A DNA stretch of 64,000 bases from Octopus vulgaris. Its lineage: Eukaryota. The translations under genes were made by a program, and so were the position numbers. Below the pieces are notes generated by a model that was given only the letters and a program-made list of their open reading frames with translations, had not been told where the DNA came from and made no database searches. Location of the stretch: contig OX597816.1 of assembly GCA_951406725.2 (NCBI GenBank), positions 868,001 through 932,000 on the forward strand, given 5' to 3'. Every line of letters starts with the position of its first letter. Positions within the stretch are counted from its first letter, which is position 1. Positions 1 to 64,000 of this stretch are shown here, piece after piece.

Positions 1-39
1 GCAGTTCGGAGCAGACATCGAAATCAGGAAGACACAGGC

Positions 40-510
40 ATGAGCAGCCTGTCACCAGCTAAAGAAGGTGTGGAACTCCAAACTGTCCGGCAAATGGAAA
101 TCATGCTGTTCAGTGTAACTGTTGAATCAATGCTGTTATATGGCAGGGAAATTACCAAATGGGCTGAATGGATGCCACAAAGGGCCCAAAATGGGAAATG
201 GCAGCAACATATGACAAATGAATGCCTTTACGGAGACCTGACAAGAGGTAGTGAGAAGATCAGACAAAGATGACCGCAACTACCTGGTCACTGTGTGCAC
301 CATCTTGAACTGGAAGCATCCAAATTAATCTTGTGGAACCCACTTCATGGTGATGTAAGAAGAGGAAAACATCGTCACACTTACATCAACAACTTGATTG
401 TAGATACTGGCCTGAAATATATCCAGGGCCTCGAGGCAGTGATGATGAACGAGGAAGTGTGGTGGGTGGACTTTGGTGCTGTGGCCTGGGTTGGAACCCG
501 GCCATAATAA
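40..510 (+). mobile_element. Degraded RTE-type LINE, 3' ORF fragment
   Basis: Frameshifted peptides LFSVTVESMLLYG and LILWNPLHG..RRG...TYI, typical of the RTE ORF C-terminus. Confidence 0.6.
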
Positions 511-604
511 TAACAATACAGGACTCTTGCAGGCCAACCCATTTCACCAGGGAATGTGACCCTAACACTTCTGCAGTGGAGGAAGAGTCTTCTGGAGTAA
601 AACG

Positions 605-1004
605 TCAAATATTTTGGTCCTTTGTCATCTCATCAAAAATGTTCAGCATTCTGAGGTTGTCCTTCAGTGCTTCATCCCATGTCTTCCTGGGTCTCCCTCT
701 TCCACAAATTCCATCCACTTTGAGAGAACAGCACTTCTGTAAGCAACTGATGACATCAATCTGCATCACATGACCAAACCAGCCCAATCTTTTCTCTTGC
801 ACACTGCATCCAATTCTTCTTATGCCCAACATCTCTCTCACTACACTAGCACTCTGTTGCACATGTACACTAACATTACACATCCAGCAGAGAATACTAG
901 ATTCATTCCTCTCTAGCCTTCGCATGTCTTCGGTATTCAGGGCCCACATCTCGCTACCATGTAGCATTGCAGTTCATACACAAACATCATACAATTTTCC
1001 TTTC

Positions 1005-1043
<39 letters not shown>

Positions 1044-1330
1044 AGAAAGACCTTTGGTTACTAACAGAGGTGAAAGCTCTCTGAATTTTCTCCATCCTAT
1101 TCTTATTCCAGGTATTACATTCTCCATACATCCTCCTTCACTACTAATTTGGTCCCCTAAAAAGCAGAAATTATCCACAACCTCTAAAGAGCCTCCCAGA
1201 GCATTTGAGAAAATCAATTTCTGTAATTTTTATGGCTCTTGTACAAATGAACACTACCTTCTATGATAACCTTACTATTATTCCACCGCACCTCTTGTGT
1301 GTCCATAGCTTTCACTGGGTATACCATCGA
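605..1330 (-). mobile_element. Degraded RTE LINE fragment, same family as 4099-5770
   Basis: MLHGSEMWALNTEDMRRLERNE, LGWFGHV, GRGRPRKTWDE and LEVVDNFCFLGD match the 4421 ORF; interrupted by (GA)n at about 1009-1039. Confidence 0.8.
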
Positions 1331-3768
1331 TATGGTTCCTTGTCCTTTTCTTCATGGGGTTCAGCTCCTTGAGGTTGATCTTGAACACTTCATCCTGTAA
1401 CTTCCTATGTTTCCCTTCTTTCATACATTCCATTAATATTAAGATGAAAATCGTAAACACCCATAGCAATAAACACACATGTCTTCTGTATATGCAAAGC
1501 AGACTTGCCTTGGAGGTTAGTTTTGAATTTAAACTTAGGTTACTGAGATGAGTTGATCAACAACTGAGCTCATGATTTGAATTCTATGAACAATATTTTC
1601 AGGCCCAGTGTTAAGTATAGATTGTAGCATTGTTAAGATAAATGCAATTGACGATAATTATAATTTCACATAACAACATATAAAATATGAATATTATATC
1701 TGAAAGCAATATTAATCAGAGTTTAAAAGAACCTGTTAGAAAGTAAAACAATTTAACCAAGCATTTTGAGTTATATCAGGTTAATAGACAATGCTCAGTC
1801 ATTGGAGATGTTTCATGAAGTAATAATGATAAAAATGTTTCCTAGTCAAATCTATCCTCACCAAATTCACACATTAAATTTGACAACCAGCCAATCGTAC
1901 AGAGAGTTGGCTGCTTGCACTGGTGAATTGTACTTTCCAATATGTTGGCCAGAAAGACGGCTATGTGCTAGCAGCAGTAAATAAATCACTAACTCTTGGT
2001 CGATAAAACTACACTCTAACAACTTGATCATCTCCAGTTCATTTTTTCATGCTTTATTTTCTTTTGACACTTGAATATGTTGCCTTTATTTATCTAATAA
2101 TGTAATCTAGACAAGTTCAAAGTCTGTAAACATATTGATGCCTAAAACCAAGTTCTCTGTGTGTTTGTGATTGTTATCAGCTTTGAAACGGCAAATGCCA
2201 GCATATGGATTCCGAAATGTAAGATATAAGTTAGATTCAGTAAAAATAATATCCGGTCAAGCTCTCTGTTATTTCTAGAAGAGGAGGAGGGGAAAGGAGA
2301 AGAGGAGGGGAGAGGGAAGGACGAGGAGGAAGGGGAGGATGAAAAAGAGAGGAGGAGGAGGATAATGACAATGATGACAGTGACAAGGATAATAGTGGTG
2401 ATGACGATGATGATGATGATGATAGTGATGATCTATTGTAAGAGTCGTTGGCTGTAAAACTCTGCTCTTTCCCAAACACAATGGCACAATGGCACATGGT
2501 GGCATACTAACGTCTCTGCAAATAGGTTTTTATTTGCGGATGGAGTTGTTTAACAATGTCCTGTTTTCCAGCTGAATCCAATAAAGACTAATTACACAGT
2601 AATTTTGATTATTGATTATATATAATTATTGATAAAGTGTGATTACATGTCATGCAGTCCAGCATCTTTGTAACATGTGTTTTACAATTCTATTTGCTAC
2701 AGACAACATTGCCATCAAACTCCATCAGACATTCATGAAAGGGTGAAATCATGGAGAATATCTGAAACATTAAAAAGCTAACATGCATTGGGGGGGGGGG
2801 AGTTATCCTTTGCTGGTTCTTCTAGCAAGTACGAGAGATCATTCCAGACATATTTCACCTTTATTGGTCATCCTAAGTGAAAATGGAGTCTCTCCATAAT
2901 TACAAGAGTCTGCAGAGGAAGTGTCTTTAAATAGGAAATATACGATTCCCATGACCTTTCGTGATAAAACTAATATATAACATCATGAAAGATAATAAAA
3001 GAAAAAAAAGATGATATAAAATAACAGGATGGGTTTCTTAGTGATCAAGAAATACTTAATTTAGTAATTAAATATATTTTGAGATTAACATTTTTACTCA
3101 TCTTAGGAAATGAAGTTAGCAACATTATATAATTGAGGGTCACAGGAAGTTTTAGTGTTAGAGCATAGCCCCACCCCCATCCACTCTCTCCCCAGCTCAC
3201 TGAGTGATATTCAGAGCAGATGAATTAACTTTCTAAATCTAATGTGGTTAATTACCCATGTCAAATTGTAAGTAGGTCGCTTCTGCAACCTTAAAAACAC
3301 ATTATATTGATGCATATTTACACAGATATGCACACATAAATCCATATTTCATGCAAAAAAATAGCTCAAGTCTTATGAGTGAGATATAAATCGACCTTCA
3401 CCCTTTAATTTTCAGATTGTGTGTGTCAGTGTATATGTGTATACATACATATATGTGCATGTGTGCGTATGTGTGTATATATATATATATATATGAGAGT
3501 ATTGTAGTTCGCTTGAAGCATAGTGTATTGTTTGTAAAGAATAAAAAAGTTTTGAATGGTACAACAATGCACTATAATACAGACAGTGGTCTACGTACCT
3601 GTTGTAATTTAGTCAAACATAGTCTGATATGATATTTCGCAATAAAATTCCTTCTTCAGATATTCTTAGCTGGAGTTGCTGCTATAATCGGTTTTCCAAC
3701 AGCTTTTCTTCTTTATTATTATTTTTTTCTGAAGCGTCTCAGCAGTGGTCTCATGAAGCTAAAAACCT

Positions 3769-4059
3769 GTGGAAATTAGCTGCCCAGCAGATGTTAACAT
3801 AAAGCTGAAGATCGGTGAAAAAGAGAACACCTATGCTGAACTATTGAAAAATCTGCAGTTACTCTATCCTGAATACAAGTTCAGGTTTATACCTGTAATT
3901 ATTGGAGCCCTGGGATATATAGCACGCTGCTTAAATACCTATCTTAAGAAATTAGGCTTCTCAAAACCAGGAAGGAGAAAGCTAGTTCAAAGTCTACAGA
4001 TCCAATCCATCAGTGGAACTGTAAAAATCTGTAAAACTTTCCAGAAGTTTATCATTTAA
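3769..4059 (+). mobile_element. R4/Dong-like (RLE) non-LTR retrotransposon C-terminal fragment
   Basis: VEISCP...KENTYAEL...FIPVIIGALG is the end of a restriction-like endonuclease domain; close homolog on the minus strand at 6873-7328. Confidence 0.7.
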
Positions 4060-4098
4060 ATAAATGATGATGATGATGGTATATATTTAAATATATAA

Positions 4099-5770
4099 GG
4101 GAGAAAGCCTTTGACAGGGTCTCCCGATCCCTTATCTGGTAGTCGATGCGGAAACTGGAGATTGACGAATGGCTAATAAGGGCTGTACAGGCCCTATACA
4201 GAGAGGCTGTCAGCAAGGTTAGGATTGGCAATGAATATAGTGAAGAATTCCGGGTAGAAGTAGGTGTACACCAAGGTTCAGCCCTCAGTCCCCTTTTATT
4301 CATCATAGTCCTCCAGGCAATAACAGAGGAATTCAAAACAGGTTGCCCCTGGGAGCTCCTCTATGCTGATGACCTGGTCTCATAGCAGAATCACTACCAG
4401 AACTAGAAAAGAAATTTCGGGTGTGGAAGCAAGGTTTAGAATCAAAGGGCCTTAGAGTAAATGTAGCAAAGACCAAAGTTATAGTAAGCAGAAAGGCGAA
4501 CTCAGCTCACACCCCCTCAGGCAGGTGGCCCTGCTCGATCTGTAGGAAAGGTGTACGTAGAAACTCCATAAGATGTACCCAGTGTAAGCTATGGACGCAT
4601 AAGAGGTGCAGCAACATCAAAGGGAAATTAACTGATAAGATAGCTTTCATGTGTGGCAGATGCACAGGGACAATAGACACCACAGATACTCAGAAGACAG
4701 ATTCCATCACACTCCAGGGGGAGAAACTAGAAGTAGTTGATAGTTTCCGCTACCTAGGTGACCAAGTTAGTAGTGGAGGTGGATGCTCAGAGAGTGTCAC
4801 CACTAGAATACGAATAGCCTGGGCAAAGTTTAGAAAGCTCCTACCCCTACTGGCGACAAAGGGTCTCTCGCTCAGAGTGAAAGGTAGATTGTATGATGCA
4901 CGTGTGCGAACTGCCATGCTTCACGGTAATGAAACATGGACTGTGACTGCAGAGGACATGCGTAGACTTGAAAGAAATGAAGCTAGCATGATCCGCTGGA
5001 TGTGTAATGTCAGTGTGCACTCACGACAGAGTGTAAGCACTCTGAGAGAAATGCTAGACATAAGAAGCATCAGATGCGGTGTGCAAGAGCGACGCTTGCG
5101 ATGGTATGGTCATGTACTGCGGATGGATGAGGAGAGATGTGTGAAGAAGTGCCGCTCCCAAATAGTTGAAGGTATCAGAGGGAGAGGTAGACTCAGGAAG
5201 ACATGGGATGAGGTAGTCAAGCATGACCTCAGAGCGTTGGGCCTCACAGAGGCAATGACGAAGGACCGAGATCTCTGGAGAACTGCTGTGACTGCAAAGA
5301 CCCGGGCTGCTTCCTGCACCAGCTCTGCATAGCCCCAGCCCATTCAAAGTACCTTGGATTTCAGAACAATCCGTTGTGCTTGAGGAGACCTATTGAGTCA
5401 AGTACATGAACATTGAAATAAATATCAATGGAAATAGTAGTTGTGATACCTGTGCTGGTGGCATATAAAAAGCACCATCCGAATGTGGCCGATGCCAGCG
5501 CTGCCTTGACTGGCTTCTGTGCCGGTGGCACGTTAAAAGCACCAACCGATCGTGACTGCTGCCAGACTCCCCTGGCACCTGTGCCGGTGGCACATAAAAA
5601 GCACCCACTACACTCACGGAGTGGTTGGCGTTAGGAAGGGCATCCAGCTGTAGAAACACTGCCAGATCAGACTGGAGCCTGGTGCAGCCTCCTGGCTTCC
5701 CAGACACCGGTCGAACCATCCAACCCGTGCTAGCGCGGAAAGTGAACGTTAAACGATGATGATGATGATA
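4099..5770 (+). mobile_element. 5'-truncated RTE LINE: RT, PHD-like finger, 3' UTR and (GAT)n tail
   Basis: EKAFDRV, GVHQGSALSPLLF, LLYADDL, a frameshift near 4380, then ORF 4421-5332 with FRYLG, RRLRWYGHV and GRGR.RKTW; UTR subrepeats end in aaacgatgatgatgat. Confidence 0.9.
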
Positions 5771-6035
5771 TGTAACTAATATGCATGAGAATACATACAA
5801 ATCTGCACATACATACATACATCTATATATAGAGAGAGAGAGACAGACAGACAAACAGACAGACAGATAGATAAATAGTTGTGTATGTATATATGCTCAT
5901 GAAGGTGAGAAAGACTTTTATGTTCCAAACCTAGGCTCTTCAACAGAAAGGAGCACGAGAAAATAAAAAAGACCTGGTGGTATATATACATGTATATATA
6001 CATACATACATGTACACACACGCACACACCGCCTC

Positions 6036-6293
6036 GTGGCCGTTGCCAGTACCGCCTCATGGCTGTTGCCAGTACCAGCTGACTGGCCCTTGTGCAGGTG
6101 GCACGTAAAAGCACCCACTACACTCTTGGAGTGGTTGGCATTAGGAAGGGCATCCAGCTGTAGAAACTGCCAGATCAAGATTGGAGCCTGGTGCAGCCAT
6201 CTGGTTCACCAGTCCTCAGTCAAATCATCCAACCCATGCTTGCATGGAAAGCAGACATTAAACGATGATGATGATGATGATGATGATGATGAT
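6036..6293 (+). repeat. Short copy of the RTE 3' tail ending in (GAT)n
   Basis: ggcacgtaaaagcacccactacactc...ttaggaagggcatccagctgtagaaac...aaacgatgatgat matches 5585-5770. Confidence 0.8.
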
Positions 6294-6347
6294 ATATATA
6301 TCTTTAAATTGTTTCAGCTTCAAAGCTGTGCTCAAAGATGTGGTCAT

Positions 6348-6535
6348 ATCATCATCATCGTTTAACGTCTGTTTTCCATGCCGGCATGGGTTGGACGGTT
6401 TGACTGAGGTCTGGAGAGCCAGCAGTTGCACCTGGCTCCACTCTGATCTGGCAATGTTTCTACAGCTGGATGCCCTTCCTCATGCCAACCACTCTGAGAG
6501 TATAGTGTGTGCTTGTTATGTACCTCTGGCACAGG
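6348..6535 (-). repeat. RTE 3'-tail copy, inverted
   Basis: Reverse complement of the same tail, starting at (atc)n-gtttaacgtc. Confidence 0.75.
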
Positions 6536-6571
6536 GGTCAGTCAGGCATATATATATATATGTGTGTGTGT

Positions 6572-6790
6572 GGAGGCACATGGCCTAGTGGTTAGAGCAG
6601 CAGACTCACAGTCGAAGGTAACGGCGAACTTCTGCTGACTCTTTCGCCACAACTTTCTCTCACTCTTTCCTCCTGCATCTTGCAGCTCACCTGCGACGGA
6701 CCGGCGTCCATCCAGTTGGGGAACCTATATGCCAAGGAAACCAGGAAACTGGCCCTTATTAGCCAGGCATGGCTCGAGAAGGAACAAACA
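6572..6790 (+). mobile_element. tRNA-derived SINE
   Basis: Head ggaggcacatggcctagtggttagagcagc contains an A-box (TGGCCTAGTGG); flanked by TA/CA microsatellites. Confidence 0.55.
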
Positions 6791-6811
6791 ATATATATAT
6801 ATATATATAGG

Positions 6812-6865
<54 letters not shown>

Positions 6866-6872
6866 TATTGGG

Positions 6873-7440
6873 TCATCTCTTTTCTGGTTTTGAGAAGCCA
6901 AATTTCTCAAGATTGGTATTTAGGCAGTGTGTTACATATCCCATGGCCCCAATAATTACAGGTATAAACCTGAACTTGTAATCTGGATTGAGTAACCGCA
7001 GATTTCTCAATAGTTCAGCATAGGTGTTCTCTTTTTCATTGATCTTCATCTTCATTTTAACATCCGCTGGGCTGCTAATTTCCACAACTGTACACAGTTT
7101 CTCTTCTCTATCCCAAATCCTAATATCAGGTCTGTTGTGCTTATATTTTATTGAGGTTTTCACTGGTACATTCCACCAGTATACTTTTTTCTTATGAGTG
7201 GCTATGTCTTCTACCATATTCTGGGTTCTTATTTCTTTGTCCTTAGGATTATCCTTCCGACGGATTTCATTATAGAGTGTCCTACCTACAACATTATGTC
7301 TCATCAGTAGATAATATTGTAATGACATTTTTGGACAACTGCTTATGGTATGGGTGATATCTTCAGTGTGAACTCCACAAAGTCTGCATCAATTGTCACA
7401 TTTTATGGCTTTTCCCTGCATCTCAATCCCTTTTGTGCAT
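6873..7440 (-). mobile_element. R4/Dong-like RLE fragment
   Basis: RHN...WWN...HNRPDIRIWD..KLCTVVEISSP...KENTYAEL...IPVIIGAMG, a PD-(D/E)xK-type endonuclease motif. Confidence 0.75.
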
Positions 7441-8093
7441 CAGGTCCTTGGTTGATATTTCCTGTTCCTATGTATGTATGTGTGTATATATATATGTATG
7501 TGTGTGTGTGTATGTATGTGTGCATCTATGTACGTATATGGTGTGACATAGTTTGCTTGAAACATTTTGCAGACAATGTAGGAAGCCAGTCAATTGTAGA
7601 AGGTGAGAGTAAAGCCAACAGAACATTAAATAGCAAAAATAATAGCAAAGAAAATATTGAAATGTTATCTCATAACTATTTAATTACTATCAGAACTCAT
7701 TAAATATTTCTAAGGCAACATTTCAATGGTCTTTGTCATTGCGTTTTGGATATTTAGTGTCGACCAACATGACTTCAACACACATGTGCACGCACATACA
7801 CACACACTCACACACATAATTTATGAATGTAGGAGACACACTCTCTCACTTTCTCTGAGTAGTACAAACTCAACCGAATGTGTGTTAGATTAAAGTCCTT
7901 GTACCTCAAGTATTGATAGCTGATTAAGCGATTAAAGTAGCTTATTGAAACCATTGAAGTGTCATTAATATTTTGCTAAACTCGTTGAAAAGGTCAAATC
8001 AATGGAAAAAAACAAAGAAAAGAAGGGAGATAACAACTCAACAATTTCCTGCCATTTCAGCTTTCACAATCTCCCTTTTCTGCAAATAATATA

Positions 8094-8146
<53 letters not shown>

Positions 8147-8269
8147 TAATGAAATTAAGAGTGCCACAACAAATCACAGCATATACCCAAGGCACACAGA
8201 GCTGTGCTCGGTAGGGCATTGAAAGCACATGATAAAAGTAAAACTACTAAATGATAATAATAATAATAA

Positions 8270-9540
8270 TAATCTCTATTCTGCATGTAATGATTTTAAA
8301 AAGACCTTTGATAGTATAGTGCATTCATGGATCTTGAAATCGTTGGATATCTTCAAAATTTCTCTTGTGATTTCAAATTTCCTGAGGCCCAACATGTCAG
8401 TGTGGAATACAAATCTCCAATTATACTCTAATAACCCTTACAAGTGAACTTAACAGAACAGGGTATGGATATAAAATTGGTGACAAGAAAATAAGTCATC
8501 TACTTTATATGAGCTTGAATGACTACTGAAAGCATTCAACGATGACATCCGGATTTAATTTGGTCTTGATAAATGTACCGAGGCAACTTTCCAGAAAAGG
8601 AAATTGAAGACTTCACATTCAGTGGTGTTGGATACTGACACAGTCATAAAAGAACTCGAGCAGAAACAAACTTACAAATGACTCAGAATAAATGAAGACT
8701 CTGGCATTCAGTATGCAAGCATGAAAGAGAGGATCTGGAAGGAATGTTACAAGAGAGTTCAAGCAGTCCTAAAATCCGAGTTAAACGCATGTAATAAATT
8801 CCTTAGCAGTTCCAGTTGTCATTGACAATTTCAATATGTTAAACTGGAATATTAGCAAAATAAGAAAGATTGACATGAAAATCTGTATTATTATTGTGTA
8901 AGTTTCTCTGCCCTAGGTGTCAGGAAGACACTCGGCAAGAAATGGAAGCAGAATTGAGAGAAGATGATGGTAATAAAATGCCATGATTCAATACCAGGCA
9001 GTGGCTCTCATGGCTTCTGATCTTAACTGATTGGAAGTGCTATCATGTATATTGTTTTGTCTTTGTATAAAAGACAGGCTACAGCAAATATTCTGCTCAA
9101 TACCACAGATTTGCTTGTCAGTTGCTTGACCTTAACCAGTTGAGCATGTCCCTTAGTGGCTGACGATATGTGCATCTCTGATCATGTGCAGAAGTAGTGG
9201 GGGAGCATCATAGCCATGTTTTGAGAGAATTTCTTTAAGGCTTGAATAATTTACCTCTGGAAACATGGATGTTTTGTTCAACATCTTTAAACAACCCTTA
9301 TTCAGGGACTTTTTTAGTGGGGTGGGCTATTCAACCTGAAGAAAATTCTAACTGGGCCCTACCTGCAAGGTCATGTGCTATTTATCATGTTATGAGATCG
9401 CCATATCGCACACATATGGTTGTGATGCATGTACCTGGTGTGCCCTTATCAGACAGGTAGTCATGATGGGTATACTAGGCTTCATATATTTTTACCCCAG
9501 TGTCACTTTGATGGCATGCACTGCTCTCTCACTCAATAAA

Positions 9541-9572
<32 letters not shown>

Positions 9573-12420
9573 GGAACAAGGGACTACACAATCAATTCCA
9601 TGTAACTACAACTGAAGTTGCTGGAGAACGTAAGTGGAACTGGTTGAAAAAAGGGACAATGAAAAAGGAGATTAAGAGCCCCATACTAGCAGCACAAGAT
9701 CAAGCTCTGCCCATAAATTGAAGGGTCAACCTTAGGGATGAGCAAGTGCAAAATCTGTAATAAAGTTAATGAAACCATTGCCCATATCATGAACAATTCC
9801 CCTTGACTTGCCCAAAACTGTTATAGACTGTGGTGACACAATGGGGTAGGGAAAGTGCTACATTGGAAACTATGTGGAAAGTAAGGGTCTAGAGAGAGGC
9901 AAGACATGGTATGAGCACAAGCGACAAAGACTGGCAGAGTTGGAAACCTGCAAAAATCCTGTGTGATTTCTTAATCCAAACAGATCAGGTGCTAGAGCAT
10001 AACAAATGAGATGTGGTAGTGAGGGACAAAGTGCACCGCATGTGTTATATGATTGATGTTGCTTGCCCCTTTGACCCACAAACACTCAAGAAGAAAGGTG
10101 AAAAAATAGACATATGCAATCCTCTTAACCCTTTAGCATTTACATTATTCTGCCAGATATGATGCTTATCCATTCAAATTGGAATGAATTAATCAGACAT
10201 TATCTCATAGTTTCAAGATTTTGATGATAAAATTGTTTATTTTTAGAGTAGTGACATTGTATGGGTGATGTGGGAGGCTGGATCAGGCAGGTTTGAACAT
10301 AAAACTGGTAGAATATGGAAATGGCCCGCTTAAATGCTAAAGGGTTAAATACAAGATAGCTTGACTGTGGAAAATGAAGAAGGTGAAGATAGTGCCAATT
10401 ATTGTTGGGTATTTGGGGACAGTGTCAGAAGGCATCAAGGGGAATATAAAGGAAATCGGAATAGAGTGCCCAGTAGAACTGTTACAAAAGGTTTGCCTCC
10501 TTGGCACGGCCAGAATTGTCAGGAAAGTATTAGATTAGCTGAAAAGAACAGATAGCATGGTACCATAGGTTGCAGGTAGCAAGCCTGCAATGTATGAAAA
10601 ACTCCAGGAGTTCCAACAAAACCTAAGTTAAAAGAATAATTATAAAGGTTTCAAGTTCTGATACTAAATCATCAATTTTAAGGAAGTCAGTTACAGTGAC
10701 TCCATTGCTCAACCGGTACTTATTCGATTGTTCACAGCCCTTAACTCATACTTATTTGATTGACCACAGTGCTCAACTGGTGCTTATTTCATTGACCCCA
10801 ATACTTAACAATACTTAACTGGTACTTATTAGAATCTGAGTGGTCTCCAACATATGGACATAAAGACCAGGAAACTGCTGACACTGAACAAGATGCACCA
10901 CCCAAAATCAGATGTTCACAGGCTCTGACTCTGACAAAGGGAAGGTGGCAGGGGATTAATCCAGCTTGAAATGTCCTATAAAATAATGACAATAGGACTC
11001 CAGGTGTGCATCCAAAGTGACGGCTACTGGATGATACAGCTGGTAAGGCAACACAGAGTAAGAAACTGCACTCAGTCTCAAAGGAGGCATATAAATAGAG
11101 ATGAGAGCTGAATCTCTCTGATTATGATGATAAGGAAGACATACCAGCCACTAAGGCTGCAAAAAAATTGTAAAACAAAAGGAACTATCAAGGGTGTGGA
11201 AGGAAAACCACTGCATGGACAATACCCCAAACGAGCTGGGGGAGCTGATGTAGATAGGAAAAGAAGCCATCAGTGGCTGCAGAGTGTTGGTTTGAAAGAC
11301 AAAACAGAAGGATTTATCCTAGCAGCACAAAATCAGTCTCCTCACTTGGAACTATCAAGCTAATGACACACAGACACGAATGAGGTAGACACGAAGTGTT
11401 GGCTCTACAATGACAAACTTGAGAGTATTGAGCACATTGTTGCTGGCTGCTCAGTCGTTGTCCCCACAGAATATAAAACCAAGCTGGTCAACACTTGCAC
11501 TGGAGTGTATGCCGTCACCGATATCTCACACCCTAAGAACTGATATGGACACCATCCAGAGCCAATCACTGAGGGAGCTAATGTTAATATCCTACGAGAG
11601 ACATACAGACAGGCAAATAAATACTAACAGACCAGACATTATCATCAAAAACCTAAGACTAGAAACATGTCCGTTAATTGAAATGACAGTACCTACTGAT
11701 AGAAACATCTTAGCAAAGGAATTTGAAATGTCTAAGACATGGTAATTAAAAACTATGACCATCTCTGTTATTGTAGATACCCTGGGAATGATCAGGAAAG
11801 GTACTGACAAATTTTTTTGAGCAGATTCCTTGGAAATCAACAATCTATGAGACTCTTCATTTAATATACACAATAATAGATGAGATTGAAACTGCATCAC
11901 TTAATCTCTGGATGTAAAGTTTAAGCACCATTACAGTATAAATCAAGACATGACAGAGTTGACCAACATCTACACTGGTTGATATGCTGGCATCAAATCT
12001 GTTGACTATTGGTATAAACACCACTCTGAGGTTGTAACTGAGGGAGAAAATGAAATGATTCTTTGGGACTTTCCAGTACATATAGACAGAACCATCAAAG
12101 CTGATAAACTGGATATTGTTGTGAAAAACCAAAACAGTAAAGTCAGTTTATTGATTGACATGAGTATTCCCTGTGATCATAATATCTCAGCAAAAGAATT
12201 TACAAACTCAGAAAATATAAACATTTGCTTATTGAAATTGAAAAATGTGATATCTGAAGGCAGTTACAATACTAGTGATTGTACGAACACTAAGAATATT
12301 TAAAATGGAGCTGAAAATTATTTGAGAATGACCCCTGGCTTATCATCCCTGCAAGAAGCGCAAAACATTGTTGTAACATCAAACATATTGAGAAGAGCAT
12401 TGTCACTGTGAGAATGATTA
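8270..12420 (+). mobile_element. Cluster of several degraded R4/Dong-like fragments
   Basis: DFKKTFDSIVHSWI (RT), KPLHGQY, TEGFILAAQ, NRPDIII, LWDFPVHIDRTIKADKLDIVV and LLIDMSIP; several restarts; (TAA)n tracts at about 8090-8150, 8255 and 9540-9570. Confidence 0.7.
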
Positions 12421-13809
12421 CAATCCATGCAGTTATTTTTGGATGGTCGGAGCTACAGGAGGATTGACTGACTGAGAAATGTGAAGAAACATCAGCAGGC
12501 TTTTCTTTTTTGTTGTTTTCACATGACTTTGTTTGTAAATGGACAATCTGATGTGTTTGTTTTAGTGGCTTCTCAATGTATAGTGTGTCTCTGTCTTAGG
12601 TGACGGGAAGACACTTGGCAAGAAATGGAAACAAAGTTGAAGGAAGAAGAAAAGCAAATGATGATGATGAACGTATTGTATATAGTGCTCAGGTACATTA
12701 TAACCTGTCAGAAAAAGCTAAAAGAGGGGACAGAAAGACGACAGTGGTTAAGTAAAGAAAGGATGCAATGGAAGCTAGAAATACAGGTCCTGTACACAGA
12801 AATATGACACAAAAAGATAGAAAAGTGAACAATAAAAGAGCCATAAAATGGAAAGGGTGGATGGGCACGACAGGAGTAATATTAGTTAATTTCAGGAAAA
12901 TTGGAATTTTTGATGGTTTAGGAACATTTTTATGCAAGTGTGAGCATACCAAGAGTAGAATATACTAATACCACAAAAAAAAAAAAAAAAGAAGTTTATT
13001 TGCATGAATACATGAAGTGAAATGGTTCAACTTCAAATGTGACCAGTGAAAAAGATAAACCCAACACATTGAAAGTAAAGTTTAACAGTGAAATTTTGAA
13101 ATAATAACTGAACCCATTTGCTACGAATGCACCTGAGACCAAAATTGATTTCATGACACAAACTTTCTATTTGAAAGTGAATTCAAACCTTCAATTAAAA
13201 TTTCATATTAATATATTTTCCAAACACCATCATTTTAGTCATTTTACTAATTTCCCCATTATATTCAAAAATAATTGGAACAAAGTCAAAATTATTTCAA
13301 CAGAATTAGGGTAACAAAAGGATTAAATACTTTCCTAATGAAAACACAGAACAACAACCTTTCCATCCATGAAATGGGAAGTAGAAATAGTTCACCTCTT
13401 TAAAACAATTCGTTTAATGAGCTGAACTCTTAATGAACCACCAGCAAATATTAATTGATTTTACAATTTGTATTAAGAGCTTTGACATGGTTAAATGTCA
13501 GGAGATTAAGATGGGATTATTAAACAGGTTTACAAACTAAGCTCTTCCCCAATGGAAAGGACAGCTTTCAAGCAAACTGTTACTTCTTAGGGAACATCAA
13601 TTATTATTATTACATTTTGTCCATCTTTACATATTGAGTTCAAATTCCACTGGGGGTCGCTTTGCCTTTTGTCCTTCAGGGATCAATAAGATAAGTACCA
13701 GTTGAACACTGGGGTCGATGTAATTGACTCATCCCCCTCCCCAAAACTGCTGGCCTTGAGCCAAAATTTGAAACCGTTATTATTGTTGCTGTTTTTCCAC
13801 TACTGCCAA

Positions 13810-15310
13810 AACTGGAGATATTGAGAGGCATCCCATGCAAACTAGGATGCGTGAGAACCGTGTTAGCATACGCAGAGGATGTCATCTTCATCATGTTGAA
13901 CACCAGGCACTTAGACCTTGTCAGCACTGCTCCAAAAGAATATGGCGCAATAACAGGAGCAAAAATTAACCAAGAAAAATCAATGGACCTGCAGCTTGAC
14001 ACGTGGAGAGGCAGGCCTATGCCATCTAATCATGTCATGGGATGCTAGACAGAAGGACCAATTAAATTGCTCAGAGTCTGGTTTGGTGGAGAGGAACTGG
14101 GACGAGGTGATAAACAGGGTGGCCATTCTCACCCAGAAAAGGGCCAAAAGAAAGCTACCCCTGAAAGGTTGGGCAGAAGTGGTGATTGCTTACATTGCCT
14201 CTGCTATATCTTACCACCTGACCATTGTACCTTTCTCCAGTTTATGCCTGACCAAAGTGGTGTGCATACACTTCTGCTTTCTGTAGAAGGGTTGCTTCCC
14301 ACTGGCCAAGTGTTCCATTTGCTATCAACACCTGCTGAATGGAGGACTGGGCATACCATGGCTACTGATGTACAGACATGCACAAAGGCAATGACATTTC
14401 CAGGGCTTCCTTTGACAGGGAGCAGGTGTGGTCACGATTTGTCAGACAGGATTTTTCACAGCTTATCCTTTTGATTGAACTGCAGTCCTGGATCAAGCAT
14501 AGGCAGTGTGCCTGGCACCTAGATTGTCATCAGGCACTCACACTCCTATCAGTTGGACAATGCAGTATGCAGAGTTCTATGCAGAACACTCTGGTGTTCT
14601 ACAGAGGGATAGTGGCGTGCTGACATTCTCGGGAAGGCTCTGGGCATCAGTGAGAATCAACTGGTCAGATCCAGAGAACTTATGGACCAAGGCCTATGAA
14701 TAATTGCCTAAAGGGGATGCAAAGCAACAAAACTGTTCTGCACACTCTTGTCCAGTGTCCAAATATTGCTGATCTGTGGGTTTATGTCGAACACCTGCTG
14801 TCACATGTAGGACAGATCCAGCTATTGGCTGAGTCTATTGTAAAGACTATCCCACTGCCTTCTTTTGGCTGGGAAGGGTAGGCAATTTTTTTTTTTTTGG
14901 TAACCTTAGCAAAAAAGGTTGGGTGGTGGACCAGATTGAAAGAGCCGAAGACAGACAATTTCCTCTTTGGCCCTCATCAACTTTTTCAAATTATCTTGAA
15001 AAGGGAAGTGAGAGAGGGAAGTGCTGCAATTTTGTTGAAAGGTGGGTGAATGTTGCAAGAATGGGCCTACTCTAAGCATGCGCCTATAGACGATGAGGAG
15101 TGGGCACTTTCCCAGTGGTCAGGGCCTCTATGGTTGTGTGGGATTTCCACAAGCAGCCCTAGAAGTCTTTCTCTTTTGGGAAATTTTTCATTATTAAAAT
15201 TTATTTCATCAATTTCACACTTCATTTTATCTAAGCCCACATTGTATTATCTTGTACCATCTCCACAATGTTCGTTTTTTGTGGACCCTTTGTGGTTAAT
15301 AAAGGAAACA
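13810..15310 (+). mobile_element. Degraded L1/Tx1-clade LINE, 3' half
   Basis: LAYAEDV (RT YADD-like), GAKINQEKS and ERNWDEVINRV; ends with aataaa and a (taa)-rich tail. Confidence 0.6.
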
Positions 15311-15877
15311 TAACAATAACAATAATAATAATAATAATAATGATAAAATTATAAAACAGGAAAATGTAAGAAAATTAGTGATATTTTGCAGAAGCAAGAT
15401 TTCACGCTACAAATGGTTAAAAGCATTGGACTAACATTGAAGACTGAATAAACTGGGGGTTGGTGGAGAAGAGAAGAAGAGAAGAGAAGAAGAGAATAGA
15501 GAAGAGAATAGAGAAGAGTAAAGAAGTGAAAACGAAAGGAAGCAGTGGCATTGTATGACCGTCCTCCATAACAATTGAAGTCTGTTCTTGCTGTGATGAC
15601 ACAGTTAATATAACAAGAATTGCCGAATGGAATATTTTATGAGATCTGAGTCAAAGAGTTCTGGTAAAGTGTATCACATCAAAGTGTACCCCTCAATATA
15701 TATATCGTGTGCAAGTTCTTCACTTTTAAGGGTGTATGGAGTAAAAAGACCCCTACTTGCAAACATGTACAGGTTAGCATCATGTAAAGGTGTCTGGCTG
15801 TAAAACCTTCAGCTAACCAAGATGCTTTAACTTTGTTCTCCTTAAATGGATAAATTAATATCATCATTAAACAGTCT

Positions 15878-16322
15878 TGGCCCCCATGCCGGTAGCACGT
15901 AAAAGCACCATCCGTTCATGTCCGTTGCCAGCCTCAACTGGCCCCCATGCCGGTAGCACGTAAAAGCACCATCCGTTCATGTCCGTTGCCAGCCTCAACT
16001 GGCCCCCATGCCGGTAGCACGTAAAAGCACCATCCGTTCGTGTCCGTTGCCAGCCTCGCCTGGCCCCCGTGCCAGTAGCACGTAAAAGCACCATCTGTTC
16101 GTGGCCGTTTGCCAGCTCTGTCTGGCACCTGTGCAGGTGGCACGTAAAAAGCACCCACTACACTCACAGAGTGGTTGGCGTTAGGAAGGGCATCCAGCCG
16201 TAGAAACACTGCCAAATCTGACTGGGCCTGATGAAGCCTTCCGGCTTCACAGACCCCAGTTAAACCGTCCAACCCATGCTAGCATGGAAAACGGACGCTA
16301 AATGATGATGATGATGATGATT
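15878..16322 (+). repeat. RTE 3'-tail element with about 4.5 tandem 61-bp units
   Basis: Unit tggcccccatgccggtagcacgtaaaagcaccatccgttc... starts at 15878, 15939, 16000 and 16061, followed by the common tail and (gat)n. Confidence 0.85.
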
Positions 16323-16934
16323 CCTAAAAGTTTTTCTCACAGAATTAACTTCACCAGCATTTGATTACATCAATGCCTCCCAGGAACATGAACTCACCAT
16401 AGTGGATGGATAAAAGATAATAAAAGGAAATCCAACACCCTTCCACTAAGTCTGTCTGAAGAAAATTCAACAGTTACTTTTAAAGTCAAACAAGAATGGG
16501 TCAGGAGATGACTGTTCCATAAATTGATGGATTGACTGATTAATTGAGGCTGCAAATCATAGTATGTAGTGAATGCAGCTCATTAAATCATTGGAAATGA
16601 TCAAATGTAAATGTGTAAATTATATCATATGAATATAATTCTTCATTCAATTACTTTTATATTCTGCAATCAATACACCAATCAATCAATTGATTATTAG
16701 TTTCAAATTTAGGTTGCATCTGTCACATTGTATAAATAACCTATAAAGATTACAATAATCTTATCAGACGTTCTGTTGGACAGATTTGTAACATGGAGTA
16801 CTTAACAAGGTAGTCATCTGGATTTAGCTAATCTTATTTTTCTTCTTTATACATACATATACACACATGCTATATGTGCATTCATGTATAATACATACGC
16901 ACACACTTATATTTACATATATCTGCATAATACA

Positions 16935-17150
16935 TCTATTATATAAAATCCATTCTGTCTGTCTGTGTGTGTGTCTTCTAGGATCTCGGGCATCCTCCAT
17001 CCGATTGCACTCAAATTTGATATGTAGATACTGACAGTATCAGGGTATGTATAAGTCTTGAAAAAATTACAAAAATCGATTTCAGGTGAGAATGCGATTG
17101 ATAAAGCCATGGGAACGTACATTTGCACATGCAAGTACAGCTGTTGCACT
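16935..17150 (+). mobile_element. Non-autonomous Helitron-like 5' module, partial
   Basis: A|TCTATTATATAAAA start, (ctgt)n, then ccgattgcactcaaattt, as at 50101-50190; no clear 3' end seen. Confidence 0.5.
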
Positions 17151-18157
17151 CAATACTACACGTACACGAGAAAAATGCACATGCAGTTTACGCAAAAAAA
17201 GCCAGCTGGCTTGAAATAATGCCACAAAATGCAGTATATTTAAGTGATCAAAAAAGTTAGATGCAAAAGAGATATTTTCTTCAAACTTGGCATGAAGTAA
17301 GGAAAGACTATTTGGTTTCTCAAGAAGTTTTTTTTTTTGCCTTAATTTTGTTTAACAAAACCAAAAATTTTATTGAAATAAAGGCATGCTTAATTATTTT
17401 TTAATGAAAAGAAAACACTGATTGCTTTTTATTCAGCAGATATGATTCAGCACCGTCAATTGGATGGGGGCGTTTTGCTTGTATTTATATATAAGCAAAA
17501 CTTTCAAACACTGAGATTTGAAATCAGAAGTCACTACTGTTCATATCTTGTGGATAAATTTTAAAATTGATGATATCACCATCAGTGATATAGGTGGATC
17601 GCAGGTGCAATAGCATTAAATAGCTATGAATTAAAAAATTGAACAAAGCGTACTAGAAATAAGAGCTAAAGTCTTAAATTAATCCACCATACCGCACCAA
17701 TATAACAGAGAAAAACAGAAAGGATTAAAACATTTAACAACACAAATAAAAATAGGTTTTGGCTTTTGGGTATTTAAGCCCAGAGCCTCATCAGTGTGGC
17801 CTACCACAATAAACTCCATCTGACCTCTACAAGCATGGAAATGTGGATGTTAAAACAACGGTGATAATGTATATATATATATATAAGAAATTAAAAAAGG
17901 AAAATATGCACACTTTACATAGTTTTAATATAATTTTTAATATATCAACCGGTTTTGCTATCGCTATTCATGATATTATGTTTTACTTATTTGAATATGT
18001 ATTTTCTTAAGAAGAAATTTTGTCCATATTGTGTGTAATAATATTTATGAGTGAATGACTTCACAAGTAGAAAAATAAGGGGAGGTAATTGGTTATCATT
18101 ATTACTGTTACTGTTATGGGCAAGGGAGATAACTGTTCAGCTTTCGGTAAGGGGAGG

Positions 18158-18204
<47 letters not shown>

Positions 18205-18299
18205 CAAAAAAAGGTTTCGATAAACTTGTTTATTGAGGGGATCTATGTACAGTGATGTAATTGTGAATTGAAATATGTAAAAAGATAAAAGTTGGTTTT

Positions 18300-20520
18300 G
18301 CGTACATATTAAGACGTGTTCTGTATTTTTCAATGAAAAAAGTTTATTTAAACGTACTTATGGAGAGGTTGTGTATTTGCACTGGTAGAAGGGGAAGACT
18401 GTGAAATTTGGTTTGATGTTATCTGCACATTTTTCTATATGTTCACAGAGAAGAATTTGCCTGTATTGTGGGAAACGGATATGCTCTTTATGTAGAGTGG
18501 TTCTCTTTCTCAATGGCATACTCGCCTGTCCAATATAGCTGTGTCCGCAACCTGAGCAGGTTATTACATAAATTAGGTTGTCAGAGACACAAGTGAAACT
18601 AGTTTTCATTGTGAACCTCTGTCCTTGTTTGAAAAGGAAATCTGAGCCTTCAAGTAGGTTGGGGCAGGTTCCACAGTTTGGGCGTCCACATTTTTCAACC
18701 GTTGGTTTCGTGGTTGTTTTGTAAAGCTTTGCATTTATTAGTAGTCTCTTTAACGATTTGTGTTGCCTTTAGCATTTGATGAGTTTGTGTGTTTTCAGGA
18801 TGTCGTTCATTTTTGGATCTCTAGTTAGTAAAGGAAGAGTTTGCACAATAGTGTTGTATGCCTCACTGTTTCTGGGATTGTGTGTTGATATAAAAAGTAA
18901 TGTTTTGGTTTGAGGTGTGGTGTTATGTTTTGTTGTTCTTAGTGTTTTTGTGTCTAATTGTTTGGCACGTTTAATTCCCTCGTCGATAAGTGAGGGTGGA
19001 TATTGTCTTTCAGTAAGTGTTGTTTTGAGGTCTTGAAGACGAAGGTCCTGAGTTGTTCTATCAGACACTATTGCGCAAATCCTTTTTGCTAAGTTAAAAG
19101 GGATGTTTATTTTTATGTGTTTCGGGTGCTATGAGTTAAAGAGGAAATATTGTTTTGAGTCAGTTGGTTTATAATAAATGTCAGTTATGATTTCATTGTT
19201 AACTTTTTTTTTTATCATGATGTCTAAAAATGGAAGTTGTTCTTTGTTATATTCCATTGTGAATTGATGTCATTTAGTGTTGATTTGAAATCCAAAAGTT
19301 TGTCGATGTTCTCCTTCCAAATGATAAAACAGTCATCCAGGTATCTTTTCCAATTTTCTCTTATGTGCAGGTAAAATGGGTAATCATATTTCTGAAGTGA
19401 TACTTCATATAAAGTGGATTCAAAATAACCCATTATTAGGTTCGCAAGAACAGGGGCTGCTTTTGTTCCCATCGCAATTCCGCAATTTCTGACGATAGTA
19501 TGTGTCATCCAGTAGGAAATAATTGTTCTGAAGTATAAATTTTAAGGATTCAATAATAAAGATCTGATTTATGCATTCCGGGAGAGCTTTGGGGTACTTT
19601 TCCGACCAGAATTGCTTTTATTCCATAGTCATGAGGGATGTTAGTGTAAAGATTGATAACATTGAGGGTGACCAATACTGCCTCTTCATTAATCGTTTTT
19701 GGTAGGTGTTCTAGCATGTCTAAATCATCTCTAATGAAACTTTTGATGTATTTCAGCAAGGGTTTCAGTAGGATGTCTAGAAAATTGCTCAGTCGGTGGG
19801 TTTCACAGGCTGGCCCAGTTACAATGGGTCTTAAAAGTCAAGTCTTCTGGCATTTGGATGTTTATATATTTGCCTGGAGATTGTTTGCAGGCTTCATTGA
19901 TTATCTTGCTCTTGTGTATTTTAGGGAGGCCATAAAAAAGACTGGGTTTACATTTGAAGTTCGTGATACAGTCTGTTTCTTTTTCTGTCAGGCCTTTTCC
20001 ATGTAGAAGAATTAAGGATGCAAGATTTTTTATTGTTTTTGTTGTTTATAGTTAATAATTTTTTCGTAGAAGGCCTCGTTTTCTAATATGGAAAGTACTA
20101 GTTTTTTATAGTGTTCTGTGTCCATCAGAACTACAGCACTTCCTTTGTCAGCTTCTTTGTCAGGTCTGTGTGGTTTTTTTAGTTCAGTCAGATTTTTCCA
20201 TTCTAGATTGTTGAGGTTAGGATTAATTTTTCGTTTAATGGATGTGTAGGGGAAATTTTGGATATGGTTGCAGTAGTCATCCAGTGTTTTATTCCTACCC
20301 TTAGTGGAAGGTAATTACTTCTGTTTTTGACTAGTGATTCATCTTCTGCGAGTCATAGATTTCTGCAGAATTTCGAAATATTGTCTTTAATTTCATTATG
20401 GTTAGATCTTTGTGGAGTTGGAGTAAACTTTAAACGTTTGGCTAGTAAATTAATTTTTGTTATAGTCTTCTTTGATTAGTTAATTACTTTGGGTTTCTCC
20501 TGTACATTTTGTTTTGTGTG
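18300..20520 (-). mobile_element. Degraded Penelope-like retroelement (RT and GIY-YIG endonuclease)
   Basis: LYTNIPH, GIAMGTKAAP and RYLDDCF (RT); CGRPNCGTCP knuckle near 18690; NLIYVITCSGCGHSYIGQ (GIY-YIG). Many frameshifts. Confidence 0.85.
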
Positions 20521-22679
20521 TCCGTTTCTCTCCACTTGGTCTAAAAAATGTTTATTGTAATTTGGTTGGTAGAAGTTATTATTGTTATTAATTAAATCAG
20601 TATTATTAGTACTTATTATATTGGGATTGCTGCTTGGATAATCTGGTTGGGAGCATGTGATTAGGGTTTCTTCATTGGAATGAATTGTTGGGGTGCTTAA
20701 TTATATTTGGAAGGCTGAGGAGTTGGTTGTGCTGTCTGGGTAAATAGGATGAGGATCAATATACTCACCACATGTTCACTTACATCCTCTCTTCTGAAAT
20801 GTAAGTTGTCATGTAGCTCCTCAATAGCAACAAATCTATTCTACTCTGGCCCTTTCCTTCCATTTCCCATCATAAAGCCACCAGCCTAGGATTTTTGGTC
20901 TTGCAAGGGTGCACTGCGACTTCATTAATACTGGTGGCACAAAACAAGTACCCAATACAGGCTGTAAAGTGGTTGGTGTTAGGAACAGCATCCTTAGAAA
21001 TGATGTCAAAATAAACATTGAAGCATGAAGTCCTTGGACGTGTTGCATCTTGTCAAACAGTCCAACCCATGCCAGCATGGATCATATATGAGGATTATCA
21101 CCTCCATTAGACTTGCTTTTTGTTTTAAGAGACGTATGTGATATTTATATTAAAACAAGCAAAAAGATTTTTTTTAAATATCCACGCTGGTTGCAGACAC
21201 TTTGCTTTGCCCCAATCTTGACTTGGTGAAATCTCAAGGATATGACAACTGGGAGAGAAAGCATTCGTTTTCAGTCAAGTTGAGAAGAGTGATATGAAAT
21301 GAAGTTCCTTGCTAAAGGAACAAAACATACCACTAAACTTGGGATTATGACTCAACATTCTTAACAGCTTCTTTTTAATGAGTTTTACTTAGTGAAACCA
21401 AATCAATAACTTAGTAATGAGATGCCTCTTAATCACTTTTCATTTCAATGTCTCTTCTTTAGGTAAGGTAGCCATGTATCTCCTTTATAGCAAAAATCTT
21501 GTGAGCCTCTATGCTTTAGCTTCTCAACACCCGATATAATATCATCTCCCCCACTTCTACTATAACTACGCTCAAAGGGCTCTGTCTTGCAACTTCACTG
21601 GTGCTGGTGTCACTCAGTACACTTTGTGAAGTGGTTGGTGTTAGAAAGGACAGCCTGCCATAGAAACCATGCCAAAATAGATTTTGGTGCACTCCCCTGA
21701 CTTGTTGGATCCTGTCAAACCATCTGAGCATGAAGGATACATTAAATGGTGATGTAGGGAGGTGAGCTCTGTACTGATTCCAATACCAAGTTATGGTCAA
21801 GTCTCTAATTTGAAGCAGAAGGAGTGAAACTCGAGATAAAACTCATAACTGTTTAGCTAAAACTGGAGCAGTATTCTCTCTCCCTCCCTTCAGCACTGAA
21901 TATGGAAGAAGTCAACAAGTTTGTCTCCTCTGCCTATCACAACTCATTTAAGAACCCTTTGTCAGCATATCTTTGTTAATTTCAAAAATAATGAATATCA
22001 TAAAGTAACTGCCATTCTTAAGCTGATATATAGAACATGAAATTTTAATTTCATTGATCAGCTCAAAACAAGTGCATACCATAGACCCAGTGAAGGTACC
22101 ATTTATACTTTAAGAAATAAAACAAGGCAATAAGAGCACGGGTGAACAAATGCGACTTTAGGATATTCCTACAATTCTGGAAAGAGGTATTAAAGAGACC
22201 CCCAAACCATGTGGTTTTGAGATTAATGCATAGCATGTTGGGCTTCACCTATAACCCTAAACTGGCTTAATTAAGCCTTGTGGGTGGAAATTGGAAGAAG
22301 CCAAGAGCACAAGTCTACCTGACATAGCATTGTGATCTATCATAAAAGCAGTGTCATTCATTTCCAATTCATCAGCATTTAACGTCGGTTGTCCATGCTA
22401 TAATGTGTTCGACTTGGCCTGCAGTCTGATTTGGTATGGTTTCTATGGCTGGATGCCCTTCCTAATGCCAAACACTGAGTGCATTTATGTGTCCCCAGCA
22501 AGGGTGCCATTTGTGTAACACTGGGGTGCTTTTACGCAACACCAGTATCTGCCACGATTGTAATTTTGCTCGATTAGATGGTACTTCTCAAGCACAACAT
22601 AATGCCAAGGTCATTGCTTCTGTGGGGCTTAATGCTTGAAAAGAACTCAGCCACTTTGCCTCCATGAGACCAACACTCA

Positions 22680-24200
22680 GTGTTCTTTACATGCCACCAG
22701 CATGGGTGAACTTCGCTTGAGGCTCAAACTTTGAAGATCGTCCTTCACCACCTTGTTTTGTCTTCCTGGGACTACCTCTACCGCAGCAGAGATCGGCACT
22801 TCTTTACACACCAGTCATCAATTTACATCACATGACCATACCAGTGCAGTTACCTCTTGTACACGTCTGATTCCTTTTATGCCTAACTTTTCTCTCAAGA
22901 TGCTTACACTGTCACATCTAGTGAAGCATATTGGCTCCCTTTCTTTCAAGCCTACATTGTCGGCTGTCACAACCCAAGTTTCACTGCTATGCAACATAGC
23001 TGTTTGCACACAGGCATCATACAATCTGCCTTTCACTGTGAGAGGCCCTTTCTTGCCAGAAGGGGTAAGAGCTCTCTGAACTTTGTCCATCCTAATCTTA
23101 TACTCACAGAATCCACAGCCATTACTAACCTGGTCACCTAGATAACAGAAGCTATCCACCTCTAGCTCCCCCCCACTCCTCTCGGCAATCAATTCAGTGT
23201 CCTTTTCCAGCATCTATTGTACCTGTGCATTGCACCTTACGGAGTTTCTGCCTACACCTTTTCTACACGGTGTACAAGGTCATCTACCTGAAGGGATTTG
23301 CTATTTGTCTGCCTTCCTACTTACTATGACTGGTTCTTTGGTAGGCTCTTTAATTCTAGACCTTCCTTCCATACCTGGAACTGGTAGTCATCAGTATATC
23401 TTTAATCCCTGTTGTTGCCTGGAGGACTATGATGAACAGGGGGAGGGGGGAAGCTGAGTACTGATCCTTAGTGAACCCCAAATTCTTTGCTGTACTAATT
23501 GGCAACCCTCATCTTACTGGTAGCATCCCTGTACATAGCTTGTAAAGCTCTCCCCGAACACTCGTCTATCCCTAGTTCCCAAATTGACCACCAGATAAGG
23601 GTTCAGGGGACCCTATCAAAGGTTTTCTCCAAGTCAAGAAAGGCCAAGTACAGAGGTTTATCTTTGGCTAGGTATTTCTCCTGCAGCTGTCTTGGCAGAA
23701 ATATCGCATCAGTGGTGCTTCTCTCTGGCACAAAACCAAACAGCATGCAATCTAACCTCTCCTTGAGCTATGACCCTCTCCGTGACTTTCATCACCTGAC
23801 CTAGCAATTTGATACCTCTGTAATCATTTCTAAGGCATCACTGCAGTTGACTATGGTACTGCTACACCAGTCATTGGGTATGACTCCTTCACAAACCACC
23901 TGATTTACAATACAAGTGACTAGACCATAACCCACACTGCCAGATATTTTCAGCATCAGAGTGGTGATTCCTGATGGACCAGGGGCTTTCCCTGTCTTCA
24001 TATCCCTAATCGCTTTATCTACCAAGTTACTGTCAGTCCGGGTAGCTGATCCATCAATTGGGTCAACATTTGGCAGACTCTCCTCCCTCCGTTCAGCAGT
24101 CTTTCATAATGACATCTCCAAGCCTCTTTCTTTGCAGAATCATTACATACAAGTACAGCATCAACCGTACAGACACAATTCTCTTCTAAGGCATCACAAT
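22680..24200 (-). mobile_element. Degraded RTE LINE
   Basis: MKTGKAPGPSG, IPNDWCSSTIV, EVDSFCYLGD and VKGRLYDACVQTAMLH. Confidence 0.8.
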
Positions 24201-24723
24201 TTTCTGAAGGCCAGAAAGATGCCAAGACATAAACCAATCTGGAAAAGAAGGATTTAGAAACCTAAAGACTCTTCATATGGTCAGAGATTTAGGGATATCC
24301 TGAGATTCAATGAAAGGGACAGGGAGCTACAAACTTGTGGCATGAAGGACAATTAAGGATTCCCGAGGGACAACTTGCTACAGACTAAATCTGGCTGGAA
24401 GTCCCATCCAAACCTAGGGTAATTGTGAATGAATGATTTGGTAGACAGGGCCATTAGAGTTAAGAAACAGTCCTGGAAGAATGGGGGTAGCAGGGAACTG
24501 AATCAGACTGCTAAGAGACAGGTATATCCACCCGAGCAAGAAGCAGCAAAGAAGTATAATTCTGTTCAACATTTGGATTGCAAAACAGTATGTGAGAGAA
24601 CATAGTGATGCCTTAGGAGAGAATTGTGTCTGTATGTTAGTTAGTTAGTTAGTTAGTTAATTTGGCTCAAAAGCAAATAGCAAGGCCATGTAGGGGGACA
24701 TGGAGTTAAGTACAGGGTGGTGT

Positions 24724-27554
24724 TCATGTAAAGAGTTCAGGCCACTTGAGGTCCAGGGAGGCTTTGAACAAAGCGGTCGTCGGCATCTTCACCATCTCGT
24801 CTGGCAGCTTGTTCCACGGATCCGCAACCCGGACGGAGAAAGCTCCTCTCCTTCGATTGAGATGAAATCGTCGCAGGTAGAGCTTTTCGGAATGACCCCG
24901 CAGCCGACGCTCCGGAGCAGGAGTGAAGAACAGCTCTTTCGAGAGGTTACACTTCCTGCTCATGATGTTGTGGGCGAGAATGAGATCACCACGGCGGCGG
25001 CATTTTTCAAGAGAACAAAGGTCGAGCGTCCTCAGCCTTTCTTCGTAAGACAAATTTTTGAGACCATGAACCATGCGGGTAGCCAGCCTCTGGACTCTTT
25101 CAAGGTGCTGTATGTCTTTGAGGAGATAAGGAGAAGAGGCTTGAATCCCATACTCCAATATGGGTCTCACCAGCGTGACATAGAGTGGCAGGAATATGGC
25201 TGCTGTGAGCATTCCGAATGACCATCGAATCAAAAACAGAATTCCGCGCGCTTTGTTGGCAGCATGGACGCACTGGGCCGAAGGCGAAAAGGAGGAATCC
25301 ACCAAGATACCCAGGTCCTTTACCTGATCGGCTCAAAATCAAGTTGAGTTGCAGGAGTAGAGCCGACAGCACTTTGACACGTTCAGACACAGGTCCCAAT
25401 CGTTAGACCACTTCCAAATTTGGTGGAGGCATCGACGAAGATCCTCTATATTACCGCGAGGAGCGACCAGTTTGATATCGTCGGCAAATAGAAGGGTGTG
25501 TTGCGTGAGGTCGTCGGGCAAGTCATTTATGAAGACTAAGAACAACAAGGGCCCAAGCACTGAACCTTAGGCACGCCACTGCTCGCACTGGAGACGTCGG
25601 ACCGCGAACCATTAACTTGAACTTGGAAGGAGCGATCTGAGAGGAAGGCACCAACCCATCGTACAATATCCGGATGGAAACTATATGCTTGAAGCTTGAC
25701 AAGTAGTAGGCGGTGGTTTACCGAGTCAAAAGCTTTGGCAAAGTCCAATAAAACGATGTCAACAGCATCACTATCATCGAGGATGCGCGTCACCAATTCT
25801 TCCATTACTAGTAAGTTGGACAAGCATGATCTCTTCGGCACGAAGCCGTGTTGGGAATCAGTGATCGAGGCTGTGTTTAGGAGGTGGAGCATCATACTTT
25901 TCTTAAGGATGGTTTCGAACATCTTGCTGATTATTGATGTAAGGGAAACCGGTCGGTAGTTAAGCGGGTCTTCGCGGCTCCCTTTCTTGAAAATTGGGCA
26001 GATTATCGCTGTTCTCCAGTCTGCAGGTATAACACCCGTCACCAATGACATATTGAATAGTCGTGTTAAGGGCTCACAGATGACCGGAGCCAACGCTTTG
26101 ATAACCCGTGGGTGTATGCCGTCAGGGCCGTGACCCTTGTTGACATCGAGGCCTTGAATAACACGTTTGACTTGGTCCCGCGTGATGATCAATCGAAGCA
26201 TTGGAGGTACCGATCTATCAAATGGAGGGGGTTCACGACCATCATCTTGTTTGAAAATAGTTGAAAAAGCCTTGGCAAATAATTGACTCTGTTGATAAGG
26301 GTCCTCAATTGATACGCCTGTTGAGTCTACCAACGTTGCAATCTGGTTGTTCAAGCGGGAATTCCGTTGGACATGGGCAAAGAAGGTTTTTGGATTGCTA
26401 CTGGCATTTGCCGCGATTTTGTATTCATAACTGAAGCGTTCTTTCTTTTCAATTTTCACGGCTCGGTCTCGTTGAGTTTTGAACACCTCAAAAGCTGCAG
26501 TCGAATCCAGATTTTTGAATTCAGCCCAAGCAATATCTCTGAGTCAACGTTCTCGTTTAACCTTCTTCGTCACCCAGGGCTTGTGTTTCTTCCTCTTGGG
26601 AAGTCCAACGGGAACTGCCTGGTCAGTCAAACAGATTACATATGCTTTGAGGGACGACCATAGTTCGTCAACTGAGGACAACGTCATCAGGGAACGCCAG
26701 TCCAGAAGCGCGGAAGCCTCGGTTAGAATTTCAAGACTTAATTGCAGAGAAGACTCTACGTGGCAGCGAAGTAATCGTGGGCGTGGAAAAAGTTGTGTGC
26801 ATGACGAACTTCAGGACCGCATGATCACTCTTGGCAAGAGGGGCGCACACCGATACGTCTGACACTGATCTTGGATAGCGGGAGAATACCAGATCTAGCA
26901 TAGATGGCTGCTGCCCAGACCGATGCCTTGTCGGATATTCAACATGCTGCGATAGAAAACAATCTTCAGCCACGTCAAGAAGGGCCTGCCCGAACCGGGA
27001 AGATGTTGTACAAATTGATGCGGGCCAATCGATCGTGGGAGCGTTGAAGTCGCCTAGTACCAAGCAGTCATGCGAAGCTGAAACGAATCTTATCGCTTCG
27101 AGTAGATGAGCATCGTCCTGTAGACAGCCAACACGGGCAGGCAAAACTCAGATAGGCTCAGCTTGCAATAGACAGCATCGAATTTGGTTGTAGGTTGAGC
27201 ATTTGTGGGTAGAATACCGCAGGACGGTTTGTGCTCAGACTTAACATACACAGCAACACCTCCACCTCGCCTTTTTCCTCTGTCACATCTGAAAAGGACG
27301 TAGCCCTGCAGGTGGATCTCTGAGTCCTTTACTGCTGGAGTCAGCCAAGTCTCGGTGATAGCTATCACATCAGGGGAGTCGCGTAGGGCCAGTGTAAATA
27401 GTTCACTGAACTTTGGGAATAAGGAGCATGAGTTGGTGTAGACGATGCTGAGCTGCGAAGTCTGAGGGGCGGGAGTTGGGGAACAAGCAGAATAAAGGGC
27501 ATCAGAGATAGCATCGTTGACGGGGGTATCAACTTCACTTCGATTTGCCCTCAC
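24724..27554 (-). pseudogene. LINE ORF2 (APE and RT), split by several frameshifts
   Basis: Consecutive domain pieces in ORFs 27090-27554, 26731-27144, 25536-26486, 25339-25560 and 24724-25305. Confidence 0.85.
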
Positions 27555-28702
27555 ATCACTACAGCATGGGACCAGAGGTAGGACTTGATTATCTGTCCAC
27601 CTTGGATTCGTAAACCCTTCTCTCCCATTTGTTTCCTCATCTTTAGCTCGGATATCAGGTTCCTCCGGCGAATTCTCTCTCTTAGTGAGTATTCCTCGCG
27701 AAAACCCATATTGGGGTCCTCCCAGGCATGCGTCTGAGCTCTGTTCAGAAAGACCGAAGCCTCCCGATCAGAAGAAAAGATTACCCTTATTGGGCGTGGT
27801 CTAGTATCTGCGGTTGGGTTCGCCTGGAATCTTCCTAGCCGAGCGACCTTAAGAACACTGACATTTTCGTTCACAGAGAACAATTTTCCAACCAAAACGG
27901 AAACAAAATTAATGTCATCTTTTAGGCGGTTTATGCCTGTATCACAGGTGGATTCAGCATTGCCATATATTATTGCCGATCTTGAGTGGGCAAAAAGTCC
28001 TCTATGAGCTGCGGTATTCGATTCTTCATTGGAGGATTTCGAAAGGGTGGTTTCATAGCCATCGGACTTATGTCGGATTGTGGGGCCGATCGGAATGGAT
28101 TTAGTGGTCATAATTTTCCCGCCTGGTTTGGAACTGCACTGCCTCTTCTTCGGTTTGGGGGAGCACCACTCCCCAGATGAACCCACATCGAGATCGTTCA
28201 GAATTGGTTGAGCAATGGCATTAATGGGAAAGACAAGTGAAGGAGAATCCAAACAGATTTTATCGTGATCAGGTTTCATAGCCAAATCTGCCCCTCTGGA
28301 GTTTTGACTACGTTTCTTCTTTTGGGGAGAACAACGGTCTTCAGGTGGGTTTGAGTCTACGCCCCTCGAACTAGGTTGGGGAACCTCCGGGACCGAAAAG
28401 GCAGATGAGGAAGAATTCGCACAGGAACGATCATGTGCAGAAACGACCGCCAGTTCCTTCGCCTTCTTTGGCCGCCTCGATTTTGTTCCCTTCGGTTTGG
28501 ACGTCTCCAGGGAAGAAATCAAGGGTGACTCTGCGTCAACAGGAGACTGTTTATTCAGTAAGAGAGCAACAACAGACTTTAGGTGCTCAACCTCTTGTTT
28601 GAGCAACAGCAACTGTTCATTGAGCTGACTATTGGTAAGACTATCATCTTGATGAGAAGCCCTACTTGCAGATCTCAGTTTCGATGCGTAGGTAGCTGAC
28701 AT
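27551..28702 (-). CDS. LINE ORF1 protein (383 aa, open)
   Basis: N-terminal coiled coil (LLKQEVEHLKSVV) and C-terminal RLGR...RPRPIRVIF...ERIRRRNL..ELK.R motifs of CR1/L2-type ORF1; directly upstream of ORF2. Confidence 0.8.
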   Translation of the reverse strand: MSATYASKLRSASRASHQDDSLTNSQLNEQLLLLKQEVEHLKSVVALLLNKQSPVDAESPLISSLETSKPKGTKSRRPKKAKELAVVSAHDRSCANSSSSAFSVPEVPQPSSRGVDSNPPEDRCSPQKKKRSQNSRGADLAMKPDHDKICLDSPSLVFPINAIAQPILNDLDVGSSGEWCSPKPKKRQCSSKPGGKIMTTKSIPIGPTIRHKSDGYETTLSKSSNEESNTAAHRGLFAHSRSAIIYGNAESTCDTGINRLKDDINFVSVLVGKLFSVNENVSVLKVARLGRFQANPTADTRPRPIRVIFSSDREASVFLNRAQTHAWEDPNMGFREEYSLRERIRRRNLISELKMRKQMGEKGLRIQGGQIIKSYLWSHAVVM

Positions 28703-29657
28703 GATGGATGGTTGACTAAAAACAATGTTCTATGGGCTCTAGGACAAATCGGGGTTAAATCAGGAACAAAAAACAGGTGCAATCCTTGTAGGAGTAGGCA
28801 ACAGCAGACAAAAACTGAGAGAGTTTGGGCCGAGCCGAATCACAATCCAAGATTGAAAGCAGACGGTGCAACGAGTCGGGAACCCTTCCTAATTGTCTGA
28901 AGCAGCTTTCGGATAAGGGATAGTATGTCCAACTTTAGAATATTGATATGCATGCAAAATGTTCCACTCGATTAAATATCATTTGACGTGCCATTTAGTA
29001 CTTCAATAATTGCATCTGCGCATGTTTGTATATGTGTGAATACTGTGTTTATGTGCGAGAAGGCACATGTTTTTGTCTATTGTTAAATTAGATTATTAAT
29101 CTTTCTTCTTTTTCTCACGTTTTTCCCTTTTAAAGTATTTCTTTTTAAAGTAAATTATACGTTGGAGGGAGGGCTGGGGGTTTGATGGTTGATGCTGTAC
29201 TTGCATGTAATGATTCTGCAAAAAAGGCTTGGAGATGAAAGACTGCTAATGACTAATCTCTGCTGAGGGGTACATCATTCACCAGGGAGGGTCTTTGAAT
29301 TTAGGAGCAACCACATATCACACTGTTTGGTGAGAATATAATTGATCTAGCTAGCACAGACACCTGATTGGTAGGCTAGCAGGTGGCTGGCTGCCTGCCT
29401 GTAGTTTGTGTTGCAGATCAAAAGGTTATTTACGCATGTCTCCCATAAACTGTCTGATCCATGGAAAAATGGATGTTCAAAGATATTCACCAACTGAAAA
29501 CACAAGATAACAGTCACTCTTTATATGCTGTAGACTCTGCTAATTAAATAGCTTGTATTCATTTTATTCGATGTTTGCAGAGCTAAAGTATGCACAAGTG
29601 ACCACTCGGTTGTATAATGAAACACATCAGACAAAATCTTATCTTAGCCAATATAAC

Positions 29658-29663
29658 TTTATT
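29658..29663 (-). terminator. RPL13A polyadenylation signal AATAAA
   Basis: tttatt on the plus strand, 20 nt after the stop codon. Confidence 0.75.
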
Positions 29664-29683
29664 ACACTCTCCAAGCAATGAAT

Positions 29684-29767
29684 CTATCTGTAACCATAAC
29701 CTTTGATTACTTTCTCATAACTTCGAATCTTTTTGCTCACAGTCTCTTTAGCTTTTCTTTTCAAGGC
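29684..29767 (-). CDS. RPL13A: RPL13A exon 7 ([27 protein letters not shown])
   Basis: tttacag acceptor; TAG at 29686-29684. Confidence 0.9.
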   Translation of the reverse strand, partial: ALKRKAKETVSKKIRSYEKVIKGYGYR

Positions 29768-32700
29768 CTGTAAATGAAGAAAACAAAGGAAAATATTATA
29801 CCAATAGCACAAAAAAGTTTGGAACAAAATAACATATTAAGAAATGAAAAACTTACTGCATCAGATCTTGCTTTTCCAACAAAGATACTAGATTTCGCCT
29901 TTCTTTTAGCTTCTAAACTGGCAATGACAGGTTGGTATTTCCAGCCAACTTCATGAGCCAATCGATTCAAATCGCAGTACTGTGAAATAGAATTTTCAAA
30001 ATGTCAGATTTAATAAATTCCTTGTAAAAATAAATAAACGAAAGCAACCAAGATGTGACATTGGTTCACATTTGGACAGTTGCAGTAAACAGCAACAATA
30101 GGATGGCAAGGGAGGAAACTGCAACAAGGACAGAATCAGCTGAGTCATCAGTGTTTGGTTTCTTTACATCAATCGTCAAACAATGTAGGTAAATGTTATA
30201 ATCATCATCGACACAGCTAACTCCACCAGAAAGGGCAATCATTTATACAACAAAGTAGATTTTTAACAGCCAAATGCCTTTCCTGCTCCCAAGAAACTAT
30301 TTTTATAGAGCGATACTTAAATATTATATAGTAAAGAACTTCTTGGAAAGTTATCCCCAAGGAGCACATTTACAAATTAAATCTGAGGTACAAACTTTGT
30401 GCTAAAAAAATCTGTTCATTTACGTTGCAAGTTTTACAATATTCTTTTTCAAATGTAACTGAAACAAAGACAATGTATTCCAACAGAAATATGGTAACAA
30501 ATGGGTTAAAAAACCAATTTAAGATTCTCTTTGTACTTGGTAAAAGCATCAAAACTTGTCATTAAACTGAGATGTTTAGTGGCTGTTAATAATTTTAACA
30601 AAGAAAACCAAGAAATTACGTTTTAACATGAGAATAATCATCACAATTTATAACTTCTGGCTGATATTAACCATGTTTTGTACTCATTCACCCACACACT
30701 TTAAATCCTCATGAGACATCCTAATTATTGCATTGTCACAAGTTAAATTCAGAAGGACTTATGCCAAATAATTAGAGACCTTCAAACAGGAGACCAATTG
30801 AAAGGTCAGTCAAAAAGTTGAGATTAAACTGTTTCAGAGTAAAAAAGACCTGCCAATACAGAGCTCTTATAAATCAGCCGAGTTATCAGATTCTGATTAA
30901 TTCTCATAGAAGAATCAAGCAATGTAGGTAATTAAAGTCATCATTAACACAGCTGATATATTGAGACCAAACTAGTGAGATTTACTAACTGAAATATGCA
31001 ATGTGTTGTATCTAAATAGAGAAAACCAGCAGCAAATGAAATGGTAGGAGAGGTAACTCAGTACTTCGTTGTTAACTTGCTCTCATCGGTCTTATTAATA
31101 AGATGAAATTATTGTCATTACAAAATGTAATTAGAAAGAAAGATGAAATTATTTCAGTTCAGCGACTTGAACATGAAATGAAGACGATGGTAATGCTGCT
31201 ACGAAGAAATATCCACATTCCCATGGTCGCATGGGTTAGACAGAATTTGTTATGGTAGATCTACAACCAAATGCCCTTCTTTTCATAAGCTCTTAATGGT
31301 TCTAAAGCAGGGCCAACCATTTTCCAGGCAAACAACATTGCATATCTGAGAGCAACAGTTGCCCACAACTACCACAGGATGTCAAGACAAGGGACACAAC
31401 CAAACAGAGGAGAATTCTGGTCTAAGCACCCCATAGAATCCTTCAACTTTTTTATTTTAGAATTGGCAGAAAATGTTTGCAAATTTGTGTTCTATACACG
31501 GGGATTCAGACAGGCTAGTATTAAAAGGGTTCAAAATTTTGAAAAAGCAATGTGAAGTTTATACAAACTGTATATTGAGACCATAAGCTGAAAACATGTA
31601 ATCAGTGGACACTGATAAATACTCTTTGAAACTAAGACATTGCCCATATCAAGAGTCCTGGCAATGACCGAGACCGAGAGTAAATGGAAATACCAACACA
31701 GAAAAAGTGATGAAGTCATAAGAACACTTGTAAATCAGCTGAGTTGTCAGATTTTGTTAATTCTCATAGAAGAATCAAGCAATGTAGGTAATTAAAGTCA
31801 TCATTAACACAGCTGATATACTGAGTTCATAAGAGTGGATCAATTGTGGAAAAGCAATTAACCCTTCTGAAATTGCCTTCAGGTTCTATAATATAGAAAT
31901 TTCCATTTTAAAATCACCAAAAACCCCACCATCAAAATTTTACACTATCTTATGGTCCCAGCATGATAACAACAAATTATGTTAATAAATTCATTATCAT
32001 CTTCAAAATCCTTGGACTTCCGTAGAAGTTTTGTAACAAAAGGGTTAAAGTAATGCTACATTAAAAGCAGGGCTTTTCAGAAAATATATTTTATTTCCAT
32101 AGAGGAAATCACAAATATACATCCGTAAGTCTCTTTCGTTTCAAACAGAATTAAACAAAACTTAATGAATCCAAGTCAACAATTTCTGTATTTTAAACCA
32201 CGCACAAAGTTTGCTTCCCAACCACACGGTCCCAGACTCAGCCCCAGGCCAACCAAAGGCCTGTGAGTGGATTTGGTAGATGGAAACTGAAAGAAGCATA
32301 GCGTATGTATGCACATAATTACATACATATATGTATTTGTGCTTCTGTGTTTGTTGTGCCACCATCACCTGAAAACTGATGTAACTTAGCAGTCCAACAA
32401 AAGAGACTGGCAGAATAAGTACTAGGCTTACAAAGAATAAGTCCTGGGGTTGATTTGTTAGGCTAAAGGCAGTATTCCAGCATGGCCACAGTTAAATGAC
32501 CGAAAAGAGTGTGTAGCATTGACTGCCAAAAGCCAGAGTACTCAATACCATACCAGAGAAGGAAGCCGAGTCAGTCGTTTGCTGTAATTCTAAAGATTTG
32601 CTTGGTGTCCAAAAGGTCGTCGGTTCTAACTCGAGTGATGACAGTGTTGAATGCACAGGAGAAACTGCAAGAGGCTGATCTGACCAACAACAAAACATTC

Positions 32701-35700
32701 TATATTTACCTTTCGGCCAGGTTTTAAACGAATAATTCGGAGAGCTGCTGGAACAATCATTCGCTTCTTTTTGTTGTACTGAGGAGGGATTCCCTCAAAT
32801 GCCTTCAGTCGGCCAAGAGCATCTTTTCCACGCTTAATTTTATGAGGAAGCATACCTAAAGAGAAACAAAAGTACAATGATACAAGCAATACTAATATAT
32901 AAAACAAATTTCACCACATCTCATCACTCTTATTTATCAACACTCCAAACGGCATTAGACATTCTTTTGCAAATTTTAATTTTTGCTCAGGCAGATCTCA
33001 TAATCATCATCATTATCATTTGACGTCCGTTTTCCATGCTGACATGGGTTGGACAGTTTGACTGAGGACTGGCGAGCCAAATGGCTGCACCAGGCAGAGT
33101 TTCTACAGCTGGATGCCCTTCCTAACGCCAACCACTCCAAGAGTGCAGTGGGTGCTTTTACATGCCACCGGCACGAGGACCGGGCAATGCCAAGCTTTTT
33201 TTTTTATTTTAATTCTGATAATACATTCCATAACTGAAAAGTGCAGTAACATTGTTCACGTTTTTCCCCATAAATTTACAGAGTGGGGAACTGCAGACCA
33301 CACACAAAGTATCTCTAATTGGAAAAGCACATCCTTAAAATATCTAAGATTGGTCCTGAAGATAAGGGCCATAAAATACTCCAACCCTCAACAATTGGTG
33401 ACACCATAAAGGTCAGGTGAAGTCCACAATTACGAATTGTTCTCATCTAAGATGGTGCTGCTGCATACATCCAGCAAGAGAAAGTCCCTCTGGACTGTCT
33501 CCACTATAATGGCCCTGGTACCTCAGAGTTGTTGTGCAGCCCCTCGCCAATTTCCTCTCAACAGTCAAGTGGAGAAACATTATCATCCAATCTCATCCAG
33601 GCATCAAATTTGTTTATTTTCTCCAAGAAATGAGAGCCGCAACACTTGATTGTCTTGACAGACATAGCAAATAAATCTCTCAAGCCATACTGCCCAAATG
33701 GATAAAAAGACAAGATGGTAGCAGAAATACTCCACAATATTCACTCTTTTCTTACCATATTTCCATCAAAATACAGTTCTGCTTATTTAATTTTGAAAAT
33801 GAAGAATGTAGTAAAATAACTTTTGTCTCTTAGTTTTCAGAAGATAAACATGAAACCCTGATGTTTTACAACTTTTATATCACCTTAAATCCAACAGCTT
33901 ATAGAACCAGAGAGGGTCTCAAAAGAGTTTATTGTATTACATCACAGAAACAGATTTTAAAACCTGAGTAATACACTCCTTTCCTCAACACAACCAGCTG
34001 AACAAATATACCCACTTTTTAAGGAGAAACAAAACTGCTCTCACACTTTTACAACTATGTCCTTTCCAAGGCACGAGGCTTAGATTTTCCTTACTAAATA
34101 AATCACAAAATTTACATATTGTAACAAAGACTAAAAAAAAAAAGAAAAAAGGTTTTAGGCCTGAGTCTCAGGTGGAAGTGCATGTCTGTGTACAATCATT
34201 AAATACTTCATTTTGGTGAATGATCATCATAGACAACAGGCCAAAACACCTTGATAATTACAGAGAACTTATACTCTATCCCTCTAGATAACAGCGCACC
34301 AAACTGCAGCACACACAGACACATTACTCAATCATAAAGCCACACTACTTCTATTTGTAGTTTGCTAATCTGCTTGAGACAGCCTCTTAGTTCTTATATA
34401 AACTGTTTAAAGTAAAATGCCATCCAAATTTCAGTTTAATGACAAAGCTATATTACTAATTTCTTTATGATTTTCAAAATTAATTGAAATGAAAGCAGCC
34501 TATTTCAATATAGTAAAAGGTTATATAATGGAAGAAATGTAAAAGCTAAGAGCAACTCACTCTCTCAGTGCCTGTTTTATCACTTTCTAGCTAAAACCAA
34601 TCCATGACAGCTGCATGTGAAAAGAACCATCCGAATGTGGTTGACGCCAGATCCGCCTGACTGGCTCCCATGCCAGTGGCACATAATAAGCACTATCGAA
34701 ACATAATCAATGCCAGGCCCACCTGACTGGCTGGCTCCCGTGCCAGTGGCACATAAAAAGCACCCACTAGACTTTTGGAGTAGTTGGCATTAGAAAGGAC
34801 ATCCAGCTGTAGAAATACTGCCAGATCAGAATGGAGCCTGGTACAGCTACTGGCTCTCCAGACCTCAGTCAAACCATCCAACCCATGCCAGCATGGAAAA
34901 ACAGACAAACTATAATGATAAACCAATGACTAACAAAAACAGTCCAAAGAAATAAATGTAGCAGCAACACAAAGCTGGTCTCAAACATCTTTGGCATTTG
35001 TAAAATGTATTTCAGCCAGTCTCAGTTGGTAGTGCATGTGTGTAATAATCATTACTTTCATGACAGTGAAAAATCATCATAGACATAAGGGGCCGAAAAA
35101 AGCATTACTTCACAAAAGTTAGTTAGTTAATTTGGCTCAAAAGCAAATAGGAAGACCATGTAGGGGGACATGGAGTTAAGTACAGGGTGGTGTTCATGTA
35201 AAGAGTTCAGGCCACTTGAGGTCCAGGGAGGCTTTGAACAAAGCGGTCGTCGGCATCTTCACCATCTCATCTGGCAGCTTGTTCCACGGATCCGCAACCC
35301 GGACGGAGAAAGCTCCTCTCCTTCGATTGAGATGAAATCGTCGCAGGTAGAGCTTTTCGGAATGACCCCGCAGCCGACGCTCCGGAGCAGGAGTGAAGAA
35401 CAGCTCTTTCGAGAGGTTACACTTCCCGCTTATGATGTTGTGGGCGAGAATGAGATCACCACGGCGGCGGCGTTTTTGAAGAGAATAAAAGAAGCCAGTG
35501 TAAGAGAGCAATCAGCAGGGCATTGCCAAAAGAAAAAGAAAATGTTAAAGCCATTCAGAACATGGCAAGCCAAAGCTGACAGTGGAACCAAATCCTGTCA
35601 GCTTGGGAAACGAACATTAATTGATGCTTGATCGGCAGAGTTTAAGGTGGTTAATTCATAAAGCCATTAGAGCAGTGTTCTACAGAACCCTAGGGTTCCA

Positions 35701-38700
35701 GTGAACCTCAGTTGAGAAACGCTGCATTAGAGTGTTGGATAGAAAACACTATTTCAACTAGGTTTGGAGCACGATAAACCAATGACTAACAAAAACAGTC
35801 AAAAGAAATAAATGTAGCAGCAACACAAAGCTGGTCTCAAACATCTTTGGCATTTGTAAAATGTATTTCAGCCAGTCTCAGTTGGTAGTGCATGTGTGTA
35901 ATAATCATTACTTTCATGACAGTGAAAAATCATCATAGACATAAGGGGCCGAAAAAAGCATTACTTCACAAAAGAAGCCAGTGTAAGAGAGCAATCAGCA
36001 GGGCATTGCCAAAAGAAAAAGAAAATGTTAAAGCCATTCAGAACATGGCAAATGAACTTTAGCATTTAGAGGTCCCTCGCTCCACAAATACTACCCCTTA
36101 CATAGTCGATGGAGGCTTTCCCACCCACCCCACTTGGCAAACTCACCAGTTCTGGTGGAACAGACTGTAACATGTGTCAGCCATGAAAACCAGCACAAAT
36201 CCTGCCATGGTCAACCTGATTAAAAATAGTGTCAGTACTGACTGGTGAAATTTCATGAGAATTAGTATGGCTGCATGGTAAGAAGTTTGCTTCCAAATAG
36301 CATGACTCCAGGTTCAGTCCCAATGCATGGCACCCTGGACAGATGTCCTCTACCAAAGTGTCTGAATAATCAAAACTTTCTGAGTGGATTTGGTAGATGG
36401 AAACAAAGAAGCCAACCAGACGGTGTGGGTGTGTGTGTGCATGCCACTGTTTCCTTGCCTTTTCATCATCATTTGTTAAATTGCCACAGGTAAATAATGC
36501 CATACTTGGCAACAGTAAGGATACCCAGTTGTAGAAAATTTGCCTCAATAAATTCTGTTCAATACATGTGAGGAGCATGGGAAAATGGATGCTAAAGTGA
36601 CGACAATGAATTGTGCTACCTAATTACCATCATCAAATACTGAAGCTTCTAACAATGGTTAATGTTTCAACTGAATATAGAAGTTTCTGAGAATAGTAAG
36701 CAGTAATCTGAAATTTCCAGACGTTTGGAATTTTGTTTATTTAACAGATGGTTATAAAACTACATCCATATCGATATAGAATCATCAAAGTGGTTAGAAC
36801 CCATTAGTTAATTATGCAAACCTTTGTGTACAATCCACAGGTAAAATTGGGAACAGAACATATTTTGTTCTGTTATGGAATGCAATATAATGTATGAAAA
36901 AAAAACCTTATGCTATGCTGGAAAAGGACTGGTGTACAAAGCAGATCATGAAATTCTTTGGGATATTTAATAATTCTTGCAAAGCATATCCCTATTTCTA
37001 AAGCTTCCAGCTCAGACACGCTAATCACTGCTAACCCCTTTAAATATCACCTGCCTGAGACCACACTTGGTTCTAGAGGTTATCCAAGATATCACATCAT
37101 CCTTATTTAAATAGCAGAGAGAAATAGGGTCTATTTCCAACAGACTGAAGGAAATGTCTCGTAACTGTCCAACAGGGAAAAGTTTTGTTTGAAACATACG
37201 AAAACTATCTGAATTGCATGGAGGCATTTACACAATCATAGAACATTTGATTAACTTTGGATACTCTTCTTTGTAGCATTTACACCAAATAGCAGAAAAC
37301 AATGGCCTTTATAGTCTCAGGTGGAAGTGCATGAATTGGAACTTTCATTGATTGCATTCAATTCGGTGTACGGTCATCACAGACAGCCGGCCAGAACAAC
37401 TTTGCCAAACTTATTGAGAATATTCCATAACAAATCTTACCTCTGACTGTCCTAAAGAAAATTTTGCTGGGGGCCCTGAAATGGAAGGGTCCTCTTCTGG
37501 GATTCACATTACATCTTTTTCGAAGGTAATCTAAATACTTCACTGAAAAAAAAAAAAGTGACAATGAAATTACTTGAGGGCAAGCTTTTAACAAAATTGG
37601 ATTATTAACGTGGGGGGGGGGGGGTACAACATGTATTTCATTAGTGTTATCTGTCATAAGGGTAACTTTGGAATTATACTCTTAAAACCATAACATACAA
37701 TTATAATTCAACTTTTACAAAATGAAATACCGGTTTTCAAAAGAAAACCATCATCTTAAAATAAATTTCTCATAACTACTCATTTACTCCCTCATCCTCC
37801 TGTCTTGATTCTTTCTGCATACACTGTTCCTTTACTCATTGCCTGCCATCAAGCTTAGTATGTGAGCTCTCAATATCTCTTTTACCCACTCAGTAAAACG
37901 TGGCTAGAGCTATCAATCATTCCGAATCTACATCAACTCCTATTACAGAAGATCATAACAGGGGAAAAAATCTATTTCAACAAATACATTATCTGTCTGG
38001 ATAAAAAATAATTAGGTGACCAGTCATTCATATGTGGTAAAGAGAGGAGACGCCCGTGTCATTGGGGAGGGGCTCATTTTGTTGGAATTTATGTAAGATG
38101 AAACCAACAGCAAAACCTAAAAACTATCTTGAAATTTATAGAGATGACAAAAGATATTTCACATCCTAGCATCAAGTAAATAACGGACCATTAAACCACA
38201 AGGTCTTAGACTTCTGTGGCAAATACAACCCTCTTCATTAATGATCGACTGAATAAGGGTGAAGAACAGAAACAAAATGGTATTTGCGAAGTTTCCATAG
38301 TGCCAGAGTCGTGGCAATTCTTGTTATGGCTGGGTCAATGGGCGAGGAACGGGGGTTCGATATTGAATGACTCGAAATCCCACAAGAAATATCAGTGAGG
38401 ACGTATCCTGGAACAACGTTAGTAAATAAAATGCATAATTAATTGTACGAAATTAATAAAATACTTACTTTTATTTCTGTGGAAATGGCCTGAAATATTG
38501 ATACCTTCACATCGGACAATGACCATTCTTTGTCCTAAAATATCCAAGTAGATTAAATTAGAAAAACTAATTCTCGCAGGATATCAAAAATTACAATTGG
38601 ATGTTTCCAAAAAAAAAAATACATTACTAAAACGAAATAAATCCCCCCCCCCCCCATTACGGATACAAACACCGCTCTCCTGAAAATGCCGCTAATGTGA

Positions 38701-39873
38701 AACCCACCTCCCTCCAAATATGAAAGTCAATGGAAAATGCGTTTCGCATAACGAAAATCCACATTACGGCAAGAGTTTTCAGAAACGCAACCCGAAAACC
38801 CGTGATTTAATGGACTCGGCCTTTTAATTTTCAGTAATTTGACTTGAATCAAGTCATTGTAACAAAAGGTATTGGGAGATATTATCCTTAGAAAGGAAAA
38901 TATCACATTTTAAAGTAAAAAATGATTAGGAACACAGCCTTCTTCTACTCACCTTGCAAGAGACTTTTGGCTACGACTGCAGACAATCGCCCCAAAAGAT
39001 GCCCACTGGCATCGATTACGATGGGCTGAGGAAAGAAAAATATATTTGTTATGTCAAGATGCAACCACAAGTATTTAAAGACTTTTTTTCTACGATGAAG
39101 GAAAGCTTAGATTGACAAACCATGACCAAAAAAAAAAAAAAAAAACATCCTATTTCGCGAAAATTGTGATAATCCATATCAGTGGAAACGAAATTAACAA
39201 TTCGTAAAATATAAAAATGTTTAAAAGTCACATTTAAGAGTCTTAAGGCCTCGACGAGGTTCATTAATTGCCGGGCGTGATAGGATTTCTATTAATATTA
39301 TACAAAATATAATCCTTTCTGCTTCTTTTTAGAATAAGCATCCTTTAATCATGTGTGTGAAAATGTTGAAAACTAAGCCCAATAAAGCCTAAAATGATTT
39401 AACAGTGAAATTATTCCCAATAAAGCAGAAATAAGAATTCGGATTCTGTAGAAGTGAAGCACATGGAGCAATTCTGAAAATCCTATTAACTGTTTTATAA
39501 AATAGCTATAAGCGAAAAGTGACAAAAACGAGAATGATCTCAGTATAGAGAGACGAAAGCACTTTAGTAATTCAGAAACAATACAGAGTTCATGAAGGAA
39601 AAAAAAAGGTGAAAAAAAGCGAAGAGATTTCTGTTCACGTGGATTTCAGCCATTTTAAAAGAAGACTTGTCATGCTGCGGCCAAGTGGAGCCGTTTAAAG
39701 CAAGATTTACTGGAATTAGCAAAAGAGATTTCATAATGTGACCGTCTTAAATGATTCTGTATAACGAATCTGAGCTAATCATAGAGATTTTAAGATGAAA
39801 ATAGTCTGTAATTTGTGAATCCTACGAGTAAATATTGAGCAGTTGAAAGACAAACCTGACGTTGGAACACCAT
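29684..39873 (-). CDS. RPL13A: 60S ribosomal protein L13a (uL13), 7 coding exons, 203 aa
   Basis: Exons 39873-39856, 39025-38953, 38534-38469, 37542-37441, 32855-32710, 29979-29857 and 29767-29684 (18+73+66+102+146+123+84=612 nt), all GT-AG. Spliced product [20 protein letters not shown]...[10 protein letters not shown]...[24 protein letters not shown]...[10 protein letters not shown]...GYGYR*. Confidence 0.95.
29857..29979 (-). CDS. RPL13A: RPL13A exon 6
   Basis: [27 protein letters not shown]; ttcacag acceptor and gtaagt donor. Confidence 0.95.
30144..30212 (-). ncRNA. SNORD34: Box C/D snoRNA, SNORD34/U34 family, copy 1
   Basis: C box ATGATGA, guide TTACCTACATTG, D' TTGA, D box CTGA; flanking stem agctgtgtc/gactcagct. 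The guide is antisense to 28S CAAUGUAGGUAA. Confidence 0.88.
30882..30948 (-). ncRNA. SNORD34: Box C/D snoRNA, SNORD34/U34 family, copy 2
   Basis: gtta-ATGATGA...TTACCTACATTG-c-TTGA...CTGA-taac, with outer stem atcagc/gctgat. Confidence 0.88.
31743..31808 (-). ncRNA. SNORD34: Box C/D snoRNA, SNORD34/U34 family, copy 3
   Basis: Near-identical to copy 2, with the same boxes, guide and outer stem. Confidence 0.88.
32710..32855 (-). CDS. RPL13A: RPL13A exon 5
   Basis: [48 protein letters not shown]; ctttag acceptor and gtaaat donor. Confidence 0.95.
33003..33180 (-). repeat. RTE 3'-tail copy in RPL13A intron 4
   Basis: (atc)n..acgtccgttttccatgct...ctacagctggatgcccttcctaacgcc. Confidence 0.75.
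34165..34234 (-). ncRNA. Box C/D snoRNA, SNORD33-related, variant guide CATGCACTTCCAC
   Basis: gtct-ATGATGA...CATGCACTTCCAC-CTGA-gac; extra outer stem ggcctg/caggcc. Confidence 0.8.
35019..35084 (-). ncRNA. SNORD33: Box C/D snoRNA, SNORD33/U33 family
   Basis: gtct-ATGATGA...CACATGCACTACCAA-CTGA-gac. The guide is antisense to 18S UGGUGGUGCAUG, as in vertebrate U33. Confidence 0.88.
35118..35486 (-). mobile_element. 5'-truncated copy of the CR1-type LINE
   Basis: Near-identical to about 24648-25013 including the (taac)n tail; aaaa(g) target duplication shown by the empty paralogous site near 35970. Confidence 0.92.
35673..35724. mobile_element. 52-bp hAT-type MITE remnant
   Basis: Ends cagtgttct...agaaacgctg, flanked by an exact 8-bp repeat cattagag (35665-35672 and 35725-35732). 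Confidence 0.7.
35875..35940 (-). ncRNA. SNORD33: Box C/D snoRNA, SNORD33/U33 family (duplicate)
   Basis: Identical to 35019-35084, inside a local duplication. Confidence 0.88.
37314..37384 (-). ncRNA. Box C/D snoRNA, SNORD33-related, variant guide CATGCACTTCCAC
   Basis: gtct-GTGATGA...TTGA (D')...ATGAAA (C'-like)...CATGCACTTCCAC-CTGA-gac; outer stem tggcc/ggcca. Confidence 0.8.
37441..37542 (-). CDS. RPL13A: RPL13A exon 4
   Basis: [33 protein letters not shown]; tttcag acceptor and gtaaga donor. Confidence 0.95.
38469..38534 (-). CDS. RPL13A: RPL13A exon 3
   Basis: [21 protein letters not shown]; ttttag acceptor and gtaagt donor. Confidence 0.95.
38953..39025 (-). CDS. RPL13A: RPL13A exon 2
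   Basis: [24 protein letters not shown]; ttcctcag acceptor and gtgagt donor. Confidence 0.95.
39856..39873 (-). CDS. RPL13A: RPL13A exon 1 coding part (MVFQRQ)
   Basis: ATG just after the pyrimidine tract ctctctttccc; CAG|gtttgt donor in phase 0, matching exon 2. Confidence 0.8.
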
Positions 39874-39876
39874 GAC

Positions 39877-40013
39877 GGGAAAGAGAGTGATTCGGGGTTT
39901 ACAGTTGGAAGAACACGGGCTCACCGGAAGTATATAGGCTGCCGTCTACAGGAAATCGTAACCTATACAAGGGAGGTAATTGTGCTGCTCTTAAAAACCA
40001 GTTTCGCCATTTT
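39877..40013. promoter_or_regulatory. Bidirectional RPL13A/SF3A1 promoter
   Basis: TCT/5'TOP initiator ctctctttccc (minus, 39887-39877), ETS site CCGGAAGT at 39924-39931, YY1-like CGCCATTTT at 40005-40013; locally CpG-rich. Confidence 0.75.
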
Positions 40014-40073
40014 GTTTGGTGTTGGTCGAATAAAATAGGAAATTGTTTTCTTATTTAGTGTTTTGTTACCAAA

Positions 40074-42485
40074 ATGCCTCCAGCCGTGGAAGCCGAAGGC
40101 CTGCCGCTTCCAGAATCAGTAACTGGACCGGAAGAGAAATCTGAAGAAGAAAAAACTTATACACGTCCTGTAATCGGTATTATTTATCCTCCGCCAGAAG
40201 TGAGGAACATTGTTGACAAAACCGCCAGTTTTGTGGCCCGAAACGGACCCGAATTCGAAAGTCGGATCAGACAAAACGAGGTAAATAACCCAAAGTTTAA
40301 CTTTTTGAATCCTGCCGATCCCTACCATGCATACTATCAGCACAAAGTTAAAGAATTTAAAGATGGCAAGGGCCAAGAGCCAATTGTTAGTAAGATTATT
40401 ACTGCGGCGATGGCCTTGAAACCTATGAGCGAGCCTATAAAAAATATAGAACCAATTATTCCTAATGAACCGCCTGCTGAGTTTGAATTTACTGCTGATC
40501 CCCCATCGATCTCGGCTTTTGATCTGGATGTTGTCAAGTTAACTGCTCAGTTTGTGGCCCGTAACGGTCGTCAGTTTTTAACAAACTTAATGAATCGGGA
40601 ACAGAGGAATTACCAATTCGACTTCCTCAGGCCGCAGCACAGTCTTTTCAATTATTTTACTAAACTAGTTGAACAATATACCAAAATTTTAATTCCCCCT
40701 AAAGACCTTAGCAACAAGCTGAAGAAAGAGTCTCAAGTCAGTAAACACATTTTAGAGCAAGTTAAATATCGTGTTGAGTGGGCAAAATACCAAGAACGGG
40801 AGCGACGGAAAGAGGAAGATGCCCTGGAAAAAGAACGTATCGCTTATGCTCAGATTGATTGGCACGATTTCGTTGTGGTGGAAACAGTTGATTTCCAAGC
40901 GAGTGAGGTGGGCAATCTGCCTTCTCCGACAACCCCGGAAGAAGTCGGTGCTCGGGTCATCCAACAGGAGCGTTACGAAAAAGGAGAGAACACCAACGAC
41001 GTTGCAATGGAAGTGGAATCAGATGAAGAGGATGGCGATGACATCATTCTAGATAAAGGTGGTAAAACACAAAAAGATGTTCTTGTTGATAAGAACAAGC
41101 ATTCTTCTATTATTCCTCCTTCACTACCGATACCTCCGCAGCTCCGTCCTCCTCCACCTTCTGACAATAACCAAGTACTGGACATGGACGAAGGTTCAGA
41201 TGAGGATGAAATCGACGAAGAAAGAAAAATAGACAAGGTGATCACTCCTCAACCTCCACCGCCGCCACCCAGTGATATTCCCCAGCCTCCACCTCCTTTA
41301 CCACCAACCCCTGATCAAGTTATCGTACGTAAGGATTATAACCCTAAGGCCCGAACAATCAGCACCGAGCCCAATCCTGATTCTTTCATGGTGTCTCCGA
41401 TCACTGGTGAAAAGATTCCTACTCATAAAGTACCTGAACACATGCGAATTGGTTTGCTTGACCGCAAGTGGATTGAAGAACGCAATCGTTCAATTGCTGA
41501 AAAGCGAGAGCAAGAAGAAGTTTATGCTCCTGGTTTGGCCATTGGCAGCAGTTTGAGACAACTGGCTGAACGCCGTACTGATATTTTCGGTATTGGTGCT
41601 GAAGAAACTCAGATTGGTAAAAAGATAGGGGAAGAAGAGAAAAAAGAAAAGAAAGTTGTCTGGGATGGACACACAGCTTCGATGGAGAAAGTAACACAGA
41701 AAGCTCGTGAGAATATCACCATTGAAGAACAGATTGCTGTTATTCATAAAGTGAAGGGTTTAGTACCTGATGAAGAGAAGGAGAAAATTGGTCCAGCCAT
41801 GCCCAAACCATCAAAACCCATACATCCACCAATGCAACACCCAATACCTCCCAAACCAATGCCACCAGCACCTATGCCTACCAATACTATGACTCCAAAT
41901 ATTATGAAGATACAGCCCCCACCCCCACCTCCTGTACAACCGGCACCTCCCATGCCACCAATGCCCCGTCCTCCCGTGCCCCAGAGTATGGTGATTCTTC
42001 CACCTCGACCACCACCAACTGCACTTGGAAATGTCTTGGGCATTTCACAGCGTCCCCCACAACCACCAGTGCCACAACTGCCAGTTTCAACATCAGATTT
42101 CAGTGTTCCTCCCCCACCACCAAAGGAAGATGATCAACCAACCCAATCAAAGCGACAGAAAACTGAAGAATCTCTCGTTTCAGAAGAAGAATATTTGCGA
42201 ACACACAAGAACCCGATTTTGGTCAAGGTTTTGGTGCCAAACGTTCCAGATAAACCTGAATGGAACCTCAATGGTCAAGTGCTCAACTTTACTTTACCAC
42301 TTACTGATTCAGTGTCTGTAATTAAAGCAAAACTTAACGAAGCACTCAGTATTCCTGCTGGTAAGCAGAAATTACAGTATGAAGGTATCTTTGTCAAAGA
42401 TTCCAATACTTTAGCCTTTTACAATCTTCCCCATGGAGCAAGCATCAATTTGCAACTCAAAGAACGAGGTGGTCGGAAGAAGTAA
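40074..42485 (+). CDS. SF3A1: Splicing factor 3A subunit 1 (SF3a120/Prp21), single exon, 803 aa
   Basis: SURP1 (IIYPPPEVRNIVDKTASFVARNGPEFE), SURP2 (DLDVVKLTAQFVARNGRQFL), IDWHDFVVVETVDF, AERRTDIFG, a Pro-rich region and a C-terminal ubiquitin-like domain ending KERGGRKK. Confidence 0.97.
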   Translation: MPPAVEAEGLPLPESVTGPEEKSEEEKTYTRPVIGIIYPPPEVRNIVDKTASFVARNGPEFESRIRQNEVNNPKFNFLNPADPYHAYYQHKVKEFKDGKGQEPIVSKIITAAMALKPMSEPIKNIEPIIPNEPPAEFEFTADPPSISAFDLDVVKLTAQFVARNGRQFLTNLMNREQRNYQFDFLRPQHSLFNYFTKLVEQYTKILIPPKDLSNKLKKESQVSKHILEQVKYRVEWAKYQERERRKEEDALEKERIAYAQIDWHDFVVVETVDFQASEVGNLPSPTTPEEVGARVIQQERYEKGENTNDVAMEVESDEEDGDDIILDKGGKTQKDVLVDKNKHSSIIPPSLPIPPQLRPPPPSDNNQVLDMDEGSDEDEIDEERKIDKVITPQPPPPPPSDIPQPPPPLPPTPDQVIVRKDYNPKARTISTEPNPDSFMVSPITGEKIPTHKVPEHMRIGLLDRKWIEERNRSIAEKREQEEVYAPGLAIGSSLRQLAERRTDIFGIGAEETQIGKKIGEEEKKEKKVVWDGHTASMEKVTQKARENITIEEQIAVIHKVKGLVPDEEKEKIGPAMPKPSKPIHPPMQHPIPPKPMPPAPMPTNTMTPNIMKIQPPPPPPVQPAPPMPPMPRPPVPQSMVILPPRPPPTALGNVLGISQRPPQPPVPQLPVSTSDFSVPPPPPKEDDQPTQSKRQKTEESLVSEEEYLRTHKNPILVKVLVPNVPDKPEWNLNGQVLNFTLPLTDSVSVIKAKLNEALSIPAGKQKLQYEGIFVKDSNTLAFYNLPHGASINLQLKERGGRKK

Positions 42486-44615
42486 AACTTCTTGCACATT
42501 TATATTTCTTTTCACCCAATGTTGTTAACAAAACAATAAGGAATGATCTTTTTTTTTTTCATTTCTGTAAAAATTGAAGTTCATAAGACAGCTAAGTCAT
42601 AGCAACAGGATGTTATCCTTCATTTTTTTAATGACATTCCAAAAAGATTTCCTTTTATAGTTTCAGATAAACACTTTGGAATTGAATTGCTAAATGACAT
42701 TTGAATATACACACACACATACATACTGTGTGTATATTTGCATTATTTTTATCATATCCTGTACATAAAATGTGAAATATATCATTGAATATCTGCAATA
42801 CTTCTTGTGTTATTTTGATTACATGTTGAAGATACTATTTATTTTATACTCTCACTCAATGGTAACAACATAAAAATCTAAGAGAGCTCGGTTACTGTCG
42901 GTTTCTGTCCATCAGATCCACTCACAAGGCTTTGGATGGCCAAGGAATATAGCAGACGATCCTTGACCTAGGTGTCGTATAGTGGAACATGGTGGGGGAA
43001 ATGAACTTCACACAGTCTTTTGTTTGACTCCTGTCAAAGGCTCCAATCCATGCTAGGATGGAAAACTGATGATGATAAAATATATTCCTTTGATGAGGCT
43101 TTGTAGTATTATTAGTTTTAGGTCTTGAATTGTGGCTGTTAGAAACTTGGAGAGTTTTTAATCATAGCAGTCCCTGTGTCCCTCTCAAACTGTTTGCTTA
43201 TTTTATGAGTGACTCTTAACTATGTTCACTCAACACAAGTTTAATTGGTGAGATTGTTTCAATGAAACCCACATCATCATTTAACCTACATTTTCCATGC
43301 TGGCATCGGTTGGACAGTTTGACAGGAGCAGCACCAGGTTCCATGGTTTGTGCAGCTTCATGCCCTTCCTAACACCAACCACTTTACAGAGTGTACTGAG
43401 TACTTTTTACTCTTGGCACCAGCACTGAGTCACTAAACCCCACCACCTCAATTGGGTGGGGTGGGGGTAGTATTGAGGGGTTGTGGCTTTACACACACAC
43501 ATAATGAAGGTGCAGGGTGTTGTGCTTACAATTGCAAGATTATGGTTTTGATTCCTAAACCAGTATTGCATTGTGTTGTTGAACAAAGCCCTTCACTTCA
43601 CATTGCTCCCGCCCACAGTGATGTGTTGGCTTGCTTGCCTAGCCAGTAGGATGACATCATTCAAAAGCTACAATAAGAGGAATACAGTGATTATGTATAC
43701 AGATGTGCACAGGGATAGCTATGCACAAGAAGCCCGTTGTGTGTTTGTCTCCTTGTCTTATGTGACAGTTGTAAATGAATGTCCCTGTCATACAAGCAGT
43801 GTCATTTCAAATATTCTGCAAAAACATGTCTGGCCATTCTTAGAAACAGGTGAGGGTTGTTGACAGGAAGGACATCTGGTCACAGAAAATCTCTCCATGT
43901 TACAACAATGATTGGAGGACATTCCACCAAAGAATTCTGCTTTAAGAAGTTTTGTTCAACCCATGCCAGCAAGAAAAAAGTCAGTGTTAAAATAATGATG
44001 GTGAGTATTGTGACCTGAGTAAAACATGGGTTATTGGGTCTGTGACAGTTTATTTCTGATATTGTGAAAAGCCCCATTATGCCTGATAGTATTTAAGTTC
44101 AAGATATGAAGGGACAATTTAGTCTCTTGTGTTACTTTGTCAACTCACTGCTCTTGAAGACAAAATATAAACTTAAGTAGAGTGCTACCTATCAAATGAC
44201 TGATAACTTTGGAAATGCATTTTTGCAATTATAGGCAACGTCAAGAAATATAGGAGACATACAATAATTATGATTTAACTTTTAGCAAATATCTTATGCA
44301 AAACGAATAATAAGTTTCAAAAGAAAAGTATTTATTACCTTAAAATAAAGCAAATTTCTCATTTGTCTAATCATAATCTGCTCCCTGTAAAATCCTATCT
44401 TTTACTTGTTTCAGCCATGCTGGGGCACCACCTCAAAGAATTTCTTGTCAATGGAATCATCCCCACTACTTGATTTTTTTTTAAAGCCAGATACTTACTC
44501 TATCCTTCTCTTTTGTCAAACCACTAAGTTACAAGGACAAGCACAAAAGAATGTGTTGTTTTTTTTCCCAAAAAGTTATATGACACTTATTCTACACCTC
44601 CTATGTTAACTCTCT

Positions 44616-44655
<40 letters not shown>

Positions 44656-45400
44656 ATGTAAAGCCTGATTGGAGAAATCACTCAACTCGCCAACATATAC
44701 GAATCGGTTCAAAAGTTAGATCTCAGTTCTCTCCCTTTATGTATTCATTAATTTGTGTTTTTGCTGATATTTATTTAACTAGTACAGATAATTACCAGCA
44801 TTTATATATTTCTAAAACGTACCCTTTTTTTTTCTTGAAGCCTTTTATTTATACAATCAGTCATCAGTCGTTTTATGTCCATTTTGCCCTGGTTGACTCT
44901 GCCAGGAATATATTGAAGCATTGGTTTTGCAACTAGATACCTTCATGTTACTAACCTTTATCAGTTTCTTTTTTTCTCTCTTCTAGTAAATAATCTTTTA
45001 GTTCATGAAGGTGTGAAGGGAGCAGATGAATTCTTAACAGATAAAATAACAATAACAACACCTGCCTCCACTGTCATGGAATCCAAAAAACATAGCTGCA
45101 AACAGGTCTGTGGATTCCCCGATCAGCTTCAATGTCTAAGAGCTAATATTCTAGTTTAGACTATATTTCATTGGTGAAGTCTTGTGTAAGACCAGTCTCA
45201 CTTTTTGGAAATGCTGATAGCCAAAAGTTGGTGCAAATGTTTGCCACAGACTCGAATGAACAGCAACCCTCAGGCTTTTCTATCAGAGTTCTCCTGGGTT
45301 AGTTGCCTTCACCATGACTTAGAGGCTGACCCACCTTGTCAGGTTAGATGCACTCTTGGCTACCAAAGCAGAAATAGTATAAATATATATTATATTTCAT

Positions 45401-45762
45401 AGGCACAGGAGTAGTTGTGTGGTAAGAAGCTTGCTTTCCAACCACACAGTTCCGGGTTGAGTCCCACTGCGTGGCACCTTGGGCATATGTCTTCTATTAT
45501 AGCCTCGGGTCAACCAAAGCCTTGTGAGTGGGTTTGGTAGATGGAAGCTGAAAGAAGCCTGGCAAATATATAAATATATGTATATGTTTGTCCCCCCACC
45601 ATTGCTTGACAACCGATGTTGGTGTGTTTATGTCCCCTGTAATTTAGCAGTTTGGCAAAATAGACTGATAGAATAAGTCCTGGGGTTGATTCGATTGACT
45701 AAAGGTGGTGCTCCAGCATAGCCACAGTCGAATGACTGAAACAAGTAGAAGAATAAAAGAAT
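45401..45762 (+). mobile_element. tRNA-derived SINE with CORE-like centre
   Basis: tRNA-like head (tgtgtggtaag...gggttgagtccc) followed by ggcaccttgggca. Related pieces at about 32210-32510, 36270-36440, 42890-43000 and 53240-53380. Confidence 0.65.
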
Positions 45763-46599
45763 TATATATATATATATATATATATAGGGGGTGGGAGGAG
45801 CACAATGAGTAAAATTTAATGCATTTTTGAGAAAAAATACATTTTTTTAAAAGCATCAGTCTCAGCCAAGCTAGCATGGAAGGTAGACATTAAACGATGA
45901 TGATGATTGTTCACTACCTTACAAAATCTATATCAATTCAGCAAATGACCTTCATTAAATGCACTAGAAACACTAAAATAACCTGAATTCTATTTCAAAA
46001 AATTATCTCCATTCTCTTTGAGCTCTTAAAAGAAAAGTTTAGCTGAGGCAAAATGAATAAGACAAGATCAGGAAAATTTGCCTCTTCAATTCTCCAGAAT
46101 TACATTTGGTAAAAAGACTCAAACGCATCAATATCCATCCATAGACATCAGAAATGCAACAAAAATTTCAAATATCTAAATCAAATGAAAAATTGCACAT
46201 GATATGAAATTAACAAAACTCGACTAAATAAATAATAAAATGTTCTCTGCACAATCTGTTACAGTTGCTCTCTTCTCCATTGATTTATGCAGTTAAAGAG
46301 AAGAAATTATTGAAATTAGCCGTTAATCATTTTGCCCCATCATCATTTGAAAGTTGATAAATTAGACATTAGTGTGAGAAAAAAATTAAATTAGAATTCA
46401 ACAGAGAAAAGAATATTGATTGTTAAACACCAAAAATTGTCCAGATATTTTATTAGCAACCTCAGTTACAATTGGATCAAATCATCATCGTTTAATGTCC
46501 GTTTTCCATGCTGGCATGGGTTGGACGGATTTGGGAAGCCAGGAGGCTTCACCAGGCCCCAATCTTGATCTCACAACTACAATTTCTGTTTGATTTGAT

Positions 46600-47130
46600 T
46601 TGCAGATGACTTAAATGAGTATAGAATGCTTTAAAAATCTGAAACAAGTACAGAAACTTAAATTTAAGTGCAGTGGAGATTCTTACTAATGTTCTTGGTC
46701 CGTATTTTAAAGAAGAGTTAAAAAGTGTGATAGGAAGGGCTAAGTACAGTTTGATTAGAGGTTATTTACATGCTAGAAAAAACATTGTAACATATTTTGA
46801 CTAAGCTAAAATAAAAATCATGACCTTGATTTGCAAAATCTGATTGCATTAGGTACAGAAAGTGCTTCAGTTATGACTGGTGTAAACAATGGTGTGTATG
46901 CTATATAAAAAAGAGAAATTCATTCCTTATCTGATACTTGTAGGATGTGTTTGTCATTCCCTCCATATTGCTGTGTCACATGCTGCAGTTGAATGTTAGT
47001 CTAGAAATCTGGATTGCAACAAGATGGATGTCAACTGAATCTGCAGTAGAAAGGATTTTACAACAGGAGGTTGAATTGAAAATATATATTTCAAAATTGC
47101 AAAGAATGAAGAACATTGTTATGCAGCTGA
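46600..47130 (+). mobile_element. Degraded hAT transposase fragment
   Basis: LQNLIALGTESASVMTGVNNGVYA and LILVGCVCHSLH (CxxH motif); probably continues at about 48050-48360 beyond the CR1 insertion. Confidence 0.6.
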
Positions 47131-47144
47131 AGTCTCCCGTATAT

Positions 47145-48047
47145 AATAATAATAATGAAATTATTGTATACAGTGCTCAGGTGCACCACAACTTGTCAGA
47201 AAGTGCGTATAAAGTATATGCAGTAATGTACAAATGTCTGGAAAGCGAACAATGTATGAGTCAGATACATGCTTGTGTGTGTATGGAGGGGAGAAAATCA
47301 GGTGTAGTGTTGGCGAATCTCAGAAAGCATGGAAGTTCTGAAGGATGCAGTGCTCCGACAACTAACAACTGATGCTGGCAGTTTGTTCCATGCTTCAGCA
47401 ACTCTCAGCATGAAAAAATGTTTCCTAAAGTCATGGAAGGAGCTGTGCTGTTTTCTGACTTTGTAAATATGTCCACAGGTGTTAGATGAGTGGAGTTTGA
47501 AAAGATGCTCAGAGTTATTGTTTGTAACATGGTTGATAATTTTATGGGTGTCTGCCAAGTCAGCTGCCAGACGTCGGAGTTTCAATGTGTCCATGCCCAG
47601 GGAAGTAAGGTGTTCAGAATATGGCAAATGCCTGATGGAGGGTATTCTTTTGGTTGCACATCGCTGAACGGCTTCCAGACGATTAAGATCCTGGGCAAGA
47701 TAGGGGTTCCAGACTGGTGATGCAAATTCCAGGTGAGGTCGTACCATAGCTATATAAAGCCGCAGATAGATAGCCGGAGAGTGACTCACAAAGGACGTGG
47801 TGAGTGATGCCAAGACACCCTCAGCCTTCTTGGCAATTTTAACAATGTGTTTTGTCCAACGCAAATCGCTGTTGACAATAACACCCAGGTCACGTTCACA
47901 CGAAGACTTTTTGAGATTAGTGTTGTGGAGCGAGTAGGTGGACGCTGGGTTTCTCCTCCCAAAATGCATGGTGGTACATTTGTCCACAGCCAGCTTGAGT
48001 TGCCAGTCCATGATCCACTGCTGCATTGTGTCCAGGTCTGGTGACAA
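47145..48047 (-). mobile_element. CR1-type LINE 3' fragment, a different family from 24637-29184
   Basis: ERDLGVIV, LYIAMVRPHLEFASPVWNP, LEAVQRCATKRI and RVAEAWNKLP; (att)n tail. Confidence 0.85.
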
Positions 48048-48359
48048 GTAAAACTAAGTTTTTCTACTCTTTTTGAATCAAATTGTTTTTGAAGTTCAAA
48101 GACTTAACAAAAGATTTGAAGCTGAAACAAGGCCCCACTAAATTATTGAATGATCTTCTCATTGATTCACTCAATTCAATGATTATAATGCCAAAAAAGA
48201 AGCTAAATGAAAATGGTGCAATGCAGGATTATTTAGATCTGAAGCCATATCCTGATTATAGATTTGAAAAGCTAATTTCAAAGTGTAAATCTCTGAGCAA
48301 GAGAAAAATGAGACAAGAACACATTGCATAAAGTTTGTTATGGAAGTTTCATAACAATT

Positions 48360-48745
48360 TGGTATGAAAGTCAATGCCTCGAAGGCCTAAATCCTCACAG
48401 CTGGCTTTGCCCCACCAGACAAAACACCCATTGTCCTCAATGGTGATATTCTTGAAGAGAGTTTCAAATACCTTGGCGCCATCATTACAGCTACAGGTCA
48501 AGGTGAGGCTGACATCAAAACACCAATCGACCTCGCTCGCCAAGCCTTCAACCGACTCAATGTACGACTCTGGTCAAGATCTGAGATCCGACACACACCA
48601 AAGTACGGATCTACCAAGCACTAGTGCGAACGGTTCTCCTTTACGGCAGCAAGTCATGGCCGATGAAGGTAGAAGATATTAAGCAACTAGAATCCTTCAA
48701 TCACCTCTGTCTATGCCACATCCTTTGTGTCTGATGGCACTTCGA
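48360..48745 (+). mobile_element. Degraded RTE fragment
   Basis: GMKVNAS, FKYLGAII and VRTVLLYG-like peptides across frameshifts. Confidence 0.55.
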
Positions 48746-49149
48746 ACATTCTGTGCGGTCATTCAAAACCTGTTGTGTGGTCGAGCTTCCTTGATGCCTG
48801 CAGGGATTTTCTCCTCCCTCGTCTCTGTTGACCACCGTATTTATAATAATCGTGGCAGCTAGAAAGACAGACATACTGCAGCAGAGTTTGTACCTAAATA
48901 GGTCAGCTCCTGTCCATTTGAACTTTGCCTGACATGGCTGAGGTCGTAGGTCAAAGGGAGATGATCAATCAATTTTTGACAGGACAAAGAAAACCTTTTT
49001 TCACGCCTGTTGATCGTCGTGGTTTGGACAACCGAGAATTCTTAGATTCGGTTTCGAATCTAGGCTTGGAGAAGGAAGTGTTAATTTTTACACTCTCAAA
49101 TATGAACTTTAAGACTATAAACTACCGAGCAGATTGTTAAAGAAAATTG

Positions 49150-50071
49150 GATTCATGGATGCTGAGAAATCATGAAACTACATCATCTATTATATAAGTC
49201 TAGTTTCATCACAGTCAAAGACTTTCTGGCAGATGTAGCCTTCAGATGCTATAATTCTGGCAAAAGTTTTGAGGTAATCCTTGGCTGCCTTCATGTCTGC
49301 TCTCACTGCCTTACCATGCCTGTCCTCTTTTTAAAATTCTTGAACCAGCCCTAAATGGCTCACCTGATGCCTCGTCTGTACAAGTCCCTGGGGTCTACTG
49401 CAGCAAATCAGCGTAAATAGCTTGTGCCTTCTTGCAGATTATAGCCTCCGTCACGGTATCTCCTACGAGCTGCTTCTCCATCAACCACACCATCAGCAGC
49501 TTCTCCATATTTTCATGGATAGATGTCTGCTGTTTAGAAATTATTCTAACGTCCTTGGCAACCTTTACCAATTCCTTCTGCTTCAGTTTGGTGCAGATCG
49601 TAGAAGTGCTATGCTCGTACTATTTCACCATGTCAACTATACACACACTTTCATCATGTTTTTCAATAATTTCTTTCTTTAATTCAATGCACATCATCTA
49701 CTTCTTCTCATCACTGACCTTCACACTCACTTTCTTCAGACCCATGTTTGGAAAAACAAAGTTTTGCAAAACAACTGCAAACACAACACTGATGTTTCTG
49801 TAGCCTGCAACGACTAAGTAAGCATTTTACCACTAACGATCTTCGCACTTGCTAACACTCATATCAGTCTAGCTATCGAGTGAGACCTGGGATGCTGTGG
49901 GGATGTTACGACATTCACTGTGGCATTCGCTACGCCACCTAGTGGTGGGGTATCTGAAGCTGGCACCTAACCTGAATTTTAGCTCACAACTCAAAGCAAA
50001 AATCAGCCAAGAGATGGCTCATATCTTGAAAAACTCATTAGTTGAGACACTCGTAAGTCAAGGTACTACTG
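49150..50071 (-). mobile_element. Tigger/pogo DNA transposon, 5' part
   Basis: Minus-strand IELKKEIIEKH...STSTICT.LKQKE (CENP-B-like HTH) and terminal cagtagtaccttgacttacgag. Confidence 0.65.
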
Positions 50072-50737
50072 TGTGTATATCTCTATCTCTATATATAAAA
50101 TCTCTATATATAAAACTGAAATGCGTTTTTACCGCTTGGTTCGCTTTCAATGCCACTACATCCCGTCCGATTCGCTCCAAAATTTACAGGGACATGTAGA
50201 ATGAGGTGACGATGCGCGTGGGCTACCTTAGAAATCCCTATCTTAAAAGGTGTGGTTGCTAGGGGCCATCTTCCTACCTCACCCTATTTCCTCCAGTACT
50301 CTGTCACTCCTCTTCATAACTTTCAGAAGTCCACTACGGTTATTTAAAGTATCTGTCACTATCGCTATTTCCTTTCACTGACTCTGTTTCCTACCTTCCT
50401 ATCACTTAGGCAGCGTTCTTTTAACTATATGTCTGTCACCAACAAACAACACACGAGCATGAGAACAAATATTATGAATCAGATATTCTTGCGTTCATTT
50501 ATATGTGTGTGTGTGTGTGTGTTCTATATATAAATATGTATATATAATGTATGTGTGTGTGTGTGTGTTCTATATATAAATATGTATATATAATGTATAT
50601 ATACAAAGTGTATATATCTGTATTTATGTATATTAAACTTTTTCATAGTTATATATATTTTTAAACAAATTATAAATATAATTTAATAATTTTTATTTTC
50701 AATTTAAATAATTTAAAGTTTTCAATTTTATATTTTA

Positions 50738-51752
50738 CTAGCAGTATCGCCCGGCGTTGCTCGGGTTTGTAAGGGAAATAACTATATAAGCATTTTTAGT
50801 GAGTTATAGCAAAAAAATAGCAAAAAATGCATTAAAAATGGAATAAAAAATTATAGTAAATTTTTTTTTAAATCGTTGACTCATTGTAGACATTTTTAGA
50901 GAGTTACTTCCCTTATATAATAGCGAAAAATGCATTAAAATGGAATAAAAAATGATGGTAATTTTTTTTTTAATCGTTGACTCATCGTAGACATTTTTAG
51001 AGAGTTACTTCCCTTATATAATTGCGAAAAATGCATTAAAATGGAATAAAAAATGATGGTAAATTTTTTTTAAATCGTAGACTCATCGTAGACGCGCGCT
51101 AATACCCAGAAGGGCTCGATATGAATCACGACTATAAGATACCCGGTTTTGGTTACACTGTACCGCAAAATGTGGGAGTAGTTAGGAATCTAAATCGTAG
51201 GAGACAGACACACAACCTTACTTTTATAGATAAAAATTTGTGCAACAACTAAAACATTCGGTTGTGCAAATTGTTTGCACAGGAAACCTGCCCTGTGTGG
51301 CGGTTTTTGCCGTTTTTGTGGATCCGTTTCAGCTTTTTTAGCGATTTCTGTTTTGGCGACTTCAAGCCATGAAGTCGTTGTTCTAAAAGAACGCTGGTCT
51401 CCTTGACAACGCATTACGACGTTGATTTCCTTACACTCCCTTCCCCACAGCTTCACGAGGGAGGGAAGAAGGGGGAGAAGCAACACAGGTGCAGGCGTGA
51501 GCGTGCACGCCAACTCCGCCGCCATCGACACACGAAAAAATATGCATTAAAATGGAATAAAAGATGATGTTAAATTATTTTTAAAATCGTAGACTCATCG
51601 TAGACGCGCGCTAATACCCAGACGGGCTCGATATGAATCACGACTATAAGATACCCGAATTTGGTTAAACTGCATCTCAAAATGTGGGAGTAGTTAGGAA
51701 TCTAAATCGAAGGGGACACACACTCACACAACTACAGTTTTATATATATAGA
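50738..51752 (-). mobile_element. Nested non-autonomous Helitron with internal ~110-bp repeats
   Basis: 5' A|TCTATATATATAAAA at 51752; 3' hairpin cccgagcaacgccggg followed by CTAG|T at 50741-50738; duplicated module at about 51030-51235 and 51535-51752. Confidence 0.8.
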
Positions 51753-51895
51753 TATATTTTCTATGTTATATTTTCTTTTTTTATGTTTTTGTTTTTGATT
51801 TTTCACTGTTTGATTTGCCTATTAGTGGTTTTATCTCTAATTTAATTTATACAGATATATATCTCATTTGTATACATTTGTATATATAATGCGTG

Positions 51896-51927
<32 letters not shown>

Positions 51928-52733
51928 CACATATATATATAATGTGTGCATTACGTAGTCGGTCGATTCAGCTCAAAATATGCACACCTATGTTAACGGT
52001 GCTGACAAGTTTGCATGACAACTATTTTGTTCCTCAAATGAAAGGCGTCACCTCCAGGACAAAATTCCTCATCTTATAAAATGTGGCCCCAGTAGACCCG
52101 AATGAAATCGGGTTATATTAACCAAAATGTGAAAAGGGGTCTAAATGGGGCTGGAAGGGGATTAAAATTTCAAGGAGCGGGTGTTTAGGAATTCTCTGTT
52201 ACATCAAGCTAAAAAATTTGTGCTAGCCTTTTAATCGTCAATGTGTTGCCGTCCATGATAAAGAAGTTTTGAATGCTTGCCATGGTGAGTCTACTGTCGT
52301 GAGAAAGAATCGCTTCAAAACTTGGTGTTTACGAATTTTCTTTTACATCAAGTTCCAAATTTTACGCCAGCCGTTAAACTGTCACTACGTTGCTGTCCGT
52401 CGTTAACAAATGCCAGCCATGGTGACTCTACTATCCTCAGATTCTATCCCTTCAAACTTTGGTTTCCAATATTTTATTATTTTTATTCAGCTCGCAAGTT
52501 CGTCTGTCCCTTTTAAATGTTAGCGTTTTGCTATCTGCCTTGAAGCAGACCTTTCCATTGCCACTGCCTCATATTTCTGATTGATCTTTCTAAATATTTT
52601 ATTTCTCAACTTACTCAAGATCTTCTGTTGGAGAGAGATAGGTAAAGATAGAGAGTAAGAGAAAGCGAGGGAGAGTCCGAGAGAAAAGAAAAGTAAGAGA
52701 GTGGGAAAGTGAGAGAGAAACAAATACGGAGAA

Positions 52734-53040
52734 TCATCATCATCATCGTTTAACGTCCGTTTTCCGTGCTAGCACGGGCTGGGCAGTGTGACCGGGGTCT
52801 CGGAAGCCAGGAGGCTGCACCAGGCTCCAGTCTGATCTGGCAGTGTTTCTACAGGTGGATGACCTTCCTAACGCCAACCACTCTGTGAGTGTAGTGAGTG
52901 CTTTTTTCGTGCCGCCGGCACTGGTGCCAGGGGTTCTCGCAGTGGCAACGATCGGTTGGTGCTTTTTACGTGCCACCGGCACAGAAGCAAGTCAAGGCGG
53001 TGCTGCAATCGGCCACGTTCGGATGGTGCTTTTTACGTGC
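52734..53040 (-). repeat. RTE 3'-tail copy inside the Helitron
   Basis: Reverse complement of about 5470-5770 with (atc)n. Confidence 0.85.
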
Positions 53041-55539
53041 TGAAAGGAAGCAACAGAAAGTAACATCCACACTCTTACCCGCGCGTAGAGCGGGTCACCT
53101 TCAGCTAGTATATATATATATAGTGTGAGTGTGTGTGTGCGTGTGTCACATAATTGGATGGCCTTAACACTTTGCTGAGTTCATCAGCCTTTGATGGGTC
53201 TTTTTCATCCTGTCCCTGAAGCCACCCTACTCACCAGTTTCTGTCTATCACTGAAACTCACAAAACCTGTCATTGGCTTGAGGTTATAGGAGAGGACACT
53301 TTCCCAAGGTGCCCTGCAGTGTAACTGAACCCAAAACAACATGGTTAGAAAGCAAATGCTTTAACCACACAGCCATGCTTGTTCCTATTTAAATTGAAGA
53401 TCATTTTATCACTTTTAAACAGGGATTTTGAAATATTTTGCTTTTATTTTATCAAATCAAGCGAATTGAATAATTTTAAAATTCATTATTGATCGTTCTT
53501 GCTGAAATTAAATTTGATTTCTATTAGAATCATTATCCTTATTGTTTTAGTATCGACTTTTCCATGCTTGCATGGGTTAGATGTGTACATGTCTGTGTCC
53601 CCTGGTCTTGACATCATGTGATGGTTGTAAATGAGGGTCACTGCCATAGAAGAACTGTCATTCATTTCCAATATTCTTCTGAAAACACACCTGGCCATGA
53701 AGAAATATTATTTTGTTTGGCAACGTAAGGGTTGGCATCAGGAAGGGCATCTGTTTGGTCATAGAAAATCTGCTTTGATCAACTCTGTCCAACCTATGCA
53801 AACATAGCAAATGAACATTAAATGATGATGACTTTTTTCCATGATGCCATCAGTTAGAGCTCCATCATGACAAATTTTCAACATTTTTTATTATTGCAAA
53901 TCCAAGACACAAACCTGGCAGCATTCACATGACTCATATTTTTAAGTAACACAGGAGAGATTTCTTTAAAAAACCCAGAACTTTTTATTTGCTATTTTCA
54001 CAGGCAATTCCTCTATTCCATAGTATTTATATTCTTCTGTTGGAAATATCTCACTTCATTGTCCTTCATTTTCAAAATATCTCCCCAGACTTCTTCCCAA
54101 ATTTTCCATTCAGTCACTCATATTGGTTTTCTATTTTCTGCTTTAAATTCGTTTCACTTGAATGTCCCACTCAGTCACTGGTTCCAATATGCTGTGAGGG
54201 GAATAAATGGCAATTCCAACTTTGAGCATATTGAAAATGGCTACATCTGATTTGGCTGAAATTGATAAAAATTTCAATTTTTGAAATTTCAGTACTTCTT
54301 TACTTTTAATTTCTGCGAAAAATTATTATGATTTTCATAATTAGCATAAAAAGCTACATCTGTCTAGAAATTTGTTACAATATCCAGGCTGTTTGTTGTT
54401 AATCGACTGGAATTATTTGCCTTTCTTAGGAACTGGTGAGGATTGGTATCAAAAAGAATATTTAGCTTTCGAAAACCCTGCTTCAATGGAGTCTCATCTT
54501 CTCCATGCAAAGTAGACATTGAAATGGTGATCAAGAGGAATGCCATGTTAAAAGTGATAGGATTGCTAATTAGGACATAATTTTTTTAAAAATTAACATA
54601 TCAGTCTCAAAAAGCCTACATTTTTTTGATGATGTCTAATGATCCAGCACTTTGTATTACAAACTCATAAATTAAAAGCTACTGACACATTAACATATTA
54701 AAGACTCACTGTTAGGTTACTTGTCTCTCCTCAGCATTTGCTTAAAACTAAAATACACATGACTTCCATTAAACAGGATTATTAAAACAAGATTCACTGT
54801 CCTTTATTATCATGGATGAAAGCAATGCATACATTCCGTCAGATATATATAGACAGACACATACATACATTCCTTTAATGTCTGTTTTTCCATGCTTACA
54901 TGGATCAGACAAGAATGCATTGGGGCAGGGTTTTCTACAGCCAGTGCTTTCCTGTTTCTAACCCCCCCCCCCAACTTGTTTTCTTGTAAAGTAATAATCT
55001 CCCAGTCTATCAAACAACGAACATCCCAGACGTAGGTTATGCAGTGAACTGGGAAGAAATGGCACTATACGAATGAGCTTTTTGTTGACAAAAATCATGC
55101 AACATGTCAAGAAACCCAAATATGCTTTTGTGTCAGACTGGAAGCAAAACGACACTGTTAGTGAAGCCAATGAGTGAAAGAGAAACATGAAGCACACACA
55201 CACACATAATATACACTTATAAACATGTTCAATGGGGTTTTTTTCAGTTTCTGTCTCTCAACAAGCTTTGGCTACCCTGGGTAGAAGACACTTGCCCAAC
55301 ATACTACGCACACTGAACTCAAAACTACATGATTGCGAAGCAAATTTCTTAACCACACAGCCATACCATACATATACATACATACATATATTTTTTTGTT
55401 TTTCGTCTTTCTTGTTTCAGCTCAGAGCTGCGGCCATGCTGGTGCACCGCCGTTAATATATAATATATATATATATATACACCATGCATACATACACTAA
55501 TTCACTATGATTTTAACATATTCCTTGCAGAAGATGATG

Positions 55540-56620
55540 GTTTGGCAGAGAAAATTGATCCACAGATTTTAGCCCCATTTTGTGATTGGCACTTCTTCAT
55601 GCAACTGTTCTCGTCTATGCGCATCCCATGTCCAGAACAGTGCAACCCTCTCCCTTGCACACATCTGATCCCACTGAAGTCCTTCTCTCACCACTTTTCT
55701 CCAATGTCTTCCATGCACAATTACCTTGCACAGCCAATGGAGCATGCTTACTCCATTTCCTTCCAGTCTTCTCAAGTTCTCTGCATTCAAGGCCCCTGTC
55801 TCACTACCATGCAGCACTATAGTTCTAACGCAAGCATCATACTGTCTAGCTTTCACTCAAAGGGAAAAGACCTTTGTTACCAGTATCAATAATAGCTTTT
55901 TTTTAGGCAATCTTACTCTGGCCTCAATGCTTTCAGAGCAACCACCTCCCTTACAGATGATGTCTTCTAAATAGCAAAAACAATCAACTAATTCTAGTGA
56001 GTCATACAAGTATTCGTGGGGTTTTATTCCCAGTGTATTCATAGAACATATTGCCCCAGTGCTTCTCTGGCATATGCCTGTGATTCTGCTATATCTTTTG
56101 AGTGTCCATAGCTTCCATTGAGTACAATACACGGAATTTATGCCCGTTCCTTTACCTATCAAGCAAGGCCATTCCCCTGAACTAGGATCCTGTCTTCTTT
56201 CCCACAAACTCAAACTTTTGTCTTTGCAAAGTTTACCTTAAACTCTCTCGACTCCAGGTTTAGCTTCCATGCCTGAAATTTCCTCCCTAATTCCCCGATG
56301 GATTTAGCTATGAAAACTAGGAGAGCAGTTTATAGGAGTTCCCATGGACAGCCAGCCTGAAACTCCTTTGTGGTGGCCAGAAGGACTCTGATGAAAAGGA
56401 AGGAACTGAGAAATGAGCTTTGATGGATTCCCACCCTCACACTAAATTGCTCGCTGAAGTCAGAAAATGAAAGAAGTTTTTATACACAACTTTACGTGAG
56501 ATCAGATTAAGTGCTTGAATTTTTCTGAAGGATATCTTTAGAGGGATACATGCAACCAGGCCACACTATCATCTGTTTTGAGCTATTAATGGCATACATT
56601 TCAGGGCTTCTACCAAAATC
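55540..56620 (-). mobile_element. Degraded RTE LINE
   Basis: WPC...NSVYCTQ.KLWT, LELVDCFCYLED and YDACVRTIVLHGSET. Confidence 0.75.
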
Positions 56621-59600
56621 ACTGAGAGACATCTGTTTATTATTAAAAACTGGATATTTTGATTCACCGCTGTGAGAAATAACATCTGTTTACATCTCTT
56701 CAAAAATAGTTTGGAATTTAGGGGCTAGAAGACTGTTTTTATATACTGTATTTTGTAGTATAGTAGAAGTTGTATCACGGAAGATGCAGCCTGATTTTGG
56801 AATTGTAATTCTTGGAAAATCATTCTTTATCAAGCCCCATCCACATGATAGGGAAGTATCTAGGGGACACACTAAATGCCTGTTATCAGACAAAATTAGG
56901 GAACAAACCAATAGAGTCCATTTGTCGATTTTTCTGTAAAATCACCAAACGATGACCACCTATCTGCTGGGTGTTGTTCTAATAAACAACACTAAGCTCT
57001 TCACTTTTAATGGCTTGTGATTATTCAAGCAACACACCCCAGTGATAGCATAACACTCCTTGCCTCTGTGACCCCTTACCACTTCTTCACTACAACAACT
57101 GCCAACCACCCCCATTGAGTTGAGAAATCTCCAATTACTTCTCATCTCACATCATGGAAGACACATGGTAATTTTCAACAAAGTGTCTCTTCTGTGTTAC
57201 AAAATCTGGTAAAAGAATTGAAAAAGAAAGATGTTAAATATCTTTGAATGGCAGATATAATATCAACTTGATGAAATTTAAATGTCTGCATTTTTTAATC
57301 TTAGCTCATCAGCTGATGCAAGCTTTGTATTAAATGTTGTAACAAAACTTTTTTTTTGTCATAAAGTGTGATTCTTATTTGCATAATTTTGTTCCTTTAA
57401 CAATGAAGATATTTAACAAATTCTTTTTTTCCTGGATATAAAGTATAAAGGCACAGTGTGACTGATTGGTTTGAGAAGTTGGCTCTGTAACAACAAGGCG
57501 TTGGGTTCAATTCCCTGTGTAGTATCTTTGGCAAATATATTTTCTAACCTCAGAATGACCCTTTCAGTACACAGCCTGTATAGAAACCATCAACCAATCA
57601 GGTGGCTGTATCTGTAGTTCAAAAGGTACAGCCAGGACCATCTTAAAGCATGGGCATACTGGGCAGTTACCCAGGTGCTGCACAGTCTTAGGGGCCCAAC
57701 TATGACATTTGCCCCTTTCAATAAATAAATACTATAGGACCCAGTGCATTGATTTGCCCCCAGGGGCCTATATTACTGCTAAGGTGGTCTTGGATACAGC
57801 CTCATCTTTCCCAATGTCATGCTGATTCTGCCTGAGAAATCTGCAACGGTCAAGTGTCTGTGTAGAATGCAGACACTTGATTAATTAATTCAGACACTTG
57901 AACCAGCAACTCTTCATTGTTGAATGACAGAAATCCTCCACCTCCACCACCACCACCTTATTACTTGCAGTTTAGTGAAATAACAAAAAGCAAAACAAAC
58001 ACTGAAGTGAACGCCAATAATTCCATTATATTTTGTGGCAGGCGTCCATCGTCTGTCCATCGATGCTCTCCTTTTTGGATCAACAAAATTCAAAGAATGT
58101 TCATAACAATATAAGGGGCATAAACTAATATTAGAAGCCTCTCTCATGAGTATCAAACCCATCCCTAGTAATATCTATTGCATTATAATGGACCAAAGTG
58201 TTTCATGTGTACAATCAAGGATTTCAATCTGACCACATTTTCCTGTATCTCTCTCTCTGCTGCACCAAACATCAAACACCCAATTATACCATTTTCTCTG
58301 GTGCTAGTCCCAATGCTTGAGCTTATTAAATTATGAAATTTCACTACAGTCATTCTGGTGCAATTTAATTTTTTGTGACACTAAAACTACATGTTAACTG
58401 AAACTAAATGGAAGCTATGTGATTATTTTATTGATAAAAAAGAAACAACTCATAGAAAGATATCCTCTTTGATGGCATATAAGACACACTATTTTTCCAA
58501 AAGAAGTCTCAAAAAATTACCCCTGGCCCTCTATGTGAAGTTGCACTAAAAACATTTTCCTAAATTTGGGCTGCATCTAATATGATTGCACATCTTTTAC
58601 ACCATCAAATACAGTACTTCCCTCAGTTAACATGCAGCTTACCAACAAAAAAAGTGAAGGTAAATTGTCCTAAATACTCCAAAGGGACGAAAGTGATCTT
58701 CCAAATTTGATATCAAGTGTTGTTGGCACCCAGATAGTACCCATGCTGGTGCCATGTAAAAGCATCCATGCCAGCACCACATAGCCCCGAGTACACTCTG
58801 TAAAATTGTTGGCTTTAAGAGAGGCATCCAGCCTTAAAAACATGTTAACCCTTCCTTCTGGTACATTCTCAGTGACTAATTTCATTATTCATTAAGAATT
58901 ATGATATAAGTGAGAATTCAGATGCCAAAAGAATGGCTTCTAATTTAGACGCAAAGCCTAAATTTTGAGGAATAAGGCTTAGTTGGTTGTATCCATTGCA
59001 GTACATCACTAGAACTTCTATGTTATTAACTGTGTAATGGTGAAAGACAAAGTTGATGTCAGCAGGATTAATATACAAAGATTATCAAAGGAGCAAAGAT
59101 TCAAATACCAAAAGAATGGTCCCTAATTTAGGCACCTGCTCTGAATTCTGAGATATGAAGGTTGGTTATAGAGACTCCAGTTCTTTTGTTTTATAGATCT
59201 CAAAAGGATGGAAGGCAAAATTGACCTCTACAGGAACGATGCCAAGATTGCTGGCATGAGACCAGCAAATTTGAGAGGATTTGAGGGGTTACATCAACTG
59301 CAGTACTTGATTGGTACTTTATTTTATTGACCTCGAAAGGATGACAGGCAAAGTTGACCTTGGCATGATTTGAACTCAGACCATAAAGAGCAGTAAGAAA
59401 TGTTACTCAGCAATTTGTCTGATGTGCTAACAACACTGCCAAGAATGACCTACATTTGCTCAGCTCACTAATGTCAGGAACGTCAAAGGCCAAACATGTT
59501 TAGCATTGCTTCTGCTGCTGCTGGTGATGTCAGTAGTGCAAGAACCGCTACCATCACAGCTACTGCAACTGTTGTTGAAGCTGCCTCTGTTGCTTGGACT

Positions 59601-61859
59601 TGTTACACTGAAACATCCATTACTATGACCCCTACAAAGGCAACAAGCTGGGAGAATCGTTAGCCTGGCAAAAAGTTTAGAGGGATTTCGTCTGCCACTA
59701 TGTTCTGAGTCCAAATTCCGCTGAGGTCGACTTTGCCTTTCATCCTTTCAGGGTCGATAAATTAAGTACCAGCTGCGTAATGGGGTCGATGTAATCGACT
59801 TGCCCCTTTCCTCAAAACTTCAGGCCTTGTGCCTAGAGTAGAAAAGACTGTGACTACTACAGCCACTAACATTGCTGCTACTGCTGTTGTTGTTGTTGTT
59901 GTTAAGCAACAAGACGGGTCAGGGTGATTAGGTGATGGTCTAGGGCTTAGGGGCGGGAGACCCCAGACCTTGGAGAAAAAAAACTTTGGTCGTCTTGTTG
60001 TAGTCGAGGGCTCTTCGTTGACGCCTGACGCCACTGGGAGGTGGCCCTCGAAGTCGCTGGAAATGGAGATCTCCAGGTCCAAATTCTTGAACGGCTGCTG
60101 CTGCTCCTACAACTTCAACCAGTCTTTCATGACAAAGGATAACTACTACTACTACTACTCATCAGGAGAGAAAGAATGACCAGCAACATGAATTTTGTAA
60201 GAGAAATATGTTCACTCCTAGAACTGATATCATTAAAGATTAATTTATTTCAGCATGACTAAACTGTTTTAAAACAATTGAAACTGGTAGTATATATTTT
60301 GATTGAAATGTAAATATTTTCTTTTATCCGTGATAAAGTTCTCAAAGTATTCCATTTTGTTTTTGACACACACATCTCCAGGTGATAAGCCTGTCCTTTT
60401 CCTTTATTGCATGTCAGTTTTGGAGAATCCTTGACCCTAAGGATCATCTTCCCTTCTTATGGAGCTGGTCTTCATTACTATTTGATAATCATGATACATC
60501 CTATTAGAGGCCAAAGTAATTTTCAAATTACTCAAGGACTAAATATTTTTATACACGGGGCTTATCAAAGTGATCCACCATGGGTGTGTGTGGCAAGCTT
60601 CTGAATAATTTCAGCCCACCAAATTCTCTCACAAGGAACTGATCAGTCAGGGGCTGTAGTACAAGATAGTTGTCAAAGGTGCTGCACAGTAGAGCTGACC
60701 CCAAACTAGATGGATGCACAGAAGACTTCAGCCCACCTAGGCTTACAACTCTAACAACTACCTCATGTATCTAAATAAATAACAGTAGCATTAATTACTG
60801 TGTTAAGTAATTACAGATAATTCTCATTTAATTTTTGCCTGGTGAATATCATGGACCACGTTGAAATTGTTCTTTAGATTTTCATCCTAGTTACAACATC
60901 TACTTACAATTTACCACAAACGTGGGAGCCGAAAAGAATAGATTATACACAACCGGATGCGCTTCTCACATTCCCTTTTTGACCGCTATATCGCACCACT
61001 GTTTTATATCTATAGATAGATAGGTAGATAGATTGATTTCACAAAAACAAATTCCATTTAGTAGAAACCTGAAATGTTTGAACCCATACCAAGTAGACTG
61101 ACATCGTTTTGAGAAACAGGTAAACACCGATCAAGTTCTAAGTTTCTGACGTTTTACAATTTCGACCGCTCGTTCATTGCTTTATACAGTGAGCGGCAGA
61201 AAAATCTCCCATATTTTACATGGACATTGGTGCGGTGCCAGTGAAGTTAGACGGATAATAATGACGTCTTCGTATAACTAACGTTTTACCCTTTCTTTAT
61301 CTCAATCACATTTTGGTTTGGTGTGGGTCATACATTTACTGCTGAAAGTTTTGTCAAGACTAGTGAATTGCAGTATTTTTGTTGCACCCTTTATATTCCG
61401 CCAATATAAAGAGCCTAATATTTATATTAGGCTATTTAAAACGTTTTTTCACTCGCAGCACACCGACATCATTTTGAGGAGAAGGAAAAGACCAAATTCC
61501 TTATATTCCATCTCTGACCAGTCGCTCCCCTATTATATTTATATATTCTACCACATAAACAGCCTAATTTCATTTGGCGCAGCATAAAAGCGTTGCATTC
61601 CCTGACATTGTTTTGAGAAGGAAGAAAGCAGCAATAAATTTCAAAATCCCTCACATATTACAATTTTGGCCACCCGTTCCCTCCGCTATTCATATATTCT
61701 TTATTTCTATATTCTACCACATAAATAGCCCAATTCCATTTGGCTCAGAGTAACACGCTTCGTACTGACAGCAGCAGCAGGCTGACATCATTTGCAGAAG
61801 GAAGAAGATAAAAGCGATAAACATTCTCTCTCTCTATCTCTCTTGGTTTACAAAACTGA

Positions 61860-61976
61860 CATTCCTCCTCCTCCTCCGCCCCGCCCCCCGCTACCACTCA
61901 CTGCGCCTCCGCCCACGCCCGCGCGCGCGCTCACCAAAGGCGCCTCACTTTGGCGAGAGCGAACCTGACCGACAAA
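61860..61976 (+). promoter_or_regulatory. GC/CpG-rich parvin promoter and 5' UTR
   Basis: GC boxes ccgccccgccccc and a (gc)n run directly before the ATG. Confidence 0.6.
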
Positions 61977-62070
61977 ATGGCTCACACCAACCCGACTCCG
62001 ACCAAGAAGAAAGAAGAATCGTTCTTCGATAAAATTGGAACTTTAACATCGAAAAAGAAGACCAAGGAAG
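61977..62070 (+). CDS. PARVB: Parvin family, first coding exon (gene continues beyond the window)
   Basis: MAHTNPTPTKKKEESFFDKIGTLTSKKKTKE matches the parvin N-terminal pattern (K.(D/E)SF..K..TL.RKK..KEV); phase-1 donor AAG|gttcga. The alpha/beta paralog cannot be resolved, so the symbol is nominal. Confidence 0.75.
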
Positions 62071-64000
62071 GTTCGATTTATTTAATAGTCATAATAATTA
62101 TTATAAACTACTTTAAATATACGTGTCTATGTGTGTGTTAACGCCTGGCATAACTTGTTGCTGCCTGATCCTCTCCAAAGGTGCCAAACACCTTCGCAAC
62201 CCACGGCCGCCTCTGGAATGTTACCATCTTGGTTCGCATTCCAATTATGGGCGCGGGCGAGATCCACAACTTTTCTCTCTTCGTCTTGCATTATACTTAA
62301 TGAAAAAGAAATTAACGATCCTTAGTTATTTCTCAGAGGACTCGTCTTTATATATATTTATTTATGGGGAGAGATAATCTGCCCTGCATGGGACCCGGGA
62401 AGACTTTAGTTCGAACGGGAACTCACTGCACGTTTTGTGTAGAGACCCTTTTACGCATTCGTGAAAGGGATGACCTCTCCGCCGGGCCCTTTCCTACACA
62501 CACACACACATGCCATGTACGGATACCTATTAAAAATATACATTTTTCTGAAAGTTATGAGGAAACAAAGCCGTGCGAGTACACTTGTGTAGGTTTGCCT
62601 ATTGGCCCTCTCTCTTTCTCTCTCCTATATATATATATATATTATATGTGTGTGTGTGTGTGTGTAATTTTATTTTGGTTACCATCTTGAACGTTGTAAT
62701 TTCTTCAAGTTCATCAAAAGTATATTTTCACCCAACATTCACAATTTCTTATTTTCCATCCTGTTTATATTATGTCAACATTTTGCATAGAAATAGGTTC
62801 TCACATCAATTTTAAATGAGAAAGGGTATATTTTATTTGTCTGAAATTTTTATCGATATCTAAGGTAAGGTTTAGAAATTCGGTTGATCGGAGTTGACGA
62901 CTCGATTTTGATAATTGAAAAAGTTGCTGTCTCGTTTATGATACATTTGGAAAGTGTAGGAATTTCGAAACTTCCTCCATCCCTTCCTTCGAGTTATGCG
63001 CTCTGGTGTTTAGCGGAAATAATCTAATAATTTAATTGACATTGCAATATAAAGTTAAGAGAATCACCAAAGTGTCCAACAAAATAGTTTTGACAAGTTT
63101 CTTCCTCGCTGTCGCTTGTCAACTATTGAGATCGATAAAATATATTTTAGAAATGCTGCAAAAGCAATAAACTGGAGCCGATTCGACCAAACAATACTTC
63201 TTTATCTATTTTTATTTTTCTCTCTCCAGATATACACACACACATACTTTTTGTAAATGACGATTACAAGTATTGAGTTGTCTTTCAATTTAATGTTGAA
63301 TCGTTTTTATTTATAACTTTACATTAAACTGGCAACGATTGCTTACCTATAAACTTATATAAACGGTAATGGCATCATGTTTTAGTTTCCAGAAATTTAT
63401 GCGAATTTTCAAAGCTTTCCGAAACTCTAGCCGTAAGATGCAACTGTAAACAGTTGAGTTTTACTAATTAAGACGATAATTAATGCCATGTTTGACAAAT
63501 ACTAAATAAAAAAAAAAAAGAACTTTCCCAAGTTTGACACCACATTTACAAGTTTATACAGAAAGAGTTTTCTTTTCAAAATATATAAAAATTGGATGGA
63601 AAAGAGTAAATTTAATAAAAACAATTTTTCATTTTTCACCAGATTTACCCACTTGCAATTCATTAATAGTATTTATTTTGTTGAGTCTCCAAAAGGGATT
63701 TTCAACCCAGTATTTTCACATACTTCGAGATACTCCAAAGAAGAGTTTGTGGTTTGACAATCTACCAAGTGATATCGCTTCAAGCATTATCTTTATATAA
63801 CCGTCCAGTTGTATGACCCTAATTAAAAACCGGATATAACAACAGATGTGTGACCCTGCAACCCCCCAACGGCTCTGTTTCTTCATAAATTCCTGAAAAA
63901 TGGATATTTTTAAAAATAAAGTTGAGGTGTGTGAATTATCTGTCCTCTTTCCTATTTTTTTACACATCAACTCCCGACATAATCGTAATCTGTACCATCT

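What the first reader, a model, noticed from the sequence alone, without database searches (positions are those of the whole stretch)
30144..37384. Multi-copy snoRNA clusters in RPL13A introns: four U33-type in intron 4 and three U34-type in intron 5
Seen: seven C/D snoRNAs with intact boxes, sense to the host, several per intron; five have an extra flanking stem (agctgtgtc/gactcagct, atcagc/gctgat, ggcctg/caggcc, tggcc/ggcca). Known: vertebrate hosts usually carry one snoRNA per intron, released by debranching and exonucleolytic trimming. Inference: producing several from one intron needs endonucleolytic cuts, recursive splicing or hidden non-coding exons, or only some copies mature. This may be an undescribed snoRNA processing or dosage arrangement in cephalopods.
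Basis: partly seen in the sequence, partly recalled or inferred. Interest (0 to 1): 0.75.

Follow-up and report, generated by a model that had tools for sequence, protein, structure and literature searches.

The report
Several guide RNAs per RPL13A intron
Two introns of a ribosomal-protein gene carry four and three copies of small guide RNAs for ribosomal RNA methylation instead of the usual one per intron, and the inner copies would likely have to be cut free from between their neighbours.

Summary
Observation confirmed. RPL13A intron 4 holds four U33-type and intron 5 three U34-type box C/D genes, sense to the host, with intact boxes. Public contigs join the flanking exons directly; no extra joint appeared among the U34 copies, which cannot prove absence. 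Two inner U33 copies come from a recent, real tandem duplication. The pattern is not locus-specific: RPL4 has five U18 in one intron, RPL7A has U24 plus U36 in one, and an outside animal-type RPL13A has six tandem U33. This scan noted the same arrangement before, in this genome (RPL34) and in other genomes. New here: only the inner U33 copies match the 18S target base; both outer copies share a U-U mismatch there, and no other U33 gene was found in the genome. Best reading (0.5): stem-assisted snoRNP assembly, cuts in the spacers, then trimming. Main rival: exonucleases only, giving sno-lncRNAs. No small-RNA data were available, so maturation is untested. Intronic clusters are known from rice and Drosophila H/ACA genes; for animal C/D genes one per intron is the reported rule.

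The parts
39856..39873 (-). RPL13A exon 1, coding part (preceded by a pyrimidine run)
   Evidence: joint 39025-39856 in contigs of 2 of 4 runs
38953..39025 (-). RPL13A exon 2
   Evidence: weak Pfam Ribosomal_L13 match
38469..38534 (-). RPL13A exon 3
37441..37542 (-). RPL13A exon 4
   Evidence: joint to exon 5 in 4 of 4 runs
32856..37440 (-). Intron 4 (4585 nt), host of four U33-type genes
37317..37380 (-). U33-type copy a (5'-most, 60 nt after the donor); U at guide position -5 (U-U mismatch at the 18S target); extra 11-bp pairing to 18S just upstream of the target; UGGCC/GGCCA outer stem
35878..35936 (-). U33-type copy b (inner); 12-bp guide duplex with A at -5 on 18S U1833 (own numbering)
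35022..35080 (-). U33-type copy c (inner), identical to b
34168..34230 (-). U33-type copy d (3'-most); U at -5 like copy a; GGCCUG/CAGGCC outer stem
34917..36051 (.). Recent tandem duplication: A (34917-35118 = 35773-35974, one difference) and B (35487-35568 = 35970-36051) around a unique spacer X (35569-35772)
   Evidence: B-X-A, X-A-B and A-B-Y bridged by contigs
35119..35486 (.). Repeat insertion between copies b and c, flanked by AAAAG on both sides; 99% like 24647-24946; LINE origin is recalled from the reading frame, not tested
32710..32855 (-). RPL13A exon 5
29980..32709 (-). Intron 5 (2730 nt), host of three U34-type genes
31747..31804 (-). U34-type copy a; D' guide pairs 12 bp with 28S U2505 (own numbering); AUCAGCUG/CAGCUGAU stem
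30886..30944 (-). U34-type copy b (inner); body 97% like copy a, flanks unrelated; stem kept through a G-U change
30148..30208 (-). U34-type copy c, 168 nt before the acceptor; 13-bp guide duplex; longest stem
29857..29979 (-). RPL13A exon 6
29683..29767 (-). RPL13A exon 7, coding part to the stop

Best explanation
Seven box C/D snoRNA genes sit four and three to an intron in RPL13A, and the copies are likely made from the host transcript and freed by predicted cuts between neighbours before ordinary trimming. Shown: the genes, their boxes, their rRNA pairing, their flanking stems, their place inside single introns, and a recent tandem duplication of one copy. Inferred: local duplication built the clusters; each copy assembles its proteins with the help of its own flanking stem, since none lies near the 3' splice site; after splicing and debranching, exonucleases stop at the outermost assembled copies, leaving a snoRNA-ended intermediate (3.2 kb in intron 4, 1.7 kb in intron 5); an unidentified endonuclease nicks the spacers and trimming finishes each copy. 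The U34 copies and inner U33 copies would guide 2'-O-methylation of 28S U2505 and 18S U1833 (own numbering; human Um2824 and Um1326, recalled). The outer U33 copies would bind the same 18S stretch but probably not methylate it.
For: Exon 4-5 joint in 4 of 4 runs; exon 5-6 joint in 2 of 4 runs, with exon 5 letters as loose ends in X4 and in 4 of 4 further runs (runs only guessed to be RNA). Inner copies look selected: U34b keeps boxes, guide and stem while its flanks are unrelated to U34a (0.52-0.56 identity), and the inner b/c are the only U33 genes found in the genome with a full match at the target base. RPL7A puts two different guides, U24-like and U36, in one 3058-nt intron, and that U36 was the only match in the genome search. 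RPL4 keeps five U18 in one 6977-nt intron. If co-assembly only trapped copies in long RNAs, repeated duplication would cost mature guides (inference). Distances from box D to the acceptor are 168-4461 nt, against 71, 71, 72, 90, 91 and about 600 nt for 6 outside single copies read by eye. Stems: 5 of 7 below the 5% tail of 1017 intron windows, b/c at 5.4%. Terminal stems compensate for distance from the branch point (PMC10234308, passages).
Against: No mature snoRNA and no cut site was observed; no small-RNA library was laid. No shared cleavage signal was looked for by structure, and no shared upstream word exceeded chance. In mammals two snoRNAs in one intron give a stable sno-lncRNA, not two snoRNAs (PMC11028025, PMC4234469, passages). 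With 45-nt windows the U33 stems are not significant (0.12-0.32), and 4 of 7 outside single copies have stems as strong as copies a-c (-12.2 to -12.7 kcal/mol). Most expressed human C/D snoRNAs lie over 100 nt from the branch point, so distance says little (PMC10234308). Most annotated vertebrate copies are not expressed (13-45% are; same paper).
Confidence: 0.5

Rival explanations
1. Exonucleases only. Each excised intron is trimmed to the outermost assembled snoRNPs: one mature snoRNA when one copy assembles, a stable sno-lncRNA when two or more do. The outer U33 copies, mismatched at the target base, would serve as caps.
For: This is the documented fate of two snoRNAs in one intron, including SNORD33-SNORD34 of mouse RPL13A (PMC4234469; PMC11028025). 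The two mismatch copies are exactly the outermost ones. Needs no new enzyme.
Against: It would trap the only fully matched U33 guides and couple U24 to U36 in RPL7A. The outer U34 copies have full guides. Contig depths cannot rank segments, so searches do not test it.
Confidence: 0.27
2. Unannotated alternative exons or recursive splice sites divide the introns, so that each snoRNA leaves in its own intron in minor, rapidly degraded isoforms.
For: Exon-like acceptor/donor pairs exist in 3 of the 5 gaps between copies. In one search only 15 of 155 joints were shown, so intron 4 was not fully seen. Such isoforms would be depleted by decay (established knowledge).
Against: 11 exon-like pairs on the sense strand against 12 on the antisense strand; 2 of 5 gaps have none; 0 recursive AG-GT sites (crude consensus scores). 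Similarity between paralogues ends at the stems, with no shared exon-like block. The six-copy array in L067 has a 168-nt period.
Confidence: 0.1
3. Only one lineage per intron matures; the other copies are recent or decaying passengers of a duplication-prone genome.
For: b/c and the RPL4 units are 90-99% identical duplicates. The U33 matches are below the Rfam cut-off. Copies a and d miss the target pair.
Against: a and d share an identical 21-nt stretch with the mismatch guide, box D and stem although their bodies are 73% alike. U34c and U34a/b are 70% alike but keep the guide and stem. That pattern indicates selection on at least two lineages per intron.
Confidence: 0.09
4. Some copies have their own promoters inside the intron and do not depend on the host transcript.
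For: Intronic but independently transcribed small RNAs exist in nematodes (recalled, no call).
Against: No 6-, 7- or 8-mer shared among 9 upstream regions beyond random intron windows. Copy a starts 60 nt after the donor. All copies are sense to the host.
Confidence: 0.04

Closest known systems
Vertebrate RPL13A with SNORD32A, 33, 34, 35A (Rfam RF00133, RF00147)
   Same: Same host gene, same two families in the same order (U33 before U34), same rRNA pairing (order from PMC4234469 passages).
   Different: There the snoRNAs lie in separate introns; here four and three copies share one. No U32- or U35-type gene was found here.
sno-lncRNAs (mouse RPL13A SNORD33-SNORD34; Prader-Willi region; LNC-SNO49AB)
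   Same: Two or more C/D snoRNAs inside one excised intron.
   Different: In mouse RPL13A it takes alternative splicing (PMC4234469, passages); here the geometry is built into the main isoform, with 3-4 paralogues. The long RNA was not observed here.
Intronic snoRNA clusters of rice and of Drosophila box H/ACA genes
   Same: Several snoRNA genes in one intron of a protein gene.
   Different: Drosophila C/D genes, and both classes in silkworm, follow one per intron (PMC3089462, passages). Here the clustered genes are C/D, 0.7-1.6 kb apart. The primary papers were not held; I saw only their titles and that secondary statement.
Archaeal C/D guides with a mismatch at the target base
   Same: Extended pairing to rRNA with a mismatch at the fifth position, read by the authors as binding without methylation (16 of 262 double guides; PMC4644070, passages).
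   Different: Those are predictions for one arm of a double guide; here whole paralogues carry the mismatch while sister copies keep the match.

Membership tests
Box C/D methylation-guide snoRNA | Box C (RUGAUGA) and box D (CUGA) 55-65 nt apart with a terminal stem | tested here: met
   7 of 7
Box C/D methylation-guide snoRNA | At least 10 bp to rRNA with a Watson-Crick pair five bases before D or D' | tested here: met
   Met by 5 of 7: U34a, b, c and U33b, c
Box C/D methylation-guide snoRNA (U33 copies a and d) | Watson-Crick pair at the fifth position | tested here: not met
   U opposite U in 15 of 15 18S copies read, of 27 found; best alternative is 8 bp in 28S, at most 5 bp in U2, U6 or 5.8S
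Box C/D methylation-guide snoRNA | Accumulates as a short RNA bound to fibrillarin, NOP56/58 and SNU13 | not testable with these tools
   Only assembled contigs were available
SNORD34 (RF00147) | Score above the Rfam cut-off and guide to the conserved 28S site | tested here: met
   3 of 3 above 38 bits; 12-13 bp duplex
SNORD33/Z195 (RF00133) | Score above the Rfam cut-off of 44 bits | tested here: not met
   31.3-36.3 bits; hence 'U33-type', assigned on guide, host and position
Intronic snoRNA cluster | Two or more snoRNA genes in one intron, sense to the host | tested here: met
   Direct exon joints across both introns; no coding exon missing
Intronic snoRNA cluster (polycistronic processing) | Endonucleolytic release of each copy | not testable with these tools
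   No raw reads with molecule ends
sno-lncRNA | Stable long RNA ending at two snoRNAs | tested here: inconclusive
   Contigs tile through and beyond the copies; they show neither ends nor levels

The most novel reading that the evidence does not exclude
This animal processes box C/D snoRNAs from multi-copy intronic clusters as a general strategy, using an endonuclease step not described for animal C/D genes. In RPL13A intron 4 the copies have divided the work: the two outer U33 copies are non-methylating caps or rRNA chaperones of a 3.2-kb precursor, and the inner copy supplies the 18S methylation only once it is cut out.
Probability: 0.15. Interest if true: 0.8.

Novelty: new variant of a known kind. 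Interest (0 to 1): 0.5.

Why it matters
Animal box C/D genes are reported to follow one per intron because only exonucleases are thought to trim them. Here three ribosomal-protein genes examined each break that pattern, so either animals can cut C/D clusters apart or these very highly transcribed genes shed snoRNA-ended long RNAs in their main isoform. RPL13A intron 4 makes the question directly testable: the only fully matched guides for one 18S site are the inner copies, so methylation at that base, together with copy-specific reads, reports on whether inner copies are released or whether a U-U mismatch at the target base is tolerated.

Tried and rejected
Assembly artefact for copies b/c: rejected; contigs bridge B-X-A (X1), X-A-B (X3, X4) and A-B-Y (X13), four studies. 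Expression search: no RNA holder listed on record; all 22 runs were contigs and none was labelled small-RNA. Hidden exons in window 29850-32130: no joint in 4 runs, two of which cover 30 of 30 bins; 13 of 14 loose ends shown were canonical neighbours or a repeat at 30474-30513; contigs drop rare forms, so this is not proof. Intron 4 joints: only 15 of 155 shown, the non-canonical ones at repeats. X21 and X22 cover no snoRNA bin, which says nothing on expression. Intron 3 has almost no cover in 4 runs; not interpreted. A variant 18S fitting copies a/d: none in 15 of 27 copies read. Other targets for a/d in 18S, 5.8S, 28S, spacers, U2, U6: none of 10 bp; U1, U4, U5, tRNAs and mRNAs not searched. 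Other U33 loci: C16 hit is a simple repeat, C2 hit lacks boxes. Arrays of nine U31 and six U14, and three U15 loci: no coding exons recognised by eye in the translations, so their intron layout is unknown and they are not counted. Shared promoter words: none. Pfam on single RPL13A exons: 1 of 4 matched weakly; the solved-structure search settled the identity. No other cephalopod genome was reachable. Literature: 8 searches found no paper on multi-copy intronic C/D clusters in molluscs; the library lacks most subscription papers. Supplementary Table S1 of PMC11028025, which I did not open, may give counts of intronic clusters per animal species.
Full report
Observation. The window carries an intact RPL13A gene on the minus strand: seven GT-AG exons and a 203-codon frame. 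Exons 4 and 5 match consecutive parts of uL13. Rfam finds three SNORD34 genes above the cut-off in intron 5 and four SNORD33-family matches below the cut-off in intron 4. All seven are sense to the host and have boxes C and D. They are not chance: the U33 guide plus box D occurs five times in 2.8 Gb, four of them here, and the reversed control never. The SNORD34 search of the genome found only these three (68 candidates scored).

Are they really in one intron? Contigs of public runs, guessed to be RNA, join exon 4 to exon 5 in 4 of 4 runs and exon 5 to exon 6 in 2 of 4; four more runs show exon 5 letters directly behind exon 6. In 29850-32130, which holds all three U34 copies, four runs gave no other joint; two of them covered 30 of 30 bins. 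Contigs drop rare forms and intron 4 was seen only in part (15 of 155 joints), so minor isoforms are not excluded. By sequence, exon-like site pairs are no commoner on the sense strand (11) than on the antisense strand (12), two of five gaps have none, and there is no recursive site.

History. U33b and c are identical and sit in a duplicate with one difference in 202 nt; a repeat flanked by AAAAG lies between them. Contigs of four studies bridge the junctions of this layout, so it is not an assembly error; one run appears to lack the repeat (inferred from 25 unlike letters). The other copies are older: a-d 73%, b-d 75%, a-b 65%, U34c to a/b about 70%, U34a-b 97%, with flanks near 50% except inside the recent duplicate. 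What is conserved is the snoRNA and its stem.

Guides. I took the animal's own rRNA from an rDNA array. All U34 copies pair 12-13 bp with 28S U2505, and U33b/c pair 12 bp with 18S U1833 (own numbering). U33a and d have U at the fifth position, opposite that U, in 15 of 15 18S copies read of 27 found. They share 21 identical bases around this guide, so it is not decay of one copy. No better target appeared in rRNA, U2 or U6. Among 136 guide matches in 120 metagenome loci, some redundant, 4 have U there (the pattern allowed only A or U); two near-identical ones look like a real homologue, one lying beside snR61. So the mismatch is rare, not unique, and may be tolerated. Archaeal guides with such a mismatch are predicted to bind without methylating (PMC4644070, passages). 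No other U33 gene was found, so the only fully matched guides are inner copies.

Position and stems. Box D lies 168-4461 nt from the acceptor; five of six outside single copies lie at 71-91 nt (read by eye). With 20-nt flanks, 5 of 7 stems fall in the lowest 5% of 1017 intron windows and b/c at 5.4%; with 45-nt flanks only the U34 stems do. Some outside single copies have stems as strong as a-c. A stem is reported to compensate for distance from the branch point, but distance is a weak predictor in human (PMC10234308, passages).

Generality. In the same genome five U18 lie in one 6977-nt RPL4 intron, and a U24-like gene (31.3 bits, below cut-off) and U36 share a 3058-nt RPL7A intron; the flanking exons read on in frame. 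That makes 3 of 3 ribosomal-protein hosts whose exons I could map. Nine U31 and six U14 copies are also clustered, but their hosts are unresolved. Among 120 metagenome loci, 7 hit RPL13A, about three distinct genes: two keep one U33 per intron, and L067, with the same exon borders as here, has six tandem U33 at a 168-nt period after the exon 6 donor. That contig ends within the array, so its place in the last intron is inferred. After this work I looked up earlier scan notes: nine copies in an RPL34 intron of this genome and similar arrays in other genomes. These are unchecked and are not counted as support.

Mechanism. Debranching and exonucleases free one snoRNA per intron; with two assembled snoRNPs they leave a sno-lncRNA (PMC11028025, passages and first part of the introduction), as shown for SNORD33-SNORD34 of mouse RPL13A after alternative splicing (PMC4234469, passages). 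I favour an added cut in the spacers (0.5), because inner copies look selected, different guides share an intron in RPL7A, and duplication recurs. This is an argument from conservation; no cut or mature RNA was seen. Exonuclease-only trimming with long RNAs (0.27) fits the mismatch in the two outer U33 copies. Hidden exons (0.10), passengers (0.09) and own promoters (0.04) follow.

Comparison. Intronic clusters are a recognised class; animals predominantly keep one snoRNA per intron (PMC11028025). Drosophila clusters H/ACA genes but keeps C/D genes single (PMC3089462, passages). The primary rice, Drosophila and position-rule papers were not held. Passages of PMC10557570, PMC12205218, PMC6962438 and PMC4287351 added nothing decisive. 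Eight searches found no account of this arrangement in molluscs, within a library that lacks most subscription papers.

Verdict. Real, and a new variant of a known arrangement. It is not special to this locus and the scan has met it before. The outer-mismatch, inner-match layout of the U33 copies is the new and testable part. Interest 0.5.

Noticed in passing
G000:C3:75046562-75051771 (L143): Five SNORD18 copies in one 6977-nt intron of RPL4, in duplicated units of 250-700 nt, all pairing with 28S A1007 (own numbering).
   Followed up: yes
G000:C23 (L151:4302-5159; L150:549-603 and 4962-5021): RPL7A: U24-like gene and U36 in one 3058-nt intron; two further C/D candidates for 28S C3460 upstream, intron layout not mapped.
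   Followed up: partly
G000:C6:131056400-131067086 (L146, L147): Nine SNORD31 matches about 1 kb apart, seven with the same score; no coding exon recognised, host probably non-coding.
   Followed up: partly
G000:C2:106457186-106461623 (L154): Six U14 matches in 4.4 kb (below the Rfam cut-off), with a weak SNORD87-like match 1.7 kb upstream; host not identified.
   Followed up: partly
G000:C21:35140543, 35154394 and C19:20191539 (L156, L158, L159): Three U15-like genes; one has a SNORD52-like match about 470 nt downstream. No ribosomal-protein exons recognised nearby.
   Followed up: partly
L067:26-929: Six tandem U33 copies at a 168-nt period after exon 6 of an RPL13A gene with the same exon borders as the window's; an independent amplification in another intron.
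   Followed up: partly
L088:6001-6075 and L100: A U33/snR55-like gene with U at guide position -5, lying beside snR61 in L088; a second lineage with the mismatch.
   Followed up: partly
L062 and L036: U33, U33 and U34 matches about 1 kb apart on one strand with no RPL13A hit; host not identified.
   Followed up: no
L073: U33 copies in the introns of two neighbouring unrelated genes, which read by eye like RPS20 and a P-type ATPase.
   Followed up: no
window 39026-39855: In run X13 one contig runs from exons 4-2 into intron 1 with many differences; this run's organism label differs.
   Followed up: no
window 40073 and rightwards: A reading frame on the plus strand seems to start about 190 nt from the RPL13A start, head to head, with proline-rich repeats near 41100-42000.
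   Followed up: no
L012:6537-9179 and 104-4707: The rDNA unit has a 2.6-kb 18S and a 4.6-kb 28S match, with an array period of about 18 kb on C20.
   Followed up: no
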